Source: Nanobdellota archaeon (GTDB lineage Archaea > Nanobdellota > Nanobdellia > Nanobdellales > Nanobdellaceae). From it: a stretch of 32,000 nt of DNA. Positions 1 to 32,000 of this stretch are shown piece by piece. The position numbers and the translations under genes are program-made. The stretch is taken from positions 600,001-632,000 of the forward strand of contig AP031373.1 in the NCBI GenBank assembly GCA_042850255.1. The letters are read 5' to 3'. Positions within the stretch are counted from its first letter, which is position 1. Every line of letters starts with the position of its first letter. Under the pieces are notes generated by a model, which saw only the letters and a list, made by a program, of their open reading frames with translations, was not told the DNA's origin and did not search any database.

Positions 1-57
1 AATATAGTCAATATTTTCTTATTCATTTATTTTAGATTCTTTGATATATTTAAAAAA

Positions 58-756
58 CTATTTTAATAGTTCCAGTGCTTCTTCTATTGTTGCATTATAT
101 GATAATATTTTACCACTTCTTATTACTACTATTCTATTTGTTTGTTCTGCAATCTTTGGATCATGCGTTACTATTACTACTGTTTTACCTTCTTCTTTAT
201 TTAAATTTTTCAATATATTCATAACATCTTTTGCGGATTTTTCATCTAAATTTCCAGTAGGTTCATCCGCTAAAATTAGTTCAGGATTATTTATTAATGC
301 TCTTGCAATTGCAACTCTTTGTTGTTGTCCTCCAGATAATTGATTTGGATAATGGTTTAATCTATTACCTAATCCTAATCTTTCTAAAATTTCTTTTGCC
401 TTTTCTATATTATTTTTTCCAGAAATTCTTGAAGGTATAGTTACATTTTCTAATGCGGTTAAATAATTAAATAAATAAAATTGTTGGAATACAAATCCTA
501 TTTTTTTGTTTCTTATTTCTGATAATTTATTATCTGATAAATTAGATATATCTTCTCCAAATAAATAAACCTTACCAGAAGTAGGTCTATCTAATAATCC
601 AATTATTGATAATAATGTAGATTTACCAGAACCAGAAGGTCCCATAATTGATACTAGCTCACCTTCCTTTATTTCTAAATCAATATTATCCAATGCTTTT
701 ATCTCACTATCTCCCATTTTATATATCTTTGTCACCTTTTCCAATTTTATTATCAT
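58..756 (-). CDS. ABC transporter ATP-binding protein (MacB/LolD-like subfamily)
   Basis: Walker A GPSGSGKST, signature LSGGQQQRVAIARAL, Walker B LILADEPTGNLD, H-loop VTHD. A possible next minus-strand start (ATG at 26..24, MNKKILTI...) runs off the window edge and cannot be judged. Confidence 0.9.
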   Translation of the reverse strand: MIIKLEKVTKIYKMGDSEIKALDNIDLEIKEGELVSIMGPSGSGKSTLLSIIGLLDRPTSGKVYLFGEDISNLSDNKLSEIRNKKIGFVFQQFYLFNYLTALENVTIPSRISGKNNIEKAKEILERLGLGNRLNHYPNQLSGGQQQRVAIARALINNPELILADEPTGNLDEKSAKDVMNILKNLNKEEGKTVVIVTHDPKIAEQTNRIVVIRSGKILSYNATIEEALELLK

Positions 757-807
757 AATATCTTATTTATAATTTTTGTATAAAAATATGGTAGAAAGTT
801 CCTTATA

Positions 808-1077
808 GTGGAATATCAAATATTCTATATGGAAAGAGAAATTCTTATACTTGTAATATTTTTTGTAGTATTTGCAGTATTGTTTATGTATATATACTGT
901 TTTTTAACTAATATGAAAGAGTTTGGAATTGGATTAAAATGTATTGCATGGGAAAATCAACAAATTACTATAAATAATATACAACATAATATTATTAATT
1001 ATATTAATGGTTATGAATCTGTACAGATTTTGTATAATCTAAATGAAGAAATAGGAAATGGATGCGATTATATATAA
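808..1077 (+). CDS. hypothetical small membrane protein (GTG start at 808, alternative ATG at 829)
   Basis: It is the only ORF in a 350-bp gap. It has one hydrophobic segment (ILILVIFFVVFAVLFMYIYCFL). No recognisable family. Confidence 0.25.
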   Translation: MEYQIFYMEREILILVIFFVVFAVLFMYIYCFLTNMKEFGIGLKCIAWENQQITINNIQHNIINYINGYESVQILYNLNEEIGNGCDYI

Positions 1078-1107
1078 TTTTTTTAAAGATTACTTTTAAT
1101 TTTTTTA

Positions 1108-2181
1108 ATGATTGAAATAGATGGTTCTTATGGAGAAGGAGGAGGACAAATATTAAGGACAGCATTATCCTTATCTGTAATATTTAAACAAGATATTTAT
1201 ATAAAAAATATTAGAAAAAATAGAAATCCTCCTGGATTAAAGAATCAGCATTTACATACAATATTATTATTAAAGAAAATTACCAATGCGGAGACAAATG
1301 AAATAAAAATAGGATCTGAGGAATTATATTTTAAACCTAGAAATATAAATCCTGGAATATATAAGGAAAATTTAGAGACTGCAGGTTCTATTACATTATT
1401 ATTACAAGGTATATTACTACCTTTATTATTTTCAAAAGATAAAATAAAATTAAAGATAATAGGAGGAACTGATGTAAAAAATTCTCCATCTTTAGATTAT
1501 TTTAGATATGTTTTATTACCATATTATAATATATTTGGAAAAGTAAAATTAGAAATAATAAAAAGGGGATTCTATCCAAAAGGAAATGGAGAAATAAAAT
1601 TAGAAATATATCCAAGATATCATTTAGAAGATTATGATAATATTAACTCTTTTTTAAAAGATATAAATAATATAAAAGAATTAAATATTCCTGAAGAAAA
1701 TTCTGAAGAAATATATATTTATTCTGTTGCTACAAAGGATTTAAAAGATAGAAATGTTGCAGAAAGAATGATAAATTCTGCAATAAAATTATTTTACAAA
1801 TATCCAGAAATAAAAATTAGAAGATATATAGAATATGTAGATTCTTTATCTACAGGAGCAGTAATTACTATAGTAGGTAAAAAAGGAGATTATTATTTTG
1901 GATCGGATTTTTTAGGAGAAAAAGGTTTGTCATCAGAGATAGTTGGAAAAAATGCTGCAGAAAAATTTTTGAAGGTATTAGAAAACAATGTTTCTGTTGA
2001 TGTAAATTTATCAGATAATTTGGTACCTTTTTTATTATTTTTGAATGGAAAATACTCTACTTATGAATTTTCAAATCATTTGAAAACAAATATCTATATA
2101 TCTAATTTATTTTTAGATAGAATTAAATATAAAATTGATAAAAAAGTATATATATTTTCAAAAGATCTCTTCATCCAGTAA
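1108..2181 (+). CDS. rtcA: RNA 3'-terminal phosphate cyclase
   Basis: N-terminus IEIDGSYGEGGGQILRTALSLS, PGLKNQHL, GGTDVKNSPS, and the C-terminal SNHLKTNI motif that retains the adenylylated histidine. A TATA-like tttttaaaga lies about 20 nt upstream of the ATG. Confidence 0.85.
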   Translation: MIEIDGSYGEGGGQILRTALSLSVIFKQDIYIKNIRKNRNPPGLKNQHLHTILLLKKITNAETNEIKIGSEELYFKPRNINPGIYKENLETAGSITLLLQGILLPLLFSKDKIKLKIIGGTDVKNSPSLDYFRYVLLPYYNIFGKVKLEIIKRGFYPKGNGEIKLEIYPRYHLEDYDNINSFLKDINNIKELNIPEENSEEIYIYSVATKDLKDRNVAERMINSAIKLFYKYPEIKIRRYIEYVDSLSTGAVITIVGKKGDYYFGSDFLGEKGLSSEIVGKNAAEKFLKVLENNVSVDVNLSDNLVPFLLFLNGKYSTYEFSNHLKTNIYISNLFLDRIKYKIDKKVYIFSKDLFIQ

Positions 2182-2460
2182 CATTTTATACCTTAATAAA
2201 TCTTGAGAAATATTCATTATAGAATTGTTTAAATATTTTTGAATTTCAAATACTTTTATTAGAATTCTATATTCATCTTCTTTTAATTTAGGTTTCTTTA
2301 ATTCTTCTACATCAAATTGTTCCAATTCTTCTAATATTGTTTCCATTTCATTTATAGCATTTTTTAATTTTTCAATATCGCCTTTAATATGTTCTATAAC
2401 TTTTATTTCCTCCTTATTTAATTCTACATCATGTTCATATGCATCCTTAGGAGGATCCAT
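2158..2460 (-). CDS. hypothetical coiled-coil protein
   Basis: 100-aa ORF rich in E/K heptad-like sequence. Its 3' end overlaps the rtcA 3' end by 24 nt (convergent). No family recognised. Confidence 0.4.
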   Translation of the reverse strand: MDPPKDAYEHDVELNKEEIKVIEHIKGDIEKLKNAINEMETILEELEQFDVEELKKPKLKEDEYRILIKVFEIQKYLNNSIMNISQDLLRYKMLLDEEIF

Positions 2461-2483
2461 AAAAAAGAATAATATTTTGAAAT

Positions 2484-2792
2484 TTATAAGGATACTTCTA
2501 TTTTTTCGTTATATTCCTTTTCTACATTCCAAACTTTTATATCTTGTGTATATGCCTTTTTTGGTTCTTTCGTATTATCATCTACCACAATTACAACAGT
2601 ACCTGTAATTAATTTATTTGTTCCTACAGTTTCTTCTATTTTAAACCCTAATCTTTGTACCAATCTTGTGAAATCTTTCTTATATTTTTCAATTAGTTCT
2701 CTATCTTTTGCTGCAACCGCTCCATATACATATGTTATAAAACTCCTTCCAGTTGGATTTACAGGCCTCATTAATTCTACAGATATTTCCAT
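2484..2792 (-). CDS. hypothetical protein
   Basis: 102-aa ORF with balanced, non-low-complexity composition (MRPVNPTGRSFITYVYGAVAAKDRELIEKY...). It sits upstream of and on the same strand as 2158..2460. No family recognised. Confidence 0.45.
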   Translation of the reverse strand: MEISVELMRPVNPTGRSFITYVYGAVAAKDRELIEKYKKDFTRLVQRLGFKIEETVGTNKLITGTVVIVVDDNTKEPKKAYTQDIKVWNVEKEYNEKIEVSL

Positions 2793-2841
2793 TAATATTA
2801 TTTATAATAAATATATAAAAGTTTTCTATTATTTATCTTTA

Positions 2842-3513
2842 ATGAATATTTTAGTTAGTTCTGATTTGCATTTTCCTATATTCTTTAGAGATTTTTACAG
2901 TAGTTTAAATGAAATAAATGAAAAAGTAGATATAATAATATTATGTGGAGATATAATAGATAATAAAGATCATATATATCTGAAAAAATTACAATATGTA
3001 TTAAATCAAAAATTTGGTAATATTAAAATATTTGCAACATTTGGTAATAATGAAGCTTCTTTCTTTCCGGAAGGGGAAAAAGATAAAAATTTTTATAGGA
3101 AAGAATATCCATCAATAATATGGTTGGATTATGAGTATTATAATATTGGAGATTATTATCTATTAGGTTTTGAAGGATTTACAGATAGAACTTGGAAAAT
3201 GGTAAATATAGAAAATTTGAAGAAAGTTTATTTAAATAAATTAGAAGAAATAATAAAAAAATTAGATAAAAAGATAATATTATTTTCACATTATGGATTA
3301 ACAAAAGAAACTGTCTTTGGAGATCCTGCTCCTATATGGTCTTTATATTCAAAAGATATTGAAGAACTTATTAAAAAATATTCCGATAAAATATTAATTG
3401 GTTTTCATGGTCATGCTCATCATTCTTTAAATTATAAAACTAAGATAAATAATACTGAAATTTATAATGTTGCTTTTCCAATACATAAAAAGCCATTAAT
3501 ATTTAAAATATAA
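2842..3513 (+). CDS. calcineurin-like metallophosphoesterase
   Basis: Motifs in order: SSDLHFP (DxH), CGDIIDN (GDxxD), FGNNE (GNHD/E variant), FSHYG, GFHGHAHH (GHxH). Start moved from the track's 2668 to ATG 2842 (MNILVSSDLH). The upstream 58 codons are the antisense shadow of 2484..2792. Confidence 0.75.
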   Translation: MNILVSSDLHFPIFFRDFYSSLNEINEKVDIIILCGDIIDNKDHIYLKKLQYVLNQKFGNIKIFATFGNNEASFFPEGEKDKNFYRKEYPSIIWLDYEYYNIGDYYLLGFEGFTDRTWKMVNIENLKKVYLNKLEEIIKKLDKKIILFSHYGLTKETVFGDPAPIWSLYSKDIEELIKKYSDKILIGFHGHAHHSLNYKTKINNTEIYNVAFPIHKKPLIFKI

Positions 3514-3543
3514 TTTATAAATATCTAGATATTATAATTTTCT

Positions 3544-4263
3544 ATGGAAAAAAGAGCTGGTGCCGGAACAGTTTTATTAGTTTTAATAATAATTGGATTA
3601 ATTATATATATAGCTACTGGTGGTAATTTGAGTAAACTTCAAAGTTATATACAAAAATTTTCAAATGGAAGCAATATATCAATACCATCTTCGATTAGTG
3701 GAGGCTTTCCTAGTTCTAGCTCATCGGGGTCTAATTTTGTTGCATATTTACAAGCAACAACATCGATTTCCGGACCTACTAGTTGTTTAGGGAATATTCA
3801 GTTCTCGTTATCTTCAGGTGAAATAATAGAAAATAATAATCAGGTATCTGAACAATTATCTTATAGCAATGGTCAAAATGAATTTATTAACGTATATTTA
3901 GGTAATAATGGAAATATAAATTATGCAACTCTTAATAATTCTGAAGGTACATACCTTTACTATGATTCAAGTAATGTGACAAAATTAATAAGTTCAGATC
4001 TGCTTCTTGTTGCTTTGGTTGCCCATGAATCAGGAAACTCCTTTCAAGCATATAATACTACTATAGATTCTGTACCATCATCATGTTTCTATGCTTCGAA
4101 TACATCATCTACACAGACTGTTGAAGTAAAAACATGCCTCTTAAGAACAAGTACTAGTATGCTTCCAATTATTACATATGAAGAAATAAAAGTAAATAAA
4201 GAATGTTCTGGACAACAAGCATCAGGAGAATGGAAATTCTATATCTATGAAGTTCAACCATAA
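3544..4263 (+). CDS. membrane-anchored or secreted Ser/Asn-rich protein with conserved Cys pattern
   Basis: N-terminal hydrophobic anchor GTVLLVLIIIGLIIYIA, a Ser-rich linker, several N-x-S/T sequons, and a C-terminal SSC...KTC...KEC pattern. TATA-like atttataaat lies about 25 nt upstream. Confidence 0.6.
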   Translation: MEKRAGAGTVLLVLIIIGLIIYIATGGNLSKLQSYIQKFSNGSNISIPSSISGGFPSSSSSGSNFVAYLQATTSISGPTSCLGNIQFSLSSGEIIENNNQVSEQLSYSNGQNEFINVYLGNNGNINYATLNNSEGTYLYYDSSNVTKLISSDLLLVALVAHESGNSFQAYNTTIDSVPSSCFYASNTSSTQTVEVKTCLLRTSTSMLPIITYEEIKVNKECSGQQASGEWKFYIYEVQP

Positions 4264-4892
4264 TGTATTCAAAATTTTGTAAATAATTCTACAGAAATTA
4301 ATAATCTTCTTTCTTCAAACTTTACTGCTTACATGAATACATCTTTTTCTAAAACAGGTTCAACTAATTGTTTAAGTGGAATAAGTTTTAATTAGATTTA
4401 TCTGCCTAATTTCATAATATAAAAAAATGAAAGTGTAATAACACAATATGAGGCATATAAAAATCCAGTAATAGTATCTGAAGTAATTTTAAATAATGGA
4501 AGTATAAATAGTTTTTATGTTAATGGTTCTTCAATTTATTCTTTAACTCTTATAAGTCCCAAATCATCCAGTAATTCTTTAACTTATTTTAGTCAACAAA
4601 ATATAAGTGAATTTTGGGATCTTTTTTCTATAACATTTAATTACACGCAGATCTTATTAATGGTAATGTAACATATTTGAATGAAACATTTTATGGACTA
4701 CCTTCTAAATGTGCTTCAATGTTTGACAATTCTTCAGAAGGTTTCATAAGTTTTGAAGAATGTTGGTTGGATATTAATAATGTAAAAGTACCAACTATTA
4801 CATACATATATGAAAATCTTACCAAAAGTTGTTCATCTGGAAATGCCTCAGTATTATTGGAATCTTGCATTGTTAATATAGAAACTTCATAA
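4264..4892 (+). pseudogene. decayed tandem copy of the 3544..4263 ectodomain
   Basis: It starts in frame right after the TAA at 4261-4263. CIQNFVNNSTEINNLLSSNFTAYMNTSFSKTGSTNCLSGISFN parallels YIQKFSNGSNISIP...SNFVAYLQATTSISGPTSCLGNIQFS. In-frame TAG at 4393-4395, TAA at 4420-4422 and TAA at 4669-4671. A frame change near 4641-4671 leads into the 4677..4892 ORF, whose PSKC...EEC...KSC matches the parent's PSSC...KTC...KEC. Confidence 0.6.
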
Positions 4893-4897
4893 TATTA

Positions 4898-4998
4898 TGC
4901 CGCCGGGGGGATTTGAACCCCCGACCTCCTGGTTTCCCACAAACTCATCGATACCTTTGGTTATGAGCCAGGCGCTCTAACCCCTGAGCTACGGCGGC
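4898..4998 (-). tRNA. tRNA-Met (anticodon CAU; tRNA-Ile2 not excluded) with a 28-nt intron at 37/38
   Basis: Minus strand reads GCCGCCG-TA-GCTC-AGGGGTTA-GAGC-G-CCTGG-CTCATA[ACCAAAGGTATCGATGAGTTTGTGGGAA]A-CCAGG-AGGTC-GGGGG-TTCAAAT-CCCCC-CGGCGGC-A. The cloverleaf is complete once 4934..4961 is removed. Anticodon at 4963-4965. No encoded CCA. Confidence 0.85.
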
Positions 4999-5022
4999 AT
5001 ATACTTTTCTAATTATTTAACC

Positions 5023-5030
5023 TTATAAAA
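5023..5030. promoter_or_regulatory. TATA box candidate, possibly shared by the divergent tRNA-Met and uS11 genes
   Basis: TTATAAAA lies 25-32 nt from the tRNA 5' end (4998) and 23-30 nt from the uS11 ATG (5053). It is flanked by A/T-rich BRE-like sequence on both sides. Confidence 0.4.
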
Positions 5031-5052
5031 TTATTTTTTATGATATTCTTTT

Positions 5053-5448
5053 ATGGCAGAAAAAGAAAGATGGGGTGTTGCATGGATATATTCAAATAAA
5101 AATAATACAATTATTCATATTACTGACATTACTGGTGCAGAAACAATTTCTGTAGGTTCTGGTGGAATGGTTGTACTAGCACAAAGGTTAGAAGGAACAC
5201 CTACTGCTGCAATACTTGCAGCAAAAATTGCAGCTCAAAAAGCTTTGGAAAAAGGAATTACTGCAGTACATGTAAGGGTTAGAGCACCTGGAGGACATAA
5301 CGGTCCTTGGGTTCCAACGCCTTCAGCACAATTTGCAATAAAAACATTAATTACTTCTGGATTAAAAGTTGGAGTAGTTGAAGATGTAACACCAATACCA
5401 CATGATCATTGTAGAAGAAAGGGAGGTAAAAGAGGTAGAAGGTTATAA
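5053..5448 (+). CDS. rps11: 30S ribosomal protein uS11 (S11P/S14e)
   Basis: [27 protein letters not shown] ... [23 protein letters not shown], the hallmark uS11 core and C-terminus. Confidence 0.95.
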
Positions 5449-5497
5449 TATTCTCAATATTTTTACTATTATTCTTTTAATTGCAAATAAATAAAAT

Positions 5498-6571
5498 TTA
5501 ATTCTTCTCATTTAATTTTTCTTCTAAAAATTTTATCAAATTATTTATATCCTTTTCATATATCAACCCTCCAGCAGCCTTTGGATGTCCACCTCCAGAT
5601 ATTCCATATTTTTCTGCAAATTCCTTCATTGCTAATCCTACATCTAATTTTCCACTCTGAAATCTAACAGATACGCTATATTTTCTATTTTTTCCTTTAA
5701 ATAATCTTCCAAATAACTTTTCTTTTAATGACAAAACTATTACTATTTTATCTGGATAGAATGCGGATAAGAATGTAGATAAAGTTCCTGAAGATTTAGA
5801 TTTTAATACTAGTATTTTATCCGACTCATATATTTTTTCAGAATCTACTAAATATTCATAATATTTCATTGCTACATTTTTTAACTTTTTAATATTAAAT
5901 TCTTTAACAAATTCTTTAATATCTAAAGCATTTTTTATATTGCTAGATATTTCGTATGGATGTGCTATTAAAAATAAATAGAAATATATTATATATGGTA
6001 TTGTAAATGATCTTCCTGTATAGAAGCTTCTATAATTTTTTCTTAGATCTTCTATTAATTCTTTATCATTATCAAACATAAAATCACCAATTGCACCTAC
6101 TGATGCTATTAGAGAATACTTTGAAAATTCATCATTAAATAATGTTTTTCCAATTCTATATACTATACTAGTAGTACATATTTCTAAATTAAATAAAGCT
6201 CTTACATCAAAATATAATAAATTATTTGGTAAATTCTTTGGTACAGATCTTTTATGATGATCTAAATATATTATTTTTTTATCTTGGTGTCTTTTTGCTA
6301 AACTAATTAAATTTTTATCTTCCATTGGGGTATCTAAAAATATTATCGTATTTATATTTTTATCATTGAATAATATCCCATCCAATATTCTAATTAAATC
6401 TATATTATTTTCTCCTCTCAATCTAAAATACTCTTTATACTTTTTTCCAAGTTTTTCTAATATTATTTTCATTAAACTCAAAGACATTTTTCCATCTAAA
6501 TCTGAATCTGCTACAATCAATATTTCTTCTTTAGAATTTTTTATTTCTTCAGATACATTTGAAAAATCCAT
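5498..6571 (-). CDS. DHH/DHHA1 phosphoesterase (RecJ/NrnA-like), catalytic motifs intact
   Basis: Motif I VADSDLDG, motif II IIFLDTP, motif III YLDHHK, motif IV GAIGDFM, DHHA1 GGGHPKAAGG. Confidence 0.8.
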   Translation of the reverse strand: MDFSNVSEEIKNSKEEILIVADSDLDGKMSLSLMKIILEKLGKKYKEYFRLRGENNIDLIRILDGILFNDKNINTIIFLDTPMEDKNLISLAKRHQDKKIIYLDHHKRSVPKNLPNNLLYFDVRALFNLEICTTSIVYRIGKTLFNDEFSKYSLIASVGAIGDFMFDNDKELIEDLRKNYRSFYTGRSFTIPYIIYFYLFLIAHPYEISSNIKNALDIKEFVKEFNIKKLKNVAMKYYEYLVDSEKIYESDKILVLKSKSSGTLSTFLSAFYPDKIVIVLSLKEKLFGRLFKGKNRKYSVSVRFQSGKLDVGLAMKEFAEKYGISGGGHPKAAGGLIYEKDINNLIKFLEEKLNEKN

Positions 6572-6612
6572 AGTAATGTAAAAATATAGGTATATATTTA
6601 AAAATTATATAT

Positions 6613-6685
6613 GCCCCGGTAGCTCAGTTGGTAGAGCGATGGACTCGTAATCCATAGGTCCCGGGTTCAAGTCCCGGCCGGGGCT
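6613..6685 (+). tRNA. tRNA-Thr (anticodon CGU)
   Basis: GCCCCGG-TA-GCTC-AGTTGGTA-GAGC-G-ATGGA-CTCGTAA-TCCAT-AGGTC-CCGGG-TTCAAGT-CCCGG-CCGGGGC-T. Perfect 73-nt cloverleaf, no intron, no encoded CCA. Confidence 0.95.
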
Positions 6686-7340
6686 ATCTTCTATAGTTGT
6701 AATTTCTAAAATAATAATAGTCATGATAATTATATGGATTTTGATAATTATAATAATTTTGATTATTATTAGAATATTGTAAATTATCTTCAGCGAAATT
6801 ATCTATATCATTTTCTTCATTTTTAATTGTTTCCTCCTCTTCTTCAAGTATTTCTGGGATATATCTATCTATAATAAATATAATTATGTATATAAATGGG
6901 AAAAATATAACTAATGATAATAAATTTATTAGACTGAATGGTACTACATTATAAATAAATGGAGTTAACATTATCTGGAAATATGCAAAAAATCCTGTTT
7001 TTCCTATTGCTTTTGCAATTCTCTTTCTTCTTATTGCAGAAATTAATGCAAATAATGATAAAAATAAAAATAATAGAGATATAAACAATTTACCAGGATC
7101 ATTTAGTTCATTATGTTTATATAATTCTCTTAGCCAATCTATAGAAACCCAAGAATATATTACGCTATTTGCAATCGCATGACTATAATGTATTCCCTTT
7201 TTTTCTACAAAGAATTCCATGCTAAACCATGTAATATAAACAGGATATGTAATCCAAATTATATTTAAATTTATTAAGGTATTAATAAATATATTTAACC
7301 ATGAGTTTGTTAATAAGATTAATATTTGAATTATATCCAT
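6684..7340 (-). CDS. polytopic membrane protein with acidic linker and Asn/Tyr-rich C-terminal tail
   Basis: Several hydrophobic helices, then EILEEEEETIKNEENDIDNF, then LQYSNNNQNYYNYQNPYNYHDYYYFRNYNYRR. The stop codon overlaps the tRNA-Thr 3' end by 2 nt. Confidence 0.55.
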   Translation of the reverse strand: MDIIQILILLTNSWLNIFINTLINLNIIWITYPVYITWFSMEFFVEKKGIHYSHAIANSVIYSWVSIDWLRELYKHNELNDPGKLFISLLFLFLSLFALISAIRRKRIAKAIGKTGFFAYFQIMLTPFIYNVVPFSLINLLSLVIFFPFIYIIIFIIDRYIPEILEEEEETIKNEENDIDNFAEDNLQYSNNNQNYYNYQNPYNYHDYYYFRNYNYRR

Positions 7341-7403
7341 AAAATATTAAAAACTGTTAGAATATAAAAACAATTTTAAAAATAGTAATGATATAAATAT
7401 ACT

Positions 7404-8015
7404 ATGGGTTTGGGTTTGCTAATTTATGTATTAATTCTTATATTAGATATAGGAATATCTATTTGGAATTCTTATAATTCAGGAAAAGCTTTGGAAATAA
7501 TGAAAATTGAAAATATAGAAAGCGATTGGCCAAGAATGGTTGCATATTCGGCTTTAATATTATCATTTGCAGGTGCTGCTTATGGAGATCTAGGTATATT
7601 ATCAATTATAGCATATTATTTAGGTTATATAAATTTATATACATTAACTAGTCTATTATCATTTTCCTTTATAGTATTTGGATTTTTAATAATAATATTC
7701 GGATTAGTTATAACAGTTAATAGTATAATTGTTGCATATAAAACAAAAAGTTTTACATCAATATTTGTTGCTATATATAATAGTATTGCAACAATATGGG
7801 ATATTTATTCATATATTCAGGGATTTTCATATGCATTTAATACATTAAGAGGATTTGTTTCAAATGATAGGGATTCTCAAGGAGTATTTGTAGTATTAAT
7901 TATTATAGCAGTATTAATAGCAATATTTATGGTATATGGTGCTTATAAACATGGAAGAGCTTCCGCATATAAATATAGTAAATCTATATCTGTACCATCT
8001 CCAATTGAATCTTAA
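7404..8015 (+). CDS. hypothetical polytopic membrane protein
   Basis: 203 aa with about 5 hydrophobic helices. The stop overlaps the next start (TAATG). No family recognised. Confidence 0.55.
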   Translation: MGLGLLIYVLILILDIGISIWNSYNSGKALEIMKIENIESDWPRMVAYSALILSFAGAAYGDLGILSIIAYYLGYINLYTLTSLLSFSFIVFGFLIIIFGLVITVNSIIVAYKTKSFTSIFVAIYNSIATIWDIYSYIQGFSYAFNTLRGFVSNDRDSQGVFVVLIIIAVLIAIFMVYGAYKHGRASAYKYSKSISVPSPIES

Positions 8016-8578
8016 TGAAGCATTTACAATTTTTAGGAAAATATACTGAAGATATAATAAGTGGTAGAAAAAATATAACAATTAGATTAAGTAAGGCAAA
8101 TTTAAGACCTGGGGATATTTTTATTTTACATGCAGGTGGGAGAGTTATTGGAAAATTTAGGGTAAAAAATATTTATACTAAAAAATTGTATCAAATAACT
8201 GATGAAGAAGCTAAAAGAGATGGATATAATAATAAAGAAGAACTATTGGAAGATTTAAGAAAAATATACAAAAACATAAATTTAAATAAAGAAGTTGCAA
8301 TAATAGAATTTGAACCAGTAGAAATATTCAAAGATCAATTATTATCTGAAGAATTTGCTTGGGGTGGGAAAAAAATAGATATTATAGAATTAGCAAAGTT
8401 AATATTAAAATATGATGATAAAATAACTGAAAAGCATAAAGAATTATTAAATTTATTAATAGAAAAGGGGAGTATAAGAAAAGCTGCTTTGTCTTTAGGT
8501 GGTTTAAATAAAAGAAATTTATTTAGAAAGATATTAAAGAAAGGTTATGAAAGATTAAAAGAAAAAGGAATTATATAA
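8015..8578 (+). CDS. ASCH (PUA-like) domain protein with C-terminal Fis-type helix-turn-helix
   Basis: ASCH pattern IISGRKNITIRL...PGDIFIL...ITDEEAKRDGYNNKEELLEDLRKIY...IIEFEPV. The C-terminus GSIRKAALSLGGLNKRNLFRKILKKGYERL resembles Fis/NtrC-type HTH. Confidence 0.65.
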   Translation: MKHLQFLGKYTEDIISGRKNITIRLSKANLRPGDIFILHAGGRVIGKFRVKNIYTKKLYQITDEEAKRDGYNNKEELLEDLRKIYKNINLNKEVAIIEFEPVEIFKDQLLSEEFAWGGKKIDIIELAKLILKYDDKITEKHKELLNLLIEKGSIRKAALSLGGLNKRNLFRKILKKGYERLKEKGII

Positions 8579-9956
8579 AATTCTCTTGTCTTAAACTTAT
8601 TTTTAAATTTTTTATAAATTCTTCATAATTATTTTTTTCTAATAAAAATCCTCCAAAATTGTCAAATGTAGAATAATATATTAAATTATTATCGAATAAT
8701 TTTTTTATTATATTATTTATTATTTTTTTATTTTCTTCCCTATTAGTTTTTATTAGTCCTCTATATAAATTGTCATTTATTTTATATAATAATAAAAATA
8801 CTTTTCCATCAATTATTTTTTCTTTTATCAATAGATTAATTAATAATGATAAATAATAACCATTTCCATAATTTTTTTCAATATTTATTATTTTTAATCC
8901 ATTTTCGTCCTTTATTTCAACTTTTCCTTCTATTATGTCATATAATAATTTTGAAAAATTATTTCTCAAATAACTTTCAGATTCTTTTATTACATCAACA
9001 GGATATTTTTTTAAAAAATATAATATACCTTCTCTTTTATTGTTTTCTATTAATCCTTCTATATCATATAATAATTCTAATATATCTCCAATTTCTCCAT
9101 TCTTATTTATTTTATATATTTCTCCAATTATATCTTCAGTTCTTTGGAGATTTTTTCTTATTTTTATTTTAATTATATTACTAACTAATTTCTTTAAATC
9201 ATCATCACTTAAATCAGTGTATACTATATTTGCAATACCTTTATTATTTATACTCAATTCCTTTAATAAATTCATAGCTTTTTCATCACTTCCAGTTATA
9301 TCTGGTATAAAAAAATTAAATGAAGAACTTAAAGATTTATATAAAGGTTTTGTAAAAATACCTGGTAAGTTTATTCCAGAAACCTTTGATATTATATCTT
9401 CATCTTCTAATTCTTTTAGTATTTCATTATTTATATTTAAAAAATCGTATATATTCCCAACTAAAGATAAATATAATAAATCTTTTGCATGTGGGTATAT
9501 CATTTTCGCTAAATAATAAATTATATTTGATGTAGATATTTCCTTATATCCATCTATATTAAATAAATTTGGATTAATATTTACTACATTATTTAATTCT
9601 AAATCTTTAGAACTAATAAAATGATGATCAATTATATATATTTTTTTCCTTATATCCTTGTTTATTTTTATAATTTCATCAGAAAATAGAGAACCATTAT
9701 CTAAAAATATAATATTATCATATTCATATGAATTTTCTCCAATTAATAGATCTTTTACATTATTTTTCTTAATATAATCTAAATATGTTAAATGCATTTC
9801 TACATTCTTTTTATATAAATAATTTGATAATAATATTAGTGAAGATATACCGTCAGGATTTAATGAAGAAATTATTAAAAAATTTTCTTTATTTTCTATA
9901 GACTTATTTATTCTTCCAGATATATCTTCTAAATATGATAAAAACCTATTGTTCAT
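8571..9956 (-). CDS. RecJ/Cdc45-like DHH-family protein with degenerate catalytic motifs
   Basis: DHH retained (IIDHHF) and IIFLDNGS retained. Motif I is reduced to SLNPDGIS, and the DHHA1 GGGH position reads NFGGFLL. The start overlaps the uS15 stop (ATGA). Confidence 0.6.
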   Translation of the reverse strand: MNNRFLSYLEDISGRINKSIENKENFLIISSLNPDGISSLILLSNYLYKKNVEMHLTYLDYIKKNNVKDLLIGENSYEYDNIIFLDNGSLFSDEIIKINKDIRKKIYIIDHHFISSKDLELNNVVNINPNLFNIDGYKEISTSNIIYYLAKMIYPHAKDLLYLSLVGNIYDFLNINNEILKELEDEDIISKVSGINLPGIFTKPLYKSLSSSFNFFIPDITGSDEKAMNLLKELSINNKGIANIVYTDLSDDDLKKLVSNIIKIKIRKNLQRTEDIIGEIYKINKNGEIGDILELLYDIEGLIENNKREGILYFLKKYPVDVIKESESYLRNNFSKLLYDIIEGKVEIKDENGLKIINIEKNYGNGYYLSLLINLLIKEKIIDGKVFLLLYKINDNLYRGLIKTNREENKKIINNIIKKLFDNNLIYYSTFDNFGGFLLEKNNYEEFIKNLKISLRQENFI

Positions 9957-10336
9957 GCAGATCCATACATCTTTGCTAAATCTCTACTATATTCAAATGA
10001 TTCTGGTAATTTTTTAGTTCTTTTATAATATTTTATTAGAGATTTTATTCTATTTTCTAATTCTTCTAAAGCTTTTTTTGTTACAATATCTTTTTTATTT
10101 ACTTCTAAATGCTTTAACATTCTATTTACCTTTTTTAATAAATATAATAGTTCTTCTGGAATTTCTAATTTCAATCCCAACTCTTTAGCATATTTAGTTA
10201 ATTTTTTACCAGTTATATCCTTTACTTTTATATTTTTTTCTTCCTTTAATTTTTTTCCTATTAGTGAAGGTGTATACCCTCTACCCCATAAATCCTTTAT
10301 TGTAGCATTAATTTCTTCTATATTTACATTATCCAT
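9953..10336 (-). CDS. rps15: 30S ribosomal protein uS15 (S15P/S13e), N-terminally short
   Basis: IPEELLYLLKKVNRMLKHLEVNKKDIVTKKALEELENRIKSLIKYYKRTKKLPESFEY matches the archaeal uS15 core (PEDL..L.KKA..LR.HLE.N.KD..SKR.L.L.ESKIRRL.KYY.RT..LP). Confidence 0.85.
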   Translation of the reverse strand: MDNVNIEEINATIKDLWGRGYTPSLIGKKLKEEKNIKVKDITGKKLTKYAKELGLKLEIPEELLYLLKKVNRMLKHLEVNKKDIVTKKALEELENRIKSLIKYYKRTKKLPESFEYSRDLAKMYGSA

Positions 10337-10367
10337 TATTAGTTACATTATAAAAATATTAAAAAAG

Positions 10368-10874
10368 TTATCTTTCATAAATTCCTACAGTGTAACCATA
10401 TCCTATAATATCTTCTTCCCTTACACTATTAATAAAATCTTCAAATAGAACTCCATTTATATATAATTCTTTATTTATTGCCAATATTATTGTATAATAT
10501 CTATGTTTACCATGTCCTTTTGGTGGGCATGGACCATTATACCCTATTCTACCAAAATCGTTTTTTCCTTGTATTATTTCAAAATTTTCTATTTTTACAA
10601 CCCTTTCTTTTTTTATATTTTCAGGAATACTATTTACAGGTTTATTTATATATGCAATCCAATGTCTAAAAATACCAATTGGAGCATCAGGATCTTCTAC
10701 AAATAATAATAAACTTCTAGTTCCTTCTGGTAAATCCTCTATTACTATTGGAAAAGATATATCTTCTCCTTCACATGTATATTTCTTTGGAATTTTTTCC
10801 ATTTCTCTAAATGCAGTAGAATATACTGTAAATTTCTTTGCATTATCTGGAATTTTTATATCTAAAATCTCCAT
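10368..10874 (-). CDS. PEBP family protein (YbhB/YbcL-type)
   Basis: LLLFVEDPDAP...RHW, GKNDFGRIGYNGPCPPKGHGKHRYYTIILA, the canonical PEBP signature. Confidence 0.85.
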   Translation of the reverse strand: MEILDIKIPDNAKKFTVYSTAFREMEKIPKKYTCEGEDISFPIVIEDLPEGTRSLLLFVEDPDAPIGIFRHWIAYINKPVNSIPENIKKERVVKIENFEIIQGKNDFGRIGYNGPCPPKGHGKHRYYTIILAINKELYINGVLFEDFINSVREEDIIGYGYTVGIYER

Positions 10875-10919
10875 AAATTATATTTAATAAAAATTCTTAA
10901 TAATCTTTATTTAATAAAT

Positions 10920-10975
10920 ATTTATGATGAGATAAAAAATCTGAAAAATGATGAAATGTCGGTCTACTGAATTTT
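10920..10975 (+). ncRNA. C/D box sRNA (2'-O-methylation guide)
   Basis: C box ATGATGA 10924-10930, 10-nt spacer GATAAAAAAT, D' CTGA 10941-10944, 3-nt loop, C' ATGATGA 10948-10954, 12-nt spacer AATGTCGGTCTA, D CTGA 10967-10970. All four boxes match the consensus. It lies in an otherwise gene-free 134-bp intergenic gap. The exact ends are uncertain. Confidence 0.7.
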
Positions 10976-11008
10976 AAAGAATATAAAAATATTTTAAAAT
11001 TATTTATT

Positions 11009-11467
11009 ATGACAGTTTTGAGAGAATACGAATATGAAGATCATACAGCAGATATAAAAATTACTGGTTATGGAAATACCCCTAAAAGAGCTATAGAGGC
11101 TTTGGTTTTAGGTATGGTAAATATAATTTATGATAGTGAAAAGGTTGAAAAAAAAGAATCTAAGGAATATACTATAGAAGGAAAGGATATATTAGAAATA
11201 ATATATAAAGTTGCTAAAACTGTTTTGGAAGATGTATTTTATAAAAATAAACTAGCTATAAGGGATATAAGAGTCAAAAATCTGAAGAGAGTAAGAATAG
11301 AAAGTAAAAAATACAAATGGATGTGCAGATTTGAAGTTTATGGAGAAAAATATGATAAAGAAAAACATGGATTTAAAAAGGAAGTAAAAGCAGTTACTTT
11401 GCATGATATAAATATAACTAAAATAATGAAAACATATTGGACTACTGAAATTGTTGTTGATGTATAA
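11009..11467 (+). CDS. archease (RtcB tRNA-ligase cofactor family)
   Basis: N-terminal YEYEDHTADIKITGYG, about 150 aa, C-terminal KAVTLHDINI...VVDV, the typical archease layout. Confidence 0.85.
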   Translation: MTVLREYEYEDHTADIKITGYGNTPKRAIEALVLGMVNIIYDSEKVEKKESKEYTIEGKDILEIIYKVAKTVLEDVFYKNKLAIRDIRVKNLKRVRIESKKYKWMCRFEVYGEKYDKEKHGFKKEVKAVTLHDINITKIMKTYWTTEIVVDV

Positions 11468-11474
11468 ATAATTT

Positions 11475-12368
11475 ATGGATGAGAATAAAGCAAGATATAA
11501 GTATAAGATATTAAAAGATAATATTAGAAAATATCTTGATAGTGATCCAATAGCTAGAATAGTTATCGAATCTTTAAATAATATGGATAAGGAAGATATT
11601 GTTAAAATTGAACTGGTAGGTTTTAATAAATGGGTAGTAAAATATATAGATAATAAAAAAGGTTTAGAAAAAATAATATTTCAGAGTTATTGTTTGGATA
11701 TGGTCAATGAAAATATTTACGATAATTTCATTATGCAATGTACATTAGAAGGGGCTTCCTCATTATCAGAATATTATTTTGAATATATAAAACCCCCAAA
11801 AGAAGGAAAAATATTTGGTAAATTAATAGGAAATATTATTAAATATACGATTCGTAATTTTTTTGAAGTTTTATATATGGATAAACAACTAGAACCTTAT
11901 AGTCAAATTGCAGATGATATAAAGAAAATTTTGGAAAATAAAGAAATTAAAATATATTTAGATAGTATTAAAGAAGAACTATCTGTTTTATATATTAATA
12001 TATATGGAAATGAAAAATATAATTATTTGGAAATAATTAATAATATTGAAAATAAATTAAGTGATGATTTATATTATAAAGATAACAATATTAAAAACTA
12101 TATTGATAATATATCATTTATAATTTCTAGAATATTGGTCGAAAGTATAAAAGAGTCTAATTTATTATTTAAGGATCTTATAAAATCTACATGCAGTTTA
12201 GAGGAATTCATAAAATTATTAAAAGATTTATATAATAAAACAGAAATTAAAAAATATTTATTTAAGGATGAAATGAATAGTTTAATTAATATAATATATG
12301 AGATATCAAATATTAGTTATAAATTGGAAAAGATAAAAGGAACTACAGAGGACATAAAAATAAACTAA
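11475..12368 (+). CDS. hypothetical protein (helical, Lys/Glu/Asn-rich)
   Basis: 297-aa ORF starting 7 nt after the archease stop. No family recognised. Confidence 0.5.
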   Translation: MDENKARYKYKILKDNIRKYLDSDPIARIVIESLNNMDKEDIVKIELVGFNKWVVKYIDNKKGLEKIIFQSYCLDMVNENIYDNFIMQCTLEGASSLSEYYFEYIKPPKEGKIFGKLIGNIIKYTIRNFFEVLYMDKQLEPYSQIADDIKKILENKEIKIYLDSIKEELSVLYINIYGNEKYNYLEIINNIENKLSDDLYYKDNNIKNYIDNISFIISRILVESIKESNLLFKDLIKSTCSLEEFIKLLKDLYNKTEIKKYLFKDEMNSLINIIYEISNISYKLEKIKGTTEDIKIN

Positions 12369-13246
12369 GCTTCTTCTTTTTCTTTTCTCAATGTAAAGTA
12401 CTTATATATTGGAATATTTCCTATTAAATAATACAATAAATCTAGAGCAATTGCTATAGATAAGACTGTTGAAAAATCTTTTACAGAAGGGTCTGGTACT
12501 AATAGATATAGTATTATCAAAGCATATAATGCAATAATTTCCATTAACATTCCCACTCTAAAAGACATTTTTACTCTTTCAACAAATGGTTTTTCTTTTT
12601 CTTTAACCATATTTGTAGATAATACTACATTATTATCTATTGCAAATCCCAATATCATTAACATTGCAATAAAACCATTTGCCCCTATTGGATATTTTAT
12701 TGAAGATAGTATTGCTAATAAACCTAAAACATCAAATGCTATTGTTGACATAATATTTAATGTTACATTAGATACTCTAAATGCAATAAATATTATTATT
12801 CCTACTAATATCATCACAATTACTACAAATTCTGCAAACTGGTTAAATATTAAATTACCCACAATTGAGCTATATTGTTGAATAGAAATATCCGAAGGAG
12901 TTAATGAAATATGATAGTCTGCATTAAATAAATATATTAATTGAGATTCATTAATACTTTGTCCAGATTCTATATATATAATATTTGGAGTATCATATAA
13001 TATATAATCAGTAATATTCATTTGATGAAGAATTGTAGTAATTTCTTGGTTTGTAATATGATAATTATTATTTATCATAGTAACATATCCTCCTGAAATA
13101 TCTATGGATTTATTTAATATATATCCATTTTTTAAATAATTGAATAATATTGCTCCAACAAAAATAACAAATAGTATAATTGTTAATATTATAAATTTCT
13201 TATAGTTTTTTTCTATGAATGATAACACTTTTGTTAATATATCCAT
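12365..13246 (-). CDS. secF: SecD/SecF-family protein-export membrane protein (SecF-sized)
   Basis: N-terminal TM, extracytoplasmic domain of about 100 aa, then a 5-TM bundle. LMILGFAIDNNVVLSTNMVKEKEK is comparable to the SecD/F G(Y/F)S(V/I)D..I(L/V) motif. Confidence 0.6.
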   Translation of the reverse strand: MDILTKVLSFIEKNYKKFIILTIILFVIFVGAILFNYLKNGYILNKSIDISGGYVTMINNNYHITNQEITTILHQMNITDYILYDTPNIIYIESGQSINESQLIYLFNADYHISLTPSDISIQQYSSIVGNLIFNQFAEFVVIVMILVGIIIFIAFRVSNVTLNIMSTIAFDVLGLLAILSSIKYPIGANGFIAMLMILGFAIDNNVVLSTNMVKEKEKPFVERVKMSFRVGMLMEIIALYALIILYLLVPDPSVKDFSTVLSIAIALDLLYYLIGNIPIYKYFTLRKEKEEA

Positions 13247-13301
13247 TTCTACATATTTTTAAAAAAGATATATAAATTTATTATTTCATTCAATAAATTA
13301 T

Positions 13302-15107
13302 ATGAGAACTTTTAACTATTTGATTGAGATAATATTAGTTATATCATTAATACTTGTATATGTTACAACAATAAGATTTCCATCTTCTCCATCTTCTTAT
13401 ATTTCTGACTTTAATAAAAAATACTTACTATATAGTGGTCTGGGAAGTACTTATAATAATAATTTTTTATCTTATATTCAAACAAACCAATTTGATATAA
13501 TATCTTATCTATATTATTGGTTATTTTCTGGAGATCTTTCATATTATGATCTAAAGATGAGTTTTTATTATCCAATAAATTTTTATAATTTGGGAAATTA
13601 TTCTTGTTATGAATTTTTATTTCCATTTCCATATTTAGGTAGTAATCTTTATTATACTCAGCCTATAAATGGTATTAATCAGAATTTTTTCTTAATATAT
13701 AATGAGAATCAAGATCTATGTGGAAACTTTACATCTACATTAGACTGGAATATGTTAATAGTAAATTATTATACTTCAAATAATATTTCTTTATATTTAA
13801 ATGTTTCAAATTTAATAAATAATATTATAGATCCATATTCATTTTTTGCTTATAATATAAATTTATATCCAATACAAATTAGTTATTTGAATGTTTCATA
13901 TGTTTCTACAAATTTAGGAATAGTTCCCGTAGTAAATTTATCATTAAATTTACCTCCAAATTATAATTCTCCAATAATAATAATATTTAGATCAGAAAAT
14001 AAAACATATAATTTCTTGAATTTTAATAATTATCAATTAGTTAATAATTTACCTGCTCAATATGTTTCTTATTCATATTCTTCATTTGGTTGGGAAACAT
14101 TATATGTATCTCCTCGATGTTTTGATAGTAAAAATATATTAACCTTTACAAATAATGATCAATTTCTTAATTTAACAAATTCTTCATACTATCCATCTAC
14201 ATTATCTGGAAATACTTCTATAACTATTGTAGCATGGATCTATGTAAATAGCTATTATTCTTCTTCCTGTGCAGATGGAGAAAATTATGTATCTGCGCTA
14301 GCAACTATACCAGGAGTAAATAGTTATCCAGGATCTACATTTAGACAAATATTATTACCAATAAATGGACAATATTATATTGGGGTAGATGAGAGCAGTG
14401 GTGTAGGATATCTACCAAATTATCCAATACAACTAGGACAATGGATATTTGTTTTTTGGATATATAATAATTCTGATGAAAATTTCTATGGAGGATTTAT
14501 AAATCAAACAGGATTATATTATGGGCGATTACAACCTGCATCTGGATTTAATCAATTGTATCCTTTAAATTTATATTATCCACCAAATGAAACATTATAT
14601 CTAGGAACTCCTACTTCTTTATATTCACCCGTTTGTTCTTTTTTAGGTAGTATATATGTAATAGCATTTTATAATAAAGCATTAAGTATTAATCAAATAG
14701 AAAATATATATTATAGTGAAGATTTTGAGCAATACAATCCAGTATTAATTTATTATGGGTATAATTATAATCCAAATACAGGAATTTTATACGGAAATAA
14801 TCAAAATTATAATTTACAAGCATATAATAATCCTGTATTAGTAAATTCTATATTACCATATGATCAATTAATAATAGATTATTCTATACCTCCAAATTAT
14901 CAGGATCAGATACAATCTTCTAATATTAATATTTCATATTGCTATCCAGTACCAACTTATTATCCATATCCATTAATTCCTTCAATACAATATGATTTTT
15001 GGGATTATTTTGGTGTAAGCCCAGTACCAAATAATTATAAATTTGATAGCAGTATAGTATTTCCATATGGCCTAGGATTTTCTAAATTTACAATCTATGG
15101 CTCGTAG
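13302..15107 (+). CDS. large sequon-rich surface protein with LamG/ConA-like lectin domain
   Basis: N-terminal anchor LIEIILVISLILVYV. LamG-type pattern at about 14150-14720: SITIVAWIYVNS ... GQWIFVFWIYNNSDENFYGGFIN ... ETLYLGTP ... FLGSIYVIAFYNKALSINQIENIY. At least a dozen N-x-S/T sequons. Confidence 0.7.
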   Translation: MRTFNYLIEIILVISLILVYVTTIRFPSSPSSYISDFNKKYLLYSGLGSTYNNNFLSYIQTNQFDIISYLYYWLFSGDLSYYDLKMSFYYPINFYNLGNYSCYEFLFPFPYLGSNLYYTQPINGINQNFFLIYNENQDLCGNFTSTLDWNMLIVNYYTSNNISLYLNVSNLINNIIDPYSFFAYNINLYPIQISYLNVSYVSTNLGIVPVVNLSLNLPPNYNSPIIIIFRSENKTYNFLNFNNYQLVNNLPAQYVSYSYSSFGWETLYVSPRCFDSKNILTFTNNDQFLNLTNSSYYPSTLSGNTSITIVAWIYVNSYYSSSCADGENYVSALATIPGVNSYPGSTFRQILLPINGQYYIGVDESSGVGYLPNYPIQLGQWIFVFWIYNNSDENFYGGFINQTGLYYGRLQPASGFNQLYPLNLYYPPNETLYLGTPTSLYSPVCSFLGSIYVIAFYNKALSINQIENIYYSEDFEQYNPVLIYYGYNYNPNTGILYGNNQNYNLQAYNNPVLVNSILPYDQLIIDYSIPPNYQDQIQSSNINISYCYPVPTYYPYPLIPSIQYDFWDYFGVSPVPNNYKFDSSIVFPYGLGFSKFTIYGS

Positions 15108-17091
15108 TCAATTATATTTATATACTACTGTAGTTTTATTATTAACATTATTATATTTTTTATCAAATTTAGATACAATCTCACAAGAATTACAATTTTA
15201 TTCTAATGTTTATCCTAAATATGGGGAAATATATAAATTAGAAAATGGGAATTATATATATCAGAATATAATAAATTTATATGGATCTACACTAATTCCA
15301 TTTACAGTTTATTATAATTGTTCTTATAATTTATTACAAATTCCAAATTATTTTAATTCAACTCATGTAATTGTATTAGATCAAGATTTTGATTTTTTAC
15401 CTTCCTATCCATCAAATGATTTTGTCACATTCGAAATAATAAACAATAATTCTATAGAATATCAAAATAGTTATTGTATATTTAATGGGTATGAAGTATA
15501 TAATAACAATTTTAATATAACATTTCAAGAATCTGGAAATAATTATTATCAAATAATATTTTATCCACAGAGTATTTTTACTATAAATAAACAATATTTA
15601 GATGAATTAAATAATATATATTCAGTTAATTTTCAATATTTAAATAATTATCAATGTTTATCTGGGCAAATAAATTCTATATCTTTACAGAAAGTATTAA
15701 CAGGAATTACCATTAATTATTTAAATATTAGTAATGCTGTATTAAGTGGAAATAATGTACAAGTAACATTATTCAATGATAATGTTTGTCCAATTAATTT
15801 AAATTATATTTATTATGATAATTATGATATTCCAGAATTTGGTACTAGTTTTAATACATCTTCAGGAAATTATATAATAAATCAAAATCAAGGATTATTA
15901 GTTTATTATAATTATACTTATGATGATTTGTATTTTTGTTTAGAATCTTTGGGAGAACAAAATTGTATACCAATAAATAATGTACCTGTAGAATATTATG
16001 TTCCTTTAACTATTTATAATTCACAAAATATTCCAACTCCACAACCATTTCAGCAAATGATTTATATTCCAGATAATTCTAATATTTATAACTATATAGA
16101 TTCTAATGGACAAAATGTATTATTCTTTAATCCAATAAATGGACAAATATTTTATTCATGGTTTGAAGGTAATAATGGTACTGGATATATTTGGTGGGTA
16201 AAGATTCCAAATGGGATACCTGCGAATAGTAATTATACTATTTATATGGGAATTGGATCAAGTACTACAGATTATTACCAACTATTTTATCCTTATGTAG
16301 GTGCGTCTCCACAAGTTATTCAGGGATATGATAATGGACAAAATGTATTTATAGCATATGGATACTTTAATAATAATTTTAATGGATGGAGTGGATATAT
16401 CTTTTATGATAATTTTGCTCCTAATGCAACGCCTTACGGAATTGAAATGCTAAATGGTACTAATACCGGATGTGAAGGAACGTACATCTTGCCTCCAAAT
16501 AATGAAAATATTCTTGAAATACCATTAATTGTAGAAGAAGCTTGGTATGAAAGTTCTGGGGCAGATGCAAATACTATATCTTTATTTGGAAACACAAATA
16601 GTCAAGTTTTTGCAGATAGTGTAGGTCCTATTACTTGTGGCGGAGGTACACCTGCTTCAAACTCTTCTACATTTGTACAGTTTGAATATTATCCTGGAAC
16701 TTGTAATCAACAATATCCTGACCCAGCTTATTATTTAAAATCTGCATATGCCAATAGTATACTATCTTGGACATCTTTTACTACATCTGCAGGTACATTT
16801 TATACATATTTAATTGTTAACAACACTTATGCACAAACTGGTTGGTATCAATATAGTTCTTCTCAAGTTTGGGCACCTTTAACATTATTAGATACATATT
16901 CTATTAATCAAAATTCATCTACTTATGCTAATCTAAATTATAGTCCATTCCAATATCCTACATTAGAAATAGGAGCTGGGGATTGTGCACCTTCGTATCA
17001 ATATGTAGAATGGGTAGTTGCTAGAGCATATCCTCCAAATGGTGTTATGCCTTCAATTTATACAGGAAATCTAAACCCCTGGCCGCCTTAA
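15097..17091 (+). CDS. large sequon-rich surface protein with DUF2341-like plus C-terminal jelly-roll-like domain
   Basis: N-terminal anchor LYTTVVLLLTLLYFL. DUF2341-like stretch at about 15991-16260: YYVPLTIYNSQNIPTPQPFQQMIYIP...NVLFFNPINGQIFYSWFEG...GYIWWVKIPNGIPANSNYTIYMGIG. C-terminal YVEWVVARAYPPNGVMPS resembles the W-V-R-x-Y..P.P ending of such modules. The start overlaps the upstream gene by 11 nt. Confidence 0.65.
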   Translation: MARSQLYLYTTVVLLLTLLYFLSNLDTISQELQFYSNVYPKYGEIYKLENGNYIYQNIINLYGSTLIPFTVYYNCSYNLLQIPNYFNSTHVIVLDQDFDFLPSYPSNDFVTFEIINNNSIEYQNSYCIFNGYEVYNNNFNITFQESGNNYYQIIFYPQSIFTINKQYLDELNNIYSVNFQYLNNYQCLSGQINSISLQKVLTGITINYLNISNAVLSGNNVQVTLFNDNVCPINLNYIYYDNYDIPEFGTSFNTSSGNYIINQNQGLLVYYNYTYDDLYFCLESLGEQNCIPINNVPVEYYVPLTIYNSQNIPTPQPFQQMIYIPDNSNIYNYIDSNGQNVLFFNPINGQIFYSWFEGNNGTGYIWWVKIPNGIPANSNYTIYMGIGSSTTDYYQLFYPYVGASPQVIQGYDNGQNVFIAYGYFNNNFNGWSGYIFYDNFAPNATPYGIEMLNGTNTGCEGTYILPPNNENILEIPLIVEEAWYESSGADANTISLFGNTNSQVFADSVGPITCGGGTPASNSSTFVQFEYYPGTCNQQYPDPAYYLKSAYANSILSWTSFTTSAGTFYTYLIVNNTYAQTGWYQYSSSQVWAPLTLLDTYSINQNSSTYANLNYSPFQYPTLEIGAGDCAPSYQYVEWVVARAYPPNGVMPSIYTGNLNPWPP

Positions 17092-17810
17092 TATTCTCTA
17101 CAATCCTGGTATGGATGAGAAATAATATAAAATCCTTTTGTAAAATAATCTCTTCTTTTTCCTAATCTAGTTCTAATTATTTGTTTCTTAAATATTTTAT
17201 TTAGGTAATTTAAACTATAATAAATTCCTAAAACTTTATAAAATGAATATAAATGATATCTATTTGGAATCTCATCTTTTTTCTCTGCAAAAGATCCAAT
17301 TAATATATTTAAATATTTTTTCTGTCCAAATTTTAAAAATTCTTTTACAGAATAAAATTTTTCCTTTTTTTCAATTAAATTTTTCATAGAAAATAATATA
17401 GATAAATTATTTTCCTTTATTCTTTTTATACTTGTATAATTTAGTCCTTTAAAATAATATTTTCTATCATAATCTATTGGATCAAATATCCCATTTAAAA
17501 AATATTTTTCCAAAATTTTTTCATTATAATCCAAATTTTTTCCAACTATAAATATTAAATCATTATAATATTTTTCTGAATAAAACAATTCATTTGCAAT
17601 TTCCAAAGATTTTTTAAAATCGTCATTATTTATTAATGCACAATAAAATATATTTAGTTTTTTAAAATATAATATATTTTTTAGTTCAAAATATTTTAAA
17701 TCATTCTTATCAAATACTTCATAACAAAAAACAATATTTTTTATTCTATTTTTATAATATTCTTTTATTAATTCTTCTTCATTATCATTTGGTACACAAA
17801 AATCATACAT
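17088..17810 (-). CDS. RNase P protein component 3 (Rpp30/Rnp3-like, TIM-barrel)
   Basis: By-eye alignment to Pyrococcus Rpp30: MYDFCV start, ILEKYFLNGIFDP ~ AIEKGVDAIISPW, GLNYTSIKRIKENNLSILFSMKNLI ~ GIDH..A...KK.VALGFSLRPLL, ILIGSFAEKKDEIPNRYHLYSFYKVLGI ~ FITSSA.EKW..R.PRDL.SLG...GM. Confidence 0.55.
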   Translation of the reverse strand: MYDFCVPNDNEEELIKEYYKNRIKNIVFCYEVFDKNDLKYFELKNILYFKKLNIFYCALINNDDFKKSLEIANELFYSEKYYNDLIFIVGKNLDYNEKILEKYFLNGIFDPIDYDRKYYFKGLNYTSIKRIKENNLSILFSMKNLIEKKEKFYSVKEFLKFGQKKYLNILIGSFAEKKDEIPNRYHLYSFYKVLGIYYSLNYLNKIFKKQIIRTRLGKRRDYFTKGFYIISHPYQDCREY

Positions 17811-17821
17811 AAAAAATATTT

Positions 17822-18004
17822 TTATTTAGCCTTTTTATATTTACTTTCAATTCTATTATATTCATTCCAAAAATATTCTAAATTATCAGATATAAATTGT
17901 GGTATACCTTCATAGCCGCAATCTAAACATACCCATCTATTATCTTTTGCAAATAAAGGTACTATATTTCTTGAATGACATATAGGACAAATGTAGGATG
18001 CCAT
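17822..18004 (-). CDS. small zinc-ribbon protein
   Basis: CPIC ... CLDC four-cysteine ribbon in a 60-aa ORF packed between Bud32 and Rpp30-like genes. Confidence 0.5.
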   Translation of the reverse strand: MASYICPICHSRNIVPLFAKDNRWVCLDCGYEGIPQFISDNLEYFWNEYNRIESKYKKAK

Positions 18005-18052
18005 AAAATATATAACAAAATCGCAATATTTAAACTATTGTTTATCAATAAT

Positions 18053-18763
18053 TTAAAATAATATTGATTTATATCTTCCCCTTGATTCTACAACTTTTAA
18101 TCTATGTAAAATTTCATTATATTTTTCTGGAAAACCTTCTTTATATCCTTCAAGAATAATATTAAATTTATCTGAAATTCTCCAATGATTTGATTCAAAA
18201 GTTTCTTTAAATAAATGTAAATCTACAGCATAATCTTCTATTCTATTTGAGAAAAAACTTAGACCAAAATCAATAAAATATATATTACCATTATATATAA
18301 TATTCCCGGTAGTTAAATCTCCATGTACAATTTTATTTTTATGCATTATACCTATATATTTTCCTATATTATATAATATTTCTTCATAATTTAATTTTTC
18401 TAAATATTCTGATAATTTATATCCTTCAATATATTCCATTATAATTATTCCATTATCTTCATTATAATATAATAATTTTGGTATATTAATTAAATTATAT
18501 AATCTTTCTAATATTTTTCTTTCAATTCTAGTTCTATATTTTCTAAATTCTTTATCAATAATTTCATTTCTATATTTTTTCTTATATCTATATTTTAATA
18601 CAATTTTGTTTTTTTCATATTCAATTTTAAATTCTGGACTATTTATATTTAATTCATTTAAAAATTCTTTATTAAAGTTAAATATATATTTTTCATTTTT
18701 TTCTTCAGATTCAATTAAGTATATCTTTGCTTCTGCTCCATGTCCTATTAAATTATATTTCAT
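18053..18763 (-). CDS. bud32: KEOPS complex kinase/ATPase Bud32
   Basis: LIGHGAEAKIY, IIMEYIEG, catalytic HGDLTTGNII, IDFGLS, EDYAVDLH. Small RIO-like kinase size (236 aa). Confidence 0.85.
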   Translation of the reverse strand: MKYNLIGHGAEAKIYLIESEEKNEKYIFNFNKEFLNELNINSPEFKIEYEKNKIVLKYRYKKKYRNEIIDKEFRKYRTRIERKILERLYNLINIPKLLYYNEDNGIIIMEYIEGYKLSEYLEKLNYEEILYNIGKYIGIMHKNKIVHGDLTTGNIIYNGNIYFIDFGLSFFSNRIEDYAVDLHLFKETFESNHWRISDKFNIILEGYKEGFPEKYNEILHRLKVVESRGRYKSILF

Positions 18764-18785
18764 GAAAATATATTTTCAATATTTT

Positions 18786-20198
18786 TTATAATTGTTCCTG
18801 TATGCTTCTATTTTCTTTTCCCCTTAATGCAGATAATATTAATCCTACAAATAATATAATAATTCCTAATAATAATGCAGAATGAATACCGTTAATAAAT
18901 TGTGGAGAAATCTTTCCATTATAAGTTCCTAAGAATACTTCAAATGCAATATTTCTAGGAATTGTTAAAGATGCAATTGTTATTGCTAATACATAACTAA
19001 ATAATAATCCAATACTAGATAATGTTCTTTGTAATCCAGAAACTCCGCCATATAAATTTTTCCTAGCATTCGCCATTATTGCGCTATTATTTGCTGGATA
19101 GAAAAATGAAGAACCTAAACCCCCTACTATTGTAATAAACATTATATTATTTAATGGAGAATCTATTCCAGTATTTATTATATATAATATTATTGCAATT
19201 ATCATTAAAAACATACCAACTGTTGCAGGAATTCTTGATCCAATTCTATCAGATAATCTACCAGTAAAAGGTGCTAAAATACTCGCAATTAAATATCCTG
19301 GGATTAATAATAATGATGCTTGGAATGGATTTAAACTTCTAACTCCTTGTAAATACATTATAATAATAAATGCTACGGACATATATCCTAAACTTTGAAA
19401 AAATGATGCTAATAGGGAATAGGTTAATATTCTATTTTTAAATATTGAGAAATCAATTATTGGATTATTTATTTTTCTTTCTATAAATAAAAATACAATA
19501 AATAATATTATTCCAAATATTATTAATAATATATTAAATGTATTAATTCCAATTCCTGCAATATTTGATGCTCCATAACTTATTAATGATAAAGATATTG
19601 CTAATAAAATAGTTCCTGGAATATCAAATTTCCTTTCAACCTTATTTTCAGATTTTATATATTTAAAACCTAAAATTGATGCTATAATTCCTATAGGAAC
19701 ATTAATATAAAATATATATCTCCATCCAATAAATGTGGTTATAATCCCTCCCAAAACAATTCCTAACATTGCACCTACATTCCAACCTACAGATGTAAAT
19801 CCATATGCTTTTCCTCTTTCATTTGGTAGAAAATTATCTGCAATTATCGCTCCTGCATTTGATTGTAACATTGCACCCCCCAATGCCTGTATTCCTCTAA
19901 ATAATATTAAGTAATTAATATCTGGAGAAGCTCCACATAATGCAGATCCTATTGTAAATATAATAAATCCTAAATTATATATTTTATTTCTTCCAACTTT
20001 ATCTCCCAATCTTCCTAATTGTGTAGTTAATACTAATATTATAAATATATAAATTAATATTACCCAAATTGCTGTAAGAAAATTTGTATTTAAATTTTGA
20101 ACTATAGTTGGTAATGCTAGAATCACAATAGTAGAATCTATTGCAGACATTAGAGTACCTAACATTACTATTGAAAGTATAACATACTTATTATTCAT
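18786..20198 (-). CDS. MFS transporter, 14-TMS DHA2 (EmrB/QacA-like)
   Basis: N-terminal [20 protein letters not shown], motif A-like [13 protein letters not shown], about 14 hydrophobic helices, 470 aa. Confidence 0.85.
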
Positions 20199-20259
20199 CT
20201 AAATATTATTCAGATTAAGTTATTAAAGGTTTATATTATCTGAAAATTAGAATAGATCT

Positions 20260-20919
20260 ATGTCTATATTATTTGAAAGTAGACCAAAAGAAGTTGAAGA
20301 ACTAGATAAAATTAAATTAAAAGTTAATATTCCGTTTATAAATCATTTTATAGATGTAAACGAATTTTATAAAATATTAGAACATATAATTGAAAATAAA
20401 AAACTTAGAAATGATATAATAAACGAAATATATAACGTTGTAAAGTCTTATGGAAATAGTAATAAGGAAATGATTATAAGATTTATTAAAGAAATACCTA
20501 AGAATAACTATAAAATGAGATTGGAAGTATTATATCGTAATAAAGAAAATATTATAGAGGTAAATGGAATATATTATATTAAAATACATAAATTGAATAT
20601 GGTAGTCACACCATTACTTGTTATTGATGATGAAGAAAAAAGTAAATTAGAAAAAAGAATTAGCGATTTTCTCCTTAAAAATAAAATTAATACAAATCTT
20701 GCAAAAGGTATAGTAGAAAGATGCGAATTTCTAATTAAGAATCCTTATGGTTCTAGAGAACCAATAGGAAATATTCTTTTTACTGAAATACCTGGAAATT
20801 ATAACTATAGATTAGGATATTATGTAGATGAAAGAAATAAATTCATTGTTTTAGTTGGAATATATAAACATATAAATGGAAAAATAAATCCAAATAAACC
20901 AGAAATAAAATTATTATAA
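20260..20919 (+). CDS. hypothetical protein; C-terminal RelE/ParE-like module, apparently internally duplicated
   Basis: The C-terminal NPYGSREPIGNILFTEIPGNYNYRLGYYVDERNKFIVLVGIYKH resembles the RelE/ParE pattern (L.G....YR.R.G.YR..Y..d......+..+.HR). A cognate segment IKEIPKNNYKMRLEVLYRNKENIIEVNGIY occurs in the first half. Confidence 0.4.
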   Translation: MSILFESRPKEVEELDKIKLKVNIPFINHFIDVNEFYKILEHIIENKKLRNDIINEIYNVVKSYGNSNKEMIIRFIKEIPKNNYKMRLEVLYRNKENIIEVNGIYYIKIHKLNMVVTPLLVIDDEEKSKLEKRISDFLLKNKINTNLAKGIVERCEFLIKNPYGSREPIGNILFTEIPGNYNYRLGYYVDERNKFIVLVGIYKHINGKINPNKPEIKLL

Positions 20920-21660
20920 TTTTTCTATTTTTTCTTTAAAATTATAATATCTTTCTAGTAGATCTTTAAATACATCTAAATCAATTTTATCAATTTCTTT
21001 ATGTTCTATTTTCTTCATATAATCATAAACTTCTCTAAAATACTGTTCTATATCTTTTAAAGATCTATTTTTTCTTTTTAGTTCTCCTAATTTTATTATT
21101 ATATCTTCAGGTCCATATACATTTATTTTATTTTTAATCATATAGTATTGTAATAAAGATAATGCAGAATTATATAAACTTTCAAATGATTTTATCAATA
21201 AAAAATTTGAATAATTGATTAATTCTTCAGATCTTTTCTTTAATATATCTAAATATTCTGGAGACGTTTTTATTAATCCAGATTCTAACATTCTTTTTAA
21301 TGATCCGAATATTCCTGTAGGATCTATTATTGGATATCCTTTTCTCAATATATCTAAAACTAATGGATCTCCATTTAATATCATCTCCCAAAATTTTGTT
21401 AATGTTAATGTTGTAGGATGTATTTTTTTATATTTTTCATTTGCTAATATTTTATTTAAATTATCAAAATAAAATGGAACCGTTATATTTAGATCTTTAG
21501 CATAAATATCGTCTACAATTATTAAAATATCAATATCAGATTTTTCATTTTCTTTATTTTCAGCATAAGATCCAAATAAAACTACTGCTTTAACTAATCC
21601 ATCAACTTTATCAACTAATTCTTTGGTAAAATCTATTAAAATATTAAATATATCATCCAT
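20914..21660 (-). CDS. nucleotidyltransferase (Pol-beta/MNT superfamily) fused to a C-terminal helical, KNTase_C/HEPN-like domain
   Basis: VVLFGSYAENKENEKSDIDILIIVDD (GS...DxD), followed by about 130 aa of predicted helices. Confidence 0.7.
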   Translation of the reverse strand: MDDIFNILIDFTKELVDKVDGLVKAVVLFGSYAENKENEKSDIDILIIVDDIYAKDLNITVPFYFDNLNKILANEKYKKIHPTTLTLTKFWEMILNGDPLVLDILRKGYPIIDPTGIFGSLKRMLESGLIKTSPEYLDILKKRSEELINYSNFLLIKSFESLYNSALSLLQYYMIKNKINVYGPEDIIIKLGELKRKNRSLKDIEQYFREVYDYMKKIEHKEIDKIDLDVFKDLLERYYNFKEKIEKL

Positions 21661-21670
21661 AAAAAAATAA

Positions 21671-23083
21671 TCACTCTTGTAATTTTTTAATATTTCTTGT
21701 ATGTAATTCTCTTATATCATTTATATTTAAATATATAGTTGCAAGTCTATCAATTCCCAAACCCCAAGCTAATACAGGATAATTTATATTAAATTGTTTT
21801 AGTAATTCTTCTCTAAATACTCCTGCACCTCCTACTTCTATCCATCCCAATTTAGGATGTTCTGCATATACTTCTACAGAAGGTTCTGTAAAAGGAAAAT
21901 ATGCAGGATAGAATTTAATATTCTTTGCCTTTACGACATTTATTACTAATTCTTCTAAAATTCCCAATAAATCTAAAAATGTTAAATTATCCTCCAATAT
22001 AATTCCTTCCAATTGATTAAATTCTATAAAATGTTTTGCATCAATTGTATCGTATCTGAATACTTTTTCTATTAAAAAATATTTACCAGGTTTTTCAGGA
22101 TTTAATAATGTTTTAGATGATATTGCAGTATTATGTGATATTAACATTGCTCTTTTTGATATATTATCATTAAATGTATTAAAATATTTTAATTGTGTTT
22201 CCTTTACTTTTTCAAATAATTCTTTTGGAAAATCTTCTATATATTCTGGTTTAATATAAAATGCATCCATTATTGATATATCTCCTGCAGGATGATCTTG
22301 TGGTACGAATAATGTATCTAGATCCCAGAAATGTGATACAATTAAACTATATTTATCCATTTCTCTAAATCCCATCGATATTAATTCTTCCCTTACTTTA
22401 TCTAAGAATTCTAAATATGGATTATATCTTCCAATTTTTTCTTCTTCAATATTTATTCTAATTTCATATGGTCTGAATTTTTTATTTTTATATAATTTTT
22501 TATCTATTACTTCTTTTGTATACTTTTCAATATATTCTTCAGGTTTATATTCTTTTAATACTTTTTTACCATTTTCATTTATTTTTGCATAATAATATAT
22601 TATTTCCTTTTCTTCAATTATTCCCTTTCTACCTTTAAATAAATTAATTATATTTTCATCATAATCATTATTTTTTATTTTTTCTAAGTATTTTTCATAT
22701 GTTTCTATATCTTTTATAAATGTTATTTTTCCATTTTCAATTTTTATTGCTCCATTTTTTCTTAAAAATCCTAAAGAATATGATATTTCATTTTTATCAA
22801 AATAATTATTTAATTCTTCTAGACTTATTTCTTTCTTTTCTTTTAATAAATTCAATAATTTTCTTTCAGGTAATCCATCTTTTAAATATTTTTCTCCCAA
22901 TTCTGTTAATACATATTTTTTAACCCTTTTTTCTTCCAAATCAATTAAATTTTTTTCTTTTAAGAATCCTAATGTTCTTAATACTTTATAACTATCTAAA
23001 TTTAATTCTTTTGCAATTTCATTTAATTCTTTATAATTATCAGATAAAATACTTAATACTTTATATTCAATTTCAGATATCAT
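21671..23083 (-). CDS. pheS: phenylalanine--tRNA ligase alpha subunit (archaeal type)
   Basis: Class II motif 2 VFRYDTIDAKHFIEFNQLEGI, motif 3 AWGLGIDRLATIY. N-terminal winged-helix repeats typical of the archaeal/eukaryal alpha subunit. Confidence 0.9.
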   Translation of the reverse strand: MISEIEYKVLSILSDNYKELNEIAKELNLDSYKVLRTLGFLKEKNLIDLEEKRVKKYVLTELGEKYLKDGLPERKLLNLLKEKKEISLEELNNYFDKNEISYSLGFLRKNGAIKIENGKITFIKDIETYEKYLEKIKNNDYDENIINLFKGRKGIIEEKEIIYYYAKINENGKKVLKEYKPEEYIEKYTKEVIDKKLYKNKKFRPYEIRINIEEEKIGRYNPYLEFLDKVREELISMGFREMDKYSLIVSHFWDLDTLFVPQDHPAGDISIMDAFYIKPEYIEDFPKELFEKVKETQLKYFNTFNDNISKRAMLISHNTAISSKTLLNPEKPGKYFLIEKVFRYDTIDAKHFIEFNQLEGIILEDNLTFLDLLGILEELVINVVKAKNIKFYPAYFPFTEPSVEVYAEHPKLGWIEVGGAGVFREELLKQFNINYPVLAWGLGIDRLATIYLNINDIRELHTRNIKKLQE

Positions 23084-24713
23084 CTTTTATATATTTCATT
23101 AATTTTTTTATGCTTATTTCAAATCCTGTTAATGGATAATTTATATCTAATTTTTCTAATAATTCTGGATTTATTTCTCCTATCCATCCAATATTTTCAT
23201 TTACATATATATCACCTTGCCTTCCTTCAATTAAAAATCTATGGTTAGAATTTTTTATTTCATAATTTATCTTTAATTCCTTAAATAATCTTTTCAAAAC
23301 TTTTAATGAATCATTTATTGATACTTCATAATTTGAATAAATAAATAATAAATTAATATCTTCATTAATTTTATTATTTTCTAAATATGCAACCCTATTT
23401 ACTTCAAATATTTTTGCAGGGAATGAAATTTCGGTTCTTTCAGATAATAATTGTAAGAATGATGTTAATAATGATAATCTTACAGAATTATAATTATTTG
23501 ATACAGGATTTATTAATTCTATTATATTTTTATTTTCTTTTAATTCATCATTTATATCTTTTCTAGATAATACTGGAGTATATATTTCAATACAACCCAT
23601 ATTTACCATTATTTTTCTTATTAAATTCATTATTTTTCTTTCTTTTGATAATTCTCCCTTTGTGTATATTTTTATTTTATTTGGTTTTAAATTATTATAT
23701 CCATAAGCAATTAATATTTCTTCAATTATATCATATTCAGATATTATATCATCTCTATAATTTAAATATTCTAATATTAATTTATTATTTTCAATTTTTG
23801 CATTAAATCTCTTTTTATTTAAATATTCAATTATTTGTTCATTATTTAAATTTATTCCTAAATATTTCTTTATTTTATTTAAATCAAATTCTTTTTTAAC
23901 TATATTTAATTGCGGAGTTTTTAATAATTTATCAGGATATATAATATCTACAGAATAAATTTCTCCCCCCCAATCTTTTAATGTTAATATTAATATATTT
24001 AAAGTAATTAATAATTTACTTAAATCTGTTCCAGATACATCAATAAATATATTTTTTGTATCATTATTTAATTTACCAATTTTATTTGAATTTATTATTG
24101 GAGGAAATGATATTATATCATTTTTTGAATCAATTAAAATATAATATTTTTCATTTAATATATATCCATATTTTTTACCTGCTTCAGTATTTTCCAATAT
24201 TTCTTTTAATGTATATTCTTTATCTTCTCCCAAAGGTATAAATTTCGTATTAGGATTTGCTAATTTAAAATATACAGGGAATTGAATTAGATCAAAATTA
24301 TGAGTTCCAATTGCAACCTTTTGTCTATTTCTTCCATAAGATTGAGAAATTTTTTCTTGTAATTGTATTAGATCTTTTAATCTATCTTCATTTAAATTTA
24401 CATTTTTTACAACTGCACCTACTATATATCTATCAACATTTTTATCAACAATTAATTTATAATCCGAATTATTTATTTTTACTTCAGGTACTCCTTTTTC
24501 AATATTCAATATTCCCTTTAATTCCCTTGCAATACCATTAATACAATATAAATCTGGTCTATTAAAATCTTTTACTTCTATTTTTGCATAATTATTATCT
24601 ATTTCATCTAATTCACATTTTATATTTAATAAATATTCTTCTAATTCTTCTTTAGATAAAACTTTTCCTATAGATTTGTATAATTCATTTAAAGATACAT
24701 TAATAACAGCCAT
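23073..24713 (-). CDS. pheT: phenylalanine--tRNA ligase beta subunit (archaeal type)
   Basis: 546 aa. B3/4 region AIGTHNFDLIQFPVYF. It overlaps pheS by 11 nt and shares one base with the upstream stop (TAATG). Confidence 0.9.
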   Translation of the reverse strand: MAVINVSLNELYKSIGKVLSKEELEEYLLNIKCELDEIDNNYAKIEVKDFNRPDLYCINGIARELKGILNIEKGVPEVKINNSDYKLIVDKNVDRYIVGAVVKNVNLNEDRLKDLIQLQEKISQSYGRNRQKVAIGTHNFDLIQFPVYFKLANPNTKFIPLGEDKEYTLKEILENTEAGKKYGYILNEKYYILIDSKNDIISFPPIINSNKIGKLNNDTKNIFIDVSGTDLSKLLITLNILILTLKDWGGEIYSVDIIYPDKLLKTPQLNIVKKEFDLNKIKKYLGINLNNEQIIEYLNKKRFNAKIENNKLILEYLNYRDDIISEYDIIEEILIAYGYNNLKPNKIKIYTKGELSKERKIMNLIRKIMVNMGCIEIYTPVLSRKDINDELKENKNIIELINPVSNNYNSVRLSLLTSFLQLLSERTEISFPAKIFEVNRVAYLENNKINEDINLLFIYSNYEVSINDSLKVLKRLFKELKINYEIKNSNHRFLIEGRQGDIYVNENIGWIGEINPELLEKLDINYPLTGFEISIKKLMKYIKDDI

Positions 24714-24973
24714 TAAACCTCAATACCCAATTTCTTTAAAATCTCTTGTTCTTTTTGTTTATTCTTTATATCCTTTCTTGATATTCCTCTATATCTTGCG
24801 CATGCAGGGCAAATATATATTTTCATAGGACTAGAAATAATTAAAGTTGGGTTTTGACCTTCAGAAACATCAGGTTTTAATTTTGGAGAAATAACCAATT
24901 TTATTGCCTTATCCAATCTTACCATCCTACCACAATAATAACAAGGTACGTATTGGTACTTTTTTTCCTTCAT
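24713..24973 (-). CDS. probable 30S ribosomal protein eS26, N-terminally short
   Basis: VPCYYCGRMVRLDKAIK ... IYICPACARYRGI matches the eS26 pattern (V.C..CG..VP.DKAI ... Y.C..CA.H). Basic C-terminal tail. Confidence 0.6.
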   Translation of the reverse strand: MKEKKYQYVPCYYCGRMVRLDKAIKLVISPKLKPDVSEGQNPTLIISSPMKIYICPACARYRGISRKDIKNKQKEQEILKKLGIEV

Positions 24974-25194
24974 TTTTTATTATTATTTGATTTTATCATT
25001 TCAGCCATAGCATTATAATATATAAGTAAGATTTTTTAATTTTAAGACTTAATCATGGGAAAAATTTCCGAAAATTCCTTATTCTTAATTATATGGATAC
25101 TATGTATTAAAAGTTTTCTATTTATAAATTTTTGTTTACCTTGGATATTCTAAGTAAACAAGTATTTATAAATAATTGTTTCCTTAATATACTT

Positions 25195-26442
25195 ATGGTA
25201 AACGATTTAAAGGAAAGATTATTATTATGGAAAGAATGGGAACCACCTAAATTAATAGAAAGAGATATAAGATTACCTGAAGGAAATGATATAATTGCAA
25301 TTATTGGACCTAGAAGATCTGGAAAAACTTATTTAATGTTCCAAATAATTAAAAATTTAATAAATAATGGTGTACCAAAAGAAAATATATTATACATAAA
25401 TTTTGATGATATTGTTTTTAGAAAATATGATTTAAATAAAATATTTGAAACTTATTTTGAACTATTTAATCCAAAAGGAAATATATATTTATTTTTTGAT
25501 GAAGTCCAAGAATTAAAAGATTATCCAGTATGGTTAAGGACTTTACATGATAGAGGATACAAAATATTTATTACAGGATCTTCATCAAAACTAATGATTA
25601 AAGAAATAAGTAAAGAATTGAGGGGTAGATATATTTCAAAAATACTTTTACCATTTTCTTTTAAAGAATTTCTAAAATTAAAGAATTTTAAATTTGAAGA
25701 TACTTCAGAAAAAAGAGGAAAAATAAAAAATTTATTGCTAGAATATTTAAAATTTGGGGGTTTTCCAGAAGTATTATTAATTGAAAATAATATAGATAAA
25801 ATAGAAAAACTAAATTCTATATATGAAACAACATTTTATAGAGATTTTGTAGAAAGATATAAAATTAGGGAAATAAATATTGCAAAGGAATTATTAGAAT
25901 ATTTAATATCAAATATATCTAATTTTATATCAATATCTAGAATTTATAATATATTTAAATCTATAAATATTAATGTTTCTAAAAGAACATTATGGAAATA
26001 TTATAATTATATTCTAGAAAGTTTAATATTATTTGAATCAAGGTTATATACTTATTCTAAAAGAAAAGAAATAATAAATCCTAGAAAAATATATGTAAAT
26101 GATCTAGGTATTGCAAACTTATTTAAAGATTATGAAATCGGATATTTAATGGAAAATTTAGTATATTTAGAATTATTTAGAAAAGGTATAGAACCAAATT
26201 ATTTAAAAATAAATGGTAAAGAAATAGATTTTCTATATAAGGAAAATAATTTGTTAAAATTAATAGAGGTTACATATGAAGTTGATGAGGAACATATAAA
26301 TAAAGTAAAAAAAGCTTTAGATTTTTTAAAGATTAGTGAAAGTTTAATTATTAGTTGGAATGAAGAAAATGAAATAAAATATAATAATAAAAAAATAAAT
26401 ATTATTCCTTTATGGAAATTTTTATTAAATACTACTTTATAG
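25195..26442 (+). CDS. AAA+ ATPase of the AAA_14/DUF4143 (COG1373-like) family, copy A
   Basis: Walker A IIGPRRSGKTY, Walker B LFFDEVQ, ITGSSS, LRGR, GGFPE, ERYKI. C-terminal nuclease-like EIDFL...LIEVTY and IIPLWKFLLN. Start moved from the TTG at 25132 to ATG 25195 by alignment with copy B. TATA-like gtatttataaat lies about 25 nt upstream. Confidence 0.85.
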   Translation: MVNDLKERLLLWKEWEPPKLIERDIRLPEGNDIIAIIGPRRSGKTYLMFQIIKNLINNGVPKENILYINFDDIVFRKYDLNKIFETYFELFNPKGNIYLFFDEVQELKDYPVWLRTLHDRGYKIFITGSSSKLMIKEISKELRGRYISKILLPFSFKEFLKLKNFKFEDTSEKRGKIKNLLLEYLKFGGFPEVLLIENNIDKIEKLNSIYETTFYRDFVERYKIREINIAKELLEYLISNISNFISISRIYNIFKSININVSKRTLWKYYNYILESLILFESRLYTYSKRKEIINPRKIYVNDLGIANLFKDYEIGYLMENLVYLELFRKGIEPNYLKINGKEIDFLYKENNLLKLIEVTYEVDEEHINKVKKALDFLKISESLIISWNEENEIKYNNKKINIIPLWKFLLNTTL

Positions 26443-27370
26443 AAAAATAGTATATTCCTATATCATTAGCATAATTTGATACATTTCCTGGTACTATATA
26501 TTCTATTACTCCATTTACTGGTTCTATTTCCAAAATTGGTTCTGGATTTATAGGTTCTATTAATATACCCTGAGAAAATAAAATATTATTATAGTAATAA
26601 GATATAAGTTTTGGAATATATTCTATTACATTATTATAATCTATGTAATATTGTTTTATTATTGTAAATGTTATAGAATAATTATTTGTTGTTGTAATAT
26701 TTATAACATATATATTTTGTTTTATTTCCAATGGTTGTAAAATTATTTGTGTATTATTTCCTAATATTTTTTCTAAAATATTTTTTATTTCATTTTCTAT
26801 ACTTTGATTATTATTATATAATAAATAACTTTGCTGATATATTATACTAACATTATTTATATATTGTATTGGAATAATACTTTCTATTTCACCTTCTATA
26901 CCCAAATTTTCCAATATATTTTCTATATTTTCTGTAACATTTTCTGGAGCTTCTGGTATATTAGTTAAGGAAGAAAAAGATATAACATTTAGCGTAAATT
27001 CTTTTTGTAATGGTAAAATAACGGACCTATTTCCAGATATCAGTTCTAAATATTCAAATGTATATATATTTGAATTAGAAATAAAAAATATAGCATTATA
27101 ATCTTTATAATTATTTGTATAAAAGTCTACACTACAAAAAGATTGATTATTATTTGTTATTAAACATAATTTATTTACATTATTTATATTTAAATTTATT
27201 GGATAATTTGGAGAAATATATATTTCAATATATGGATTCCATTGTTGATAATTTAATATTGTATTTGGACCTGATACTATTATACTTGGAGGAGACCATA
27301 AAGGAAATATTATTGTTAATATAAATAATATACCTGCTATAGGAATACCTAAATATTTTTTAATTTCCAT
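26432..27370 (-). CDS. secreted or membrane-anchored Asn/Ile-rich protein
   Basis: N-terminal anchor GIPIAGILFILTIIFPLW, many N-x-S/T sequons, no family recognised. Divergent from 27422..29554. Confidence 0.55.
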   Translation of the reverse strand: MEIKKYLGIPIAGILFILTIIFPLWSPPSIIVSGPNTILNYQQWNPYIEIYISPNYPINLNINNVNKLCLITNNNQSFCSVDFYTNNYKDYNAIFFISNSNIYTFEYLELISGNRSVILPLQKEFTLNVISFSSLTNIPEAPENVTENIENILENLGIEGEIESIIPIQYINNVSIIYQQSYLLYNNNQSIENEIKNILEKILGNNTQIILQPLEIKQNIYVINITTTNNYSITFTIIKQYYIDYNNVIEYIPKLISYYYNNILFSQGILIEPINPEPILEIEPVNGVIEYIVPGNVSNYANDIGIYYFSIK

Positions 27371-27421
27371 TGTTTTTTTATTCTCAAAAAAATATAAAAG
27401 TATTATAATGAAACATATTTT

Positions 27422-29554
27422 ATGAATATTAATAAAATAAAGTTATTATTAAAATCCGAATATTTTTATCTATTTTTAGTAGTTTTATTATTATCTATAG
27501 ATATTACAAGATTTGGAAATATTTATAATATAGATCCAGATATTTTTCCATATTTTAACAATATAGTTTCATATAAATATTTTTTATCAACATTCTATAA
27601 TTATAATCCTTGGTTAGGTAATATAAATAATTTTAGCATAGTTTCTTTTATTTCTTCATTTCCCTTATTTTTATTTTCTCATATAATATTATCTTTTTTC
27701 TTTCTTTATTTATTTTTATCATTCATAGGATCAATATTTGTTTATAAAATGGTAAAGGAAATTATTGGAGATAATTCTATTTATTCAAAAATATCTGGTA
27801 TTTTATCAGTTATATTTTATATTATTGCTCCTCAATTTTTTAATTTAACTTATGGAGATCCTTTAGGTATATATCAATATTATACAATACCGATTTTTTT
27901 ATATTCTATAAGAAAATATTTTGTTTCAAATTTTAAAGAAAGTATTGGATGGTTTTTTATATTTATACTTACTGGACTGTTATTATTTTATTATAATATC
28001 CCCGTTTATGCACTACCATTTTTTATATTATTTTTAATATTTTTCATATATTATTCTATAGTTTCTATAAGGAAAAAATATTTTGGTAGAGTTATTTTAT
28101 TATTATCTTTAATTTTTGGATTCTTTTTTATTAAATATTCATTTATTATCTATGAATATAATTTATATACAAGTAATATGCATTTTTTAAGAACATCTTT
28201 CCAATTCTGGATGGGAAATTCACAATCTTTACCTTTATTAACAACATTAACGGGAAATCATATATTTTATAATCCATTATATCAATATATATTTATTTTT
28301 ATCTTACCAATAATTTATTCTTTTATAATTTTAAATAAAAAAGTATCTAAAAATAAAGAAATATTATTTTTCTTTATTTCATTTCTAATATTTACATTTT
28401 TATATTCAATGCCGAATGTTCCTTTTTCATCATTTTGGGAAAATTTATTTTATAAATATCCAATAATGGTTGATTTAAGGACTCAATATATTATTATAGC
28501 ACCATTCCAAGGATTTTTAATGGTATATTTAATTGGATTTGGTATTTATGGAATATTAGATTATATAAAAGATAAATTAGGTAAAATTAAAAAATATATA
28601 ATTTATATTTTATTACCAATAATTATTTTAGGATCAAATGCAGATTTAGTATTATTTGGAAGTCCAAGTATTGTTTATATTCCTTCTCAATTTTTAAATA
28701 CAGTTAATTATATTAATTCTCATACAAGTTATACAAATAATGTTATAATCTATCCAATATTTGTTACAGAAAATAGTGAAACCTGGTATAAAGGTAATAA
28801 TATATTTTCATTATTTTTAAAGCCAAATACAATTTTAGGTGGATATTATTATAGTGTTAATAGTTATATTGAAAATATAATTTATAGCGAATATATGAAT
28901 ATTTATAATTCAGATACTTCAAAAAATGCAATAAATTATAATAAAAATTTCTTTTATTTATTTAATGTAAAATATATAATATTTGAAAAGGATGCTATAA
29001 ATACAACAATATTACCAATATATCCATATACATATTTTGTTAATAATACAGTTTCTGGTTTAAATAATTATCAAAATTTAGGAATTATTTCTCTAGTTTA
29101 TAATAATTCATTATATTCAGTTTATTCAACAAATACTAATTCTTCTCTAATATTTTTATCTTATAATAATTATCCAATTGATTATTTATTAAATTCAGAT
29201 AATATTACTGGATTATTAATACCATTAGAAATAGAATATATTTCTCCAATAGAGTATAAAGTAGATATAGATCCTGAATATCTGGATAAAAAAGTATATT
29301 TATATTTTATGATTCCTTATGTAAATGGTTGGAATATTGAAGGAGGAGAATTATTAAATGAAACAAATTATTATGGATATACGCAATTTATTATTATTCC
29401 TGAAAATAATACAATAATACTCTATAATCCTTTAATACAAAATTCAATAAATAAAGGGTTATTGGAAGTATTTTTAGAAATATTATTACCTTTAATATTG
29501 TCTGGAATATTATATAAATTTAGAAATAAAATACCTGAAATAAAATATTTTTGA
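27422..29554 (+). CDS. 710-aa polytopic membrane protein, GT-C glycosyltransferase-like architecture
   Basis: More than 10 hydrophobic helices in the first 420 aa or so. The first loop has YNIDPDIFPYFNN (a D-x-D-type acidic motif). There is a sequon-rich soluble domain of about 260 aa and a final TM, LLEVFLEILLPLILSGILY. Confidence 0.5.
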   Translation: MNINKIKLLLKSEYFYLFLVVLLLSIDITRFGNIYNIDPDIFPYFNNIVSYKYFLSTFYNYNPWLGNINNFSIVSFISSFPLFLFSHIILSFFFLYLFLSFIGSIFVYKMVKEIIGDNSIYSKISGILSVIFYIIAPQFFNLTYGDPLGIYQYYTIPIFLYSIRKYFVSNFKESIGWFFIFILTGLLLFYYNIPVYALPFFILFLIFFIYYSIVSIRKKYFGRVILLLSLIFGFFFIKYSFIIYEYNLYTSNMHFLRTSFQFWMGNSQSLPLLTTLTGNHIFYNPLYQYIFIFILPIIYSFIILNKKVSKNKEILFFFISFLIFTFLYSMPNVPFSSFWENLFYKYPIMVDLRTQYIIIAPFQGFLMVYLIGFGIYGILDYIKDKLGKIKKYIIYILLPIIILGSNADLVLFGSPSIVYIPSQFLNTVNYINSHTSYTNNVIIYPIFVTENSETWYKGNNIFSLFLKPNTILGGYYYSVNSYIENIIYSEYMNIYNSDTSKNAINYNKNFFYLFNVKYIIFEKDAINTTILPIYPYTYFVNNTVSGLNNYQNLGIISLVYNNSLYSVYSTNTNSSLIFLSYNNYPIDYLLNSDNITGLLIPLEIEYISPIEYKVDIDPEYLDKKVYLYFMIPYVNGWNIEGGELLNETNYYGYTQFIIIPENNTIILYNPLIQNSINKGLLEVFLEILLPLILSGILYKFRNKIPEIKYF

Positions 29555-29578
29555 AAATATTAAACAAAATATAATAAT

Positions 29579-29920
29579 ATGGAACAAAAACAAATTCAAT
29601 CTGAGATATTAAATAAAATTAAACAAATTATCTTAGATACTGCTAATAATTATAATATTAAAATAAATAAAATTATATTATTTGGATCTAGGGCTAGAGG
29701 CGATTATAGAGAAGATTCCGATTGGGATATATTAATTATAACTGAAGATAAATTAGATAGAAAAATAGAAAAGGATTTTTATTCAGATGTATCATGGGAA
29801 CTTACTACAGACGATATAATTCCAGCAATAATAATTGTTTCAAAAGAAGAATTTGAGAAATATAAAGATTTAAAAGGTTTTATATATTATTGGGCAGATA
29901 AAGAAGGTATAATACTATGA
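29579..29920 (+). CDS. minimal nucleotidyltransferase (MNT)
   Basis: ILFGSRARGDYREDSDWDILIITED (GSxxRG ... DxD). 113 aa. The stop overlaps the HEPN start (ATGA). Confidence 0.85.
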   Translation: MEQKQIQSEILNKIKQIILDTANNYNIKINKIILFGSRARGDYREDSDWDILIITEDKLDRKIEKDFYSDVSWELTTDDIIPAIIIVSKEEFEKYKDLKGFIYYWADKEGIIL

Positions 29921-30297
29921 AAGAAGATACGAGAGGATTATTAATAATTGCAGAAGATGATCTAAAAGTAGCTAAAGATAATTATAAATTAAATAATTAT
30001 GTAGTAGTTACATTTCATTGCCAACAATCTGTAGAAAAATATTTGAAGGCATATTTAAATTATAAAACAGGATTTCACCCATTTGTTAATTCTATAACTT
30101 ACTTAATAAAGAAATGTATGAAATTAGATAAAGATTTTGAATATTTAAAAGATATAAAAGCAAATATATTGGAAGAATATTATATTGCATATATGTATCC
30201 AACTTTGATGAAAATTACTGAAGAAGATGCAAAAGAATCAATAGATATTGCAGAAAAAGTAAGAGAATTTATATTAAAGAAATTAAATATTCAATAA
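29917..30297 (+). CDS. HEPN domain protein (classical HEPN family partner of MNT)
   Basis: LIIAEDDLKVAKDN, FHCQQSVEKYLKAYL, LEEYYIAYMYP (cognate of L..YYIPTRYP). 126 aa. Confidence 0.75.
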   Translation: MKEDTRGLLIIAEDDLKVAKDNYKLNNYVVVTFHCQQSVEKYLKAYLNYKTGFHPFVNSITYLIKKCMKLDKDFEYLKDIKANILEEYYIAYMYPTLMKITEEDAKESIDIAEKVREFILKKLNIQ

Positions 30298-31539
30298 CCA
30301 TTTCCATAAGGGTATAAATTTTATTTTTCCTTTTTTATTAAACCACGAAATTTCTTTCTCATCTTCATAATCCCAAGTTATTATTATTAATTCTGGATTA
30401 TGTTCTTTAAATAAATCATATCCATGTATTAATGATCTGATTTCTCTTTTATCTATTTCATCATAATTATTTGCATATGTTACATTAATTAATTTAGTTA
30501 TTTCATTATTTTCCTTTATTAAAAAATCAATTTCATATTCATTAGTTTGAAAATAATAAATATTATCCATTAAACCTTTTCTAATAAATTCCAAAAATAC
30601 AATATTTTCCATCTTTCTTCCAATTCCATTTTCTTCCAAATCTAATGATGTATCTGATAAATATACTTTTGGTTTTGATAAATAGGATTTTTTAATAGAA
30701 TAAGAAAATTTTCTTAATAAAAATATAGATAATGTTTCTGGAAGTAAATAAATATATTTCCTTATTGTTTTATTACTAACTTCAGTTATTTGCTTTAATT
30801 GTTTATATATTTTATTTATTGATAATATATTACCATTTGATTGTATTAATGAATACAATAAAAATCTTGCAACTTCTGTATTTTCTATTTTATATCTTTC
30901 AATAAAATCTTTATATAATACTACATTAATATATTCTTTTACAAATTCTTTTTTACTTATTTTTTCTAATACAATATCTGGAAATCCTCCATTTTTTATA
31001 TAATCATATAAATATCCTTCAATTTTTGATATTTCTCTATTATACAAAGGTTCTTTTATATTTATTTTTTTAAATAATAAATATTCTCTAAAAGATAAAG
31101 GTAGTAATATTTTATCAATAAATCTTCCCCTTAAATTTGTAGCAATTTCTTTTGATAATAATTTTGATGAAGAACCTGTAACAATTATTTTATATTTTTT
31201 TCTTTCTACTAATGAATATAAAAAATTTTCCCAATTATTTAAACTTTGTACTTCATCCAAAAATATATATTCAGGTTCTTTTTTATATATTTCTATATGT
31301 TCATTAATAATATCCATAGGATTAATATTTCTTACTTCATAATCTTCAAAATTTACAAATAAATAATCTTCTTCCTTTAAATTTAATTTTTTAATTAAAT
31401 AATATAAGTAAAAACTTTTACCAGATCTTCTAGGTCCTATAATTACTGTAGGATAATTAATATTTATTTCTAATTCTCTAGGATAAACATTTAATTCATT
31501 AACTTCCCTTTTTACTCCTATTAAATAATCTTTAATCAT
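30283..31539 (-). CDS. AAA+ ATPase of the AAA_14/DUF4143 (COG1373-like) family, copy B
   Basis: Walker A VIIGPRRSGKSF, Walker B IFLDEVQ, VTGSSS, LRGR, GGFPD, ERYKI, EIDFL...LINVTY, FIPLWKWLLNI. Confidence 0.85.
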   Translation of the reverse strand: MIKDYLIGVKREVNELNVYPRELEININYPTVIIGPRRSGKSFYLYYLIKKLNLKEEDYLFVNFEDYEVRNINPMDIINEHIEIYKKEPEYIFLDEVQSLNNWENFLYSLVERKKYKIIVTGSSSKLLSKEIATNLRGRFIDKILLPLSFREYLLFKKINIKEPLYNREISKIEGYLYDYIKNGGFPDIVLEKISKKEFVKEYINVVLYKDFIERYKIENTEVARFLLYSLIQSNGNILSINKIYKQLKQITEVSNKTIRKYIYLLPETLSIFLLRKFSYSIKKSYLSKPKVYLSDTSLDLEENGIGRKMENIVFLEFIRKGLMDNIYYFQTNEYEIDFLIKENNEITKLINVTYANNYDEIDKREIRSLIHGYDLFKEHNPELIIITWDYEDEKEISWFNKKGKIKFIPLWKWLLNI

Positions 31540-31575
31540 TATATATTATTATATTAAAAATAATATAAATTTATT

Positions 31576-31617
31576 CCATAAGGGAACAATTTTTCTAAAT
31601 TTTTTAATCCCTTATGG
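31576..31617. repeat. perfect 10-bp inverted repeat CCATAAGGGA / TCCCTTATGG with 22-nt spacer
   Basis: Arms at 31576-31585 and 31608-31617, read directly from the sequence. It lies in the divergent intergenic region between ATPase copy B and the next ATPase gene. Confidence 0.75.
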
Positions 31618-31664
31618 TATAAAAATACAATAAAAATTATATTGAATATTAACGATTATATTAT

Positions 31665-32000
31665 ATGTCAAACTTTATAGAAAAGGTACATATAGAAAAT
31701 TTTAAATCAATAGATAGTATTGACTTAAATTGTAAAAGAATTAATATTTTTATTGGTCCTCCAGGTTCTGGTAAATCAAATATTTTAGAAGCAATTGGAT
31801 TAATATCAAAATATACTTTAGATAAATTTCCTGAATCCATTAGAATACCAAAATATAAAGGAGACAATGAAATAGTATATAGAGAAATGTTTAATTATAA
31901 ATATTTAGTTGTTAATTCTGATCCTGTAAAAATAAGGATTAATGATGGAGAATTAAATATATATGAAAATGTAGTTTTATATAAATTAGATTATGTTAGA
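31665..32000 (+). CDS. SMC/RecF/OLD-like ABC-type ATPase, N-terminal fragment (runs off window)
   Basis: Not in the ORF track because it has no stop in the window. ATG 31665 is open to 32000 (112 codons): MSNFIEKVHIENFKSIDSIDLNCKRINIFIGPPGSGKSNILEAIGL, the typical I.NFKS...G.NGSGKSN.LEA N-terminus. The minus-strand ORF 31661..31867 is its shadow. Confidence 0.7.
   Translation, partial: MSNFIEKVHIENFKSIDSIDLNCKRINIFIGPPGSGKSNILEAIGLISKYTLDKFPESIRIPKYKGDNEIVYREMFNYKYLVVNSDPVKIRINDGELNIYENVVLYKLDYVR

Follow-up and report, generated by a model that had tools for sequence, protein, structure and literature searches.

The window analyzed here, a 32,000-nucleotide stretch of the genome of 'Ca. Nanofervidus parviconus' YN1, contains two overlapping genes (gene 1 and gene 2) that lie in the order secF, gene 1, gene 2, RNase P p30 and whose features are collected in Table 1. 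YN1 is an ectoparasite of Sulfurisphaera from a habitat of pH 2-3, and its genome of 773 kb agrees with the reduced-genome archaeon assumed in an earlier note on this DNA, which gave the coordinates, lengths and overlap of the two genes exactly but called "giant" two proteins of only 601 and 664 amino acids. Both genes are real, because they have full-length orthologues with 57-71% identity and E values down to 1e-274. Gene 1 has 20 full-length orthologues, every one in close nanoarchaeal relatives, and gene 2 has orthologues as well as paralogues and conserved synteny; by these comparisons, the pair appears to be specific to YN1's group of nanoarchaea and is an old syntenic unit within it. 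The secF gene is located on the minus strand, divergent from gene 1, and the spacer between them harbors a TATA-like element that may serve as the promoter and whose position suggests a gene 1 mRNA that is leaderless or has a very short leader.

Table 1. Features of the gene pair and its upstream spacer in the YN1 window
Feature	Position	Strand	Basis
secF-gene 1 divergent spacer, 55 bp	13247..13301		read from sequence
TATA-like element ATATATAAA, ~30 nt upstream of gene 1 ATG, putative promoter	13268-13276		read from sequence
Gene 1 (601 aa), predicted anchored, Cys-paired, sequon-bearing extracellular protein, core plus inserted LamG-like domain	13302..15107	+	ORF, orthologues, synteny
Protein 1 residues 1-25, N terminus MRTFNYLIEIILVISLILVYVTTIR	13302..13376	+	hydropathy scan, invariant residues
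Protein 1 residues 26-297, N-terminal part of ancestral core, beta-rich	13377..14192	+	homology, AF2
Protein 1 residues 298-511, inserted LamG-like (ConA-superfamily) domain	14193..14834	+	homology, profiles
Protein 1 residues 512-601, C-terminal part of ancestral core	14835..15104	+	aligns with P0146 C terminus
Dual-coded junction TATGGCTCGTAG	15096..15107	+	sequence
Gene 2 (664 aa), predicted anchored extracellular protein, core plus appended DUF2341/lectin-fold module	15097..17091	+	ORF, homologues, synteny
Protein 2 residues 1-25, N terminus MARSQLYLYTTVVLLLTLLYFLSNL	15097..15171	+	hydropathy scan
Protein 2 residues 26-297, ancestral core domain	15172..15987	+	alignment with gene 2 of four relatives
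Protein 2 residues 298-400, DUF2341-like beta-sandwich, first half of mobile module, starts YVPLTIYNSQNIPTPQPFQQ	15988..16296	+	PF10102, AF2, viral homologues
Protein 2 residues 401-654, ConA/L-type-lectin-fold jelly roll ending YQYVEWVVARAYPPNGVMPS	16297..17058	+	AF2, Foldseek, homology

The two genes overlap by 11 nucleotides (15097-15107), ending in the gene 1 stop codon TAG (15105-15107). Within the dual-coded junction, the gene 1 frame reads Y-G-S-stop and the gene 2 frame, shifted by one base, reads M-A-R-S. When YN1 was compared with Nanobdella, N. acidilobi, the DRC bin67 MAG and Nanoclepta, the junction TATGGyTCGTAG, encoding YGS-stop and M-A/V-R-S, was found to be invariant in the five lineages apart from a single C/T change. 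This invariance points to translational coupling of the two genes: ribosomes ending gene 1 at the TAG codon would restart at ATG 15097 on a single mRNA starting in the secF-gene 1 spacer, and the two chains would thus be made at a ratio of about 1:1.

Outside their hydrophobic N termini, both proteins combine a core with an added module. The core of protein 1 was delimited with P0146, a short homologue of 345 amino acids that is 30% identical to residues 1-280 (E 4e-17); the YGS ending is family-wide, and six cysteines are invariant among the gene 1 orthologues. The core of protein 2, aligned with the gene 2 products of Nanobdella, N. acidilobi, bin67 (30% identity, E 3e-12) and Nanoclepta, contains six invariant cysteines (75, 127, 187, 231, 281 and 290). 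AF2 confidence was low over most of both cores (pLDDT < 50), with pLDDT values of 60-89 at residues ~130-270 of protein 1, and the protein 1 core gave no structural match. As stated previously, the N-terminal ~300 residues of either protein match no known family.

The domain inserted in protein 1 has its own cysteine pair (C323 and C445), carries the motif FLGSIYVIAFYNKALSINQIENIY and is missing from the short gene 1 homologues. It is 33% identical (E 9e-21) to P0147, which matches Laminin_G_3 (PF13385) over the whole model, and its alignment with LamG repeats by hhalign gave a probability of 56% (E 1e-4). Pfam searches with the YN1 copy returned no Laminin_G_3 match at E <= 1, whereas 9 of the 14 gene 1 orthologues match this family (best E 9.4e-5). 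Therefore, the LamG signature described as "clear" in the earlier note holds at the family level and is weak in the YN1 copy. Residues ~298-470 resemble bacterial and archaeal Laminin_G_3 surface proteins in their terminal LamG motif and in a profile similarity that stays below threshold; in contrast to those proteins, the domain is inserted within another domain rather than in tandem and is prolonged by a conserved stretch reaching residue 511.

The module appended to protein 2 begins with a DUF2341-like segment (pLDDT 64-78) that is conserved in viral homologues. In agreement with the earlier description of a DUF2341-like segment followed by a jelly roll, predicted structure and relatives support both parts, 20 of 54 relatives matching DUF2341 (PF10102; best E 5.5e-6), although the YN1 copy itself is below threshold for this family (12.5 bits against a cut-off of 23.4, E 0.21). 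The second domain was mostly predicted with pLDDT 72-93 from residue ~420, falling below 50 at residues 394-418 and 590-606, and the C-terminal motif VEWVVARAYPPNG reported before is present and family-wide. Foldseek searches of the PDB retrieved legume lectins, VIP36 and ERGIC-53 (E ~2e-6, probability 1.00, TM 0.53-0.63), so that the likeness of residues ~400-645 to L-type lectins is one of predicted fold, at an identity to true lectins of only 6-12% and with no metal or sugar residues identified in protein 2. Canonical L-type lectins need Ca/Mn sites, which would be protonated at pH 2-3. The acidic habitat thus argues against Ca/Mn-dependent binding by protein 2, and any binding chemistry must differ.

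The ConA-like fold also includes GH16-type glucanases and polysaccharide lyases, and the modules might accordingly be glucanase- or lyase-like enzymes that cut host S-layer glycans at the contact site. Consistent with this possibility, an acidic strand, PLIVEEAWY, is nearly invariant, and pectin-lyase-like and thermopsin-like proteins have been proposed by the authors of the Nanobdella work to degrade the host envelope. Nevertheless, all of the 50 top structural neighbours are non-catalytic lectins, and the searches yielded neither a glycoside hydrolase or lyase family match nor a recognised catalytic motif, which makes an enzymatic role very improbable.

In Nanoclepta the pair is made of bare cores of 343 and 288 amino acids, the gene 2 product stopping where the core of YN1 protein 2 stops. 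These comparisons suggest that an older two-gene core (~340 plus 290 amino acids) was decorated with carbohydrate-binding-type beta-sandwich modules in the thermoacidophilic clade that includes Nanopusillus, Nanobsidianus, Nanobdella and YN1, this acid-spring clade having probably gained the LamG-like insertion in gene 1 and the DUF2341 plus L-type-lectin-fold module at the end of gene 2. Among orthologues, variation is greatest in the lectin-fold domain (71% pairwise identity versus 88%), which is replaced in three of them by a swapped cassette (P0052/55/58). The protein 2 module is also found on paralogues with an archaellin-type N terminus, such as YN1_6700 (P0060) and its relatives, and on others with a Sec signal and a C-terminal TM segment.

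Besides these paralogues, the module of protein 2 (residues 298-654) has homologues in virion proteins. Its match to PHROG 7548 (rudivirus ORF562) gave an E value of 1.7e-24, and the 46 matching virus records all belong to Sulfolobales viruses, at 27-33% identity over ~95% of the module. Among them are SIRV1 ORF562 (adjacent to ORF1070), SMV1 gp10 and the MRV1 protein annotated as "putative viral structural protein". The C-terminal two thirds of the Rudiviridae ORF562/P564 family (SIRV1 gp31, MRV1 ORF21-601) and a segment of the bicaudaviral gp10 align end to end with residues 296-654 (E 7e-27 to 1e-10), sharing the motifs ITITNSQ..PTP.PFQQ, YSW.E, W..P.GIPANS.TIYM, YPY.G, YDNG.NVF and R.YPPNGVMPS; no solved structure was found for either. 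The viral proteins differ in that the aligned part follows an unrelated N-terminal part of ~230 amino acids or is embedded in a protein of 1550 amino acids, and these virion components have neither the nanoarchaeal core nor an N-terminal anchor. Like YN1, the viruses are parasites of thermoacidophilic Crenarchaeota.

Several features argue for a location outside the cell. Hydropathy scans detected a single hydrophobic segment in each protein, at residues ~1-29, as expected for the lone N-terminal anchor proposed before. Lysine is scarce (1.3% in protein 1 and 0.9% in protein 2, versus ~11% in the neighbouring, mostly cytoplasmic ORFs), and Asn and Tyr are abundant (12.6 and 13.5% in protein 1, with 10.8% Ser; 13.4 and 11.7% in protein 2). 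The dozen or more sequons claimed for each protein were counted as 14 and 15, i.e. 2.3 per 100 amino acids versus mostly 0-1.4 in the neighbours, a number no higher than their own composition predicts (shuffle z ~1). The sequon Asn residues of protein 1 are nevertheless more conserved than its other Asn residues (0.95 versus 0.66, p = 9e-4), 10 of the 14 sites being retained by 13 or more of the 14 orthologues, and the cysteines are conserved, six per core region and an even count per module. Taken together, these results support the view of a coupled operon of N-terminally anchored, probably extracellular, sequon-rich proteins.

Protein 1 starts with a 3-residue basic leader and a hydrophobic helix containing the invariant Glu9; M1, F4, Y6, L7, I10, I11 and L12 are also invariant, and the motif is retained in short homologues such as MKRGLSFSVEIIL, so that residues 1-25 are predicted to act either as a signal-anchor or as a pilin-like (class III) signal. 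Protein 2 has a 4-residue leader ending in R-S, a Gln and then the hydrophobic helix, its M-x-R-S-Q being invariant out to Nanoclepta. The helix Glu of protein 1 and the post-R-S Gln of protein 2 resemble pilin signatures. The pair might therefore be type IV pilin-like subunits that are cut by a prepilin peptidase after R-S/T and assemble into a complex of minor-pilin or tip-adhesin type on a T4P-like or attachment-organelle filament, displaying the lectin modules at the fibre end. The very short basic leaders directly followed by ~20 hydrophobic residues, the invariant gene 1 motif M-[KR]-[STG]-[FLI]-x-Y-x-[VI]-E and the archaellin-type paralogues of the same genomes, which begin MKS|ISPII and bear the same C-terminal module, would fit such subunits, as would the reports of nanoarchaeal T4P ATPases that have no identified cognate pilins and, in Nanobdella, of a second appendage termed "rough" and of archaella bearing thorn-like features. 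In addition, large DUF2341 proteins of arCOG03508 have been proposed as adhesins of archaeal T4P (Makarova et al. 2016), and those of Methanococcus T4P loci as pilus-tip adhesins; these euryarchaeal proteins share the DUF2341(-like) domain with protein 2, whose N terminus is pilin-like, and the adhesin role is putative in both, but their genes lie inside T4P loci and the YN1 pair lies outside. Genes for a T4P ATPase, platform protein and peptidase are absent from all five syntenic loci, which is not decisive because one bona fide archaellin-type paralogue is likewise found on its own amid housekeeping genes. A pilin-like nature, although possible, failed the sequence tests: proteins 1 and 2 and the gene 1 orthologues have no Pilin_N, Arch_flagellin or TIGR-type match, the N termini match no solved pilins, position -1 is S or T where the FlaFind rule asks for G or A, the predicted helix ends at residue ~23, before the invariant Pro27 of protein 1, and mature chains of 600-660 amino acids are large for pilins. 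On balance, we consider that the pair is unlikely to be pilin-like.

The synteny of the pair beside secF even in lineages without lectin modules suggests a housekeeping role for the cores and, together with the membrane anchor, the large extracellular part and the glycosylated N. acidilobi surface revealed by WGA staining in the literature, would suit a structural envelope component whose lectin-type modules bind the cell's own glycosylated S-layer as a SlaB-like membrane tie, without host contact. However, other proteins are the S-layer or anchor candidates (YN1_5000 and YN1_2560 in YN1, MJ1_0160 and MJ1_0707 in Nanobdella), and a purely structural role leaves unexplained both the fast-evolving, cassette-swapped lectin domain and the restriction of homologues to Sulfolobales virus virion proteins. 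Such a tie is quite improbable, the pair is probably not the S-layer, and the unconventional cell-envelope layer envisaged in the earlier note is unlikely.

We therefore favor, at about even confidence, a function of the pair as translationally coupled, membrane-anchored extracellular glycoproteins with lectin-type modules for host recognition and attachment. Both chains would leave the cytoplasm and be anchored, or else processed, by way of their M-R-S/T and hydrophobic N termini, and would be disulfide-bonded and N-glycosylated at the conserved sequons; the two cores would associate, and the modules would point outward and bind glycosylated structures on the Sulfolobales host surface, for example S-layer or pili. 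The host-binding step is suggested by the fold, by the virion-protein homology limited to Sulfolobales viruses, which strengthens the attachment reading, by the reuse of the module in paralogues and by the fact that it varies more than the rest of the protein and is cassette-swapped. Published work describes glycosylated host surfaces that stain with lectins, an excess of non-synonymous SNPs in Nanoarchaeota surface proteins, and an attachment organelle to which no proteins have been assigned. N. acidilobi carries the protein 2 module and its host, Acidilobus, is non-Sulfolobales, which counts against a Sulfolobales-host reading. Its orthologues Nps_01540 and Nps_01545 were undetected in the N. 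acidilobi proteome, which is weak evidence against this reading, since tryptic peptides of 7-30 amino acids number only 3 and 1 in the YN1 proteins.

For Nanobdella aerobiophila, lectin-like and archaellin-like surface proteins such as MJ1_0179 were previously suggested to act in host recognition (Kato et al., bioRxiv 10.1101/2023.10.27.564410). They resemble the pair in belonging to the same organism group and in having an N-terminal helix, ConA-like domains and many sequons; the pair, which is not discussed in that work and whose Nanobdella orthologue is annotated as "family U32 unassigned peptidase", differs by a core of no known family and by its organization as a coupled two-gene unit. 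One of the lectin-type domains of the pair also occurs in virion proteins from viruses of the same type of host, which makes these two proteins good candidates, open to testing, for a role in host recognition.

The genes analyzed here belong to 'Ca. Nanofervidus parviconus' YN1, which grows at pH 2-3 and 80 C as an obligate ectosymbiont or parasite on Sulfurisphaera ohwakuensis and has a complete genome of 23.4% GC (PMC11420986). The positions and lengths of gene 1 and gene 2, as well as their 11-nt overlap, were exactly those proposed in the earlier note, the ATG of gene 2 preceding the terminal TAG of gene 1 by 8 nt. Because stop codons are common at the 18-31% GC of the window, a chance origin of such long ORFs can be ruled out, and full-length orthologs were found for both proteins (57-71% identity; E 1e-211 to 1e-274). 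A hydropathy scan revealed a single hydrophobic segment in each protein (residues ~1-29) and no other, in line with the one N-terminal anchor per protein predicted previously. The reported enrichment in Asn and Tyr was likewise apparent (Asn, 12.6% in protein 1 and 13.4% in protein 2; Tyr, 13.5 and 11.7%), and Lys accounts for only 1.3 and 0.9% of the residues, respectively, versus ~11% in the neighboring, mostly cytoplasmic ORFs. The dozen or more N-x-S/T sequons claimed for each protein amount to 14 in protein 1 and 15 in protein 2, i.e. 2.3 per 100 aa in both, versus mostly 0-1.4 per 100 aa in neighboring ORFs. An excess of sequons over composition was rejected, their number being no higher than that predicted by the composition of each protein (shuffle z ~1). 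Nevertheless, selection on the sequons of protein 1 is visible, since their Asn residues are better conserved than the other Asn (0.95 versus 0.66; Mann-Whitney p = 9e-4), and 10 of the 14 sequons are retained in at least 13 of the 14 orthologs; in protein 2 the difference between sequon and other Asn was not significant. In the proteome of N. acidilobi, the orthologs of the pair are listed without abundance and went undetected; this absence is uninformative because the YN1 proteins yield only three (protein 1) and one (protein 2) tryptic peptides of usable size.

Features of the YN1 window considered in this analysis
Feature	Coordinates	Strand	Description
239-aa protein	3544-4263	+	Ser 16.7%, Lys-poor, 7 sequons
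218-aa protein	6684-7340	-	small multi-pass membrane protein
203-aa protein	7404-8015	+	small multi-pass membrane protein, divergent from the 218-aa protein
297-aa ORF	11475-12368	+	Lys/Glu-rich, between archease and secF
Gene 1	13302-15107	+	ORF, 601 aa (protein 1)
Gene 2	15097-17091	+	ORF, 664 aa (protein 2)
Gene 2/p30-like overlap	17088-17091		stop codons of convergent genes, 4 nt in common
312-aa protein	26432-27370	-	N-anchored, 9 sequons
710-aa protein	27422-29554	+	divergent from the 312-aa protein; ~12 transmembrane segments and large C-terminal soluble domain
AAA_14/DUF4143 and nucleotidyltransferase-HEPN stretch	25132-26442; 29579-30297; 30283-31539	+; +; -	two ATPase genes flanking a nucleotidyltransferase-HEPN gene pair

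The pair is surrounded by housekeeping genes coding for an archease, SecF, an RNase P p30-like protein, a Bud32/RIO-type kinase, an MFS transporter and PheRS. The secF gene is divergent from gene 1 and lies 55 bp upstream, and the nucleotides that gene 2 shares with the p30-like gene leave no space for a terminator between them. The order secF(-)/gene 1/gene 2/p30(-) was found again in several relatives, i.e. N. acidilobi (gene 1 product of 605 aa; gene 2 in two ORFs), Nanobdella aerobiophila (603 and 648 aa), Nanobsidianus stetteri and several Nanopusillus MAGs, the Nanopusillaceae MAG DRC bin67 (345 and 396 aa) and Nanoclepta minutus (343 and 288 aa), the short-form loci being sought in a genome scan with a narrow short-form alignment as query. 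The two ORFs of cultured N. acidilobi (CP010514; locus L001, 11808-13770) are Nps_01545 (482 aa) and Nps_01550 (160 aa), a split that may reflect a frameshift, a pseudogene or an assembly error. N. acidilobi, Nanobdella, DRC bin67 and Nanoclepta lack the 297-aa ORF that YN1 has at this position, which makes it a lineage-specific insertion into an otherwise kept synteny. The junction of the two genes, TATGG(C/T)TCGTAG, is invariant in all five lineages compared and codes in two frames, one of them giving the ...Y-G-S-stop that ends protein 1 family-wide and the other the M-A/V-R-S that starts protein 2 family-wide. This dual coding is the strongest argument that we can offer for a translational coupling of the genes, which would lead to the stoichiometric co-production of both proteins; the two proteins may also form a complex.

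Comparison with short homologs separated a core from later additions in both proteins. Because these homologs align with residues 1-280 (30% identity, E 4e-17) and 523-601 of protein 1, i.e. only on either side of residues ~281-522, the latter represent an insertion. Residues 1 to ~297 of protein 2 align with the entire Nanoclepta protein, with six out of six Cys invariant, and residues 298-664 are an appendage to this core. Six Cys are invariant among the orthologs of protein 1, four of them core residues and the other two situated in the LamG-like insert; the core of protein 2 contains six Cys and its C-terminal module four. Such even numbers in each part fit disulfide-bonded extracellular domains. 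Paralogy of the two cores was considered and rejected, as hhalign pairs the N-terminal helices only (probability 14%). In agreement with the initial impression that the N-terminal 250-300 residues or so belong to no recognizable family, the cores showed no detectable relation to any entry of Pfam, NCBIfam, PHROG or the PDB. NCBIfam gave no match for either protein, and sequence searches of the PDB with the profiles of both families, with both N termini and with the viral protein SIRV1 ORF562 (see below) returned chance-level matches only. The protein 1 family is narrow, since a HMMER profile search of the whole library retrieved only 20 proteins. Relatives outside the family itself (long and short forms) are limited to the LamG-like metagenomic protein P0147 and to giants with LamG or CHU_C repeats, which match protein 1 only at the terminal LamG motif. 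A homolog search with the short-form profile gave nine matches, none of them new.

The LamG signature of the protein 1 insert (residues 298-511), which had been considered clear, is probably real but weak. Protein 1 of YN1 has no Pfam match to Laminin_G_3 (PF13385; gathering score, 27.6 bits) at E <= 1 and falls short of the membership threshold; 9 of its 14 orthologs match this model (best E 9.4e-5), and NCBI names some orthologs 'LamG domain-containing.' When the insert was compared with genuine LamG repeats by hhalign, residues 375-467 were aligned (probability 56%, E 1.1e-4), a stretch that takes in the terminal strand motif FLGSIYVIAFYNKALSINQI, to be compared with the C-terminal G-x-ID-x-V-x-IYNRALS-like strand pair of bona fide LamG domains. 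The insert is also 33% identical (E 9e-21) to P0147 (276 aa), which matches model positions 10-150 of the 151 positions of Laminin_G_3 (E 0.0021). P0147 is the closest non-nanoarchaeal relative of the insert and comes from the JGI hot-spring metagenomes 3300036468 and 3300036346 (loci L019 and L020, 6001-6831); its contig has 48% GC and encodes, among the neighbors, a 1741-aa protein, a TFIIB-type zinc-ribbon protein and a glycosyltransferase, and P0147 also gives a weak match to PHROG 22373. This contig may belong to a virus or plasmid of another archaeon, possibly the donor lineage of the insert. The insert itself had no match in the virus genome collection, viral relatives being found only for the module of protein 2.

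The DUF2341-like segment that the earlier note had recognized in protein 2 holds at the level of the family, but in the YN1 protein (residues 342-391; 12.5 bits, E 0.21) it stays below the gathering score of PF10102 (23.4 bits). This model is matched by 20 of the 54 relatives of protein 2 (best E 5.5e-6), its assignment is precomputed for three relatives (P0054, P0056 and P0089), and DUF2341 is annotated in the viral homologs too. The AF2 model of protein 2, based on a 54-sequence alignment, has ten-residue block means mostly of 64-93 over residues 300-645, with pLDDT values mostly of 72-93 from residue ~420 and below 50 at residues 394-418 and 590-606. A Foldseek search with this module gave 147 PDB matches at E <= 1e-3, and the best 50 of the 147 are all L-type lectins (legume lectins, concanavalin A precursor, VIP36 and ERGIC-53), with a probability of 1.00, TM (target) values of 0.53-0.63 and identities of 6-12%. 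The predicted model thus supports, only at the level of the fold, the jelly-roll-like C-terminal domain that had been suspected; at pH 2-3, sugar binding through metal ions in the manner of lectins is improbable. In contrast, the AF2 model of protein 1 (14 orthologs) is too poor for a fold call on the core or the LamG-like insert, with a mean pLDDT of 48.9 and values below 50 across most of residues 275-540, and Foldseek found no match to this low-confidence model at E <= 1e-3.

The module of protein 2 behaves as a discrete and reusable unit, starting with ...TI(Y/T)N(S/N)Q..PTP.PFQQ and ending with ...YPPNGVMPS. In the same genomes it is also found behind archaellin-type N termini (MKSISPII...), as in YN1_6700 and many others, some of them named 'flagellin-like,' and, in one or two copies, behind Sec signal peptides with Thr-rich stalks or C-terminal anchors (Nps_03075 and Nps_03080). 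Across 24 full-length orthologs of protein 2, variability is highest in the lectin-fold domain (mean pairwise identity of 71% versus 88% for the core). In three metagenomic orthologs, P0052, P0055 and P0058, another version has taken the place of this domain, with only 24% identity but the same ...VYPPNGVMPS ending, and anchor, core and DUF2341 part remain 62-65% identical, which looks like a cassette replacement in a conserved scaffold.

The result that most changes the picture of the pair is the homology of the module to viral proteins. When the module served as tblastn query on 50,697 genomes of phages and viruses, 46 records were matched, all 46 from viruses of Sulfolobales, i.e. Rudiviridae (SIRV1, 4, 8 and 10; ARV1-3; SRV; SMRV1; MRV1; SSRV1; SBRV1) and Bicaudaviridae (SMV1 and SMV2). 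At least 80% of the module is covered in 21 of the 46 records (95-97% among the matches listed), with identities of 27-33% and a best E value of 7e-27, and IMG/VR added 34 viral loci, none above 45% identity. The matched proteins include SIRV1 ORF562 (gp31), whose gene adjoins that of the minor structural protein ORF1070, MRV1 ORF21-601, annotated as 'putative viral structural protein,' and SMV1 gp10, a 1550-aa protein of which a segment is matched and which is encoded beside virion structural and major head proteins. Orthologs of ORF562 in SIRV2 and SRV have reportedly been found in virions by mass spectrometry. Residues 296-654 of protein 2 match positions 235-581 of the 591 positions of PHROG 7548 (rudiviral ORF562/P564-like virion proteins; E 1.7e-24, 87.7 bits), i.e. 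the conserved C-terminal region of the profile, and the alignment shows common motifs along the entire module. A structural search of viral models ranked first an unnamed 1311-aa protein (28% identity) and a 'DUF2341 domain-containing protein' of Sulfolobales Beppu rod-shaped virus 1, with TTV1 TPX and a 'putative lectin' of a Sulfolobales filamentous virus at lower ranks. The likeness is, however, confined to the module. The viral proteins of PHROG 7548 have an N-terminal part of ~230 aa absent from protein 2, which carries the nanoarchaeal anchor and core in its place and thus differs in full-length architecture, and gene 2 lies in a cellular housekeeping context. No solved structure of the viral family was found in the PDB sequence search with SIRV1 ORF562, and literature searches gave nothing usable on the function of rudiviral ORF562/564 and no earlier link between nanoarchaeal proteins and rudiviral structural proteins.

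The N termini of the pair could also suggest that both proteins are type IV pilin-like, with class III signal peptides rather than simple anchors, a proposal that we regard as rather improbable. Protein 1 starts with MRT followed by 22 hydrophobic residues and protein 2 with MARS followed by ~21; a basic leader of 3-4 residues running directly into a hydrophobic helix of ~20 residues is the class III-type arrangement, and it is kept family-wide, with the invariant motifs M-[KR]-[STG]-[FLI]-x-Y-x-[VI]-E-[IL]-I-L for gene 1 and M-x-R-S-Q for gene 2. The archaellin-type paralogs (MKS/ISPII) likewise show [KR]-S, and Makarova et al. have proposed DUF2341 proteins as pilus-tip adhesins and described some nanoarchaeal T4P ATPases that lack identified pilins. 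However, neither protein, nor the gene 1 orthologs, matches any pilin or archaellin HMM of Pfam or NCBIfam (Pilin_N, Arch_flagellin), the N termini have no similarity to solved pilins in the PDB, and position -1 is occupied by S or T instead of the G or A of the FlaFind rule ([KR]-[GA]), KA or RG being present in a few relatives. No gene for a T4P ATPase, a platform protein or a prepilin peptidase was found in the five syntenic loci (five of five), where the neighbors are housekeeping genes, but this missing linkage is a weak point, since a bona fide archaellin-type paralog of Nanobsidianus is equally unlinked to T4P genes at its locus.

Several other loci of the window were recorded. The N terminus of the 239-aa protein, MEKRAGAGTVLLVLIIIGLIIYIA, also combines a short basic leader with a hydrophobic helix, and this protein, which has no family match, is a candidate for another pilin-like or surface protein. 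The 218-aa and 203-aa membrane proteins have no family match either, and the pair recurs at the corresponding site of N. acidilobi and Nanobdella. The 312-aa protein is the sole ORF of the window whose sequons exceed the compositional expectation (z = 2.1), and the topology of the 710-aa protein, without Pfam or NCBIfam match, recalls GT-C glycosyltransferases or AglB. The nucleotidyltransferase-HEPN pair is of the MNT-HEPN toxin-antitoxin type, and this stretch, together with the AAA_14/DUF4143 genes, is possibly a defense or mobile island in a very small genome.

The earlier view of the locus is therefore partly supported and sharpened: the coupled surface pair with lectin-type modules stands, but the clarity of the LamG signature and the S-layer-type layer do not. 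An envelope layer of this kind is unlikely because other proteins are the named S-layer candidates, YN1_5000/2560 in YN1 (PMC11420986) and MJ1_0160/0707 in Nanobdella, and the pair is not among them. It is well supported that the two proteins are predicted to be extracellular, glycosylated and, by inference, co-produced, and that both gained ConA-superfamily modules in the acid-spring clade. Lectin-bearing surface proteins were already known in the nanoarchaeal group; what is new is the coupled, dual-coded pair of cores, the stepwise grafting of modules onto it and a module common to virion proteins of Sulfolobales viruses. The modules may contact the host, as suggested by the lectin fold of the protein 2 module, the variability of its lectin domain, the restriction of the viral homologs to viruses of Sulfolobales, the order to which the hosts of YN1 and Nanobdella belong (N. 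acidilobi has Acidilobus as its host), the excess of non-synonymous variation reported for nanoarchaeal surface proteins and the heavy glycosylation reported for host surfaces. We consider it a speculative possibility, with the odds against it, that nanoarchaeal ectoparasites and Sulfolobales viruses use one host-recognition cassette, the DUF2341 and lectin-fold module of PHROG 7548, acquired through horizontal exchange. In that case, the pair would help to explain which host YN1 and its relatives select, acting as a determinant of this specificity, and its location might be a pilus tip or the attachment organelle (cone or portal). Its receptor on the host surface, an S-layer glycan or a pilus, would be the one also bound by virions of rudiviruses and bicaudaviruses, and the orphan T4P ATPases of nanoarchaea would find in the pair their 'missing' pilin-like substrates. 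Were the lectin modules instead internal to the envelope, the finding would shrink to another lineage-specific pair of surface glycoproteins. Few nanoarchaeon-host systems are in culture, those of YN1 and Nanobdella among them; images of their attachment organelle exist, but the literature identifies for them neither a protein of this organelle nor a host-recognition protein (PMC11420986). The locus provides a concrete and conserved candidate that can be divided into a coupled pair of cores and two lectin-type modules. One module is common to virion proteins of viruses attacking the same host order, which would put a cellular parasite in parallel with viruses, and the pair would also offer a first functional handle on the rudiviral ORF562/P564 family.

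Follow-up and report, generated by a model that had tools for sequence, protein, structure and literature searches.

Among the systems described so far, the two paralogous ATPases of the locus studied here come closest to the single-gene phage-defence candidate PDC-S01. PDC-S01 counts among 145 defence candidates, of one gene or of several, that are not experimentally confirmed (bioRxiv 10.1101/2024.01.29.577857), and it ranks fourth in frequency among the "defences" of prokaryotes, being enriched in Archaea and with validation pending (PMC12988326). The affinity of its DUF4143 domain (PF13635) to the PD-(D/E)xK nucleases has been published (PMC3424549). YN1, the Nanobdellota archaeon from which the locus derives, is a cultured DPANN ectosymbiont of Sulfurisphaera, and the defence reported for it so far consists of restriction-modification systems only (PMC11420986).

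The window (the whole stretch of 32,000 nt that was analysed) ends in a block, at 25.2-32 kb, which is accessory, lineage-specific, and partly defence-like. We consider it likely that this block represents a lineage-specific patchwork of independent small modules of known types rather than one system bracketed by paralogs; the bracketing by the two ATPase copies A and B looks incidental.

Organization of the block

The block comprises seven open reading frames on alternating strands, which form at least four transcription units within a genome of 773 kb. Their coordinates and strands, including the facing orientation of A and B, were all reproduced from the sequence-only reading. The proteins of YN1 at NCBI match A, MNT, HEPN, and B exactly, and YN1_7080 and YN1_7070 show 100% identity to the proteins of 710 aa and 312 aa, respectively. 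The window stops at position 32,000, where the third ATPase is cut. Profile searches of the block proteins were conducted with Pfam, NCBIfam, PADLOC, and PHROG, and five of the seven genes fall into families linked to conflict or defence (PDC-S01 twice, the PDC-S09-like MNT, HEPN, and the AAA_15 ATPase). Concerning the overlaps at the 3' ends, A shares 11 nt with YN1_7070 and B shares 15 nt with the HEPN gene, exactly as read before; they are nothing special, since seven of the eight convergent gene pairs in the window overlap.

The accessory nature of the block was checked in three related nanoarchaeal contigs, whose PheRS-beta is 75-77% identical to that of YN1. The order S26e, PheRS-beta, PheRS-alpha is kept in all of them (the third contig ends inside PheRS-alpha), and the next gene after PheRS-alpha, encoding an NTase, is also kept in two. 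None of the three carries any island gene beside S26e/PheRS; the two contigs that extend 6-8 kb beyond S26e carry unrelated genes there, SerRS among them (annotated in L019). The presence/absence comparison called for in the sequence-only reading thus shows the block to be absent from this place in relatives. A contrast in codon usage, which the same reading had proposed as a check, was not found: the distance is 0.092 for the island versus 0.091 ± 0.017 for the rest of the window, and the GC and GC3 of the island genes likewise match the remaining window. The reading as a recent transfer of the island was rejected on account of this native GC, GC3, and codon usage.

The native composition also bears on the idea that the block is a mobile element, composite-transposon-like or integrative, with the inverted paralogs as its ends and the inner genes as cargo. 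The inverted arrangement of A and B, the presence of the block in YN1 together with its absence at the locus in relatives, and the transposases around the homologs of YN1_7080 in S. shibatae and S. tengchongensis are in agreement with such an element. However, the two proteins are only 40% identical, and at the DNA level A and B share only inverted matches of 53-65 nt with 74-77% identity, situated at conserved codons. The repeat search of the window found no long DNA repeats bounding the block, and a transposase, an integrase, flanking direct repeats, and an adjacent tRNA target are all missing. For want of repeats and recombinases this explanation was rejected; it is largely refuted and almost certainly wrong.

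ATPase copies A and B

Copy A (YN1_7060, BFI73719.1, 415 aa) occupies positions 25195-26442 of the plus strand and copy B (YN1_7110, BFI73724.1, 418 aa) positions 30283-31539 of the minus strand. Both match Pfam AAA_14 (A 2e-36, B 1.8e-35) and DUF4143 (A 2e-12, B 3e-17), the latter above its gathering score. The PADLOC HMM of PDC-S01 (PDLC04787) is matched by A with 9e-103 and by B with 1.4e-89, covering 21-408 and 29-408, respectively, of its 412 profile positions. In BLASTP, the copies are 40% identical over 412 aa (E 1e-72), which agrees with the 35-45% estimated by eye, and all the motifs noted earlier as shared are visible in this alignment. Judged by sequence, both copies belong to the stand-alone AAA_14-DUF4143 family (COG1373, PADLOC PDC-S01), of which they are two old paralogs. 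The statement that no named system could be recognised thus holds for the whole arrangement but not for A and B, each of which matches this named candidate.

Walker A (GPRRSGK[TS]), Walker B (DEVQ), and the TGSSS...LRGR region are intact in both copies, and GPRRSGK and DEVQ are invariant in an alignment of 16 sequences. The C-terminal domain is PD-(D/E)xK-like, as had been suspected, and retains the Glu of the helix (MEN) as well as the Asp of the strand (EIDF). Whereas PD-(D/E)xK nucleases carry (D/E)-x-K, the DPANN-type subfamily to which A and B belong carries (Q/E/N)-V-(T/S)-Y instead: this form is found in 18 of 19 aligned subfamily sequences, the 19th being a contig-end fragment that does not reach the motif, and most relatives exhibit Q-V-T/S-Y. 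Motif III reads IEVTY in A and INVTY in B, with Thr at the Lys position as noted before, and B lacks the acidic residue as well; the canonical E...D...(D/E)xK constellation is therefore absent from both copies, which have no Lys in motif III. A near-invariant Lys (DFLxK; position 349 of A) is situated four residues past the Asp and could substitute for the missing one. With A and the family alignment as queries, sequence and profile searches of the PDB returned matches at the level of the P-loop only. Each copy alone would act as an ATP-driven protein which senses nucleic acid and either cleaves it or only binds it.

A and B resemble PDC-S01 in their two-domain architecture, in the full-length HMM match, and in the stand-alone, multi-copy, patchy distribution of the family; they differ from it in their arrangement as a facing pair of diverged copies with unrelated genes in between. 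On 324 plasmids, homologs of B are found as single copies, and in DPANN contigs they form tandem arrays. The ortholog of B in Nanobdella aerobiophila MJ1 (80% identity over 418 aa) is surrounded by a truncated paralog, a HIT-like gene, a VapBC pair, and another AAA_14 ATPase, with no GT-C, orphan, MNT, HEPN, or AAA_15 gene beside it. On an Aenigmatarchaeota contig (L003), a PDC-S01 homolog adjoins a type I CRISPR-Cas operon and a small AAA_15 ATPase, an arrangement that recalls the pairing of B with the AAA_15 gene in YN1. On a further contig (L004), three paralogs adjoin ribosomal-protein genes.

Alternatively, A and B might be ordinary cellular AAA+ proteins, such as regulators that bind DNA or repair factors whose nuclease domain is disabled, and the region a loose set of genes next to housekeeping ones. 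This would fit with the position of the three L004 paralogs, the subfamily-wide lack of the motif III Lys and the further loss in B, the codon usage shared with the remaining window, the plain NCBI product name "ATPase" for both copies, and the fact that PDC-S01 was never validated (PMC12988326; bioRxiv 10.1101/2024.01.29.577857). However, the family is multi-copy, patchy, decaying to fragments in N. aerobiophila, and common on plasmids, which are accessory or selfish traits and not those of a core function, and the block is missing at the same locus in relatives. We therefore regard a cellular role as rather unlikely and retain the assignment to an accessory PDC-S01 family.

The MNT-HEPN pair

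The MNT gene (YN1_7090, BFI73722.1, 113 aa; 29579-29920, plus strand) precedes the HEPN gene (YN1_7100, BFI73723.1, 126 aa; 29917-30297, plus strand) with an overlap of 4 nt. The pair had been recognised correctly: the first protein matches Pfam Polbeta (2.5e-11) and NTP_transf_2 (1e-10) as well as PDC-S09 (6.5e-18), and the second matches Pfam HEPN (PF05168, 3.5e-24). In gene order, overlap, and the small size of both proteins, they are similar to the type VII toxin-antitoxin system HepT/MntA, and the catalytic motif GS...DxD of MNT is intact (FGSRARGDYREDSDWDIL, with the spacing GS-x9-10-DxD), aligning with MNTs of the PDB as FGSRARGDY..DSDWDIL. In contrast to HepT/MntA, MNT scores below the cut-off of the NCBIfam MntA equivalog (35.8 versus 60 bits), and no R-x4-6-H motif exists anywhere in the 126 aa of the HEPN protein, which exhibits YMYPTL opposite TRYPDAH of TT1696 (1UFB) in the alignment. 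MNT and HEPN form a self-contained pair, which judging from these motifs is unlikely to be active as an RNase toxin pair; as the HEPN protein has lost the RNase motif, a decayed module with type VII layout or a two-subunit nucleotidyltransferase appears more likely.

The predicted glycosyltransferase and the orphan protein

The protein of 710 aa (YN1_7080; 27422-29554, plus strand) is polytopic, as described before, with a beta-rich C-terminal ectodomain followed by a final TM helix, and it models as a GT-C glycosyltransferase. Its AF2 model (pLDDT 73.5, pTM 0.71) combines a polytopic N-terminal module with an extracytoplasmic C-terminal domain, the organization of the GT-C fold, and in a Foldseek comparison with the PDB the top 14 matches are all GT-C enzymes (STT3, AftD, DPY19, AftA, ArnT). 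The predicted fold, with its multi-helix membrane part and extracytoplasmic domain, is thus like that of STT3/AglB, ArnT, AftD, and DPY19. Unlike these enzymes, YN1_7080 has no Pfam match at E <= 0.01, STT3 included, lacks the WWDYG motif (the nearest is a conserved TENSETWYKG), and belongs to a small family. D38 (NIDPDIF) is invariant in an alignment of 14 sequences, the model of the first external loop in which it lies having a pLDDT below 50. The enzyme would take sugar from a lipid-linked donor and transfer it to an acceptor that lies outside the membrane.

Besides its own entry, homologs of YN1_7080 fall into 13 clusters, of which those attributed to a taxon are from Sulfolobales and from one Nanopusillaceae MAG; the remaining detectable relatives stem from unattributed metagenome contigs. 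The protein search found no homolog in N. aerobiophila, and there were no matches for viral or plasmid carriage of the gene. Each of the five homolog contexts examined (S. shibatae, S. tengchongensis, and three metagenome contigs) is a GT2/GT4/Rml/Wzx glycan-synthesis cluster, with GT2, GT4, Wzx, and dTDP-sugar genes among the neighbours and no AAA_14/DUF4143 match listed there; both Sulfolobales homologs have transposases around them. Different from these homologs, YN1_7080 has no glycan-pathway genes nearby. In the NJ tree of the family, the nanoarchaeal clade is supported with 95% and two Sulfolobales subfamilies with 100%; the tree is unrooted and contains no outgroup, such that it bears on the grouping of the members and is neutral as to the direction of transfer. 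As the attributed members comprise only Sulfolobales and two Nanobdellota, an ancient exchange of the gene between symbiont and host lineage is probable.

YN1_7070 (312 aa; 26432-27370, minus strand) is transcribed divergently from YN1_7080. The earlier description as a secreted protein agrees with one N-terminal hydrophobic anchor or signal (a single hydrophobic segment, residues 3-34), which is followed by an Ile/Asn-rich ectodomain. The protein is an orphan: it has no match in Pfam, NCBIfam, PADLOC, or PHROG, and a search among 5.8 billion proteins returned only itself. It contains nine N-x-S/T sequons, compared to 5.0 ± 2.0 in shuffled sequences. YN1_7070 is interpreted as a membrane-anchored surface protein and, more speculatively, as a partner or acceptor of YN1_7080.

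Among cultured Nanobdellales, a difference of one deoxyhexose in the N-glycans has been reported. The Sulfolobales-type GT-C homologs adjoin dTDP-sugar genes, i.e., genes of the deoxyhexose pathway, which together with this difference constitutes a lead only. A further reading is that a YN1_7080 of Sulfolobales origin and YN1_7070 tailor the surface glycans of the symbiont and thereby its lineage-specific recognition of, or attachment to, the host, with PDC-S01, MNT-HEPN, and the AAA_15 gene marking the same accessory hot-spot; we put this forward tentatively and think it unlikely.

The third ATPase and putative control sites

The first 112 codons of the third ATPase, presumably YN1_7120, lie at 31665-32000 of the plus strand and match Pfam AAA_15 (1.8e-10) and SMC_N; the gene would encode a short ABC-type (AAA_15/AAA_21) ATPase. 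In a representative search, its closest full-length relative (P0040, 333 aa) is 77% identical over all 112 aa, and a second relative, YN1_7270 (P0041, 324 aa), is 73% identical; both match AAA_15/21 only. The best PADLOC matches are PDC-M31A, HEC-01A, and AriA. The earlier label "SMC/OLD-like" is appropriate for the N-terminal ABC/SMC_N-type P-loop region, which is shared with AbiL, HEC-01, PDC-M31, and the ATPase part of Gabija/OLD, but probably not for the whole protein: the N-terminal head that precedes an OLD/GajA Toprim domain or an SMC coiled coil is present within the 112 codons in the window, and the closest relatives, at 324-333 aa, are too short for OLD or SMC, with no room for Toprim or coiled coils. 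Judging from these lengths, an OLD or SMC identity of the third ATPase is improbable. Compared to the two-gene candidates AbiL, HEC-01, and PDC-M31, no partner gene is visible within the window; a short AAA_15/21 ATPase usually needs one, and it would lie past the window.

The palindrome reported beyond copy B was located at 31576-31617 as CCATAAGGGA-N22-TCCCTTATGG, in the space from which B and the third ATPase start divergently. Its exact 10-mer occurs in the window at these two places only, and the palindrome is possibly an operator common to both promoters; no such palindrome turned up upstream of the ortholog of B in N. aerobiophila. The repeat search also revealed a putative promoter region of A at 25119-25203, with two TATTTATAAAT boxes 44 nt apart and GTTTAC/GTAAAC palindromes. 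The ATG of A is situated in the right palindrome arm, about 25 nt past the second box, a position that would fit a leaderless mRNA.

One system or several modules

The "four-gene cassette bracketed by paralogs" did not hold up as a unit: the distributions of the inner four genes are unrelated, long bounding repeats are lacking, and the B ortholog occurs without the cassette. Since, in addition, the examined relatives of the GT-C gene reside in glycan clusters, the modules appear to be independent. The sequence-only view of a defence or conflict island is borne out for its accessory nature and its defence-linked families, but not for a single multi-gene system.

If the seven genes did form one integrated conflict system, the ATPase-nucleases would sense nucleic acid, and MNT/HEPN together with the membrane and surface proteins would be effectors or envelope-remodelling outputs. 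The tight packing with 3' overlaps and the co-localisation of two PDC-S01 copies with MNT, HEPN, and AAA_15 genes speak for it, as does the contig L003, on which a PDC-S01 homolog neighbours both CRISPR-Cas and a small AAA_15 ATPase. Against it, the gene order A-orphan-GT-C-MNT-HEPN-B was not found in any related locus examined, the GT-C family and the B ortholog live in other company, YN1_7070 has no homologs, the genes alternate in strand over at least four transcription units, overlapping 3' ends are the norm in the window, and HEPN lacks the catalytic motif. An integrated system is thus very unlikely, and the patchwork of known modules is preferred. Defence genes tend to co-localise, and with four to five genes of conflict type within 7 kb of the YN1 genome, their clustering may be non-random and cooperation is possible.

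Implications

For the discovery of defence systems, the locus is a cautionary example: in a compact, AT-rich symbiont genome, the eye-catching layout of paralogs around a cassette breaks down into known module types and should therefore not count as a new system. YN1 carries at least two copies of PDC-S01, the unconfirmed candidate with the strongest enrichment in Archaea, such that its co-culture with Sulfurisphaera is a possible test bed for this family, and the canonical nuclease Lys missing from the A/B subfamily bears on whether nucleic acid is cut at all. The best lead of the island is the predicted GT-C glycosyltransferase common to the host lineage: a family whose attributed members are only Sulfolobales and nanoarchaeal ectosymbionts constitutes a concrete candidate for a gene exchange with the host lineage that would affect the surface of the symbiont.

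Gene content and source organism

Seven genes occupy the window from 25195 onwards, and the ORF coordinates proposed for them in the sequence-only reading were all reproduced exactly. Copies A (25195-26442, plus strand; BFI73719.1) and B (30283-31539, minus strand; BFI73724.1) both match Pfam AAA_14 and DUF4143. Between them are situated a 312-aa ORF (26432-27370, minus strand) and a 710-aa ORF (27422-29554, plus strand), which have no Pfam match and are 100% identical to YN1_7070 and YN1_7080, respectively, followed on the plus strand by a minimal nucleotidyltransferase (MNT; 29579-29920; Polbeta/NTP_transf_2; BFI73722.1) and a HEPN gene (29917-30297; Pfam HEPN domain, E 3.5e-24; BFI73723.1). 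Beyond B, a partial ATPase ORF (AAA_15/SMC_N/AAA_23) runs on the plus strand from 31665 past the end of the window. A, MNT, HEPN, and B match their NCBI entries exactly, all of them from one 773,326-bp record. The source, YN1, is 'Ca. Nanofervidus parviconus', a cultured nanobdellotal ectosymbiont of Sulfurisphaera ohwakuensis with 889 CDSs and 23.4% GC, for which only type I and IV restriction-modification and no CRISPR are published as defence (PMC11420986).

An independent assembly of the YN1 culture (Logan DRR287338_336) corresponds to about 22164-29590 of the window and ends 36 nt past YN1_7080; MNT, HEPN, and B have no indexed entries from that Logan assembly. Elsewhere in the window, a tRNA of 101 nt (4898-4998, minus strand; Rfam 64.5 bits) is not reported by ARAGORN and thus probably contains an intron; it is situated in a gene-free gap of 789 nt (4264-5052) with around 30% GC against a background of around 20%. 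Two large neighbouring ORFs (601 and 664 aa; 13302-17091, plus strand) overlap by 11 nt and have no Pfam match.

Distribution among relatives

In metagenome contigs of relatives (PheRS-beta 75-77%, S26e 87-88% identical), the order S26e-PheRS-beta-PheRS-alpha is kept, as is the next nucleotidyltransferase gene in two of the three contigs reaching past S26e. Two contigs with 6-8 kb beyond S26e share a matching ORF pattern there, and the one scanned with Pfam (L019) continues with SerRS, a histidine phosphatase, DUF2250, a MiaB-like enzyme, and POR. Island genes are absent from all three contigs reaching past S26e. Since the block is thus not invariant and syntenic in relatives, its designation as an accessory island stands.

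The ATPases A and B

That A and B are paralogs is borne out by 40% identity over 412 residues (BLASTP E 1e-72), and every motif listed for them earlier was recovered. Both match the PADLOC model PDLC04787 (A, E 9e-103; B, E 1.4e-89) over the full length of the model. It represents PDC-S01, a single-gene defence candidate described as the fusion of an ATPase and a PD-(D/E)xK domain, which ranks fourth in frequency among 'defence' genes of prokaryotes and shows enrichment in Archaea (PMC12988326); DUF4143/COG1373 has been placed in the PD-(D/E)XK superfamily as a family of unknown function (PMC3424549). The replacement of the core Lys by Thr was correctly noticed and is a trait of the subfamily: in an alignment of A, B, 16 homologs from DPANN and other contigs, and one contig-end fragment, motif III reads (Q/E/N)-V-(T/S)-Y in 18 of the 19 sequences, the fragment stopping short of it. 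The helix Glu (MEN) and the strand Asp (E-[IV]-D-F) are retained in every sequence covering that region, and a Lys four residues past the strand Asp is nearly invariant. The NTPase motifs are intact in both copies, whose motif III departs from the canonical nuclease form, and neither sequence nor profile search detected a solved structure for A or its family. A and B would each work on their own, sensing nucleic acid or acting on it in an ATP-dependent manner.

Homologs of B, annotated as 'ATP-binding protein', are found as single copies on 324 plasmids and, in five DPANN contigs (L001, L004, L005, L008, L010), as two or three copies in tandem. The complete genome closest to YN1 is that of Nanobdella aerobiophila MJ1 (L001), where an ortholog of B (80% identity) is surrounded by a truncated paralog, a HIT-like gene, a VapB-VapC pair, and another AAA_14 ATPase, and none of the YN1 cassette genes was found near it. 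The PDC-S01-type family behaves as an independent, multi-copy accessory gene.

The truncated MJ1 paralog adjoining the B ortholog (L001 7839-9700) is a decayed PDC-S01 gene, a 305-aa ORF that lacks the N-terminal half of AAA_14, with a separate fragment also upstream, and shows that the family is turning over in Nanobdellaceae. In tandem arrays of DPANN or uncultured archaea (L004 9989-14031; L008 1812-8343), C-terminal stretches are identical, e.g., VDFVIKEGLNIKQLIQVTYASNKDEIEK in all three L004 copies, while other alignment regions vary, which suggests gene conversion within arrays. In an Aenigmatarchaeota MAG (L003 2238-11167), a PDC-S01 homolog adjoins a type I CRISPR-Cas operon (Cas7/DevR, Cas5, Cas3, Cas4), with a small AAA_15/AAA_21 ATPase between Cas3 and Cas4.

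The DNA upstream of A (25119-25203) contains two TATTTATAAAT boxes at a distance of 44 nt, along with nested GTTTAC/GTAAAC palindromes, and the ATG falls in the right palindrome arm, around 25 nt past the second box. The arrangement resembles an archaeal TATA box giving a leaderless mRNA, possibly combined with a regulator site.

The genes between A and B

The AF2 model of YN1_7080, built on 14 homologs (pLDDT 73.5, pTM 0.71), combines a membrane domain of several helices with a beta-rich C-terminal domain and a last TM helix. In a Foldseek comparison with the PDB, its best 14 matches are all GT-C glycosyltransferases (STT3, AftD, DPY19, AftA, ArnT; E 6e-5 to 0.16, TM scores 0.34-0.49), and the model thus shows a GT-C fold. 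In contrast to AglB/STT3, YN1_7080 has neither a Pfam STT3 match nor a WWDYG motif and is therefore not a canonical AglB. The predicted reaction is the transfer, outside the membrane, of a sugar supplied by a lipid-linked donor.

Among 5.8 billion proteins, its homologs form only 13 clusters beyond the YN1 entry, none with an entry named N. aerobiophila. Seven of these clusters are metagenome or sequencing-run assemblies; the attributed ones belong to Saccharolobus/Sulfolobus (S. shibatae, S. islandicus, S. tengchongensis), Acidianus, and one Nanopusillaceae MAG. All five contexts examined outside YN1 contain GT2/GT4 glycosyltransferases, a Wzx-type flippase, or dTDP-sugar/nucleotide-sugar genes, with no AAA_14 or DUF4143 listed among the neighbouring genes. 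Composition is fully native (18% GC, ordinary codon usage). Neighbour-joining analysis without an outgroup unites YN1 with the Nanopusillaceae sequence (bootstrap 95%) and yields a deep split (100%) with S. islandicus sequences on either side. This pattern points to an old exchange between the host lineage and its symbionts, the direction of which, in a tree without an outgroup, can be presumed but is not proven.

For YN1_7070, no homologs besides itself were found. Its N-terminus holds a single hydrophobic segment and its ectodomain is mildly rich in sequons (9 vs. 5.0 +/- 2.0 in shuffles); the protein is predicted to be a lineage-specific surface protein; a link to the GT-C enzyme, based on adjacency, is speculation.

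The MNT-HEPN pair has the same layout as type VII toxin-antitoxin systems, but the defining R-x4-6-H RNase motif is absent from the entire HEPN protein; in alignment with TT1696 (1UFB), YMYPTL faces TRYPDAH. MNT has an intact catalytic GS...DxD motif and scores (35.8 bits) under the NCBIfam MntA cut-off of 60 bits. We read the pair as a putative decayed module or two-subunit nucleotidyltransferase. A second, larger nucleotidyltransferase (20914-21660, minus strand; 248 aa, NTP_transf_2) adjoins PheRS-alpha and, unlike the island MNT, is syntenic and 70-74% identical in the three related contigs reaching it (L019, L020, L021).

The third ATPase

Only 112 codons of this gene fall within the window. 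An exhaustive search recovered two full-length relatives, one of 333 aa with 77% identity across all 112 residues, the other of 324 aa and identical to YN1_7270, a paralog around 15 genes away. As both are short and give AAA_15/AAA_21/SMC_N signals only, the gene most likely encodes a short ABC-type ATPase of the AbiL/HEC-01/PDC-M31 kind and probably not the SMC- or OLD-like protein suggested earlier; its usual partner gene, if any, would lie past 32000. Residues 1-59 (31665-31841) are identical to YN1_7270 before the two diverge, which suggests that AAA_15 paralogs underwent partial duplication or gene conversion.

The palindrome noted beyond B is present (CCATAAGGGA-N22-TCCCTTATGG, 31576-31617); it separates the divergent starts of B and the third ATPase and may serve as their shared operator. 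Its left arm (31574-31594) shares the 11-mer TTCCATAAGGG, and 18 of 21 nt overall, with the IPLWK codons at the 3' end of B (30302-30322), and both arms would encode P-L-W, in opposite directions. This likeness could have arisen by chance, or it could mark a fossil gene end or a motif common to both sites.

Nature of the island

The idea that A and B bracket a four-gene cassette as one unit is not supported. The distributions of the modules are unrelated, and their alternating strands imply at least four transcription units. At the DNA level, A and B share inverted matches of only 53-65 nt (74-77% identity) at conserved codons. Their 3' overlaps of 11 and 15 nt are ordinary, since overlaps of 4-24 nt occur in seven of the eight convergent gene pairs of the window. 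Neither flanking direct repeats nor a recombinase or tRNA target was found around the block. The proposed defence role finds partial support: conflict-associated families account for five of the seven genes, but none of these is validated, the HEPN is visibly degenerate, and the two central genes are envelope genes. The best explanation of the bracketing is that PDC-S01 paralogs tend to cluster and that genes turn over locally, and the region is a real, lineage-specific accessory patch made from known module types.
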